Of a stretch of DNA of 64,000 nt, positions 1-64,000 are shown one piece after another. Numbering within the stretch: position 1 is the first letter of the stretch; every line of letters begins with the position of its first letter. The notes under the pieces are model-generated. The model did not search any database and was not told the origin of the DNA. It saw nothing but the letters and a program-made list of their open reading frames with translations. A program made the position numbers and the translations under genes. The DNA is taken from the NCBI GenBank assembly GCA_030704615.1, contig CM060731.1, forward strand, positions 82,708,001 through 82,772,000, written 5' to 3'. This DNA comes from Takakia lepidozioides. Its lineage: Eukaryota; Plantae; Bryophyta.

Positions 1-220
1 TGTATCTGCTTCTTGCTGCAGAGTAGGAGTCATAGAGTTAACCTTTGCTCCCTTCGCGTTAAGTTAGTGCTGTCCGAGACGTCCATCTGCACAGGCCTTG
101 CCATCTGTTCCTGCAACCTATCTAAATCGGAAGACAAGCTCGGTAGGAGCTGATATAATAGTACCTTTACACCAGATTGGTGAGAGACAATGTGTTCTAA
201 GCTAGTGTGGTGGGGTTGCA

Positions 221-309
221 GGAATTCCCGACCTGGCTATCTGGCCCTTGCTTCTTGGAGCTCTCTACTAATTGGAGGTGCATTTCTGGTGTACAATACC
301 AGTGCACTG
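221..309 (+). pseudogene. PSBR: Frameshifted fragment of the last exon of photosystem II 10 kDa protein PsbR
   Basis: After a ttgcag acceptor the sequence reads GIPDLAIWPLLLGAL / (frameshift) LIGGAFLVYNTSAL, matching the PsbR C-terminal helix (..AIWAVTLAG.LAGGALLVYNTSAL) as I recall it. Confidence 0.6.
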
Positions 310-1053
310 AGACATTGCTGATCTCTGTCTCAATATTTTAGTTCCTTTGTGCAGTGTAGCTTTGAAGTTTGAACGTTTGAACGGGCACGCAATTGAAAAG
401 AACACGGTGAGGTCTTTAATTGTAATGAAAGAAGTCTGGTATGATCACTGGTGCAATTCTTGCAGCTGTTTTTGCTTGGAACTATCATGGAGGAGGCACT
501 TCTAGATTTCGATGTTTTCGCTGATCTCGATTGTAGTAACACCTCGGTGAAACATGGAGGTGCAGGCCAACCCATAGTGACACTGGACAAAAGCACTTAC
601 CACCGCAACTATCTATGGTGGTGGTTATGTATGTAAAGAGGATGCAGAAAAGACTGGAGACTCTTCTGTTCTCAGAGTCGACAAAAGTAGACCAAACTGT
701 CGTTCAGGGTGGAGACATGAAGATGTTCGTCGGGCAGCGTACACACTTTGTAGATCGAGAGTAGGTCGATTGTTGATCCACTTGTTCCTGGGAAGTAACA
801 TCTAGTGCAGTGGGCACTATGAAAGTTCATATTGAGAGATTCCTGGGAAAATCCCTGGTGCCTTTGTTTTCATCTTTGACAGCTCTTCTTTACCTTGGAA
901 GTGGCTAACTCATTCTGTCTTTGCATACCTCTCAACCGTGAGTTCAGAGTTAGGTGTCTGCCCAGAAAACCATTCCTCGAATGACCAAGCAACCTTGAAT
1001 ACAAAACACCTTCCCGGACTTCCTGCAGGCCAAACCAACCAGTGCCACAATTA

Positions 1054-1633
<580 letters not shown>

Positions 1634-1889
1634 AGCTCCTTGGGCAGAATAACCCGAGGTATGGCCAGAGAGATTCCTACGGAGAGAGGGGAGAAGAAAG
1701 CAAGAGGGCACCTTGACCCAAGCTTGACGCCCCTAACCTCACCGCTCTGCCATTTTGCAGCTTCTTGATTGCCTTACTGACATTGGCTGTAGTAAAGAGA
1801 GAGAAGTGAAGAGGTTTAGAGGTTATAGGAGAAGGAGTTTGGGTTGGGGAATGGTACAAAGACTGTGCATACTCATGCCAGACATGAAT

Positions 1890-2620
1890 GTCAGTGATTA
1901 GGGGGGATCTCTATGAGGTTTAAGGAGGGACCAAGAAGATCGAGGAGAAAATCTGATTTTAGCAAGGAAAGAAGATTGCAACTTGATAGCGTAGGCTTGC
2001 TTTTTGGATCTAATGAGGGACTTATAGTGCTTAAGAGCAAGATTAGTGGACTCTGGAGAAGAATTGGTATCAAGTAGTAAAAATTTGATGCGACGTCTAG
2101 CAGTCTTGCATTCCTCATCATAAAATGGTGCGTAACTACGAGTGGAGAAGGGTGAGGAGGTAGATGGAAGGGTGACGGGAAAGGATTGCAGGGCTGAGTC
2201 CCAAAGGGCTTGAGTAAGATGTGTAGCCTTGTCGTTAGGAGATGACAGATGTAGAATGGAAGGGAGGGTTGACGCTAGGTATGTTTCATACTCGGCGTCG
2301 TGTAAGTGAGAGAAAGGGGTATTAAAGTGGATACGTGGGTGTAAGGGAAGAGACGTATAGGGATCCTCACGGGGAGGGAGATGGAAGGAAATGCAAAGGA
2401 AAGGCAAGAGTGATCAGAATCTGGGTACCTCGTGATGTAAAAGGAGCTTATTCTATCATGCTTGTTGGGGCTCCTCAAGAGATAGTCAACCACGCTTTGG
2501 CCCTTGTACGTGTGGCAAGTGAACTGGCTGGAGGATTTGAAAGAAATGAACAATGTGCAGCATTTGATTGCTGGGGCGTTTTGAGGGAATGGGTAGACCA
2601 AACATGTGTGCCACATATTG
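1890..2620 (-). mobile_element. Degenerate non-LTR retrotransposon (LINE) ORF2 fragment: end of the APE endonuclease plus linker
   Basis: FTCHTYKGQSVVDYLL...SDH endonuclease motif, followed by APFYDEECKTARR and YKSLIRSKKQAY, typical of the LINE EN-RT linker; frameshifted. Confidence 0.7.
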
Positions 2621-2683
2621 TCTGCTTTCAGATAAGAACTCTGTTACCAGCCCTGCTTGCTATTCTGAAAGCAGATCATCTGC

Positions 2684-5018
2684 TTGGCGGTATCCCCAGG
2701 CACTATCGGTAACCAGACATCAATTGGGGGCAACCGGCGGATAGCAAGAGAAACGTTTTCCGCACCACTTGTCAACCTGAACACGCTGCTGGGAGCCTCA
2801 GGGCCGACCCTCAACGACAGACCTTCCATAGCCCGCGATAAACTAGTGTATGTCTCTACCGAGGAAGCACTTGAGCGATCCCGCCAAAGTTGGACCGCAG
2901 TATACTCCACCAATCTCCAGACGGGGGCCACCAGGCGGCTCACCCCACATGGGGTGACTGACTACAGCCCATCCGTTTCTCCCTCAGGTAATCTGAGCGT
3001 CTTGCAAGATTTCAATTGAATTTGTGCACACGGTTTTCTCCCACGTGAGGCCGGTTGCTTTTCTAGCTAGGTAGATTGGATTAGACTTGGATGCTCATAA
3101 GCTTTCACTTGTTTTCCAAACAGGCTGAAAGAAAAGTGGGAATCCCTGCAGGTGAATGGGTGATAGTGGCTTCCAATCAAGGAAGGGGCTGGAATGGAGA
3201 GAAGCAATACTTAGGCACAGACCTTTATGTGCTCAGTGCCGTCAATGGCTGGCATCGCGCTTGGTCGTGAGGAACGGAGGTTGGCCTTCTTGGGCAAATG
3301 ATGACACCTTCTTCCACCGGCAGGCTGAAGATGGGTGGTGGAGCATCTACAAGGGCACTCTCTCCAACAGTCCTGGTACACGTTTGGAATCATCCCAACT
3401 CCACCTGGTTTTTCGTTTCAAAACCCTAAACTTAGCCTGCAGCTACTCCTTTCAGATGGAATCAAAAGGATAACCATATAACAAAGGACAAGAAAAGCCT
3501 GAGGATGGGAACCTGATAGCAGACAGCATTTTGGTTTTGGATTGTGCCTACTCTTGGCCAGTTATGATTCATCAATTTTATGGTTGACATTCTATTTGCA
3601 AGGTCCTCTGGAAGCTGAACGGGTGACGCCGCCAGGTTTGCATGCCTTCACTCCAGCAGCTTCATGGACAGGCAAGTGGATTGCTGTTGCCACTCGGAGC
3701 CCTGGATCTACACATCGTCATGTTGAGATTTTTGACTTGAGAACGAAGGAATTTCTCAAGTTGACTGAGCTGATCAAGCCCGACATGCATCATTATAACC
3801 CCTTTGCTCTTCAGATTCGGGAACTGTTGGGTACCACAGATGCAGAGGAGGCAAGTTCGAGGAATTTTCTACCTCCTCAGTGACTCCCCACCTTGAGCAC
3901 GTGAAGTCCCCACTAGCAGGAATATCACTTGTTCAGGTGGAGGGTGCTTTTCCATCGTTCTCACCTGATGGGTCGTCGATTGCCTACATTCCAAGTGTTC
4001 ATAGCAGTACAGGGGGTGTCTTTGTGGTAAACCTGGATGGAACAAGAAAACAGAAAATATTTGCAGGGGCAGTCTTTGGGACTACATGGGATCGGAAAAG
4101 GAAGGATGTAGTGTATGCAGCATATGGACGTACTTTTGCGTCAGAGCAAAGTACTGTGCATATAGTTGCTATTTATAATGCAGATGTTGCGGATTTGGGG
4201 GCTGATGAAGAGAGTTCCTCATGGAAAATGCTAACCAAGGAGGGTACAGGAAACAATGCGTTTCCATCGCCCTCACCTGATGGCAGCTATGTAGTCTTCC
4301 GTTCAGGCCGATCTGGGTACAAAAATCTTTACATCATGGATGCTGCCAATGGGGAAGAGAAATACCTTCAGCAGCTTACAGAAGGAGCCTGGGATGATAT
4401 CATGCCGAATTGGTCGTCTGACAACCAGTGGATTGCTTTTGCTTCTGGAGACAATCCAGGTGTCGACCTTCTACCCTTTTCAGGAGTACAATAATAGAGG
4501 ACGATAAGAGGAAGCTGTAGAAAAGTATTTGAAGTTTGATTTGCACTTGTATGCTTTTTCGACAATTCTGACAAAGGCAATGGAGTGCAGGTGGAGGAAG
4601 TTTTTCTCTATACTTTGTCCATCCAAATGGAACAGGGCTACACAAGGTCCTCAACAGTAGCCAAGGGGGGCGTGTCAACCATCCTTTCTTCAGCCCTGAC
4701 TCCAAGAGCCTTGTCTTCACATCAGACCTTGCAGGAGTGTCAGCTGAACCCATTTCAGTCCCTAACCAGTTTCAACCATATGGTGAGATTTTTGTGGCTC
4801 AGATTGATGGGTCTGGTGTCCAAAGGCTGACTCACAATGCTTATGAAGATGGGACTCCCTCATGGGGTCGTACCTTCATAGCCAGCACAGAACTAACCAG
4901 AGAAGGAGAGGAGGTTGAGTGCGAATTTGATGACGTGAAGTGGCTTGAGACTCTGAATGAGAAAGTAATCCAGAACAAGTGGTCTCAACTGAATATTACT
5001 CAAATCCAGCTATGCTAA
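2684..5018 (+). pseudogene. Plant TolB-like / PD40 beta-propeller protein gene, 5'-incomplete with several frameshifts
   Basis: Exons about 2684-2987, 3152-3376, 3603-4459 and 4591-5018 encode RRLTPHGVTDYSPSVSPSG, GGWPSW, HYNPF, NNAFPSPSPDG..VFRSGRSGYKNLYIMD, SAEPISVPNQFQPYGEIF and RLTHNAYEDGTPSW; frameshifts near 3250 and 3805. Confidence 0.85.
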
Positions 5019-7598
5019 AGTAATTTGTTCTGTAACTTATTATTAGTGTATCGGCTTAGCATGTAGACTAAGCCCACGAGTGTGCCAGATGAAGAGAAAT
5101 GACTGGCTGCTGAGTTGTTTAGTTAGCACTTTGGCTTCTGCCAGCTGACACAACGAATTGGACCGGAGAAGGAAAGAGGCTTCTGGACAAGTTGAACTCC
5201 TCTGACGAGGTGGAGAAATGATAGGTTGTTCTGGGTTTCATGGAAGGGGAGTATACAGTCTTCCCATGCTCGGATTAGTAATAATTATGTACTATCATAA
5301 GAACCTGGCTGGAAATTTCCTTTGTAAATATGAGTACCTTCATGTCCAGAGAATTCGATTCTACAGATTCCATGTTTTTTCTCAGGAATATGATGGATTA
5401 TCACATCCAGCTTCTGGCCCGGGCATTGGTAGAATGTTCCTTATTCAGCCACGTTTTGAAGAGGGGTAAAGTTCCTGCTGGGGCTCATTCTCAAATCTGG
5501 GACAACACTTAGGCAGGAACTTTACCTCTTATCAATGGTGCCAACAGATGAGGAGTTCCACTGCTGTCCTAGCAGATACTTTGCAACACCTCCTGCCCAT
5601 CAGGCTATTGACAACAGTGAGTATAGAGGTTGATCTGGTCTTGATTGACGACATTCAAGAGATTCCCACCCTTCTGTTTGAGTGCTACGGTAGTCTGTAA
5701 GTCCTCAAGGGCATGTGTCTCCTCTTGTATTGTTTGTCTTTGCCATTCGTTAAAACCTCTGCCTTGCTGAATTGCTTCGAAGTTGCTTCCTTCTCTGATT
5801 GCATGGGAGCCGAGGCAGAAAATCTAACTGATGGTACATTCTGACTGTCCAACTGCACGGGAGAACGTTAACACCAACAGCAGAAGTATGTGCAAACATT
5901 GTGCGATATATAGCGGGCTCCTGTTTACAATTTGCCAAGCAACCCTCACTTCTATCAACAACCGTCAATAGTTGAAGGCCCACAATGTCGCTCCAGCTCT
6001 ACTTCCGCATCCCACAAATGCCCCACAACCCCTTGCATGTTGCACTGTCTTCAATTGTTCCTTTACTCGGAAAGTTCTCTGGAGTCCCAACGTCCAAACC
6101 ATCAAAGGCCCACTCGACACGGAGTTTCTGAAGGAAGTGTGGTGGAGAGAGAGAGAGAGAGAAGAAGGGGGATACCAAGTTTCAAATGAGCGTTTAATAC
6201 CGGTATATTAAGTCTGGCTCTTGACCTGGAGAAACGGAGTCGGAAGGTGCAGACTGGTGTGCACGTGTGCACAAGACCACCCTCATAATCAATGTTCATG
6301 TTCATACGTGTGAAAATCAGGGCTTCTTAGTACGCGGGATGTTTTGTCGTCGTCGCTCATCCCACAGTCTCTCTCTCGTCTCTTCTGCTTCAAACTTCTC
6401 CCAGATATCTGAGACTGAATTACGTGTAGGGGGGCCGCATAGTGCATCTCGTCTCTTTCTTTTTCTATTTCTTATTATCTTGAACTCCTCTCGTCCAGAG
6501 TGAGGGGGAAATTGGGACCTTGTGAGGTGGCCTGTTGATGATAGGGCGTCAAGACCCCTTCTGCCCTGCTCTCTTTCATGGCATCTGTTAGCTGCTCTAC
6601 TACCTTTCTCTACACCATTTCAGTCAATGAGGAAAAAGCCTTGTAAGCTCATGCTCACCATGCTCACGAGACTGCTCCAACCGGGCTTTGAAACGTTAGC
6701 CTTGCATAAGTCTTTTAGGTTAGGGGATCGTCCGACACAGCTGCATTCAGTTCGCACGTCTTCAGCTTTGAATTGTTGATTTGTAGTTGAATTGTAGAGC
6801 TTGATTTGGCTCCCTTGCCGGCCAAACCTGACTTTCCGGCTCTGTCGTATGCTAAACTTTTGTTCCTACATTACTTACATTTTAATTGAATAAGCTGCGG
6901 GATGACTGAAACCAGGTACAATGTTCCTCAAAATAGAGATACTGCCGTTTGGATTTGGTGGAGGATGCTATTCAACTTGGTAAGCAGACCATGACGGATC
7001 GAAGACATTGTTGTGGCTCATCAGGGTAGTCTCGGTTGCGCAAAAGAAGAAGACAAGTATGATGTTTGGATTCTTCATACGCCCAGAAATTCAAGGTAGA
7101 TAAACTAGGATATGCAGGTCAGATGGTAAGTCTCCTGTTATAATTCAGGAGAAATTGGAGTGGAAGACACACGTCATCAGCCAGGAAAAGAGACTGGGGA
7201 AATGTCAGCTAGGTTTGCAGCTTGAAGCTCCCAAAGCTGTATCATCTCGGATATTCCTGATGATGGGTAAGAAGAAGATCTCTCCAGGACGAGGCTCAAT
7301 GGAGGGCGCCGGGGTAGCGTTAAAGCTGCTAATATGATAATTGACCGAAGCGGGAAGTGGAAGTCCTTTAGCAGCGTAATATCGGTGACAAGGCAAAGGA
7401 GCTTTGTTTCTGCTGTAGAAGTAGATGCAGACAGAAGGAAAATTCGGTCATCTCTGTTGCAATTGGTTAAGGGCAGGTCTGCGAACCAGGGGTGAGCTAA
7501 TCACAGTGAGCTTCTGCAGGCGGTGGCCTGTTTAATCTGAATGTGTTGAGGGCGAAAATTTAGGCCACCTGTAGTGCACTGCCAGTTCTCTCAGAGAG

Positions 7599-10500
7599 AT
7601 GTCAAGGGTAGGAGAGGCACAGAAGGGGCCATGGTGGCTTGCAGCCTTTGTGCTAGCTATACTGGTGATCAAATTGTCTATGGGGAGGGCCTTCAGGGTG
7701 GAAGCTTCATGTGTGCCGGTTGATGGATGCACAAATGCCGTAGCCTATTATACAGTCCAGAAGACGGACACTTTGGAAATTATAGCCAGTCGATTTCAGA
7801 CAACTTCAGACAAGTTAGTCAGCTTCAACAGTAATATAAAGAATATAAATGTCATTTTGGATGGCCAGCCAATGTATGTTCCCTTTCCCTGCCAGTGTCT
7901 CAGTGACCATCTGGGCTTTCAATTTCTCTATCAGGTATACTTCTTACTGTTTGCAGGACTGGCATGTGTAATCATGCTTTTCATTCAAAGGGCTGACATT
8001 GCTTTGAGAGGACTTTGTGCACAGGACTGCTTGAGCCCATCCGTGTTTCCTCATATGTAGCCAATTGCTGAGCACTTGTTATACTTACAATCTTCAATGT
8101 ATTCCATAGATTGGTTTCAAGAGTCCCTGTTCATTTCAATCAGTATGCATCTTATAGAAGAAGCAGAAAAAGGTAGCTACTGCACCTCTGAATCGATCTG
8201 AGAGCCTATCTTTTTACGACTCTGACGACTACAATGTCTAGATTGTGTAGATTAGGCCTTGACAATGGGTAGTAGGAAGTACTAATATTCACTTTCAATC
8301 ACCAGATTCATGTGTTAGCCCACAAGCACGTAGTTTGGCACCTGGGAGTGATGTTTCCCCAATGTTCCTAGAAAATTGCTTTCGCGAATTATATTCTAGC
8401 AAAGATTATAAACACTAAAGTGTTAACAGTCATTTCTGGTGCTACTGTTCGAGCCTGTGATCAGGCTGTCCCCATTTACATCAGTTGTTCTTGGAATCAT
8501 GGTTTGCAGGTTCAATCTGGTGACACGGTGCAGCTAGTAGCGACCCAATATTATGAAGGTCTCACTAAGATAGACTGGATTAAGGCAGCCAGTTCCTTGT
8601 CGGATGTGGACACGATCTATGCTGGACTCTACTTGCATGTCCCTGTCAACTGCTCGTGTGGGGATCCGAGTGTCAGCAGGCAGTATGGGCTTTTTGCCAC
8701 ATATGTAGTGCAGAATGGTGACGACTATACAAGTGTTGCTTCAAACTTCAACATAAGTGCCGACCTTGTGAAGAAGTACAATCCAGGTGTCACTTGGAAT
8801 GCACAGGAGATTCTCTTTGTACCAGTGAAAGGTGAAAATTTTGATATCTCAACCTGTCAGTACCCAGCATTTCAGAAATTTGTATGATGATGACTGGAGT
8901 GGGAATTTGCAAGTTCGTAGTCGTTGTCATGAACAGTCCAACTAATCGTGCCATCAGATGTCGTCTACCTTGATACATAAGGTGGACGGTTGTCTGGAAG
9001 CTTTATTGCATTATTTGCCTAGTAAATAATCATAGGTGCTGTGAAATTGGCCTTTAAACACCATGCTTCGAAATTGTCAGGGTCACTTGTTGAGCCTTCA
9101 ATTGGGCCCAAGAACGGGGCCCAAGGGTAAACTGGCATGTGTCTGTGGCACTCCTATTGATCTGGAGTACTTAGCCTTTACCACCTTAGTCTGTATCTTC
9201 TCTGAAGCCATTACAGTGTGACAAAAGGGAGGAAACATGGCCCTACCAAAGCTAGCATGGGTCAAGGAAGAACCTTTATATGTACTGCTTGTGGTGGTCT
9301 CTGTCTTGATCTTCGAAAACTGGCTGAAATGTGAGCGTGTTTGGATGGATTTGGAAGGTTATTTCTATGTATAGCCTGCTGTTTGATATAGTTTGAAAGT
9401 TTGTCCACTGGGGCAGCTTGTGTCTGCTATGTAGGGCGATCATTATAGAGAAGTACGCTCTGTCCGTTATCATATATTCAACTAATGCTTGTCTAATTGA
9501 GATACTTTGACGTCTATGCTGTAAAAGAAAGTGACATACTTTTAGTGCTGGTCTGGTATGGCTGTGTGTGCAGATAGAAGTGGCAACTATTATTCCTTTG
9601 GAAGGTAATTCTACATCTATAGCTGTTCTGTGCTTCTGGATGTGTTTGGTTCTATCTTCATTTATGTCTCCACCTAGTGATGTTTGGGTACCTGAGCTAT
9701 GATGGTACATGATCATTTGGGGCTGTCTAGAGCACCTGCTGCATGGGAAGGTATTTATCACTGACGATTAATGCTCGGACAGTTGGTATGGGGGTGACAA
9801 CGTGTGGAACATTAGAGATCAGATTTTTAATGATGGTCTTATTTCTGTGTTGTGGGAGGGAGACTTCTTATGACCAGCTACAAATCTTACCCTGCAAGAT
9901 GAGGATAGCAATTTCGTTGTAGGCCGTCACTTAAATGGTTAGCCAGTGTGTAGGGCCCCGAACCAATCATGTCTCACTCAAAAATGTGCTCTTTGAAATA
10001 TCCAGGCTGTCCAAGCCAGTGGGTCAAATGTGTCTACTCATTTGTTTTCGGCTGGTGAAAACTTCCTTTATTGACTTGCGCTTTTTTTGTGTTGTTGTCT
10101 ATATGCAGCTCAAATGGTCAGCACTCTCCAGATTCTATCTCATTCTCGTGTGCAAGCTTGATCATAGCGCCTGGCTTTTGCAGTTTCACTTACCACTCAA
10201 GTTCCCCCTTCCTCTTGTCTATTTTTGCAGTTTTGTTCTACTGTGAGCTTGTGTATGGTCATGGGAAAGCACATCACCTCAAGTTGGAAGTGTCTTAGGC
10301 CCTCTCCGCTTGTGCTCTGCATCTACTTCTAAGGCAGTAGGATACTTTTGGGACCACCTATGGGTGAATTAGCTTCATTCCTGCTTTGCAATACACATCT
10401 GACAAGGTTGTGTGCACTTGGATCTTCAGACACTTCTTCCAGAATGGTTGGCAATGGTGTCATTGTGGGTGCCACACTTGGAGGCGCAGTTGCACTGTTT

Positions 10501-13500
10501 GCTGTCATTACATTTGTCCTCTTTTGTTGCTGCGTCTACATCCCGAGGAAAGCTCATGAGAAAAAGCTCAAGCAACTGGACTTAGAGGGTATTGATGTTT
10601 GGAACTATTCCCATTTGTTATATTGCTAGTGCACAAAAGCAACATACCTTTCCAGACAACATGATCCTGTTGTTTTTGGTATAGATTGTACTCATAAGAC
10701 GTTGTTTGCCGTAGCCTTGTGGCCATTGACCCCGCGCCCAGTTTGAGCGGAAACAAAAGGGACAGAACCTACCTCTGTCAGGGGCTGACGTTGGTAGTAA
10801 GACTTACCTTCATATATAGAATTAATCCGGGTTTTCCAGATATCCTCTAGAAATCCCTTCACACAAGCATCAATCTGCTGTGTGTGATTTGCCCAATAAC
10901 TAGGCTCAGGAGGGCCTGGGCTTTTGGCTCAGCCTCGAGACTTTCAAAGTTGGTAAACAGAGGTATAGGCACAATTCCCTTGATAGATTTGAAGAGAGCG
11001 TCTCTTTGGTGAGAGAACCCCGGACAGTGTATCAGAAAATGAGTACTGTCTTCAGATTGCCCACACAATGGGCAATTGCACTCTCCCTTTCCTCTCTGCT
11101 TCTCTTTGCTGTTCAAAGGTAGGCTTCCTGCCATGAGTTTAAATTTCAGTCTAGTGCCGAGAGTGGGTAGACCCTTGAGGTCATCCAAGATGTCCTCCCC
11201 CATGTCACTGACTGGAAAGAAGTTCAGGGAAGTTTTCTGCCTAACTTCATTTTCATCAGACAATCTCATGGCAACAGACATGGCTTTGGACACTACAGCC
11301 TCTAAGTCAGATTTATCCAGCAGGGTCAAGACTTGCGGTTCCAGGTCCAGGTCCTTGAGAATCTCTTCTACTCTCTTCTGCCAGGACTTGACAGGGCGGT
11401 CCTGTTTCCAAGATATAGAGTCGATTAACTTAGGATATCTGGTGTTGGACATATGTTGCAGCTGACCCCACCATCTGACCTTGATATCATCTTGTATGCT
11501 CACACCAAAAGCTGTGTCACTGTTAACGGACAGAAGTCCAACTTCTTTGACATAGACCAAGGTGTAGCTCAAGGATGTACTCTCTCCCCCTCTGCTCTTC
11601 AATGTTTTCATCAATCAACTCCTCGAGGATGTGGAAAGTGAGGGATTTGGGTTAAGGGTGGGTGATACCACCATACCAGCCCTTATGTTTGCGGATGACT
11701 TCGCAGGCATAGGGGAGACTCCAACCAATCTCCAGGAGTTGATTGATTGCGCGAAGAGATACTTTGATCTTTGGGGGCTAGAGGCTAATGTCAGCAAATG
11801 TGCAGTGGTAGCATTCAACGACAGAGGAGAGGGAGGAAGTGATCTTAAGTGGCAGTGGGGTAGCCAAGAGATCCCGGTCCTCCCTTCCTACACTTACCTG
11901 GCCGTTGAGTTTTCCTCCAATTGTAATTGGGATGCACATATCCGGAAAGTTGTTCAAACTGGCAAGGGCAAAGCTCTGGGGCTCACTAAATTTTTCCACT
12001 GCAGAGGGGTCAACTCTGAGGTTAAGAAAACCATGCTTTGTCGCGTTATTAGACCTGCCTTGGAGTACGGATCTGCAATATGGGTTGATAACTCCAACCA
12101 AGCTAAGTCTCTAGAATCCATTCAAGTGGGGGTGCTTAAGGAGTGTATGTCGGCATGCTCCAAAACAGCCAATGTGGCTGTTCGGGGTGAGTTTGGCATT
12201 CTGTCCTGAAGCTCCCGACGAGATGTTTTTGGTATAGAAAGACAAGCAGAGGCTCTTTTGTGGATGTATATTTGGAGAAAACCTAAACGCTCCTTGCAGC
12301 TCCCCCCCTCTCCCCAGACGTAAGAGTGTTTTTGGCTTTCTTTCTCCCTTTGGGCCTCTCTGTTTAGCCTTCTTCTCACACTACACCAAAATCCCCCCTC
12401 TCCCCTTTTCCCCTTTTTCCACTGTTATCTTCTGTTTTAAAACAATCAACAGAGGTTATCTCACCTCTGTACCTGGTTGTTGGAGCTGATGGCAGCATTA
12501 GATTGCAAAACCTCGTTCTTTTGTTTTTCAGTCAAACCAAGTGGCATCAGGAGACTGAGAGTAATTGGGTTGTTTTATGATGCCTAGCCTGGTCAGGACG
12601 GTCCACGAAACCAAACTCAAGTACGGGGGGAAGTTTGACAACAAGCATGTTGTCAGATTTTACAGTGGATAAGTCAGTTGAGTTCTCGTATGCGGAGCTG
12701 GCTGCAGCCACTGATAATTTCAATGTGGCTAAGAAGATTGGTCAGGGTGGCTTCGGAGCTGTCTATTATGGCGTGATTCGTGACCAGGTGCTCTCTCTCT
12801 CTCTCAAGTACCATGTCATTTCATTTTTCTCTGGGTTCTCAGTAGTGCTGTGTTGCTCTACGTTTCTTCTTTTGTTCTCTCTCTTCTCTCTTTGTTCCAC
12901 CCAAACGTGGCACAGGGTCTACGGCCACAAGGCATGGCAAACAACGTCTCATGAGACAATCTCTTCCTCTTCTGGGGCCACAAGGCTACCGCAAAACACA
13001 TCTTATGAGTACATTCTCTTCTCTTGCGTCCTGCATAGATTATTAGCTTTATCTTTTCTCTCTCTCCAACCCCCCTCCCCACCCCCCCAATATATTGTGG
13101 GCCACCTGTAGGTGTAATAATCTTTCTTCCCCTGTCTCTCCAACCTTCTAGAGTACACATTGGAGGAGATAGAAAGCCCAGTACAATTTTACATTTTCCC
13201 TCTCTCTTTCATGAAGGAGAGACCCTTATGGGCCTTCGTGTCGGTCATTAGGCTGAAGTTCAAACTAAGTGTAGTGACTTTGCAGTAAGGTAATCCAGCC
13301 ATGTCAAAGGAAAACTGGGCTCCCAAAACTAGCCACATTTGAATAGCATAATAACTGATGGAGTGAAACTGAAAATATCTAGAAATGACCCAGCTTTGGA
13401 TGGCGTGCAGAAGTTGGCAATTAAGAGGATGAATCTACAGGCAACCAAGGAGTTTATGGCTGAGCTCCAAGTTCTCACCCATGTACATCACACAAACCTG

Positions 13501-13531
13501 GTATGTCTCATATGGGTGTTATTAAAAAAAC

Positions 13532-13562
<31 letters not shown>

Positions 13563-16500
13563 CAGTCGACAGAACTGATATTGGTACCTTTGACCACTTC
13601 CTGGTTTGGACTGAGATCAAAAGGTGTTTTCCCACCACCAAGAGATCTGTGAAACGTTCGATTCGGAAGTGGCGCATTGAAAAATTCCACAATGAGGAGG
13701 TCAAGGCTGAGTACGTCCAGGCCTTGCAAGAGGCTCTCCCTCATTTTGTCCAATCGCTCCAAGAACTTCAGTCACGCTCTGTTAACGCAAGAAATGAAGT
13801 CGAAAGAGCAGTGGACTCTTGGGAGAGTTTCATTTCCTCCGTGGCTGACAAGATCATTGGGAGGAAACTAATTGTCTGCGGTAGAGCAGTTAATTGGTGG
13901 ACTAATGAGATTAAACTCTAGATAGCTGAGAGACGAGCCCTCTATAAAGAGTGCTGCAATTTGGAAACCAACAGAGAATTGTGGGCGAGGTACTACCAGC
14001 TCCGTAAAGATATCAATCAGCTTGTTAGGTCTCAGAAGAAATTATACTGGGACAAGTTATTCAGTGAAATAAACTCAAACCACCATGGTGGTAATGACAA
14101 GAAATTCTGGTTGGCCCTTCAACGTTTGTACAAGCCGAAAAACAGTCAGCAAGTACAAGTGCTGAAGACTACTAAAGGTGCAGTGGTGACTTCATCGGTT
14201 GACATTGTCAAAACCTTTGAAACTCACTACAGTATCCTTGGCAGAACTTCTAGGTCTAACAGTGAGGGGTCTTCTGCTGAATGGAGGGACACAGTTGGAA
14301 AAACTGTTAACGGACAGAAGTCCAACTTCTTTGACATAGACCAAGGTGTAGCTCAAGGATGTACTCTCTCCCCTCTGCTCTTCAATGGTTTCATCAATCA
14401 ACTCCTCGAGGATGTGGAAAGTGAGGGATTTGGGTTAAGGGTGGGTGATACCACCATACCAGCCCTTATGTTTGCGGATGACTTCGCAGGCATAGGGGAG
14501 ACTCCAACCAATCTCCAGGAGTTGATTGATTGCGCGAAGAGATACTTTGATCTTTGGGGGCTAGAGGCTAATGTCAGCAAATGTGCAGTGGTAGCATTCA
14601 ACGACAGAGGAGAGGGAGGAAGTGATCGTAAGTGGCAGTGGGGTAGCCAAGAGATCCCGGTCCTCCCTTCCTACACTTACCTGGCCGTTGAGTTTTCCTC
14701 CAATTGTAATTGGGATGCACATATCCGGAAAGTTGTTCAAACTGGCAAGGGCAAAGCTCTGGGGCTCACTAAATTTTTCCACTGCAGAGGGGAGGTTAAG
14801 AAAACCATGCTTTGTCGCGTTATTAGACCTGCCTTGGAGTACGGATCTGCTATATGGGTTGATAACTCCAACCAAGCTAAGTCTCTAGAATCCATTCAAG
14901 TGGGGGTGCTTAAGGAGTGTATGTCAGCATGCTCCAAAACAGCCAATGTGGCTGTTCGGGGTGAGTTTGGCGTTCCGTCCTTAAGCTCCCGACGAGATGA
15001 ATTCAAGGTCAGATGGTGGGGTCAGCTGCAACATATGCCCAACACCAGATATCCTAAGTTAATCGACTCTATATCTTGGAAACAGGACCGCCCTGTCAAA
15101 CAGGCTAAGTCCTGGCAGAAGAGAGTAGAAGAGATCCTCAAGGACCTGGGCCTGGATCCGCAAGTCTTGACCCTGCTGGATAAATCTGACTTAGAGGCCG
15201 TAGTGTCCTCAGCCATGTCTGTTGCCATGAGATTGTCTGATGAAAATGAAGTTAGGCAGAAAACTTCCCTGAACTTGTTTCCAGTCTGTGACATGGGGGA
15301 GGACATCTTGGATGACCTCAAGGGTCTACCCACTCTCGGCACTAGACTGAAATTTAAACTCAGGGCAGGAAGCCTACCTTTGAACAGCAAACAGAAGCAG
15401 AGAGGAAAGGGAGAGTGCAATTGCCCGTTGTGTGGGCAATCTGAAGACAGTATTCATTTTCTGATACACTGTCCGGGGTTCTCTCACCAAAGAGACGCTC
15501 TCTTCAAATCTATTAAGGGAATTGTGCCTGTACCCCTGTTTACCAACTTTGAAAGTCTCGAGGCTGAGCCAAAAGCCCAGGCCCTCCTGAGGCCTAGTTA
15601 TTGGGCAAATCACACACAGCAGATTGATGCTTGTGTGAAGGGATTTCTAGAGGATATCTGGAAAACCCGGATTAATTCTTTATATGGAGGTAAGTCTTTC
15701 TACCAACGTCAGCCCCTGACAGAGGTAGGTTCTGTCCCTTTTGTTCCCGCTCAAACTGGGCGCGGGGTCAATGGCCACAAGGCTACGGCAAACAACGTCT
15801 TATGAGTACAATCTCTCTCTCTCAGTGTTCCGCTCAAACTGGGCGCGGGGTCAATGGCCACAAGGCTACGGCAAACAACGTCTTATGAGTTCATTCTCTC
15901 TCTCTCGGTGCTGCTGACGCAGACAATGCCTTTGAAGACGTAAAGCGGGCTGTGCTATGTTCCTTGCCGAAGGTCAGGTGGTCTTATCGGGTGACTTCAA
16001 TGCCTGGGTGGGCAAAGGTCTTCACCAGGATGATACCATTGGGCCTTTTGGTGAGGACGAGCTGAATTTTAATGGAAGATGGTTAATAAACTGTCTGGAA
16101 GAACTTCAGCTTTTGACCTTGAACAATAGGTCAAAAGAAGACCAAGTGCAGTGGACTCGTGAGAAAGCCCAAACTGGGGAACAATCCATTGTGGGTTATA
16201 TCATAGTGGACAAGAATTTGTTTCCCCGCTGTGCTAATGTGTTGATCGACAGAACTGATATCGGTACCTCTGACCACTGCCCGGTTTGGATTGAGATATT
16301 TCCCCAACACTAAGAGATCTGTGAAACATTCGATTCGGAAGTGGCACATAGAAAAATTCCAAAATGAAGACGTTAAGGCTGAGTATGTCCAGGCCTCGTA
16401 AGAGGCTCTCCCTCACTTTGTCCATTCACTCCAAGATCTTCAGTCTCGCTCTGGCAATGCAAGAACGGTGGATTCTTGGGAGAGTGTCGTCGCCTCTGTG

Positions 16501-19500
16501 GCTGACAAGATCATTGGGAGGAAACTAATTGTCTGTAGTAGAGCGGTAAATTGTTGGACCAATGAGATCAAACTCAAGATAGCCGAGAGACGAGTCCTCT
16601 TAAAGAGTGCTGCAATTTGAAAGCCAACAATGAAATGTGGGCTAGGTACTACAAGATCCGCAAAGATATCAATCAGTTTGTAAGGTCTCAGAAGAAATTA
16701 TATTGGGACAAGTTGTATAGTGAAATAAACTCAAACCACTATGGTGCTAATGACAAGAGATTCTGGTTAGCCCTTCAACGTCTGTACAAGCCGAAAAAAT
16801 GTCAGCAAGTACAAGCGCTGAGGACTTCTAAGGGCCGCATCTGATGGAGCCTCATCGTATAGGGTCCGGGATGCATTCTCCGGGGCGTCATCATCCTCTA
16901 CCCAACCTCGGCCAGTGGTGACTTCAATGGTTGACATTGTCAAAACCTTTGAAACCCACTACAGTATCCTTGGCAGAAATTCTAGGTCAAACAGTGAGGG
17001 ATCTTCTGAAGAATGGAAGGAGAAAAAACTGTTCCTATGATTCAAGACAGCCCTGATGAACTGGAGTATATTTCAAAGGGTTACAACGCTCCCATTAGTT
17101 CTTCTGAGATTATGAGCATTTAAACGGATATAAAGCTGGTGGATCAGATGGCATAGTCAAGGAGCTTATCAAGCATGGTGGCGACCCTGTGATAGAGGCC
17201 CTTGTACTTCTCTTTAACCTTATCTGGAGGACTGAAATGATCCCTTTTCGCTGGCGACATGGGGTCATTGTCAACTTATACAAGAAAGCTGACAGAGAAG
17301 GGCCGGGGAACTATCGAGGCATTACGCTTCTCAATGCACTTGGCAAGATATTTTACTGAGTTATAAGTACTGGTCTCGAGGTTGATATGGAATCTACTCT
17401 CATCAGAGAGACGACCTCCTCATATCCATCAAGGGAATTGTGCCTGAACCTCTGTTTACCAACTTTGAAGGTCTTAAGGCTGAGCCAAAAGCCCAGGCCC
17501 TTTTGGGGCCTAGTTATTGGGCGAACCACACACAGCAGATTGATGCTTGTGTGTAGGGATTTCTAGAGGATATCTGGCACTAGACTGAATCTAAACTCCA
17601 GGGAGGGAAGCCGGATGCAGAGAGGAAGAGGAGATTGTAATTGCCCGATGTGCGGGCAGCCTGAAGACAATCTCCATTTCCTGATACTCAGAGTACAGGT
17701 TAGATCCCTGGAGAGGGCAACCCACTGACATTCTTTCCTGAAGTCCTCTGTAGCACCATAACATTAGTTGCTCACTGCAAGTAAGCAACCTTCTCATATC
17801 TGCAAGACAACTCCATATCCAGCTCTGTGAGTCCGGACACAAACCCAAAAATTCATAGAAGAAAGGCCTCACCTGCATATGTGGTGTTAGTGAGGATGTG
17901 CAAGGTGAATGACAGGCCCTCTTGCGTGCTATAGCTTTCCAAAATGAATCAATAAGTATAATGTCCAATATCAGAGTATAAACTCCACTTGGGTACAACC
18001 ATGCAAGGGAGTCATAGGAGTAAATCACTTAGCCACCACCACCTGAAGCAATTGAGTAGAAAGAGGCTTAGATTTCTTCAGCAAAGTTGGAGCCAACACC
18101 ACAGCATGATAAAGCCAAGAAGAAATTCCTAGAGGCCTCTCTTGGTCAGAAGATTGTGACAGAAGTACTGTTTCTGTCATACTTCCCTTGTTCATATAGT
18201 GCTTATTAGCAGCTGATAGAACATTACCACTAATTCGACTTCTTAGAGTAAGTGGCTGGAAGTAAGGAGTGCCATTGACTCGAGTTAATCAAGAGTCAAG
18301 TGGTTGGTACTAACTTTGTTCTCATTTTCAGGTTTCCTAATTCTGACGCAATCGCTACAGTAGACCAGCCAGAAGAGCAATGTACATTGACCGGATTATG
18401 TAGAAGGTGTACAAGTATACTCCAGTATGCTGCTGCTACAGGGCCTAGCACAAGATACCAAAGATTAGTTCCCCATCAAATTTCATGTTGGTTCATTAGG
18501 AACCAGCACGGAAGTCCCATTCTCGAATAAGAAAGAATAATCCAGAATAGACTATCAAATTTCTCTGAAGAGAAATATAAGAAACAGATATGTGCTGCTT
18601 TCAAAAGTAAGAGAGAGAGAGAGAGAGAGTTCTCTTTTGTCATCCTTTTGTCACCATTGGCAGTACAGTGCAACCACAACCACACTTACAACCAATTTTG
18701 GGACATGTGAGAAGCTCCCAGAATCAGAAGGTTCTGGACAGTCAACGAATGTTGAGAGATGCATTTCTTTGAAAGGCGAAGAGCCCTATGAATGTCCAAC
18801 CAGAAATCTTTTTGCATGTTTATCTGGAGGATTGCATTTTCATTCACAGCTGCAGATGCTTAGGGAATTATTATTGTCACAATATGCTTGTCTTTTCATG
18901 CCCCACCACAACGTTTTCCTCATATTCACAACTAATGATTGTCCCTCAGTGCTGATTCAATGAATGTCATTGTAGGACTTTACAAGAGAATTTGATTCTT
19001 AGATTTTGGACATGCAGGTACAACTGATTGGATACTGCACCGTTGATTCACTGTTTCTTATCTATGAGTTTGTTGAGAATGGGACCCTTGATCAACATCT
19101 TCACAGCAGCAAAGGTATAGTGACCTTGTTTTGGCAGCTGTTATGTAACTACAAGACTGTTTCTTTAGTATTTATGCTTTTTCAAAGTCCAGGATAAGGA
19201 AAGAAAGAAAGGACGTTTTTACACCTGGAATGTAGCATTTGCCTATAAAATACATCGTCAAGTGCAAAATTCTAAATGTTACACTCGGAGTGTCATGCAT
19301 ACCACGTAAAATCGTTGCTGAAGCTCTTGTTTATGCTGTATGCAAGACCTTTTCATTGGTGCCCAACGGCAACATGTGGTTTATCTTCTGCCCTGAACAG
19401 ACCCAGAACCAAGAAGTGTTATCACATTTTGGATGAGCTAGGTTGTTCTCAGTTCCTGTCCTTGTACAGGCTTAGTTGTTGACGATTTAGAATATACTGT

Positions 19501-21215
19501 AGTAATGTTTTAATTTGAGTCTTTTATGGCTTAGGGAGACCTCCCCTGCCATGGGCGGCAAGAGTTCAGATAGCCCTGGATGCTGCCCGAGGATTGGAGT
19601 ATATTCACGAGCACACGAAGCCAACCTACATTCACCGAGACATAAAGTCCAGCAATATTCTCATTGACAAGCAGCTTCGTGCAAAGGTAAAACCTATCCT
19701 GGAGCTTCTCGTATGGAGCTGCATATTCTCAATTTAATTGCAGTCCCCCGATTTTAAGTTCAATCTCCTTGGTGATCCACATCTTGTATGTTTCTGAGAG
19801 ATGGATGAAGTCTTTAGGCCTGGCACATGCAGGTGGCAGACTTTGGATTAACGAAATTGACCGAATCTGGAATTGGGACCTTGTCTATGACATTGCCAAC
19901 TAGGGTGGTTGGTACATGGGGCTACATGTCTCCTGAGTATGTGTTGCTCTTTGCTAGAAACTGTGTTCTGCATCCTGTAAGCCTTATAAATTTGCTTTCC
20001 GTAGGAATGACATTACTTGCATACCTTCTTTTGGCCTGTTTGTCTCTCAATCGTTTGTTCAGCACTCACAATGCAGTGAGGCTCACAACACAGATGTCAT
20101 GTAGTCATTGAGGAACACTAGTTGTTCTTTCCTTGTCATGTTGCTTTTGGGCTGTTTTATTTCATTTCATTTCATTTCATGTCAGTGCAAAGTTTCTCCA
20201 GTAGGGAGCATTTGCTCCTAGACCTTTGTAGCAGAAACTCACTATGGGCCCAATGGCAGGTATGCGCGGTTTGGAGATGTGTCACCAAAGGTGGATGTCT
20301 ACTCATTTGGGGTGGTTCTGTTTGAAATAATATCTGCAAGAGAAGCCATTGTCCGAGAGAGTGTGACTGTTTCTTCTTCGTCCTCCGTTCCTCGCAAGGA
20401 GGAACAGAGAGCCCTTGTAACTCTGGTGTGCCCATTACCTCCTCTTCAAATGTTGCTCTGCAGTTATTAATTTACTTTCTGCAACTATCCCTAGAGCTGT
20501 TTTTTTACTTATCGGAGGATGAACCCAGCTGGGTTTTCTCAAATTTAATATCTGGATCTGCCGTAACATTGATGAGCGATAGTATCAGAAATCCTTGCCC
20601 TACAGAGAGAAACCCCTGCCTAGTGTCAATCTGACAGAATGTACTGTCTTGTTGCAAAGTTTGGTACTGCACATATCTGCAATGCCTGCCATTCTTCAGT
20701 ACTCAACATAACACAAAGAACTTTATGATGTAATTGGGCCATGTCTGGCCGTGCGTTTGAATTTGTTTGTGTCGTGCTTTCAGTTTGAGGCTGTGTTGAA
20801 GGCATCAGATGGCAAGAAAAGACTAGGGAGCCTCGTGGACCCTGCTCTTGGAAACAATTATCCTCTAGACTCAGCATGGAAGGTGCGTTGGACTCATTTG
20901 AGATGTTGTTCTCTGGGCAAGGTCCACGTTCCTCTTCTCTTGGCCTGGCTGGACGGTGGTTATGCTCTTATTGTAACAAGTCCAGACCAATAGGACAGCT
21001 CTCATTCACCGAATAAGCAGGATTTTTGTTTCATATGTATGAGGTAACAGATGGCGCAGCTAGCGGGAGCATGCACGCAAGAGAACCCTGAGTTGAGGCC
21101 AAGCATGCGGACAGTGGTGGTGGCACTGATGACATTATCGTCATCATCACAGGATTGGGAGATTAGTGCTTTTGCAGGGGATGCAATCGTAGGGGGTGTG
21201 ATTGCAGGACGATAG
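7599..21215 (+). CDS. CERK1: LysM receptor-like kinase of the CERK1/LYK clade; exons 7599-7934, 8510-8831, 10430-10588, 12597-12787, 13411-13500, 19018-19114, 19535-19686, 19833-19936, 20260-20425, 20784-20882, 21051-21215 (about 626 aa)
   Basis: Signal peptide, three LysM domains separated by CQC and CSC motifs, TM helix ([22 protein letters not shown]), [55 protein letters not shown]. All GT-AG junctions are phase-compatible. An extra micro-exon between 8831 and 10430 cannot be excluded; orthology to CERK1 is inferred. Confidence 0.92.
10686..12223 (-). mobile_element. 5'-truncated, 5'-inverted LINE insertion in kinase intron 3 (minus segment 10686-11484, plus segment about 11485-12225)
   Basis: Near-identical to the 13567-15812 copy; 15-bp TSD TGTTTTTGGTATAGA at 10671-10685 and 12224-12238; RT motif FADD on the + part and CPLC..H..C knuckle on the - part. 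Confidence 0.92.
12890..13020 (+). mobile_element. Two short, diverged 3'-end remnants of the same LINE family
   Basis: GGCCACAAGGC..AAACAACGTCT(C/T)ATGAG(T)ACA(A/T)TCTC occurs twice and matches the element terminus at 15770-15815. Confidence 0.75.
13567..15812 (+). mobile_element. LINE (APE-RT-CCHC; clade unassigned, possibly RTEX-like), 5'-truncated, with an in-frame internal deletion; 614-aa ORF at 13961-15805
   Basis: [25 protein letters not shown] and C-terminal [17 protein letters not shown]; flanked on both sides by CTCTCTCTCTCAGT. Confidence 0.92.
15826..15895 (+). mobile_element. About 70-bp 3'-terminal copy of the LINE, in tandem
   Basis: Repeats GTTCCGCTCAAACTGGGCGCGGGGTCAATGGCCACAAGGCTACGGCAAACAACGTCTTATGAG and is followed by CTCTCTCTCTCGGT. 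Confidence 0.85.
15910..17690 (+). mobile_element. Older degenerate copy of the same LINE (endonuclease, linker, RT N-terminus, scrambled C-terminus)
   Basis: [26 protein letters not shown] (APE); [26 protein letters not shown] (RT N-terminus); stops and frameshifts; homologous to 13567-14300 and 15340-15660. Confidence 0.85.
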
Positions 21216-22947
21216 CACAACATACACAAGTACTGTAGCATCATCTTTCACCTTTGATTGACCCTTGTCTCTCTTCCTTTGTCCTTCGAATGAGGGATTT
21301 GGGGTTGGGTGCGTTGATGTGTAACATAACATACAGAGCCTTGCTACTGTCCATTGTCCAGACAAGAACATCAACAGTTCTTGACAAGCACTGCACAGTC
21401 ATTGTTATCCAGCTTTCTGCACCACCTGTGCACTTGATTAACAATGATACTAACCAGAAACACAACCATTGACTTGGTGTGGATTCTCCTCAATACAAAG
21501 AATAGAGGCAGATGATTGGACTTAACAACACTGTTCTGGAAAGAAAGCAAAGCCATTAGCAGGCACATGTGCCTGTTTCCACATTGTTGTAGTTATTGGA
21601 AGACAAGAAGCATTGATAGCCAATGGGCACTGTCACTTATAAGTGTCCTTGCTTAAAAAATCTGATGGCTTTGTTGGATGCTATATAGTTATGTTGCTTG
21701 GACAACCCAGCAGGAACTGGTTGCAATGCCTGCAACAACCCAAAAGAGTGTGTGACCTGGATAATTAGCTTGTTGTACCTCTGTGTGAATTGAACTTGGA
21801 TATTTTGATGTGCTCTAGGACTTGATCTGCCTTGATAGGCCCATTGTCGGCCAATCTTTCTCACCCTCCCTCTCCTTCCTGAGATTTGCCAAGCATTGCC
21901 TTCTGTGTATTCTATACTTTCCCACTCTCATGTCCTGTGCAGTCTGTTTGAGAGAATCCAATTCACAGTCTCTCCTGATAGGGTAGACAGGCCTATGACC
22001 GTTCATCTAATGATGGCGGAAGATCTAACGGTGAATTATTTTCGTTTTTACCCCGGATAAAATTGATAAGATGCCCCACATCCAGGGCATCCCAACACAC
22101 TTGGAAGTGAGTGATTTCATGAAGTCCACACAAAGTTGTGGGGTTTCAAAGTTGAACCAATCAGAAAGCTTGTGTGAACCTTGGGCCCTATGACCAATCA
22201 CCTTTTTTGGGGGTTCTATCAAACAACTGTTTGCCAAGTGGCAAAACTGAGCAGTCTTGGGCCCAGCAATGGTAGCTCATGCGGCCTGACCCGAGCAGTT
22301 ATGAGGTGACCGGTCATAGGTGCTATAACGGTCATAGGATGTTTTACCCTACTAGTGTACTATACAAACATATCGTATGCCTGCAGGTGGATGACTCATT
22401 CATCGTTGTTTTCTTCATCCATCCAACGAAGGAAATTCTGGGAGCGTGCGAGGATAGGTTTCACCGCAGGATTTTTTACCGTCCGATAATACCGCAACTT
22501 TTGACTGCCAGCCTTATCCCATGGCAATTCATAGAATGCGAGCCAGGCTACCGCATTCCGGCACGTGGCATATACTTTATCCAGTACATGTTACGCCTTG
22601 GTGGGTGACCTGGAGTCGCCGGTGGCACCGGTTCTTTCCCGATCTGTTGTTCCTCGGGGTGGAGTGGCCGGGGATCTGTTTCCTCGGGTCACAGAATCTT
22701 TTCCGGCGTGACTGGACACGGGTGCAGCCAGTGGCAAGGGGGTCCCTTATCCGCACAATCCAATGGGCGACCCTGCCCGTCTTATCACGGCCCCGAGAAA
22801 TCGCGGGGCTGCCCGAACCCGTCTGCCCGACGGGCATGGCCATAGAAAGCACAGCGCTGTGGATTACCAGCGTCTTGCTTTCTTCTCTGTCTGCCTCCCT
22901 CGCTGCCCTCTGGATTGTGCGTGCTGCGTTTGTGTGGATCTGTAGCA

Positions 22948-24230
22948 ATGGCGACCGCAGTTGCATCCATGGCAGGTCTGCGCGGCGCTTCACAGGTGGT
23001 TCTGGAGGGAGGTCTTGTGAGCTCCACCAATGCTCGCGTGTTAAGCAGCAACATCAGCAGCAGCAGCAGAGTGGCTGTGTGTGCTGCGGGAAAGCCCGTT
23101 GTGGTGGCTGCGCTCTCTCAACAGAGCGAGGAATTGCATGCGCAGAGCCAGAGCCGGCGCTCTGTCTTGAGCCTGTTGGCCGCCTCTGTGGCTGCCACTG
23201 CCTTCGTAAAGGATGCCCATGCCGCGGCCACTTCCATCAAGCTGGAAGGGCCCCCACCGCCATCCGGTGGCCTACGTATGTTCTCTTTCCTCGACCACTT
23301 CAAACCTTTGTTTTTGAGTCCACTGATTCACGAGATGGCTTCATGTTTGATTCTTTTTACGACCTGGGGACTCCGTCCGCAAAGATACATTGGCATTGTA
23401 TGGAAGAGAGGACATATTTCATTTGAGTAGACTTGGCCAAATACAGCCACGTCCTTATTAGTCCTGTGTACTCGCACCGATCCCAGCATGTAGGTAGATT
23501 CCGAGTCTAGAGGCCGTGTGTGCGTTGCTGCGATGTACCCTGCATTGTTATCATGTCATTTGGTGTATATGAATACGCTGCCTGTGCTCGTCATATTTCT
23601 GATACTTGTTCCAATGGAAATGCGCAGCCGGTACTGAGAATTCCGACCAGGCCCGGGACACTGACCTACCACTCAAGGAGCGCTTTTTCATTCAGCCTAA
23701 GACCCCAATTGAGGCAGCTGCCCGTGCCAAGGAATCCGCGAAGGACATTGTCGGCGTGAAGGATTTGATCGCGAAGAAGGCGTGGCCATATGTCCAGAAT
23801 GGCCTGCGTTCCTCTGCTGGCTACTTGCGCTACGACTTGGCCACTATCATTTCTTCCAAGCCGAAAGAGGAGAAAAAAACTTTGAAGGCCCTGTCTGCCA
23901 AGCTGTTCGATTCTCTTGATGCTGTGAGTTTCATCCATTGTATACTTATATGAACGCCTCGGATATGCCACTTTTGTTGTTTAAGTGGATTAGAGGACAG
24001 ACTTATAAATCACGGAGGTAGAAGCTCTTGGAGCCTGCACTTTCGTCTTCGGCAGTATGGAACCAAGCGTTTTTCCTCATAATGACAAATATCATTTGGT
24101 TTCTTAAACGTTTGTGGTCATGTGGATGCAGCTGGATTTTGCGGCCAGGTCCAAGAGCCCAGTCAAGGCGGAGAAATCCTATGCTGAGGCTGTTAACATC
24201 TTGAACGACGTCCTTGCCAAGATAGCCTAG
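22948..24230 (+). CDS. PSBQ: Oxygen-evolving enhancer protein 3 (PsbQ), chloroplast precursor; exons 22948-23275, 23628-23923, 24132-24230
   Basis: Transit peptide with twin-arginine SRRSVL and AHA cleavage site; [50 protein letters not shown]; clean GT-AG phases; ends VLAKIA*. Confidence 0.96.
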
Positions 24231-25350
24231 AGTGGATCTTAATCTTACCTGAATGTAAATGCTTAAAATGTCATCTCCTACGCTGCCAGTAGCCTTTACC
24301 TGTACCATTACATTATTTATGTGGGATACTGGTCCATCATTGTTGGTTGGCCAGCCTTTCGGCATCTCATGAATGCAACCTTCTGTGAAAAGATGCCAAG
24401 GTGCACTGGTTTCTTGAGTGATATAGAGGCTCACTTCCATGTGGTCTGTGATAGTGGCATAGCATCAAAACATCATCTCTCTCGAGGGATCCAAGGTAAT
24501 CAACATATGCAAATGGTCATCTATGTCACTTGTACTTCCGCGTGTGTATATTAACATGTGTACACTACACCATATACAGTTCCAACTGTAAGACTGCGAA
24601 GAGCATGATCAGCAGTCACTCACTAAACTGCCACTCTATCACTATTTTAGTGAGGCACTCGAGCTAGATAGTGTGTGAGTTGGCAAGAGCCCCAGCCGAA
24701 AACCACCTTATCCATAGTAGAGTAATGGCTCGAGGTTGCGGTGGCAGATCGCTGATCGTGGGCCACCTCCCCAGGTGGTACCAAGAAGAGACTCTTAATC
24801 CATCTCCAAGCGTGCTGTAGATAGTGCAGGAGTGGGGCGAAATTTGGAATACCGGAAGCCGGTCACTATTTTGAAGTGCGAGAATGTGCTGCTGGGGACG
24901 CAGGGCCGTGCTATTTTGAAGATAGAGCGCCAAAAAACCCTGCTGCTGGTCATGCTCTAACAGTCTTTCATTTGGCACCTACACCACAAAGGTGTGGCAT
25001 TTGCTGTAAACTGAAAAGATGCCATCCCATGTTCAGAACACATGTCCGCCATTCCCACCTTACTATACCTAGACCTATAGTCAACAATAACAAGAACATT
25101 CTCTGATGTTAATTACGATGGTGAAACTGGCAAGATCAACCTTCCTATCAAAGATATGTGGTTCACAGTTACAATAAAACCTCTGCTGAAAAAGGCTTCA
25201 CGGGTACAGCCAACAATCTTGCTGCTACATTTGTTATTCATGAAACAAAGCGGACAGGGGTACCCTTGAAGACAAGATATACTTAGAACAGAATTTCTGA
25301 CAAGATCCTGGCAAAACAAAGACTCGTGAATGCTGTACAACTTTTATAGC

Positions 25351-26572
25351 CTATGCAAAGCGTCCAGGAGTGCCATGTACAGTATGTTGGAGGACTAAAC
25401 AGGTGCCTGTCAAGACAGAGGGTGATCCACCACTCAGCTGGGTGCGTGGGGGTGCAGAAACTCCAAATTTCATCAGATGCAGGGCTTCAAAGATGGGCCT
25501 TAATTGCACTATCACCTGTGCATCCAGGTAATGCTCACAGGCAAAGCACCAAACTGACAAGTCGCTGCCATCAACTCACCAAAGATTAAAGATCAGGCCT
25601 TACAAGATATGCAATGCAGAATCTATTAAACAGAACATCCAATGAAGGATACATAGCTGAAACTGTTTATCTACGAAGCTGGTAATTGAGAACCTTGGGG
25701 ACACTTGCCCTACAAACTTTGGACAAATGAAGGTAACATTCTGACGCAGTGTAGACCTAGATGTCTATATTGATACATGTGCTTCTTTATTAGTCGGGTG
25801 TGTTTGGTTAAGCAGTGCCATGGGGGTTGAGTATAAGTGCAGGCAGACCTTCCAATCACTCAGTAATTTGAACAAGGTTTGGCCACTGAAGACGTGTGCT
25901 GAATAAAACTGCTAACCTGGAATTGCCAGTGCCCGGCAGCTCCCCTGCCCCTGCCCTTTGTTCATTGCAATTTGCCACAACTATGTTCTTTGGCACTTAC
26001 TTAGGAGCCAAAGCCAAGGTCCCTCATTAGCATCTGTTTGATGAAATATCACACAAGATTAGGAATGGGCTTACCGGAAGCCTATGGCCAGGGGGTGATC
26101 AGCCTCCTGGGAGTGAGCCAGCATATGAGCATTGATGTAGCGTCCACAATATACCTCCTTACAGCTTAGGCAGAGCCAATTCTCATTTGGTTCTCCGCAG
26201 CTTCCACATCACACAGATAAGTCCAGTCCAGCACAAATATCTAAGCAGGGTACTCCATATCAAAGACAATATTACCACATTGTGACGAGCAGCTAAACCC
26301 ATTGATGTGGTCAGATTAAATTGGTGAAGTGATGTGCTTAATCTGGGAAATTCCAAGTATTCATGAAACTGCAAATATCATCTCTTTAGTGACAAAAGGA
26401 GGGTTTACAATTTTTATGCCAACAGAATTTTTGGGCAGAAGCCTGCAATGTGCTTACTTAGAACATGGAGAATCAAAGCGTGGTAGGTCTTGCAAATTTG
26501 AAGTGAGACGGTGGAGATGAGGGCACTCTGTGCATGCTTCCACCCAGCCGGCTGTCTCTCCCTGAGCATCCC
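25351..26572 (-). CDS. Stand-alone ZnF-UBP (HDAC6-type ubiquitin-binding zinc finger) protein; exons about 26572-26458, 26200-26075, 25564-25351; 5' exon not resolved
   Basis: Spliced translation GWVEACTECPHL..PCSNCGEPNENWLCLSCKEVYCGRYINAHMLAHSQEADHPLAIGFRDLSVWCFACEHYL..HLMKFG fits the zf-UBP pattern. Confidence 0.85.
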
Positions 26573-27236
26573 CATCATCCCCCACAGTACCCCAGTATCA
26601 GGCACTACCCACAAGCCTTGAACCTCCAATTTGAACGTGTGCTTTGAGGCTGAACTACAGACATATCCAAGCCCTGCAGACCGAACTACTCATACCGTCG
26701 AATCTGCCAATGATAGACATTTCATCAGTGAACGCAACCCCTCTACAACATTAAACCCTAAACCCTAAACACTGACCTTTTCCAAACCACCCCCATCTTC
26801 TCACGGAGTTACAACTTACAACAAAAACACACATTCGTAGACAGAGCAGTGATCACAACCAGGCAATTTGATCCGGTAGCCATCTTTGTTTGAACGCAGA
26901 AGCTCAGCTCTTCCTCTCTCTCGTCGGTGTCGGCATGAACTCAGAAACGGCAGCAAATTTCTGGCCGCAATGCCAACCCTACAAATTCGCCGTTATTACC
27001 TCAACTCAAATCAGGCAAGTATATCCTCTTCTCAGCATTTGGGTGTGGGTTTCATGAATTCATTCATTCATTCCTCCTGGGAATTAGGCCCTGTCGTCTC
27101 TCTCTCCTCCATCCATTCATGGAGATCAGGTGAGACAGCACAAACTCAGCCCTAATTTCCAGGTGAGTCCATGTCGGCAAGGACGTGGCACAATGGTAGC
27201 GTCCCAACATGGCGCATGAAATTGCAATGTCAGATA

Positions 27237-27317
27237 AAATGACTTAAGAGGTGTAGAATAAGTGGGAGCCTCTGGCGCAAGTGAAATACCACTACTTTTA
27301 ACGTTATTTTACTTATT
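27237..27317 (+). rRNA. Isolated 81-bp fragment of nuclear 25S/26S rRNA (non-functional)
   Basis: AAATGACTTAAGAGGTGTAGAATAAGTGGGAGCC..GCAAGTGAAATACCACTACTTTTAACGTTATTTTACTTATT matches the conserved plant LSU rRNA segment as recalled; no flanking rDNA. Confidence 0.85.
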
Positions 27318-28189
27318 TTGGCATCCACCTCTTCCTTCCCGAGCGGTCCCTTAAAACCTTGTGCTCTACGTTTCTTGACATTAGGGTTACAGCACCAACG
27401 TCTGATCAATGTATACGTGGGGTATGATGTTCCTATTTAGTTGGAGAATTGAGGTGCTGGCGTCTGTCAGAAGTTGAAGTTTTCTATTGCATTTTAGTTT
27501 CTACACAACCTGGAAAAGAGAACTTGCAAAGTTACAGGCTTGCTTCTTCTCGTCATTGTGGTATTTATCAGACATCTGCGCTATGATTGCACATGAAGAA
27601 TAGGGCGAGCATGCAATAATCAGGTATTGCGTGACTCCAGTCATAAGTTGGAAACGCTTTTGCTTCACCCTTCATTTGTTCTGGATCACAGTGCGGAAAG
27701 TTAATGGGATTCAGCAGAGAGGACCAAGGCTTTGTGTATGTTCTCTTGTTTACTTCAGGTGCTTTTTTCCAGTTCGTTTTCTGCAAGGCTTTTGGTTGTT
27801 TTCGTCATCGTACATCTCTGCATTCTGATTTTGTTCCCTTCTCATGAAAACATGAAACAAGTTTTGATGTCAATGTGATGTGTTCTGACGATTTCAATTA
27901 TACCCTGATATACAGATTTACACGAAGTGGTTGATTAACGTATTGTTGACAGATCAGACTGCATAACTTAGCTGACCTGTTATGAATGCTCAATTAATCT
28001 TTGCTCTGGTAATTTCCAAGGAGGTTGACCATTTAAAATACGGGTTATTAGTAGGATCAAGTCAGTGTAGATGACAGACTGAAAAACATTTGCAGTGCAT
28101 TCAGGGTTTTACGTTTGAAAATGCGGTTGGATAACATTAATAAGCTGTGGTAAAAATAAAGCGCAGGTACTATCCGTCATTTAGCAGGC

Positions 28190-31100
28190 ATGCGCTTCCT
28201 GCCTGTCTCTAAACTGGACCAGATTCTCCGCACAGCTCTTTCACACTTCTGGGGCAAGACAGGTTCCATAGACACCTTCGGGGCAAAGAGGAAAACACGG
28301 GCTTTGTCGTCGAGCCATTGCTGTGGAAGCATCTACATTCAACCTAAGCGACAGTTGTCTGTTTTTCCAATCTTTTGTGCCGATGTTGTACAAACAGGGA
28401 GATGGAGGGGATTTTTTCACACAGGCCGCAGGTTTATAGGAACAACAGTTGAGATACCGAGGTGGGGCAGTATGGGGGCTGAGGTGCGCCCAAGGCAGGG
28501 TTTCACTGAAAATCTGTTTCTTGCCTGGAAGGCATGGCAAGCGAATAATCGGGAGACATTTTATCTGGAATTGAGAGAGCTTTCATGTCCAAAGTTCCAT
28601 TTAGGAACTCTATGGAGACCAGCCATTTTTGTCAGTTTGGCTGACAATAAAGGTCAGGTATATTGGTCTGCAACCTGCCTTGATGGTGAGTTGATTTAGC
28701 AAATGGTTTGGAAGTGGGGAAAAGTATGTCACCACTTCAATAGGAGGGTTTGTGCTAGTATTTTCTTCATATAATTAATCCTTGTGTCCTGATGACTGCT
28801 TGCATGCATCGAATATGAGTTACATTATGGGGTAGGATTTCAAGCTTGAAGAAGGCATTTCCATCACTAGACATTGATGGAGCATATATGTATGGAGGAG
28901 ACTATGATTGAGCCTTTACACATGTGCAAACATGTATGGCTTCTGCATGGTTGTTTTGAAATTGGTTGTATGTGCTCTTCAGATTTTGATGCGCTCGCTG
29001 GCATTGCTAGGAGCAGAGGCAATTCTACGGCAAGCCAAGACATCAGTGGTGGCTGAGCAGCTGCATGGCAGTAGCGAGTTGAATAGTCAACGGCATCCTC
29101 TGAGCTATAAGACACTTTACCGTGTGGTAAGTGAGTTGGCAGTATTGTAGCAAACTGAGATGGCCACCTCAATGAAGTGTGTGCATATAGTGCTTGTGAT
29201 CTTCTGTCTTAAAACTGTGTGCGGTGTGCGAACAGATACATGTGTGCCTCCCCCTTCACTCTTTATAGTCAGAATCTCCCCGAGTGTTTTTTTGACAGTT
29301 TGAGATGAATGGCACAAGTCTTTGTGCCACTCTTATTCTAGTATGCAGCTGTCAAATGTTATGCAATCTGAGGGATCATGTCAAGATGTATACTGATGTC
29401 TGGAATTTCTGCCATCTGACATTACAGCAGGACCTACCTAGTGAGATGAAGTATCAACTTATACTGGCACACATGCTTGTTGGTTGGCTTTTGGATTGGA
29501 AAGACAGTTGAATCAGTGAAGCTGATGTTGAGGGCACTCTATTTGATGGCCCTTTTTCTCCCATGCCTGCTCATTGGGACGTTTGTAGAGAAGACAGAAG
29601 GTCGTATCCGGACTTTGTGGATGCACATGCTCTTGAGTTGTCTTGAACGTGCAGGCAAGTATATGCTACTAATAACCTACCTTGTGAAATATGAGTAGCA
29701 AAGTGATTGCAGTGTCTGCTAGTAAGATTCTCGCATTTTAAAAGCCTCCAGCAGTTAACATCTTTTTTTTGGGTTACTGCTAAGTTAGCAGTGCCCTGGT
29801 TACGTAGGCAATGCACATATGAAGGTATCTGAGATATATGCAAGAACTATGCATTATGTACCCAATTTTAGTGAGTGAAAATCTTTGTGCAGTGAAATTT
29901 GTTTATTCCCCATGTTTCTGCAGTTTCATACATTTATGGGCACGTCTTCGACTATTCTCTTCTCGGTGAGGTTGGGGCTTTGATTACTAGTACATCTTTG
30001 ATGTTTGGTTGCTTGGTTGGTCAGGTCCTGCCTTCATAAAATGGGGGCAATGGGCTTCTACTCGCCCCGATATTTTCCCAGCAGATATCTGCAATGAGCT
30101 CTCCAAGCTACACATGCAGGTTGGGTGATGTTTTCTTAAAGTGTTGTCTAATTATGTTCTCAGTGCATTTTTAAACCTATCAATAGGGTACAAGTGTGGT
30201 CTGACAAGATTCAGAACCATTATCATGTGAGATTTGAGTCAAGATCACGGCAGAGAGAATGTACTCCATCCTGCTGCCAATGCTTCAGTGCAGGTGTTGC
30301 CTGAAACCTTATGAGTTGGCCATTGGAAACTGTTTAGTAACATGAACTAGTAGCGTTGCATTAGGTGGGCAGCGTCAAGCATACTTTGGTGTTGAACTAA
30401 GCCGCCCAAGTTATTTGGCATTGTTTGGGGAGATGTTGGATTTTCAAACAGATTATGTGTCCGCTTTCATGTAGGTTCACACCAGATAATGAATTCTAAT
30501 TTACCTAAACCAAGATTCTGTATTGCTTACTTGAGATGCACGGTGGGTGACAGGCCCCCAGACATAGCTATGCAGAAACGAGGAAGATAATGAAGGAAGC
30601 CTTTAGGGTGCCGATTGAAGAGATTTTTGATGAATTTGCTGAGGAGCCTGTAGCATCTGGTAGCATAGCCCAGGTATGCATGTTTTTGCTCTCAAAATTC
30701 TATCCCATCCTCGTTCTTTTGTCAGGGTCTTGTCAGTCTAACGTTGAAGGCGAAATGTGCTGCTCTGCAGCTCTGCATCCTGAACAATCGGAATTCCAGA
30801 ATTGCCAATTCCTTCGTATTGTTCCTTACTTGGTATCCCTGTGTGGAAGCTGGATTGATGTGTCATATGTTTCTTTCAGGCATAACGAGGAATTACAGTG
30901 TTTTACATTTGAACTCGTCCGCATCAGATATTTAGAAATTAATTTGCCTCCATTTAAGCTGATTTTTGTGTGCTCCTTGGCAGGTTCATCGGGCTGTGTT
31001 AAGGTCACCTCCTGGAAATGGCCCACCACTTGTTGTTGCTGTGAAGGTTGTGCTTTTTATGCTCTTATAACAGGCCTTGAGAAAGTTCAATAGCTTTATG

Positions 31101-34100
31101 AGCACCTTCTAGGGGGAAAAAGATCATGGGACAAATTTGTTAAAACAAGTTTTGATGATGACTGTTCATGGGTCATGGCTCTTGAGTGTTGGCCGGTTAT
31201 TACACCGATGTCTAATCACCTCTCACCAATTTTATATTGATGTAGGCATTGTAACCTAATTTTACTGTTCTGGTTTTGGACGGTATTTCTGTGGAGATCA
31301 TCTGTCATCTGCCTTTATATGTGGAAAGGGCAGGCGCAGGGAGTTGTATTTTGCTGCTATTACAGTATGCTTGATTACTGACTCAAGTGGTTGATATGAG
31401 GCTTTGATAGGTAGCTTTTACACCATTTGTCAAGCAGACCAGCAATCAGCTGTCATACTCCATGTGGTGTGTGTTAATTGATGGCTATAATTAACATGGT
31501 ATGAATTGGATGCAGGTTCGACATCCAAGAGTCAGCAGTATCATACAAAGGGATTTTGAAATAATCAAATTTCTAGCTAGGTTGTCAACACATGTCCCAG
31601 GTCTGCAACTCCTGCAATTGGACAAAAGTGTTCAGCACTTCGCATCCTTCATGACCAGGCAGGTGCGGATGCTAGACACAAAGAGAGTAGAGAGAGAGAT
31701 CACTTGTCATCATAGAGTCAAAGACTATGTAAAATCTAAGTTTAAGATCGGCTGTCTTTCACCCTAGACAAGCATGTTTCTCAAGGTCATCATAGATAGA
31801 TCCAGTCGCATATATTTGAGCTAAAGTGGTTAGTAGGTCATCCTGAAATGTTCAAGCTTTGGGGGACTAATAAGGTACCATGCCTTGGGCCAGAGAGGGT
31901 AAGATACGTGTGGAAAGACAATTGTATGGGATGAACTACAACTTGTACATGCTACCCACTTCTTAGCACCATTCAAACGAGGGTAATTGTTTGGCCCATT
32001 TCGCTTGGGTTTGATCCCTCACAGGGGAGGGGTTCAAACAATTTTTAGGGAAGCTCTATTCCTCAGTCCAGCACTCAAAATATCACCGGTCATCAGTAGT
32101 ACTTTTCTGGCATGTAGGGTGAGGCCATGAGTGTTGATACACTTCAGTATCTGCCCAAGGTGGGTTGGGCATTTGGAGGAGGGAGAGTCGTCTTTCCCTT
32201 TAGAATCCTAATAATTGTGTCCTTTTTAACTGTGATCAGGTGGATTTAACACTGGAGGCTGCTCACCTCCAAAGATTCATTTATAATTTCCGGAAATGGA
32301 AAAATGTATCATTTCCTTCCCCAATCTATCCCCTGGTCCATCCTGCAGTTTTAGTGGAGGTAAGATGCTTTGTCCCACTCTTCCCTAACTGAATCGTGGA
32401 TTTTTTTATTTTTTTTTTAACTTTTATTCTCCCTAAACCTCAAAGCAAACTCCACTTTAACATCTGTCCCTTTGCTTTTCTTGAATAATAACAAACATAC
32501 GCTTTTTTTTACGAATTTTTGTGGCTGTCAGTACCCGTGGTAGGTGGAGTGAGTGAAATCAGCAGCATCTTGATACTTTCCTTTGCATTGTAACTTGTTT
32601 CATAGAATCACGGCTTGTCGTTGGGTGGCTCGATGTTACCACAAGTGCTTCTGGTTTAGGATCTAATGCCCCACGGGCTTCATTTTTTGCAGACGTTTGA
32701 GGAGGGGCAAACAGTTGCAAATTTTGTGAATAAAGGGGTGCTGTCAAAAGTGCACTCACGGCTTGCACATATAGGCAGCAGTTGCCTCCTGAAGATGCTA
32801 CTTGTAAGCATGGCTATCCTATCTACCATGTTCTTTGCACTAGCAACTTTCAGACAGACACACTTCGGCCAACCTAGACATAGGAATCATCCTAAGCTGA
32901 CCTCTTAACAGTGTAATGGATGCCTTGATGGGGACACTGACCATGCTTGGTTTACCAACTGAATGGGTAAAGGTGAGGGGTTAAGAGGGGGGCTGAAATG
33001 GGTGTGACAGACAGATAATTTTATTCATGGGGACCTACATCCAGGCAATATCTTCGTCCGATTCAACCACAATCTACCCGAGGTTGTCCTCCTGGATGCA
33101 GGCATGACTGCAGAATTGAACTCCCACAGCCGTTTTGTAATGCTGGAACTTTTCAAGGTGATGGTTCTGTCCTCTGCTCTTCAAATGTGTGTGCATTTTC
33201 TTTCAGCTGCAATGTTCTATAGACATCATCTAACAAGGATAAATGTGTTCACACTAAGTACCAGATTTTCAGGGTGCTGTTTCTAGATACCAGCACCCAA
33301 GGTCATCAAAAAGTTAGAACTGGCTACTGCTGATTAAAGTCAGTGGAGTTGGTGAAGGTCTGGGCATATAGCCACTCTCCCATGCCAGAGCCTTCTCTGT
33401 GATAGTCGGTTTTAGCTTTGCCAGTTTTTAGCCCAACATTCAACATTCCACATTAACTTTATGAGCTGAATTGTTGGGCAGCACTCCGTGCATGTGCATG
33501 TTCTAATCTAGATTTGGGGGGAGCAGGCAGTTGCAAGCAAGAATGGGCAAGAAGTGGCAGCATGGACTTTGCAATTCGCTCAAGATCAGAGTTGTCCTGA
33601 TCCAGAGGTAAAGCTGCTCCGCATCTACAGTGATTGGACTTGGTATTTAAAGGTGATTTTGGGCAGACGGCTGTGGATGACAGATGTAGTGGAAACACAG
33701 TCATGAGGATGTGAAGAGTTCCTACTGCGGAGGCCTCTTTCAAAATAACCTAGAGTTGGCAAGCCGAGCTTCAAATGAGATGTGACAAACCATAATTTGG
33801 GTGTAGTAGTTACAGCTTGAAGGGGTGACAGTGATAGGCCCTCATGCTCATGGAAGTGGTCACCAAATGGGACCAGCCATCTTTTTTCTGTTTGTCTGCA
33901 GTGTGTGGTAGTTTTTGAAATTAGTTTGTCTTCTTTCTGATTGGAATAGCAGAGTTTCAAGCGGGATGTAGATGCAAAATTCAAACAATATTTGTCAGAG
34001 CGAGGGACCGCCAGGAGCACTGGCGAATGCATGACAGATTTGTTCGATCAAGTCCGCAAGCACCGTGTGAATATGGATGGGAATGTTTGCACTGTCATGG

Positions 34101-34645
34101 TCACCACCCTCATTCTTGAGGTTGTTTCCTCCCCCTTATTTTCTCCCCTTATCCGTCCGTGTCTCTGCCTCTCTCTATGAGTCTGTCGGCCACTCTTTCT
34201 CCTGCTCTGATTGGCCAGAAGGTGACATCACGTGATGTCTAAGTATGACCTGTCTTCTTTGTCACTGCGTAGCCAGCCTATGTTACTTGTTGACCATTCT
34301 CTGGTGGGTAGTACTGAATAAGAATATGGCCAACAGCTGGTAAGTCATGGTGGCAAAACTGGTGGTTATAGTAGAAACTTTTTTCTCCAGCAGTTTAATA
34401 GTCAGTTAAGTCAGTTCCCTTTGAACCGAATGTCCCATCAACCGTGGCAGACAAAAGTAGTTCGAAAAGGAAATCAGTACTATGCTACAAGTTTTTCAAA
34501 AACTGTTTCTGGATGGTGGCTGCAGGGATGGCAACGGAAATTGGATCCTGAGCTTGATATCATTCAGATGCTGGGGGATATGCTTTTGAGAGAAGAGTGG
34601 GCGGTGTCGTATGACTACACCATGCGTGCTGTTGCAGCTCCCTGA
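28190..34645 (+). CDS. ABC1/UbiB family atypical kinase (ADCK2-like, probably mitochondrial); internal exons include 29508-29654, 30025-30119, 30554-30673, 30984-31046, 31516-31662, 32240-32359, 32693-32803, 33011-33157, 33527-33607, 33953-34120, 34526-34645
   Basis: GPAFIKWGQWASTRPD (KxGQ), PVASGSIAQVHRA, VAVKVRHP, QVDLTLEA, DNFIHGDLHPGNI, LLDAGM, EGWQRKLDP. The first two exon boundaries are less certain. Confidence 0.9.
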
Positions 34646-35739
34646 GCCCATTAGTTTGTCCAGGGCAGGAGAAGTACGCTGGCTCCTGACCTCTATATCA
34701 TTCAGATGCCGGAGGATGCGCTACCGAAAGCAGAATGGGCAGTGTCTTGTGACTAATTGCTGTTACATGGTGCTAAGACCGCCACTATACCTGGAGAAAT
34801 GTTTGCCATAACGGTTTGCACAGGAAGTGAAATCTTCACTGTCGATTGGGTATGATATCTGGTCCTATGCTTCAAGTCCCCGTCAAATCATAGATGAACA
34901 TCTTACATCATTCACCTGCAGCCGTCCACACTCCTCACGCTATTTGAACAACAACACCTAAGGATTATACTATGCCGAGTTTAGAATCATATAACAGGGA
35001 CGCCTCCTATTCAACACCTCACCTGTCTGTATATCGCTCCCCCCTCATGTAGTGGTTCCAACAACTAAATTGCTGGCCACCTACCTGGGACCAGCGTATC
35101 ATCAATTGTCCAAAACCAACAACACAAATTTTCTATTGAGGGCTTAGACTGCAAATTGCACCACGAGCGGGAATTCTGTGTCACTCTACGTTCCATGTAC
35201 TTAGTCAGGCATGTGAAGGGATGTGACTCCAGATAGTAATGTGAGCTCTGGAACTGAAAACTGTTGCAAGCTCGAGAGGAAGACCAGCCAACGCCATTGT
35301 GACAGAGGAATTAGAGTGTATTCAGCTACACCCACGGTTTTCGAATACATGTTGGTGGCCTGTGCAAGCAGTGAATCATCCTCTGTACTCTGCAAGGTCA
35401 GACTACAAGTTTACAGGTGCTTGATTCATGAGTCCAAATTATACATGTCTGGTTCGTTGAGAATCTGTTGTACTGATCGTGACCAGCTCTTCTCTCATTG
35501 AGGCGCACGCTAATGGCCGTGACTGTTATTCTAGCGACGGCTGAAGGTCGGAGACTAGTTTAGCGTAGAGCAGGAATACGGTGCCATATTGCCACGTCAT
35601 CATCGTCATGCCACGTCGTCGTCGTTTTTCTTAAGAACCTGCCCGAAAATAATCGGGAGAGGTGTCCCGCGTGCTTGAGCGAGGAGGGGTTTCACACACC
35701 GATCTGGAGGGAGATCCTACATGGTGAATGCTGCACAAC

Positions 35740-36065
35740 CTTTTTTCATTTCTAAATGGGGACTGGCTGCAATCTGAGGATTCCAGCTCTACAATTCACT
35801 CCCAGAACCAAATTCGTCAAGGAAATATTCAATTCCCAAATACCCCACTTTGAATGAATCGGATGCAACGACACCGGTGCAACTGGCAACATTCTCGCTT
35901 ACAGATGTGCAGGTGAATAAGAATCCAGGAGGCTCGAAGAACAGTTTTAATGTCTCAGGTGTACTTCAGCTAGCAATTACATAAAGAAGCATCTTCTATG
36001 GAGGGGGCATTCACCCGCGCTTTGAGATGACCCTCGGTTTCTCGCAAATGAGCATCGAATTGGAG
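35740..36065 (+). pseudogene. Captured fragment resembling plant DUF2921 membrane-protein genes
   Basis: FSFLNGDWLQSE..PVQLATFSLTDV..SFNVSGVLQLAIT*..PRFEMTLGFSQMSIELE, recognised from memory of the DUF2921 N-terminal region; internal stop. Confidence 0.55.
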
Positions 36066-37059
36066 TTTGAATGAACAAAAGTAGGGTTGGGGTGCTTGCT
36101 GGAACAATCTAGGCTGTCATTGTCAACTGCTAGCAACAAGGCAATAGTGAACTCGTTTCCTCATCTGCACACAAGAATCACACAGTTGTTTATGTCAAAC
36201 ATTGGCTAGAGGCATGGATAGCTGAAGAGCAGGGATAGAGGGTGGGTCCAGATTCATCTAAGAGGGCTGGATCTCAAGCTCCAGATTACCTATGATTACC
36301 TATGGAAGGATAGGTACAAGAAACAGATGGTCAACTGGAAGCCGCAGCAGCAGCGGCACAATTGATAAAATCAAACATTGCTAATGAAGGCACCTTCTTC
36401 AACACATTTCATCCTGTTTTTCCCTCTTATCAGAATCGGCCCTAAATTTTCATGTTGAATTTTGCAAGTTAGCTGGTTGAGTGAACCTTTGATAGTTTGG
36501 AGTGACTGACATGATACTGCCAATGTGACAACAGGAAGTATCCAGAAATAGGTAACAGAGACGAGCCAACAGGCATTCATTTTTTTGCCTCGATTGTCCT
36601 ACCATTAACTGGGGTCAGAAAAGTATTCATTCCACAACTGAGTAGCAGATGCAATTGAGCATAGGAACTAATGTGATAAGTAGGGGGGTGTTTGCTGGAA
36701 CAATTCTAGGCTGTCATTGTCAGCTGCTAGCAGCAATGCAAAGATGTATGCATGATTTGTGCATGGATAGCTGAAGGAGCGGGGATAGAGTGTGGGTCCA
36801 GATTCATCCAAGAGGGTCGGACTTCAAGCTCCAGATTACGTATGTTTCCCTGTGGATCAATAGCTACAATAAACCTGCATGGGTAGATGGTCAACTAAAG
36901 GCAGCAGCTGCAGTGGCACAGTTGATAAAATCAGGCACCTCAACCATGATCACAGCTTATGAAAGAGGATCACGAGAGGGAGTCCACAATGCCTCTTCAG
37001 GCACTTCTAGGCATATGAAGATGCTTTATGTAGCAGGCAGATTGTCAGTGGCTCTTTAG

Positions 37060-38050
37060 ACTTTAAACCAAGGAGGCATTTCAGTAGATTTAGATAATGT
37101 CTGTCTCTTGCTTAAGTGCACCAAGATGGAAGGTCTGGAAGCTGGAAAGCAGGTGCACACTCACATTATCCAAAGTGGATTCACGTCAAATGTTTTTATA
37201 CTCAACACCCTTGTCGACATGTATGTTAAGTGTGGGAGCATCATGGATGCTCACCAAGTGTTCAACATAATGCCTCACGATCTTTGATCACGTGGAATAT
37301 AATGTTGGCAGGATTTACCAAGCATGGGTGTGGTAGGAATGCTTTGGAGACCTATGAGCAAATGTTGCGCGAAGGGGTGAAGCCCCACCACATCACAGTT
37401 GTTTGTGTTTGCAATGCGTGTGCAAGCCTGGGAACTCTGGAAAAGGGGAAAGAGGTCCATGGTGACATCATCAAAGCTGGAATTGTACCAGATGTCATTC
37501 TGAACACTGCCCTAGTGGACATGTATGCCAAATGTGGGTGCATTGAGGATGCGAAGGGAGTTTTCAACACTATGGCAACGAGATGTGGTGTCATGGAACG
37601 TGATGCTTGCAGGGTATGTACAGCAGGGATGTGGTATGGAGGCTTTGGAGACCTATGATCAAATGATGGGGGAAGGGGGGAAGCCCGACCACATCATGTT
37701 TGTGTGCATTTGTAATGCGTGTGCAAGCCACAGTCATTTGTGTTCTCAATGTTGGTGCCAACATGGTGGCCCTGGAGAAGGGCAAAGATATCCATGCTGA
37801 CATTATCAAAGTTGGAATTTCGTCATATATTAATTGGGAGACTGCCCTTGTTAACATGTATGCCAAATTTGGGAGTGTAAGGGAGGCCTATCTAGTGTTC
37901 AATAGTATGGCTGAGCGCCGTCTTTCTTGACCATTTGTGTGGGGCCATTCTTGCAGCCCTGGAAAAGGGTTAGGAGGTCCATGCTGCCATCATCAAAGCT
38001 GGAATTGAGCAAGAGACTACCCTTGTGGACATGTATGCCAAATGTGGGAT
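37060..38050 (+). pseudogene. PLS-class PPR gene fragment, frameshifted
   Basis: GKQVHTHII, NTLVDMYVKCGS, TWNIMLAGF, GKEVHGDII..NTALVDMYAKCGCIEDAKGVF, RDVVSWNVML. Confidence 0.88.
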
Positions 38051-38799
38051 AGATCCTTTCACGAATTCATGCTACATGTATTTGTGACGAGAAGCAGGGG
38101 GTTGCCCCTCTAGATATAAACCCAATTCAGAATAGTGTTGCCTTCCTGGAGGCCTAGTGTGCTGGTGTAGGAAACAAGCAAAATAGGATGGAAGCATACC
38201 AGGTGCTCCTGCCAAAGCTGCCAAGTTTGCAGAAAGGTTTGTGTCTTTTCTCTCTTTTCATGATGCAAGTGATGATTTGTTCTTCCGATTGGTTACTTGC
38301 CATGTTTGGAGGGTTCAGAAGTTAGTGACTTGTTCTCTACCTATAGAAATAAGAAGAGCAACAATCCTGGGATAGGAGCATGTGGGTGTCATGTAAAAGT
38401 TGTCTCTAATTCACTCCAAAATTGTCTGTTGTGGTTTTTGTGCTTGTAGACATGGAGCAATAATGAAGGACATACAGGCCAATCCTCAGAGCCATGGTGG
38501 CTAGTCCCCTGACCACAACGTAAGTGCTGCAACGGTTCTCTTTTCCGTCCTTTTCTCAAATGTCCATCTTCTATCATCATAAAAATTGCCTGGACTTGCC
38601 AGGTTACTGAAGCTTCCGTTCATTACATCTTATGAGTACATTCTCGATCCCTCTCTTGTATCTTACTTCACATTGTCTAGGGTATTCTCACCAGTGACCC
38701 TCTTAGCTTCTCGTCATCTCTGTTATCTGTTTCTGGATACTTTCCTGCTGCCACATCGGCAGTTACTTGTCAAAGTCATTCCAAACCACCACAGATCCA

Positions 38800-39850
38800 C
38801 CCAACGAGCTAACTTACAGAATTCAATATGCATCTCAGGGCCAAATCTGATGAGAGGGCAAAACAGGCTGAAATAGGTCGAAGAAGAAGGTGCCCTCACC
38901 ACATTGTCCTTGACCTTGTGGCATGACCCATGGAGGATTTGACCAACCATCAACCCGAAAGGATCTCATGTGTGTGCTGCTTGTGTTTGTAGTCAGGTAA
39001 TGTCGGATTGGTCTGTGAGAACCACCACGGTGCAGCTCAGCAGGCAGAGATTGTCGGAGGGCAAAAGGCTGAAATAGGTCGAAGAAGAAGGTGCCCTCAC
39101 CACATTGTCCTTGACCTTGTAGCATGACCCATGGAGGATTGACCGACCATCAACCCAAAAGGACCTCTTCACACGTCATTTGCTCATAGGTCTCTAGAGC
39201 CTCCATCCCGCACCCTTGCGGTGCATATTCTGCAATCATATGGAGGATTTGACCAACCATCAACCCAAAAGGACCTCTTCTGTGTGTTGCTTGTGTTTGT
39301 AGTCAGGTAATGTCGGATTGGTCTGTGAGAACCACCACGATGCAGCTCAGTAGGCAGAGATTGTCGGAGGGCAAAACAGGCTGAAATAGGTTGAAGAAGA
39401 AGGTGCCCTCACCACATTGTCCTTGACCTTGTAGCATGACCCATGGAGGATTGACCGACCATCAACCCAAAAGGACCTCTTCGCACGTCATTTGCTCATA
39501 GGTCTCTAGAGCCTCCATCCCGCACCCTTACGCTGCATATCCTGCAATTATATGGAGGATTTGACCAACCATCAGCCCAAAAGGACATCTTATGTGTGTT
39601 GCTTGTGTCTGTAGTCAGGTAATGTCGGATTGGTCTGTGAGAACCACCACGGTGCAGCTCAGCAGGCAGAGATTGTCGGAGGGCAAAACAGGTTGAAATA
39701 GGTCGAAGAAGAAGGTGCCCTCACCACATTGTCCTTGACCTTGTAGCATGACCCATGGAGGATTGACCGACCATCAATCCAAAAGGACCTCTTCGTACGT
39801 CATTTGCTTTGGAGACCCGCACCTTTGCGGTGCATATCCTACAATCATCG
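38800..39850. repeat. Tandem array of about 200-310 bp composite units (unknown exon-like piece plus PPR piece); a further unit at about 40630-40885
   Basis: GAAATAGGTCGAAGAAGAAGGTGCCCTCACCACATTGTCCTTGACCTTGT recurs near 38870, 39070, 39380, 39695 and 40700. Confidence 0.85.
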
Positions 39851-39869
39851 CACTCCACGACACCACATC

Positions 39870-40360
39870 TCATTCAACCATACTGTCCAACACTCATTTG
39901 CATCCTTGATGCACCCACATTTGATATACATGTCCACCAGGGCAGTCTTCAGAATGACATCAGGTATGTCAACCATAGTGTTGAAAACTCCCTTCGCATC
40001 CTTAACGCACCCACATTTGGCATACATGTCCACCAGGGCAGTCTTCAGAATGACATCTGGTACAATTTCAGCTTCGACGATGTCACCATGGACCTCTTCC
40101 CCCTTTTCCAGAGCTCCCAGGCTTGCACACGCATTGTAAACACAAACCAAGGTGATGTGGTTGCGCTTCACCCCTTCGCGCATCATTTGCTCATAGGTCT
40201 CCAAAGCATTCCTACCACGCCCATGCTTGGTAAGTCCGAATCCACTTTGGATAATGTGAGTGTGCACCTGCTTTCCAACTTCCAGACCTTCCATCTTGAT
40301 GCACTTAAACAAGAGACAGACATACGTATCTGAATCTGCTGAAATGCCTCCTTGGTTTAA
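39870..40360 (-). pseudogene. Inverted second copy of the PPR fragment
   Basis: ORF 39845-40312: EVGKQVHTHIIQSGF..GRNALETYEQM..KTALVDMYAKCGCVKDAKGVF, paralogous to 37060-37575. Confidence 0.88.
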
Positions 40361-40922
40361 AGTCTGTATAGCCTCTATCAGTCTGTCTGCCGCACAAAGC
40401 TACCCATGCAGGTTTCTTGTAGCTATTGATCCACAGGGAATCATAGGTAATCTTGTGCTTGAAATCTGGCCCTCTTGGATGAATCTGGACCCACACTCCA
40501 TCCCTGCTCCTTCAGCTATCCCTGCCTATGTACAAATCATGAATACATCATCAGCCTTGCTACTAGCAGCTGACACTAATGGCGTGAAGTTCTTCCAGCA
40601 AACACCCCAGCCCTACTTATTACAGTAGCACCCAACGATCTAACTTACATAATTCAATATGCATCTCAGGGCCAAGTCTGATGAGAGGGGAAAAACAGGC
40701 TGAATGAGGTCGAAGAAGAAGGAGCCCTCACCACATTGTCCTTGACCTTGTGGCGTGACCCATGGAGGATTTGAACGACCATCAACCCAAAAGGACCTCT
40801 TGTGTGTGCTGCTTGTGTCTGTAGTCAGGTAATGACGGATTGGTCTGTGAGAACCACCACGGTGCAGCTAAGCAGGCAGAGATTGAAACACGGCCTCGCA
40901 CATCTCTCCCGGTTTTCTTTTC

Positions 40923-40972
<50 letters not shown>

Positions 40973-41158
40973 CTGTTATGTTCGGGCAGCACGGGCAGAA
41001 TCCAAAAAAATTGACGACGACGAACGTGGCGACGATGACGTGGTGATGATGATGTGGCGACGATGACGAGGCACTATGGCACCCTATTCCTGCTCTACGC
41101 TAAACTAGCTTCCGACCTTCGGTCGTCGCTAGAACTACTTATACACATGTGTTCTAGG

Positions 41159-41292
41159 ACCTAGGTGTGATCTTGGGTTCAATCCTTCAACATGTGCCTT
41201 CAGACCGCCCATTGGGCCTCGATGGCCTGTGTGTTGAGCAGTAGGCTCTGTAAATTCACTGGACGTTAAAGAAACTTTATCTTTATCTTTAT
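41159..41292 (+). mobile_element. tRNA-derived SINE, 5'-truncated copy
   Basis: B box GGTTCAATCC, body nearly identical to 54312-54440, (CTTTAT)n tail. Confidence 0.75.
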
Positions 41293-43024
41293 GTCAACGG
41301 TTGCACCCCTACTGGCCGGGGTGAAAGATATGTCACGATATATCACTGTGAAGGGAACTAGAGATCACCGTCATCATCTCTTTGTTGTAATTTCACGTAG
41401 CAGAGAATTTCCCTCAAAAGAGTCGTGGAGCAAGCAGATTAACCTTTCTTTAACCCTCACTGGCTGAACCCTGTGTCATGAACTGAGGCGAAGAATACAG
41501 GATCCCGCGATTTTGTGAAAGCTGTATAAAACTAGAAATCTACAGTAAGAAAAAAAACGAATACACGTAGGTAAGAAGTCTTCACACACGCTGAACTCGC
41601 ACCAGAAGTCGACTACTTTCTCCAAAAGAACGCAGATCAACCGAGACGAATTTTTCTTTTATGCACAAGGGAGAGCAAAATGTACAGACAACATACATAA
41701 CAAGATTCTAAATCTGATCATACTAAGCTTCATAAGCACTCCATGGTTCGACCTTGCAAGCAGATCGGTCATCAGACGTAGAGAAAGTAAGAGGAACTCC
41801 ACTTCTCGTTAATGATCTTGGTTCTACGACATTAATATCTAAGACACCAAGACAACCGTCAACCATATCATACACTGTACATACACTACACACAGACAGA
41901 CAGGCGGCAAAAGAATTCAATCTTGCCATTACAACTTTCCAACTAAAACAACACGTCAACTTCAAAAATTAATATCTAAGGATCTTAGGCTCCAATTCTA
42001 CTGATTTTAGGTTCTATTGGGATTATTAGCTTTATTCTATGCTATCAACAAGAACTAGCATAGAAATCTTCCAAGAAACATATTCTAGAGCAGGTCAATT
42101 TTGTCTAAAAGAAATGAGAACCCTTTCCTACATGAAAAATGACAGTCCTCACATCTGCAATTGTTGTGCCAGTGTAAGAAAAACTGATTTCAAAAATTAA
42201 TTGCGGAAGATCCAAGGCTCTGATTTCACTAATTTCAGGTTGTATTGGGAGAATTATCATTATTCTTTGCTATCAAAAAGAAATAGTATGGAAATAGGTC
42301 AAGGGAACCCCACTAGAGCAGATCTATTTTGCCAACAAATGAGCAGAATCCTAAAGCTAAGGACTTGAGAAGCAACACAAGAATTGGACGTCCTACCAGC
42401 CCTTGTCTAGATTATTACACTTGACACCCCCAGAGGGTTGATCAGATCAAGTCATCACTTCACTCACGAAGCGGAAAGAACTATATACGATTGCAAATCT
42501 GGAACAAAATAGTTGTAACTTCGAGTCCATCGCTCACTACTACTGATTCTCTCTCCATCTTTGTGCTCTCCAACTCTAACGGCTGCCCTCTACTGTGCTC
42601 TCTACATCATGCTCGTCGCTCACTGGTAATCTCTCGATTGATACTACTGATACTGGCATTTCCCACTCCTCCAAGCCTCCTTTTATGTTTCTTTTGGGCC
42701 AATAGGAAAACTATGAATTAATCATTACATTTAATGGAAAACTTGTTAGCCAAGCAACCCTAGAAACTTCTGATTTCATCCATTCTGCTAGAGTTTCATC
42801 CATCCTACAATTTCATCCAGCTTGCGTTCTCTCATCCATTCGCTGATTTCATCCATTCTCATTCTTCCTTGTACTTTTCATTCATCCAGGGACATGACCA
42901 ACTTAAAGTTTGGTACATGACCAATCCGTTTTTAAGTCCTCATGAATGTTGCTCCTCATTCATGTTATTCATCCGTTTGGGAAATGGGATCGCTACCCTT
43001 GATCAGCCAATCATCCAATGGTCC

Positions 43025-43444
43025 TGTCATGGTTTTAGTCATGGTTATCTAGAATTACCTACTTCTAGTTAACTAGGACATTTTAGATATTTATATTTAT
43101 ATTTTGTGTGTTGGGACTTCATTTGGTCTCACATGCCAAGTGAAGTGTCGAGCCTCACTTGAGACATGGAGATAGGTTTTCCCCTTGTGAGTGTTGAGGA
43201 GGCTCATCTTCTTGTAGTTGAGCCTTCGTGAGCTTCTCTCACCTCCATAGCTCTAGGTATTGAGAGGGAGTGTGTTGAGGGCTTTGTAGGGTGAATTCCT
43301 TTAGCAAAGGTGCCCTTGGCTTGACTTAGTTTATGTGATAGAGTGGATTTCACTTGGAAGGACTAGGGCTTGTTCTTCATGTGATTGCTTCATGCTTTGA
43401 GAGCTTTCATTGTCTTCTACTTCTCTCATTTCTCATCTCTTATC
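43025..43444 (+). repeat. Terminal repeat A1 (420 bp)
   Basis: Direct repeat of 52465-52884 with about six mismatches counted by eye. Confidence 0.95.
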
Positions 43445-44940
43445 ACTACAAGAAGATCACCTTATGCTTGTGAGTGCGGAGTGTAAGGATTAGTTTTGTA
43501 CTTGTATTTTAAAGAGGTTGAGAGCTAGGAGAATTTAGCTCTTGTATCACAAGGCTTGCAAGGGGTTGCAAGGAAAGGTGCTCGAGTATTGCATGCACCA
43601 AGGAGTTGGAGAGCTTGAGAAGAAAGCTCTTGAGTCACAAGATTTTGCAAGGATTGTCAGGAGGAAGTCTTGTGTGTGTGAAAGCATGGATTCTAGGGTT
43701 TGAGAATCCTTTGTATGCATTATGGAGTCGATGGTGTGCGCCATGGCTTGTGGAGAGTGACTAAAGGTTTGTTAGTGCTCATTTCACTCTCAAACTAGGG
43801 TTAAGCAAGTTCAAAGTGTGGATGTTGTGGAAGAGAAGCCAAGGAGCTATATATGCTTGGGCTTGAAGACAACAAGGGCAAGCACTTGGAGAGCACTAAG
43901 AAGCTCAAGAGGTTTTGAAAGGGAGCATGTGAAAAATCATGGTGGTGTGGGGGCAAGCTTAGGGTGCCATTGGAAGGGCTTGGAGAACATGTGGTGGGAA
44001 ATCCTTGAAGGGAAATCATCATTCAATGTATGCATAGCTTCACCCTAACTATGTAATGTGACAAGATGGGGAGGCAATACTTGGCTATTCATGCTCTTGG
44101 TAGTGCGAGCTTTGTGGTGGATAGTTGACCAAGCAAGTGGTGCATGTGTGGAGCATGCTCGCTTGAGTTTGTAAGTTCAAGTTTGAGAATGGGAGCTCTT
44201 GAACTAGCAAGAGGTGAAGGCCTTTGAGATCCATTTGTGTGTGAAGTGGAGAGGTGTTGATTCATGTTATGATGAAGGAGAGCAACACATAGGCCAAGAG
44301 GTCATGAAACATGCATTCAAATGACCACGGGGAGCACATGGATGATGGATTGGTGCAAGACCCCAAATGAGGCATATGGCGTGAGAGTGAGATCCAAGGC
44401 GGATTGCTTGGGAGCATTATTGTAAGTGACAAGCATTGCTCCTACACATTGAGATAATTTGTGTTGATTTGGAGCAATTGTCAAGTGATGAGGAGACAAA
44501 TGCATGATTGCTCGGCAATGGAGATATGGTAGTTTGCAATCAAATCCCAAGGACTAGAAGGAGGATTGATTTGGTGGACAATGACTTGCAAGTTGAGTTG
44601 GACCACTCTTGGTTGCACATTGGGGTGGAAGAGAGCAAGAAGATGCCTCTTATGACCACCTAGAGACCATATTTTTGCTTGAGTAGAAGCATAGAAGTCA
44701 AGGACTTACATTCTAGCTCTTCATTACAAACCCTAGTAGTGTATGCTCAGACTATACCTCTGTTAGTATACCAAACAGGAGCTTGTCCCTTTGACTATAC
44801 CTTTGTTGAGGTATCACCATATGTGAACCCTAATGTGAGACTATACCTCTGTTAGTAGGTTCTTTACCCGGTTACCTTGTAGAAAGTGGGGATTAGAGAC
44901 AGGTTGACAACCGGTTGGGTTGTGAGTTTTCATCACGGAG

Positions 44941-46300
44941 GTGCCACCAGCTGCTGAGGGGAGTGCCGGTACGAGCACCAGCAATACTAGTGGGTACACA
45001 AGACAAGGTGTGCGGTTTAGGCCACTTTCACCTTCAGTGTCTTCTGAGGAAGGTTCAGACTCGGAGTCAGGAGGATTCTCGCCGAGGGTGCAAGTCATTT
45101 CTATGCCATTGTTGTGGGACACAATGGAGAAGATGTATGGAGCTACCAAGGGGCCACGTAGGTACTCTGGAGCTGTGGGCACCATCGAGCTTGATGACTT
45201 TATACAAGAGTTTGACAGTTGGTGTGATTTGCAGCAAATGCGCAATCCACAACTGTTTACGCCCTTTATGGCATGGAAGGGGCTATTCCAGCACCTTGAG
45301 GGGCCGCCCATGGATGATTACCATGAATTTAGGCGGGGACATGCAGTGGAGATTGAAGAGTGGCGAGAGTATTGGTCACCTAACTATGTCTCAATCACTA
45401 GAGGCACAAGGGCAGCGGTGACACCAGCAGCTACACAAACATCTCCAACTACAAGCACTAGTAGTGGAACAAGTAGTGCCGGCACTTCTGCAGGTGGTAC
45501 CAGTTCAAAAGGTGCTACTACTCCTCCTGCCACAATTACAACACATGTGCCTAGATCCAACCCGGTGGTGGAGTTCTTCCAGGAGTTGCGGAGGAACTAC
45601 CAAGGTGTACGGACAGAGAAGCTGCGAAGTTTGCAAGACTTCCAGCGCAAATCCAGTGAGAGCTTGCGAGAGGCCTACAGTCGTATGAGGCGCTTGATAA
45701 GTGTGACCCAAGGGGTTACTGAAGCTCAGGCAGTCCAGTTCTGGTATGGAATTTTGGACAAGGAGCTAAGAGAAGGGTGCGGGATGCAACCCTGTTACAA
45801 GCGGCCCAACCCACATTAGCGGATGTGTTTCTGCTGGCTTAGCGGATTGAGCTCAACATGGTGGAGGAGCGAGTTGTTACCATTGGATTTGGCAAGGACA
45901 TGCCTGCACGAGGTGCAGCTACCAGCCAACAGGTACAAGGGACTGCCCAACAGCGTGGTCAGGGGCAAGGTTGCCCAACCCAAGTTCCATGGAGCTTACA
46001 GGGGACCTCAGGTGCAGAGGCCCGTGGCATCTTTTGCAGGCCAACAGCAACCAGGGGTGATATGTTGGACATGTGGAGGACCCCATGTCAAGAGAGATTG
46101 CCCAGAGAGTGGCAGAAGGTCGGCACAAGCACAACCTGCACAGTTGCAGTGTGGGCATTGTGGCAAGTATGGGCATGGAGATGCCCAGTGTTATGACTTG
46201 CACCCTGAGTTGCAGCAGGCCAAGGGCAAGCTCAACATGGCCAAGGACGCGGAGGTCAGGGTGTTGACCAAGACATGGCCAACCGGCTTCAGCAGCTAGA
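44941..46300 (+). pseudogene. Retrotransposon gag with two zinc knuckles (frameshifted)
   Basis: ELDDFIQEFDSW, QRKSSESLREAYSRMRRL, CWTCGGPHVKRDC, CGHCGKYGHGDAQC. Confidence 0.85.
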
Positions 46301-46969
46301 GCACAGGCTCGCTGCCATGGCTACAGCTCAGGTGGTACCGGCTCCCAGGCGGGATGGTCCACCTCCTGCTCCTGAGGGAGGAGATATGGGAGGCATGGGA
46401 TTCATGTGCGGAGCAGCACTACCACTAGTGCAGGTGGAGTCTGCTGCAGCCGTGACTCGAGGAGCAGCACGAGTTCCTGAGCCACGAGGTGCAGAGGTGG
46501 AATTGGATCCACAGCGTAGGGAGGCAAGCCGTCAGGCGAGGCTTCCTCAGTCATTCACATTGGCAGAGACAATGTCGACGCCATCCATGGCACCTAGTTC
46601 TCGCCCGACTGTTACCGAGGCGGAGGTTACTATGCCATTGGGGAGAGCTACACGTGCAGCACTTACACCTGCTACCAAGGCTAGTGCAGCCGGTGTGTTA
46701 TTGGGGGCAGCCACCTCTGTGTATCAAGCCCCACTGTTCTCGGCAACCATGATTGCGACGCCGGGGGTAAGACCAGCTGCAATGTTCAGACTAGCAGCAA
46801 CACTCTGCGAGAGTGGGGAGGTAACTTCATCTTCTATGGAGTTACTGGAAGGTGTAGTGGCAGAGGGATCCTCGGATTTGAGGGTCAAGACTGCCACGGC
46901 TGCGCCATGGCAAGCTGCAGCTGCCAGGTTGACGGAGCTGCCAGCTAGGCCAGCCTTTGAGCGCGCCAT

Positions 46970-47420
46970 GGTGACACCTGGAGTTGTCTTGTTAGACAAC
47001 CAGGGAGGCATTTTCACTTTGAGTGGACCGGCAGGCAAGAAGTACCGGCCACTGCGGGTCTTGTTGGATTCAGGAGCTCAGCCACTGATGTTGGGCAGAG
47101 CTGCTATTGCAGGTTTGGGCCTCATGGAGGCGGATATGGAGCCTTATCATTTCCAGATACAGACATCTCTGGGAGGATCAGAGTAGGCTCAGGGCATGAC
47201 ACGGCGTGAGTTGGCCATTGGACTACAACCAGATCATCCTATAGATGGCTCAGTGATGCGAGCCAAGGCCATTGTGATAGATGCGGCCTCTTACGATGTC
47301 CTTGTTGGTGGGGCAGTGTTATATCCCATGGGCTTCACCCTGGACTTTTGGGAGGAGTCAGCATCCTACAGGCCTGGATGGCAGTCAGGGGATGGTCGTT
47401 GTGCACAGCTCCCTGTGACA
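46970..47420 (+). pseudogene. Retropepsin (aspartic protease) region of pol
   Basis: VLLDSGAQ catalytic motif and SYDVLVGG..L downstream. Confidence 0.8.
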
Positions 47421-47781
47421 TTCATTGGGGGTATTGCGGCTGCCCAGCGGGGCAAGATGCCAACACTAGCCGCCTTTACAGCTGCAGTTAGTGGCCTGGA
47501 GAGTTGCTGGAAGGCAATGCCCATGCAGAGGATGTGCCACCTCCAGCAGAGTAGGATGATATGCATGGTACGGCGGAGTTGCCTGCCATGGTTGCTCACA
47601 CTCCATTATGGGGTACGAGCAAGGATTTGCAGCAGGCTGCTGATGGACGGGTACAACAAGCCTGGGTAGAGGCCTTCGTACCGTCAGGAGAAGAGGAGAG
47701 TGCGATGATTGCACCAGGACCACCTCAGTTGTCGTCACTAGACACCACACCTCTTGTGTGGCAGTGCCCGGATGAAGGCAT

Positions 47782-48720
47782 ATGCTTCTGGACTTGTTTG
47801 GCGGGATCAGCACTGGATTGGCTGCAGTACTGCAGGCATGTGTACGAGTTTGACGTTACCTGTATGTGGAGAGGGATGAGACTGCACGACGCGTCTCAAT
47901 GCGCCATGTTGCTACCCTGATTTGTTGCCAGTGTCTACAGTTCGTGGATACCAACAAGCCTTGCCAGCAGACATTTCGTTGCCGGGGGCGCATGATTTGG
48001 AGCAGGTTGGCTTCATTGATCTGGTAGTGGCAGGTTGGCCCTGCCAAGGGCATTCATCAGCCGGGCGTGGCAATGGATTGCGAGACTTGAGGACGGGTCT
48101 GTTTTGGGAGATGGTGCGGATTTTGCGCCACTTGCAGCTTCATCAAGCTGTATCTCCAGCATACATCTTGGAGAATGTGCCACTGATGGGTGATTTTTGG
48201 GCCAGGGTGATGGCCAGTGTGCATCAAGTCCGGTCGTGGCTTGGGTCAGCAGTGTTGCTGGATGCAGCTGCAGTGGGGTCATGGGCTCATCGTCCACGGC
48301 TATGGTGGACTAACTTGATGCCACCCGCATTGCTCAAGCGTGCATTTGATGGGGTGCAGCGGCCAGCACACCTCACAGTGGATAGCATTTTGGACACAGG
48401 GAGGCAGTCTCAACGTGTGAGACATGATGACCGTTCGCCTTTGGCAGTGGTCAATAGGGTGGGTCAACCACGAGCAGCATTACCTACACTGCTCAGCTTC
48501 CCAGGATCCCATGCTTTTCGGGATGGTGGACCTGGCCTCTTGTGGGATAGCCAGTTGCAACAATTAGTGGAGCCCAATGCTGACGAGCGCGAGCAGGCGA
48601 TGGATTTTACCACAGGTACCACGGCGGTGCCATCTCTTTCTAAGGCATCACGTCGTCAGGTGTTGGGGCAAGCAATGGATCTCAATTGCTTGACCTGGAT
48701 TATCAGCTTGGCTATGGCTG
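47782..48720 (+). pseudogene. DNA (cytosine-5) methyltransferase domain embedded in pol
   Basis: Motif I LDLFGGISTG and II YVERD (read from sequence at 47782-47880, one TGA), IV IDLVVAGWPCQGHS, VI YILENV, VIII HRPRLWWTN, IX EREQAMDF, X RRQVLGQAM, in canonical order. Confidence 0.92.
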
Positions 48721-49216
48721 AGCAGCGCAGAGTACGGAGTACACTTCCCTTCATGGTCTCCCTGCCTATCGAGACGGTACAAGCAGCGAATGGGGGCGAG
48801 CAGGTGAGGACCACGAGGTGCAGGCTGCATCCATGGCACACGTGGGAGGTGCTCGAGGTTCAGAAGGAGTTGGCAGCCAAGGCGGCGGTGATGGATCAGG
48901 TTGGGGATTTTTCTCGGATTGAGGAGGTCCTCAAGCATGGGATGATGGGACAAAATGAGACATTGTCACTGACAGAGGAGGCAGTGGTCACTGCTCAAGA
49001 GGTTGCAGCATAGCAACCACGGGACGCGTCTTCTACCTCTAAGCCTGTTGGACTCAAGGTTGCAGTCACGGAGGACAACTGGGAGCCTGATGTTGGACCT
49101 ATAGTCACCGGAGGAGAGAGACGACGTATACGGCGGTTCATGAGGGCTTACAAGAACTGCTTTGCCTTCAGTTTGAGGACTTAGGAGCACTGAAGGGTCA
49201 AGAGATTCGCATTGAA

Positions 49217-50582
49217 TTGGCTACTGACACGCCAATCTTTCGGAGACCCTATAGATACAGTGACATGGAGAGGTCCTTGATTCAGATGAGAACTCAGGAC
49301 CTTTGGGAGGCTGGTTTGGTGGAGCTATCTGGGGGAGAGTATGCTTCAGCCACAGTGATGCCATCCAAGAAGGATGTCTATGGCAATTGGACGGAGAGAC
49401 GTATGTGCGGTGATTACCGACCTGTAAATCGTCAGACCAAGTTCGATAGGTATGCTATGCCAACACCAGAGGAGATCTTTGATGCCATTGGGCATGCCAA
49501 GGTCTTTAGCACTTTGGATTTACGATCCGAATATCACCAGTTGCCGATCAAGGAGGCGGATAAGCAGAAGACGACATTCTGGGGGATCAATGAGCACGGG
49601 AAGGATTGCCTATACCAGTGGCGGTTCTTACCATTTGGGCTTAAAAACGCTCCTGCAGAGTTTCAAAGAGTCATGGACAGGATTCTAGCAGGGGTGGAGT
49701 TTGCTCGGTGCTACATAGATGACATCATCATCTTTAGTGCTACGGTGGAGGAGCATGAGAGATACCTTCAGGGGGTATTTGAGCGCTTGAGGGCGCACGG
49801 ATTGAAGTTACATCCGGGAAAGTGCAAGTTTTTCCACAACCAGATTGAGTATCTGGGTCACATGATATATCCTGGAGGATTGGGGGTACAACAGACTAAG
49901 GTAGAGTCCATTGCACAGATTCCACGCCCCACGGATGTGAGCTGGGTTCGAGCTTTCATGGGGTTAGCAAATTATTATAGACGGTTTGTTAAGGGATTTA
50001 GTGTCATTGCAAAGGCTCTAACCAAACTAACCAAGGTGGACCAGGAGTGGCAGTGGGAAGACGAGCAAGAACAAGCTTTTCAAGAGCTCAAGGCAAGGTT
50101 GACCTCGGCGCCCATCTTGAGACGACCAATCAGGGGGGCGTCTTTTTCAGTTGCATACAGATTGGAGCATGCTGGGGCTTGGAGCGGTGCTCACACAGGT
50201 GGATGATGAGGGAAGAGAGTTCGTAGTGGCTTATGCTAGCCGCTCGAACAACGCTGCAGAGTCTAAGTATAGCTCATATGAGGGAGAATGCTTAGTTGCA
50301 GTGTGGGCCGTGGCACACTTCAGGTGCTATCTATACGGCAATCTCTTCACCCTTGTCACGGATCACCAACCACTCAAGTGGTTGATGGAGTCAGACAAGC
50401 TTACGGGGAAGCTTGCACGGTGGGCACTCATCCTTCAAGAGTATGACTTTCAGGTGGTGCATCGACCGGGTTTGGTCAATCGCAATGCAGATAGGTTGAG
50501 TCGCAATCCATGCACGAGCCAGCAGGATGACACTGGAGCTCGGTGGCATGGTGAGACGGACAAGGAGATGGTGCCCAGATGA
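49217..50582 (+). pseudogene. Ty3/Gypsy reverse transcriptase and RNase H
   Basis: RMCGDYRPVN, FSTLDL, LPFGLKNAPAEFQ, YIDD; HTDWS..GLGAVLTQ, YSSYEGECL, TDHQPL, NADRLSR. Confidence 0.95.
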
Positions 50583-50809
50583 CATGCATCTGCATTTCTG
50601 TGTATCTTGGCAGCGGAAGGCCAGGTTGGACCTGCAACAGGGATGACTGTAGATCAAGTGTCTGAGGACCCTGAGGCCAACAATGAGCAAGGTGGCGCCA
50701 AAGATATACATGAGGATTCAGTTGTGTTGGACTACCTCCGCACTGGAGACACTACAGCCACTGTGACTGCCCCAAGAGGTTCAAGTGGGAGGGGACACAC
50801 CTGCTCCGA

Positions 50810-51950
50810 GTGTGGGAGGATGGTCGAGTGAGGATTGTGCCTCACCCAACACAGCGGGCACGGTTAGTGCGGCATGCCCATGAGGAGTTGGGGCATTTTG
50901 GGGTGCGACGCACTCATAGTCTACTGCAGGGGCAGTATTGGTGGCGTGGTATGCACACAGAGGTGCAACAATTTGTGGCTAGGTGCATGGTGTGTGACAG
51001 GGTGCGTGCTTCATTCAACGCCCCTACTCCACAATTGCACCTCTTCCGATCATGGGATTGGGCTACAGGTGGAGTCTTGACTTCGCAGGGCCGTTGCCAC
51101 TGACCATGCGCCACAACAAGTACGTGTTGGTGATGGTGGAGCACTTCTCCAAGTGGATTGAATTGGTTCCATTGCCCGATAAGGCTAGTGAGGGAGCTGC
51201 GTATGCATTCTTGGATTGTGTGCTTAGCCAATTCGGTGCTCCAGCTGAGGTACTCATGGACCAAGGGAGAGAGTTCTTGGGGGAGTTTCAGGCTTTGTGT
51301 GACAAGGCCTTGATAGACCACCGCACCACTTCTCGGGATCATCCTGAGGCCGATGGCTTGGCAGAGAGAGTTGTTCAGACAGTAAAGAGGGGTTTGCGCA
51401 AGTATGGCTTGCAGAAGGGACACCTAGGAGATTGGGACCTTCAGTTACCCTGGTTAGCCATGGGCTACAGGTTCAGCAAGCAAGCATCACTTGCCTCCTT
51501 CTCACCATATTTTCTTCTCTTTGGCCGAGAGCCGGATTTGCCTACATCCATTCGCAGAGAAGCTGCTACAGTTCTTAACCTTGACGATCCGGACATGTGG
51601 GCACGTGCATGTGAGTAGCGTGCAGAGTTGTTCAAGAAAGTCATGCCCATGGCTTTCGAGAACCTTGCCATTGCACAACATCGTGATACGTTGAGGTATG
51701 CTACCATACGTGGTGGGGGCTATCGTCTTGGGGTTCGGAGATTCAACCCTGGTGACTATGTTTATCTGCAGCAGACTGCTCCTACGACCTTGGATGTGAC
51801 TGTAGGACGTACTATTTTGAAGGTTCGAGAGGTGTTGCCCTCAGGAGTCCTGATCTTGGAGGGTCAGGATAGCATGATTTGGAAGGACCATGTGCGTAAT
51901 TGCGTGCCATGTCACCTTCCAAATGTTGATGGAAGGGTTGACCCAAACCT
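50810..51950 (+). pseudogene. DDE integrase
   Basis: HHCC (HEELGH..CMVC), WSLDFAG, DQGREF, GLAERVVQT, SPYFLLFG. Confidence 0.93.
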
Positions 51951-51975
51951 AGCAGCGGTACTTACAAGTTTGAGG

Positions 51976-52119
51976 TGCATGTTGTGTGGGTTTGCTAGAG
52001 AGGCAGCCACCATGCTGGTGTGTGATCAATGCTCTAGAGGTTGGCATATGGGATGCTTGACTCCACCTCTTGAGATGGTTCCTGATGGGGATTGGTTATG
52101 TCCGCATTGCATTGGATAG
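51976..52119 (+). other. PHD finger at the pol C-terminus
   Basis: CMLC..MLVCDQCSRGWHMGCLTPPLEMVPDGDWLCPHC is a C4HC3 pattern. Confidence 0.92.
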
Positions 52120-52377
52120 TGGGAGTGGATACAACCATGGAAGGCTAACAAGAAATGCAAGGCCAAGCTACTAGGACACCAACACACGAGATCCTGACTC
52201 AAGTTCACAGATTGCAAGACGGCAACTAACGATGGGGTTGCTCTTGTACCCGGCCTCTTGGTCTATAGAATTTGAGTACAATAGGGACAGTGATAGAGGA
52301 CTTAGTACGGCTGTGGCTATTACATCTTGTAGCTATCTGGAGTTAGAGGGACCTAACCACCAGCTAGGGGGGGCGAT

Positions 52378-52462
52378 TGTGGTATAGCTTTCTAGGATTG
52401 TGTGCTTAGATTGTGTGGTGGACAGCAATGTATGTTGTGGCACGATGCTTAGGTGCACGACA
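52378..52462 (+). repeat. Repeat B1 (85 bp, TG..CA), preceded by polypurine tract AGGGGGGGCGAT
   Basis: Identical to 52888-52972 except one base. Confidence 0.95.
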
Positions 52463-52464
52463 GC

Positions 52465-52972
52465 TGTCATGGTTTTAGTCATGGTTATCTAGAATTACCT
52501 ACTTCTAGTTAACTATGACATTTTAGATATTTATATTTATATTTTGTGTGTTAGGACTTCATTTGGTCTCACATGCCAAGTGAGGTGTCGAGCCTCACTT
52601 GAGACATGGAGATAGGTTTTCCCCTTGTGAGTGTTGAGGAGGCTCATCTTCTTGTAGTTGAGCCTCCATGAGCTTCTCTCACCTCCATAGCTCTAGGTAT
52701 TGAGAGGGAGTGTGTTGAGGGCTTTGTAGGGTGGATTCCTTTAGCAAAGGTGCCCTTGGCTTGACTTAGTTTATGTGATAGAGTGGATTTCACTTGGAAG
52801 GACTAGGGCTTGTTCTTCATGTGATTGCTTCATGCTTTGAGAGCTTTCATTGTCTTCTACTTCTCTCATTTCTCATCTCTTATCTATTGTGGTATAGCTT
52901 TCTAGGATTGTGTGCTTAGATTGTGTGGTGGACAGCGATGTATGTTGTGGCACGATGCTTAGGTGCACGACA
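52465..52972 (+). repeat. Repeats A2 (52465-52884) and B2 (52888-52972), together an LTR-like unit TGTC...GACA
   Basis: Direct sequence comparison with A1 and B1. Confidence 0.95.
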
Positions 52973-52976
52973 GTCC

Positions 52977-53625
52977 ATATTTATCATCGTGCTCCAATTA
53001 AATTCCATGTTGAGGTCGGGGAGAGGTTCCCATGCTTGAAGTAGTGAGTTGTAGCGCTTGATTGCTTTGAGAGTCGTCTGTTGGTGAGAACTTCCAGTAA
53101 TATAGGCATTATTATCTGCATTTGCTGATAAAAAAAAAAAACATCGATCCTGAATCATTCTTGGCGTTGAAGACTATTCGTTGATTTCTAGATCATACCT
53201 CCATACCATGTAGCCTCTGGAGGACTTTCCACAAACCAAAAGCTGCATTCCTGTAACTGCCGACTCCTTGTCAGAAACTTCAAAGGTATAATCCACAGGG
53301 TAGTCTGGCAAACATCGCCACTGCGTGCTAATGGGACCAAACGTCCGTCACTTCTGCGTACCTATGGGAGGCTGGGCATTGTATGCAGGCCCAACCAGCA
53401 TGTATATAACTATTCTTCCTTGATCTCCATCCGTTTTCGAGTCTCAAAGATGTCGTTGCAGCCTTCGTCATCAACCACCGATAGCGCATTCTGCCATTTC
53501 TTATAACCACCTTTCAACGGTAAATAATAAGAGCGAGGCACCCGTGCAACGCATTCTAGTATCACATGGTCTGTCAATCCCGGAATCAAGGAGTTGCCCT
53601 TCGACTGGTCCTCCGGCTCTGCCAT
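52977..53625 (-). pseudogene. F-box/kelch-repeat protein pseudogene abutting the retroelement
   Basis: SLIPGLTDHVILECVARVPRS..KKW (F-box) and RYNSLLQAWEPLPDL (kelch); in-frame stops. Confidence 0.75.
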
Positions 53626-54270
53626 TGCTAGAATTCCATTTTATTTATGATTTCTTACTATGATTTCGTACTAAACTTCATAAAATATATACTAATGTAC
53701 ATAAAATATGCTATTCTAAATTATGATCCGAAAAATTGATCGACACCCCCCGAAGCACCAGTTTCTCTATCCCGAGCCGAGCTTTCTATGTGCTGATCCA
53801 CAAACGGCACTCACAAGGTCGTGGTCTGGCACCTTGTCACCGGCAGGGAGGCGCATCTACAACATGGAAACCCCCTGGTGGCCTAGCTTGGAGCACAAGG
53901 TTCCCCCATCGAGCAGTATACGTGTCAACTACACCACGGTCATGGCATACAAGCTCCAATATTTGGTTCAAGGGTATGAAGCGGCAGAGCTCCAGACGTT
54001 GCACACTCAGTGGAGGCCACCCTGCGGCGGCCTAAAGGCCCCTTGGTGTTCGACATCGATGCAGGCAATCCCAGTTTCAGCGCTCAAAGAAATCAATTTA
54101 TACGACATGGCTTCATCCCATGACGTAACCTCTAATATACACTCAACACTGTCTGTCCATCAAGCTAACCCTCATTTCTTTCTTACATGATCTCTTCCAA
54201 ACATGGATCACCAAGTGCTTCCATCCTCCTCTCAACAAGCTGCTTGGACGTACTCGCCCTATTTCTCTAA

Positions 54271-54445
54271 GGTAGCCCAGTGGTTGGGTGTTTGTGCCTT
54301 GCCTGTGCATAACCTAGGTGATCCCGGGTTCAATCCTTCAACATGTGCCTTCAGACCGTCCATTGGGCCCTCGATGGCATGTGTGTTGAGCAGTAGGCTC
54401 AGTAAATTCACTGGACGTTAAAGAAACTTTATCTTTATCTCTATC
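54271..54445 (+). mobile_element. tRNA-derived SINE
   Basis: A box TAGCCCAGTGG (54273), B box GGTTCAATCC (54327), (CTTTAT)n tail; second copy at 41159-41292. Confidence 0.8.
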
Positions 54446-54499
54446 AATTTTACACAATGGCTACTCTCCTCACGCAATTTCACACCAATACGCATTATT

Positions 54500-55320
54500 A
54501 ATACACTCCCTTTAGACCCCCAAGGAAGATACACCACAAAAACGAGCATGGACCGCGCACCTCAATACCTATCACACGATCAGACGCGCCCTCACCATTA
54601 TACCCCACAACCCACCCTAACAACAAATGGAGATCCGACCCTCATATCACCTGCTTAAACACCTTGGCACCCTGTCACGCACTTGTGCCTCCACCTAATG
54701 ACCTTAGCCATACCTAACTGGTGTGTAGCCCTATCCAAAATAGGCAGGGAAGTAAAGAAAGCTGCATACAACATCACCAAACAAAAAGCCGCTGACAATC
54801 ATAAATTTTTTGTCTCCTCCTTCAACCAATTACTCCATGATCACCCCAAAAAAGCTCATGAAGCCATCTTTAACCCCTCACTCAACCCACCCATTGACTG
54901 CCTCCGACACCGACTGGGCCACTTAATAACCGACCCCACAACCATCAACAAAGAAATATGGGCCCAAACATCTTCAACCTACACACCCACTGTTACAAAC
55001 AAGCTCACTAGGGAAGCTAACAAACAAGCTGCTGCATCAATTAGCCATACTAAAATCCACATTCAAAAGTGGACACAATCCAATGTGCTACACCATAAAC
55101 TATCAAATCACTTCTGGAATACCAAAATCACTACAGATGCACAAATCCGTCAAGTCCTTAAATTCAGATACGCCCAGTACATGGGACACCAGCGCAAGCA
55201 CATTTTCTGGCCACGTCCCATACTGCCCACTCTGTTCAGGCACCCATCAAGAATGTGACAGCTGGCCGCCACACTTACTTAGCCAATGTACACACCCTAT
55301 CATACATGGCCTACAGAGGG
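54500..55320 (+). mobile_element. Degenerate, internally deleted LINE-like fragment
   Basis: AC-rich strand; linker-like peptide joined to LKFRYAQY..CPLC..PHLLSQC C-terminal knuckle. Confidence 0.5.
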
Positions 55321-56307
55321 CAGCTAAGGCGTGAACAGAACCTGTGAGCAGATACCCTGATGCGTGAGCAGATTCCCTGATGCATGAGCAGATTGAAAGC
55401 GTGAGCAGATTACTGATGCAAACCCCAAAACCGAGGGAACAAGTGGGCCTATAGCCGTGGACGCGAACTCCACTGCAAGGACGCAGTGTCCGTTCGATCG
55501 GATCGAAGACAGACATGCTCCATGACGACAATGTGGCACGAAAATGCGATGAAAAAGGTTTTGGATGAATGTATGTGGGATGAACGCAAACGGGAATGGA
55601 TGAACGCTGGATGATTACCGGATGAAAAATTGCCCAAATGAGTAAACCATGGATGACTGCAACAACATGTATCATCAGGGATGAAGAAGGCATTAAGCTG
55701 TCGTCAACGACAGCTTAACTCGCAGCCCATCTCAGCACATGTCAACCCACGATAAAACCAGAGGGGGGAGGGTTCATAATTTTTGTGCAGGGAAGCAGGC
55801 CTAAAGGTGCCCTCAACAATAGCTCAATTCCGAACAGGGGTACATGACATTTCAACTCAGGGAGCACATGCATTACCGGTAAGTGAGTGTGTGGAGGGGT
55901 TGCAGATTAAGGTGTCGTCAATGACATCTTAATTCCCAGCCCTGTGCCAACCTGAGAATTGAACCCAACAGGGGAAAAAAAAAAAAAAAAAAAAAAAATC
56001 AATCCCCGAAAAGTGACAAATTACATGTCATTGAAGATGGAACACATGCCTTGGCGGTAAGCATGTGTGTGCAGGGGCTGGGGATCAACAATACCTTAAT
56101 TCGCTGCCCTGTCCGAACATGAGAATTGAACCGAACAGACCAAAATAATAATAATAATAATAAATGTTTTGTTTTTTGTTTTTTGTTTTTTTTTCCCCGA
56201 ATGTGTCAGATTTAGGTGTCGTCAACAACATCTTAATCTGGCTGGTCTTCCGGTGTGCTATTTGGGATGAATGGCATCGACAAATTGCTCAAACTACATA
56301 ACTTATG

Positions 56308-59300
56308 TGTCATGGTTTTAGTCATGGTTAACTAGAACTACCTACTTCTAGTTAACTATGACATTTTTGGATGTTTATATTTGTATTTTGTGTGTTGGGA
56401 CTTCATTTGGTCTCACATGCCAAGCGAGGTGTCAAACCTCACTTGGGACATGGGGATGGGTTTTCCCCTTATGAGTGTTGAGGAGGGTTCATCTTTTTGT
56501 AGTTGAGCCTCCATGAGCCTCTCCCACCTCCATAGCTCTAGGTATTGAGAGGGAGTGTGGTGAGGGCTTTGTAGGGTGGATTCCTTTAGCAAAGGTGCCC
56601 TTGGCTTGACTTAGTTTATGTGATTGAGTAGATTCATGAGTGGAGTGTTTCCATTGTGTGTTCACTTCCACCTCCATACATGAAGCCCATACCAATCTGG
56701 TCTTCCCTAGGCATAGGAGGTTGTGCAGGTGGGGCTTGAACCTCAAGCCTTGGAACATGAGTAGTGGCCATGGCAGCAAGATATTGCTCTAGCTGGGCAA
56801 GTCTATTCACCATGCCTTGGTCATGACCTTGACCCTGACCCTGTGCTCCTTGGTTTTGGTTACGTCATCCACCACGACCTCTGCCTCCTCTACCTCTCTA
56901 GACTACATTGCCTCGTCCTTGGCCACCATTGTTCCCTTGGAATTGGCCTGGCCGTAGCTCATGATGCAAGTCATAACAATGGGCCTCCTCATGCCCATAT
57001 TTGCCACAATGCCCATACTGTAGTTGTGTAGGCTGTGCCTGTGCCGACCCTTTGCCTCTCTCCGGACAATCTCTCTTAACATGGGGTCCTCCACAATCCC
57101 AACATGTCACACCCGACTGTTGTTGGCCTGAGAATGAAGGAAGTGACCTCTGAAATTGAGATCATTTCTGTCCTTCCCTGGGCTTCGCTTGCGCCCCCTT
57201 GTTGCCTTGAGCACGTTGGGGTAGTGGTTGTTGTTGGCTAGGAGCCCCACTTCGTTGTGTCTCCTTACCAAATCCCACCATGACCACTCGCTCCTCCACC
57301 ATATTGAGCTCTATCCGCTCTGCCAACAAAAACACGTTTGCTAAGGTGGGTTGGTCCACTTGTAGGAGAGTTGCATCCCGCACCCTTCTCCTCAGCTCCT
57401 TGTCCAATATCCCATACCAGAATTGGACTGCTTGAGCTTCCGTAACCCCTTGGGTTACATTTATCAATCGCCTCATGCGAGTGTAAGCCTCCCTCAAACT
57501 CTCGGCAGGCTTTCATTGGAACTCTTGCAAACTCCGCAATTTTTCCGTCCTTATCCCCTGGTATTTTCTCCTTAACTCCTCGAAGAACTCCACAACTGGG
57601 TTAAAGGCAGGCACGGGTGTTGGTGCTGCAGCAGAAGCTTGGGTGGACTTCCCAGCTCCTGTTCCACTTGACATCCCACTGCTGCTTGCAGAAGCTGCCG
57701 GTGTAGCTACCGGTGTCACCACTGCCTTTGTGCCTCTAGTGATGGAGACATAGTCAGGTGACCAATACACTCGTCATTCCTCAATCTCCACCTCATGTAC
57801 CCGCCTAAACTCATGGTAGTCATCCATGGGCGGACCCTCAAGGTGCTGAAACAGCCCCTTCCATGCCATAAAGGGCGTAAACAGTTGTGGATTGCGCATT
57901 TGCTGCAAATCACACCAACTGTCAAACTCTTGTATGAAGCATCAAGCTCGATGGTGCCCACAGCTCTAGAGTACCTACGTGACCCTTTGGTAGCTCCATA
58001 CATTTCCTCCATCGTATCCCACAACAATGGCATGGAAATGGTTTGCACCCTCGGCGAGAATCCTCCTAACTCTGAGTCTAAACCTTCTTCAGAAGACATT
58101 GAAGGTGAAGGTGGCCTAAACCGCACACCTCGTCTTGTATACCCACTAGTATCGCTGGTGCTCGTACCGGCACTCTCCTCAGCAACTGGTGGCACCTCCG
58201 TGATGAAAACTCACAACCACACTTGTTGTAAACCTGTCTCTGAACCCCCTTTCCACAAGGTAACCGAGTAGAGAACCTGTTGCAGCTTATGGCTTAGACT
58301 ACTAGATTCGTAACATAAACCTGCACCTGCATCCACTGCAAGCACTCATATGGTCTGCTGGTCATCAACCCAGCCTCACCATAAGAGAAACAATGATGGT
58401 CTGACTGGTCATCACCCCAGCCTCACCACCGACAACATGCTCTAGGATTGGCCGGTGATCAAATCCGGACCAACCTCCTATGAAAACAAGCGCCCACACA
58501 AAACTGACATGGCGCACAGTCAAGCATGCAGGTGTGGGGGGGGGTCCAAATACAAGAAAATCAAGACAGTAACTCCCCCACACCAAAAAAAACACTCCAC
58601 AGTGTCGCTCCTGCAAGGACACCCCAGCCCAAACCCGAACTGACTCTTGCCTCCACCTACGGAAAGGTTTTGGCCTACATAGAGGGTGGAAGACTACGGG
58701 GAAGAGAGACTAAAGCAATTCCTAATCCCAGAATGCTCTCATCCCACTAGTCTCCCCCTATCTCCAATCGCTCTTGCTCATGACCAACAGACATAACTAC
58801 CTTCCAGGGTCTCTCAAATAACTCTCCAAGAGCCCTCAAGATGTCTCTCAAACAATCTCACTAAGGCCCCCAAAGCCTGCCAAATCTTGGTCCTCAAGGA
58901 CCCCAAAAAGTCCTTCAGACAAGTTGCCAAAGACTCTTTAAGCTTGCCAAATATTAGCCTCCAAGGACCCCAAAATAGTCCTCCAAATAGCCCTCCAAAG
59001 CTCCAAATGTTTGCCAAATATTGGTATTCAAGGACTCTCAATAGTCCTCCAAACAGTCCTCCAAACACCCTTTTCAAGAAGTGTCTTACAAAAACTCCTC
59101 AAAGGACCCCCCAAAGATCCTCCAAAGGCAATACTCCTCCAGGTACACCCTAGATGTCATACACTTTTAATGAAAACTTATGGTAGGCAAAGTCTCTCCA
59201 CTTGTATCCATACACTGTTCACAAAAGTGTATGGTGGGGCAGATGGAGCCCATACACTGTTTACAAAAACGTATGTAGGGCAGAGGGGGCCATACTTTGT

Positions 59301-61125
59301 TCACAAAAGTGTATGTTGGGCAGAGGGTTCCATACACTGTTCACAAAAGTGTATGATGGGCAGAGGGAGCCCATACACAGTTTCTTGAAGAGTATGGAGA
59401 CTAGGGTTTGTAGAGTATAGTAAGAAACACCTTCTTCATGGTATCTTCCCCCCTAACATGCATGCAAGATTGCATTATTTTACTTTGCAATGCTATTCAT
59501 CCCAAATTGACAAGTTCCTCTTGATCTCCTTGGAACTCATAGCAAGCTAATGTGCCCAATGACAAGTGCCAAGCCTTGCTTGAATTTGAATTTTGTATGC
59601 CATCTTCCATGTGCTTTCCCTTGCATGGGCTAGTCACACACACTTCCACCCCTTGAGCTAGGTGTTCTCTTCATTCATCATAATGTGTATCCAACCTCTA
59701 TTCAAGAGCTGATCTTCTCAAACTTGAAGTCACAAGCCCTAAAGAGCATGCTCCACATAAGCATCACTTGCTTGATCAACCATCCACCACAAAACTTAAG
59801 CAAAAAGGGAATGAATACATGAGCTTCACCTTCCCCTTCCTTGTCTTGTCACATGCTAATGTATGGTTGAAGTTGCTATGCATGCCGTGAGCCACAATCT
59901 CCTTTCTTCATGAAGACCACCTCCAATGATCTCCCACATGTGCTCCAAGCTCTTCAATACTCTAGGCTTGGTTTCACATCATCATGGATAGAATTCTCAC
60001 CTACATTCTTCCCTTTGGAGTCATCTTGAGCTTCTTGATGCTCTCCAAGTGGTTGCTTTTGTTGTCTTCAAGCCCTAGCCTATGTAGCTCCTTGGTTGTT
60101 CTTCCACAACATGCATCACCTCATACACAAGGAATGAACTTGCTCACTTCACCTTCTAGCTCTCCTCAAGCTTGAATTGGAAGCCACACTTGGAAAGCAT
60201 GCCCCACACATGCGCCACTTGCTTGGTCAACCACTTGCTTCACCAAGAGCAATCCAAGAACTCATAGAACTAGCAAAAACACTCCCTTCTAGCGCCGCCT
60301 TTGCTTGCTTGTTTGTCAACCAAATAAAACCCCACTTGGCTTCATTTCACCATGGATAGAACAACCACTTCTTAGCTTCTCTTGAGCTACTCAATGCTCC
60401 TCAAGCTACCATTGTTGTACTCATTCTATTCCAACCCAAGCATGTGCCGCTCTTTGGCTTCTCTTTCACACCATGAACAACTAGAGCTTGCTCTTGAAAC
60501 CCTAGTGTCTATCTTCTCCACACACAAGACGCTTCTCTTGTGATACAAGAGCTCTTTTCCAAGCTCTCCACCTCTATAGAGCAAAGTAATGCTTCTCAAA
60601 CCCTAACATCCATGTTCTCCACGCCACAAGGATTTTCCTTTGCAACTCCTGCAACACCTTGCAACACAAGAGCTCTTTACCAAGCTCTCTCCAACACACA
60701 AGTGCTAAACTAACCATTACACTCCGCACTCACAAGCATAAGGAGATCTTCTTGTAGTGATAATGGAAGTGAACACACAATGGAAACACTCCACTCATGA
60801 ATCCACTCAATCACATAAACTAAGTCAAGCCAAGGGCACCTTTGCTAAAGGAATCCACCCTACAAAGCCCTCACCACACTCCCTCTCAATACCTAGAGCT
60901 ATGGAGGTGGGAGAGGCTCATGGAGGCTCAACTACAAGAAGATGAGCCCTTCTCAACACTCACAAGGGGAAAATCCATCCCCATGTCCCAAGTGAGGTTT
61001 GACACCTCACTTGGCATGTGAGACCAAATGAAGTCCCAACACACAAAATACAAATATAAATATCCAAAATGTCCTAGTTAACTAGAAGTAGGTAATTCTA
61101 GTTAACCATGACTAAAACCATGACA
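56308..61125 (-). mobile_element. Deleted relative of the 43025 element: A repeat (61125-60760), long leader, gag fragment (58195-56690), then an inverted A repeat (56308-56670)
   Basis: Begins TGTCATGGTTTTAG and ends CTAAAACCATGACA; the minus-strand gag peptides closely match 44941-46400. Confidence 0.9.
59208..59397. repeat. About 40-bp tandem repeat x5, each unit palindromic
   Basis: CATACACT-GTTCACAAA-AGTGTATG followed by (A/T)GGGCAGAGGG. Confidence 0.85.
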
Positions 61126-61127
61126 GT

Positions 61128-62887
61128 ATGTTGTTACCACATAAACCATTTGGACATGAGACAATAAGGTCCATGATGGAAGAAAGAGAAAGCGAATCGA
61201 CATTACAAGTTGATCAACAAAATTTACGTAGGTCCTCTCGGACAAGGACACCGTCCTTAAAATTAAAAGAGTCTCTCAGCAACGCTTATGCTTTTCTTAC
61301 ACAGACTGATGAGCCTTCCACAATAGCAGAGGCTTTGTCTGGACCTAATGCAGATAAGTGGCAAGAGGCTCTTGATTCTAAGTACAACTCTCTTAGAAAG
61401 AACAGAACGTGGACTTTGGTAGATCCTCCAGCAAACAGATATATTGTCAGCTGTAAATGGGTCTTAAGAAAGAAGTACAATGTTGATGGTTCAATAGCTT
61501 GTTTCAAAGCAAGATTGGTAGCACGCGGATATTCTCAAACCGAAGGTATTGATTATCACGAGACATTTTCTCCGGTGATAAGAATGACCTCTTTACGAAC
61601 AATCTTCTCTTTAGCTAACCTAGATCTGGAAATACACCAGATGGATGTTAAGACTGCGTTCTTAAATGGTTATCTAAAGGAGGAGATTTATATGAAACAG
61701 CCTGAAGGCTATGTTAAAGCGGGAAAAAGAAACTAAGGTTTGTAGGCTACTAAAAACACTTTATGGCCTCAAACAATCCCCAAGGGCATGGTATGAGCGA
61801 ATAGATTCTTATCTATTGAAATCTGGTTTTGCTAAAAATCCAGCAGATTCGAATGTCTATGTTAAGCGCCAACAAGCTTCTTTTGTATTGTTAGGGTTGT
61901 ATGTTGATGACTGCATCATTGCTGGAAACGATTTGAAGTTTCTAAAAGCAACAAAATCGGAGTTGTCAAGTGAGTTTGAGATGACAGATAATGGTCCTAT
62001 TGAGTATTGTCTCGGCATACAAGTATCTAGAGATAGAAGAAAAAGAATAATTTATTTATCTCAAGAAAAGTATATACGAGATACACTTAAGAAATTCAAT
62101 ATGGAATTATGTAAAGCTATCTCTACACCAATGGAACCAGGAAGTAAGCTTTCCAAGGAAATGACTCCTGAAAGTAAATCTGAGCAAGAGGAGATGGTAG
62201 ATATTCCTTATTCGAGTGCTGTGGGCAGCCTGATGTACATTATGGTGTGTACACAACCCGACCTTGCTTTCCCTCTTGGAAAACAACATTGGCTTGCTAT
62301 AAAACGGTTTTTTAGGTATCTTCAAGCCACTATAATTTTTGGACTTAGATACGGGATTCAAGTTGAGACTTCACCAGCAAACACTATTCAAGGATGGTGT
62401 GACGTTGATTGGGCAGCAGATGTAGACAATCGTCGTTCTGTCTATATTTTGCATGAATGGAGGAGCGATATCGTGGCAAAGCAAGAAACAAGCCACTATA
62501 GCTCTCTCGAGTACCGAGACAGAGTATATGGCTGCTGCACATGCAACTAAGGAGGCAATATGGCTTAGGCAGTTAATTAGTGGACTTGGATTCCCAAGCT
62601 CAAAAGCTACGGTCTTATGTTGTGATAATCAGTCGTGTATAGCTTTGACAAAGAATCCTAGGTTTCACGATCGGTCAAAGCATATAGAACTTAGATATCA
62701 CTTTATAAGAGAAAAAGTAAAAACTAGTCAGATAGAACTAGTTTACTATAGCACTAATGAGATGCTAGCTGATGCTTTAACTAAGGCTCTTCCGAAACCC
62801 AAACATGAGTATTGCAGAGAGGCATTTGGAGTGCTTAGCTTTCAGAACATTTACTATCAGATTGACAAAGTCTAGATTATGGATAGA
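61128..62887 (+). mobile_element. Ty1/Copia retrotransposon 3' half (RT-RNase H), frameshifted; PPT and probable 3' LTR resume at 63543
   Basis: FKARLVARGYSQ, QMDVKTAFLNG, LYGLKQSPRAW, YVDD, CDNQS, KHIELRYHFIRE, ADALTKAL; AAGGGGGAG-TATTG at about 63545-63558. Confidence 0.95.
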
Positions 62888-62891
62888 TTAA

Positions 62892-63542
62892 CCCTTAAAC
62901 GCCCAGTAGCCCGTTTTGGGCTTTTGGGTTTAAAAAAATCTAAATAACTTTTTGCATTCTCCATGGAATTGTGTGAAAAAAAAATATAGTGTTCTTGGGC
63001 ACCTGGCACACCAAGATTCATTGCCCGATTGCCTCGGATCTGCCAAGTTGCAAAGAGGTCTCATCACACAAGCAGGGGGGTCACGATTTGATAAAGGTAA
63101 TTCTCGTTGTTTCATTCTTCACATGTGTGTGAGAGAGGGAGAGAAACATGGGATTTTCCCAGGTTTGACCAAGTGGCAACATCACATGCATTGGCCAAAT
63201 TGGATACTTTTTGACTTGTTGGATGAGGGATCTCAAGAGGATGAAACCCTGCTAATTTCGCCTCAATCCCATTTGATCCGTCACTCAAATCTTTAAAAAA
63301 TTACCAAAAATGGATATGTTTATCAAAAAGGCCCCAATAATGGGGCCCACATTCAACGGTGGCATTTTGTGAATCTGGGGCTGATTGGCCTCAAATTTGG
63401 GAGGTGGATGCAGGAGGAAGGTACGCACCTAATGTGCGGTCAAGTTCTTTAAAAAGTTAATTTTCTGAAAGTTACACCTGTTTTTCACTTAAGGGGTCAT
63501 GTTTTCTGAAAAAGTCAAACTATGGCACTGGGCGTTTAAGGG
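62892..63542. mobile_element. piggyBac-like non-autonomous DNA transposon (MITE), 651 bp
   Basis: Perfect 16-bp TIR CCCTTAAACGCCCAGT / ACTGGGCGTTTAAGGG with TTAA on both sides (62888-62891, 63543-63546). Confidence 0.85.
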
Positions 63543-64000
63543 TTAAGGGGGAGTATTGAAATGATAGATAATCTCATCCATAATTCTAGATTTCATCTGA
63601 TATGGTGAATAGACACAACTCTTGAAGTATCAAGGATTAGGGTTACACTGATTGGTCAACTGGAAGGTTACAACGGTTACTTTGAACAGTTGTAGCTAAC
63701 TTCTTTGTCTTCTTCGTACAAAGAAGAAGTGTAATTATTATTACAGTAGAATATCTAGATCCATGTTTTTCCCCACTCTCTCTAATTACATGCAATGATG
63801 TATGAGAGTAGATCATGTGTAATTTGTTACACATCCCTCTCCAATGCACATAATCAAGAGATGCAAAGACGGCCGATGAAATTTTCCATCTTCTGTAAAC
63901 ATGTGACGTCTATGTCCGCTGCACCCATGCCAATGGTAACACTAGGCTTCGATACTTCTCACTGTTCTTACGTTTTTCTTTTGCCCTCTCCTTTGCCCTC

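Follow-up and report, generated by a model that had tools for sequence, protein, structure and literature searches.

Does a retrotransposon of a land plant encode its own DNA methyltransferase, how would such an enzyme be produced, and what would it methylate? These questions are raised by a locus in a 64-kb stretch of DNA from Takakia lepidozioides (the whole stretch analysed here, referred to as the window), where the original prediction had placed a C5 DNA methyltransferase (DNMT) between the protease and the reverse transcriptase (RT) of a retrotransposon. Indeed, the domain is preceded by the protease motif (47061-47078) and followed by the YIDD motif of the RT (49712-49723). It is carried by a 9.9-kb Ty3/Gypsy-type element that spans 43025-52972 on the + strand and is flanked by GTCC on both sides. 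The order is repeat A, leader, Gag, two zinc knuckles, protease, DNMT, RT, RNase H, integrase, PHD finger, polypurine tract and repeats B-A-B:

43021-43024, + strand: left target-site duplication GTCC, identical to the 4 bases at 52973-52976.
43025-43444, + strand: repeat A1, the left terminus, beginning TGTCATG; 6 differences from A2.
43445-45102, + strand: 5' leader, placed by the sequence at the end of A1.
45103-46200, + strand: Gag, the start of ORF1, broken in the window copy (Retrotrans_gag E 0.00098, below the cut-off).
About 46063-46191, + strand: two zinc knuckles in Gag, read by eye.
46990-47400, + strand: aspartic protease, with the motif LLDSGA.
47785-48740, + strand: DNMT3-like C5 methyltransferase domain by motifs, Pfam and predicted fold, the C-terminal part of ORF1.
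49011-49019, + strand: conserved ORF1 stop TAG followed by CAACCA (CAR-YYA), a predicted readthrough site.
49014-50444, + strand: ORF2 with RT and RNase H (Pfam RVT_1, RT_RNaseH).
50846-51345, + strand: integrase zinc-binding domain and DDE core (Integrase_H2C2 E 2.2e-17; rve E 2.6e-14).
51976-52119, + strand: PHD finger ending ORF2, then a stop (PHD E 5.1e-11).
52366-52376, + strand: polypurine tract before B1, identical in the related loci L031 and L005.
52377-52462, + strand: repeat B1, ending CACGACA, from repeat comparison; the B1-A2 junction also occurs in L031 and L005.
52465-52884, + strand: repeat A2, from repeat comparison.
52887-52972, + strand: repeat B2, the right end of the element (CACGACA), from repeat comparison.
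52973-52976, + strand: right target-site duplication GTCC, matching the left copy.

Gag of this element shares 67% identity with the N-terminus of Marchantia Mp4g09160. The protease is interrupted by a stop at 47184-47186 and gave no Pfam match; an intact relative (P0016) gave a weak match to Asp_protease_2. RT matched RVT_1 at 49400-49867 (E 1.4e-30) and RNase H matched RT_RNaseH at 50145-50444 (E 5.4e-35), with frame breaks of ORF2 near 49175 and 50140 in this copy. The Gag-protease-RT-RNase H-integrase order, the DDE integrase, the polypurine tract, the TG..CA ends and the short target duplication are those of Ty3/Gypsy elements. In place of two equal LTRs and a tRNA primer-binding site we found the split repeats A..B-A-B, and by eye no tRNA-type (TGG-type) primer site was seen after A1; the 64-kb window holds no tRNA gene. 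A tyrosine-recombinase element of the DIRS/Ngaro kind was ruled out by the rve integrase and the 4-bp duplication, and the tyrosine recombinase family had no match in the 11 ORFs scanned. The element thus reads as one that integrates like Gypsy but has non-canonical ends. The same repeat layout, with matching ends and its own 4-base duplication, was recovered in L031, the one locus of 22 checked in which the layout is complete, most contigs being too short. At the B1-A2 joint (52456-52471) the right end, GC and the left end form a short palindrome that is common to L031 and L005. This joint resembles an end-to-end junction retained internally and is a possible integrase substrate or replication template.

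Fairly recent activity had been proposed from the likeness of the A repeats. With 6 differences across the 420 positions of the A repeats and 1 across the 87 of the B repeats, the window insertion is young. Contigs of run X1 contain 18,814 pieces that match the 2 kb around the methyltransferase domain, which indicates a multi-copy family; X1 is possibly the window's own source and so not independent. A second, truncated relative lies on the - strand within 56308-61126 (repeat A 61126-60634, Gag 58278-56911, about 80% DNA identity), in which no methyltransferase part was seen, and it abuts a + strand A-repeat fragment (56308-56634). Elsewhere in the window, non-LTR RT-like ORFs in direct and inverted copies (e.g. 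13922-15805) occupy 10683-17577, inside what appears by eye to be a LysM receptor-kinase gene. Clustered PPR-repeat fragments, direct and inverted, occur at 36200-40900 (Pfam PPR for 39848-40399).

The C5 methyltransferase motifs were all located on the + strand, which is the pol strand, without introns and in the canonical order of these enzymes: I (LDLFGG, 47788-47805), II (VERD, 47866-47877), IV (GWPCQ with the catalytic Cys, 48033-48047), VI (ILENV, 48165-48179), VIII (RPRLWWTN, 48291-48314), IX (48585-48608) and X (GQAMD, 48666-48680). The HMM search that had been suggested as a check agreed, the open stretch 47880-49010 matching Pfam DNA_methylase (PF00145) with E 4.9e-11 and 43.1 bits against a cut-off of 22. 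The catalytic Cys is present in 225 of 229 full-length domains, the Glu of ENV in all and the two arginines of motif VIII in 225 and 228. Glu replaces Pro before the catalytic Cys in 80 of these domains, and Cys replaces Phe in motif I in 38. We regard it as probable that the methyltransferase is catalytically active.

A DNMT3-like affinity, suspected from motif VIII, was borne out by two approaches. By sequence, the best solved-structure matches were DNMT3A, 3C and 3B; in the profile comparison DNMT3A reached E 1.4e-21 vs 3.5e-7 for DRM2, and no bacterial enzyme appeared at 1e-6. A predicted model of the intact L002 domain (pLDDT 91.8) had DNMT3 as its best Foldseek match. VIA-align placed it closest to DNMT3B (Z 29.0, rmsd 2.8, 272 aligned) and DNMT3A (Z 27.6, rmsd 2.6, 260 aligned), followed by M.MpeI (Z 25.4), M.HhaI (22.9) and DNMT1 (19.5). 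The motif order is non-permuted, unlike DRM. The 50 rows of a wide fold search did not include DRM2. The domain is DNMT3-like as judged by its sequence and modelled fold; its sequence specificity is not readable because the target-recognition loop aligns poorly to DNMT3A.

The window copy had been described as broken by a stop and frameshifts, and this stands for the domain, whose frame has a stop near 47851 and is broken near 47784 and 47912. At these sites pieces from runs X1, X5 and X6 read differently from the window, and the methyltransferase breaks appear to be specific to this copy; some single-base breaks could be assembly errors. The description does not hold for the stop at 49011-49013, which is conserved and, as the comparison below indicates, is a family feature and not a lesion.

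Relatives of the methyltransferase domain were numerous, with 59 among longer proteins and 212 among shorter ones (120 listed). The idea that a retrotransposon lineage of land plants keeps a C5 methyltransferase was supported by relatives in Calypogeia fissa (72%), Marchantia polymorpha (71%), M. paleacea, Riccia sorocarpa and Sphagnum; Closterium and Monoraphidium were named as well. In M. polymorpha an 18-member protein cluster surrounds Mp4g09160. A profile search yielded 541 clusters, formed at 50% identity, that match with E values of at most 1e-30. Of 143 newly numbered proteins among the best 150 profile matches, the enzyme follows RT/RNase H or precedes integrase in 97, follows protease in 6 that lack RT and is fused to a following RT in 3, while 37 were too short to class; these proportions are biased because 4 bryophyte-type and 12 other sequences made up the profile. 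Named hosts among 20 profile relatives looked up were Closterium (5), Haematococcus, Scenedesmus and Cymbomonas. A sister group (L045-L056, P0040-P0054, P0255, P0385) carries the methyltransferase between RNase H and integrase (RH-DNMT-INT), in a single ORF with a PHD finger. Its named members are green algae (Scenedesmus, Haematococcus, Monoraphidium), and we found no published description of this arrangement. In sister-group relatives, one of them from Closterium, the DNMT is fused to RT. No fern, lycophyte, seed-plant, Physcomitrium or Klebsormidium name occurred among the 59 matches, the 120 listed of 212 and the 20 look-ups, which are mostly nameless and do not imply absence. On viral contigs 17 loci matched, every one weak and prokaryote-type. 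A host gene neighbouring the element has its closest match in Sphagnum (66%, 333 bits), the next named being a lycophyte (277), Physcomitrium (265) and Calypogeia (223); this single gene points to a moss as the likely host.

Quick trees of the methyltransferase (64 rows, prokaryote-type outgroups only) and of RT (34 rows), both without cellular DNMT3 or Klebsormidium sequences, grouped identical sets. In the RT tree the protease-DNMT-RT elements fall on one side of a branch (98), with the stop-bearing elements as a subset (99). A branch of the DNMT tree likewise has the RH-DNMT-INT elements on one side (90), and there the window groups with liverwort and Sphagnum sequences (99) in the same tree. 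Marchantia and Sphagnum-type elements are sisters on short branches (RT 98, DNMT 85), closer to each other than either is to the window's, and this closeness may reflect horizontal transfer among bryophytes or old paralogy.

How is the RT expressed if a stop precedes it? The original prediction had asked whether protease, methyltransferase and RT share one ORF. They do not: the methyltransferase ends the Gag-protease ORF, and a conserved stop separates it from RT. Of 80 metagenome loci found, L001-L066 were analysed, and 37 showed the bryophyte-type architecture with the junction before RT. In 36 of these 37 a stop occupies the site homologous to 49011 of the window (in L028 its position was set by hand); the exception, L024, is a broken copy with a sense codon there. 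The stop contexts were TAGCAACCC (n=20), TAACAACCC (n=9), TAGCAATCA (n=3) and, once each, TAGCAACCA, TAGCAACCT, TAGCAGTTA and TAGTAGCCA. Because 30 of the 36 stop-bearing loci belong to one Sphagnum-type subfamily with many near-copies, the loci represent only about six independent subfamilies. A 138-residue stretch of L005 is identical to a Sphagnum fallax protein. In four of the six subfamilies (the window, L002, L030 and the L034 group) we found UAG-CAR-YYA with the frame open on both sides, which is the sequence criterion of type I readthrough. The other two, Sphagnum-type and L028, match CAR-YYA at 5 of 6 positions; Sphagnum-type loci have CAACCC or CAACCT after the stop, and 9 have TAA. 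Across subfamilies the second codon after the stop alternates between CCA, TTA and TCA (Pro, Leu, Ser). On the + strand of the window only 2 of 797 TAG triplets have the CAR-YYA context, the conserved site included. No variants of 2% or more occurred at 49009-49020 in four host-type runs, and piece depth was highest there (597 pieces for X1). A contig of run X14, guessed to be RNA, crosses the stop unspliced, which has no bearing on expression.

Beyond the stop, L034 continues for 1047 codons without interruption and L002 for 766 or more, and RT, RNase H, integrase and PHD finger were confirmed in frame. A separate AUG for ORF2 was rejected, since none is conserved after the stop: the first Met stands at codon 3, 5, 5, 5, 14, 43 or 48, or is absent in 80. 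Among hand-picked ORF1 proteins 34 of 35 end 77-201 residues past motif X. Those of Marchantia and Calypogeia end 97-99 residues past it, like the Sphagnum-type ORF, their stop being deduced from protein ends alone without DNA context. We do not claim a conserved stimulatory RNA structure, as a folding signal 3' of the stop was seen in only one of five loci (z -3.0 in L034; -0.9 to +0.6 in the other four). No CAR-YYA stop directly before RT was found in 10 algal-type loci, of which 5 reach the contig end and 5 have distant stops that are otherwise flanked.

UAG-CAR-YYA is the tobamovirus readthrough consensus (PMC3542737, available part), and in a plant assay its readthrough product reached about 20% of the sense control (PMC2754532, available part). 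For Candida Tca2, the available text reports that the gag-pol stop flanks did not direct readthrough (PMC2194720). We conclude that the conserved UAG is probably read through to yield the RT-RNase H-integrase-PHD protein. Because most ribosomes would stop at the UAG, the methyltransferase would be made at capsid stoichiometry, above RT.

On balance we favour a model in which ORF1 encodes Gag, protease and DNMT, the conserved UAG is likely leaky, and the methyltransferase, present at capsid level, likely methylates the element's own new cDNA. Most ribosomes would halt after the methyltransferase and a minority would continue into RT-integrase, so that in each particle the enzyme and protease would match Gag in amount, with RT-integrase less abundant. 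The methyltransferase would be packaged into the particle, be released by the protease and act on double-stranded cDNA or a fresh insertion. That cDNA or a fresh insertion is indeed its substrate we consider slightly better than an even chance. New copies would then be delivered already marked like host heterochromatin, and the PHD finger may steer integration through histone marks. Self-methylation of cDNA seems the likeliest role of the enzyme.

More speculatively, and with the odds somewhat against the scenario as a whole, an ancient green-lineage clade may have kept a DNMT3-like enzyme from chlorophytes to mosses and liverworts. The enzyme would have moved from within the low-abundance Pol (RH-DNMT-INT) to before RT, and the clade would then have gained a leaky stop of viral type, giving hundreds of enzymes per particle. 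New copies would be pre-methylated behind a CG/CHG-free promoter, and Marchantia would harbour many de novo methyltransferases that have gone unrecognised and could alter its methylome upon transposon derepression. The repeats bear on the promoter part of this scenario: A1 contains 2 CG vs 17.5 expected and no CHG vs 13.2 expected, and in 43 background tiles the CHG observed/expected ratio never falls below 0.80. Depletion is weaker in the A repeat of L031 (CG 4 vs 13.2 expected, CHG 4 vs 9.2 expected). Such scarcity could be a record of host methylation of the repeats; that it would spare the promoter region is speculative.

Fusion to Gag co-locates a protein with retroelement cDNA, and here it puts the enzyme alongside the cDNA. 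This counts against the idea that the methyltransferase acts outside the particle, whether at the target site, in trans on the chromatin of the host, or by binding DNA non-catalytically together with the PHD finger. Such action is compatible with a particle role, and as the main explanation we consider it unlikely. It draws on the abundance in the cell that Gag-level production could bring, and on the proposal that PHD fingers of algal Gypsy elements act on chromatin (PMC9940879, available part). In addition, the coding region shows no self-methylation footprint: CpG observed/expected is 0.48 inside the element vs 0.44 in the first 42 kb of the window, and CpG depletion was rejected as such a mark. 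A purely non-catalytic role is opposed by the catalytic residues, which are kept in at least 98% of the 229 domains.

Readthrough itself has a competitor, in which RT-integrase is made from spliced or internally initiated RNA and the TAG may double as a splice acceptor. We judge this improbable. The sequence 5' of the TAG is T-rich in the Sphagnum-type context, though subfamilies other than this one lack the tract, and CAR-YYA is kept across Pro, Leu and Ser codons, which would be unexpected at an exon start. Public Marchantia and Sphagnum gene models (P0006, P0008, P0012, P0037) link DNMT to RT by predicted introns that apparently bypass the stop, but they do so at four different junctions, as expected if prediction skirts a stop. 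Spliced or internal-promoter routes have been proposed for other plant elements (PMC2829016, available part), and Tca2 has an internal promoter (PMC2194720). An excess of DNMT over RT could hold even with such RNAs.

Retention of the enzyme for the benefit of the host, e.g. against DNA viruses or by damping the spread of the element, is very improbable: a host benefit has been proposed for retrotransposon methylases (PMC6338049, available part) and damping in PMC5890265, but the methyltransferase stays within many dispersed mobile copies and is not a fixed host gene. The dN/dS test that had been suggested gave 0.09-0.28 for the domain in 15 between-subfamily pairs, with synonymous sites saturated in the other 10, ratios that are rough because dS is near saturation; the methyltransferase domain is under purifying selection between subfamilies, and a one-off capture or neutral evolution was not borne out. 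That the enzyme is passive cargo, a captured host gene in decay, is refuted by this between-subfamily selection and by the distribution (541 clusters, two different polyprotein positions) and has a negligible chance, even though the window copy is broken and dN/dS is 0.59-0.73 among three near-identical Sphagnum-type copies, whose RT at 0.35-0.57 bears the mark of post-insertion decay.

Our favoured reading, a methyltransferase made at capsid level ahead of a leaky stop, has consequences for work on bryophytes. Whether retrotransposon methyltransferases methylate their own cDNA has been asked since 2018, and the carriers known so far are difficult experimental systems. Because the family occurs in Marchantia polymorpha, for which methylomes and methyltransferase mutants exist, the question becomes testable in a model plant. 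A conserved leaky stop predicts the enzyme at capsid level with only a few percent of RT, and may explain how a methyltransferase-RT element escaped the gene models. Family ORFs have entered the Marchantia gene catalogue as hypothetical proteins, and bryophyte methyltransferase counts and mutant methylomes may include transposon-encoded enzymes.

Within the reach of our literature search, we found no earlier report of the family in land plants (Marchantia among them), of the conserved and likely leaky stop, or of the large algal sister group. No published description of these bryophyte elements or of the readthrough site was found, with subscription journals, theses and Repbase outside the coverage. 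A 2019 opinion paper states that land plants such as tracheophytes lack transposons that encode methylases (PMC6338049). Later papers from the de Mendoza group give the carriers as 'streptophytes' in the text available (PMC12344493; bioRxiv 2026.05.21.726589), and their supplements may include bryophyte sequences.

The closest known element is KnitGypsy-Dnmt3 of Klebsormidium nitens (de Mendoza et al. 2018, PMC5890265, available in part). The likeness is by description, no Klebsormidium sequence being among the matches listed. Both have the Gypsy domain set, an intronless DNMT3-related domain under purifying selection and DIRS-like repeats with flanking A1/A2 and two B around A2 (PMC5890265). 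KnitGypsy-Dnmt3 comes from one charophyte alga, whereas the present family occurs in mosses and liverworts, and its DNMT shares an ORF with RT and RNase H (peer-review file, PMC5890265), whereas a stop lies between them in the bryophyte family. Its authors call it an independent acquisition in the Klebsormidium lineage; it had no activity in yeast, a result they regard as inconclusive, and the species table in the available part of the paper has no liverwort or Sphagnum (PMC5890265). SymbioDIRS-Dnmt3 and SymbioLINE-Dnmt of Symbiodinium are likewise retroelement-borne C5 methyltransferases, the DIRS one being DNMT3-type and methylating CG de novo in yeast (PMC5890265). They belong to other retroelement classes and hosts, whereas the bryophyte element has a DDE integrase and a 4-bp duplication. 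Human DNMT3A and DNMT3B provide the best match to the bryophyte enzyme by sequence and fold of the catalytic domain, at about 21-25% identity and without a PWWP or ADD domain in the bryophyte enzyme. EpiLTR and DAM-LTR are likewise LTR elements with DNA methyltransferases and a chromatin reader; their DNMT is sister to DNMT4 and accompanied by DAM and a chromodomain, in contrast to the DNMT3-like enzyme and PHD finger of the bryophyte family (bioRxiv 10.64898/2026.05.21.726589, available part). As to the stop, tobamoviruses likewise have UAG followed by CAR-YYA (PMC3542737), and soybean SIRE1 relies on stop suppression to express its env-like ORF (PMC2829016). In contrast to both, the bryophyte stop sits after protease and methyltransferase and before RT, where readthrough is predicted.
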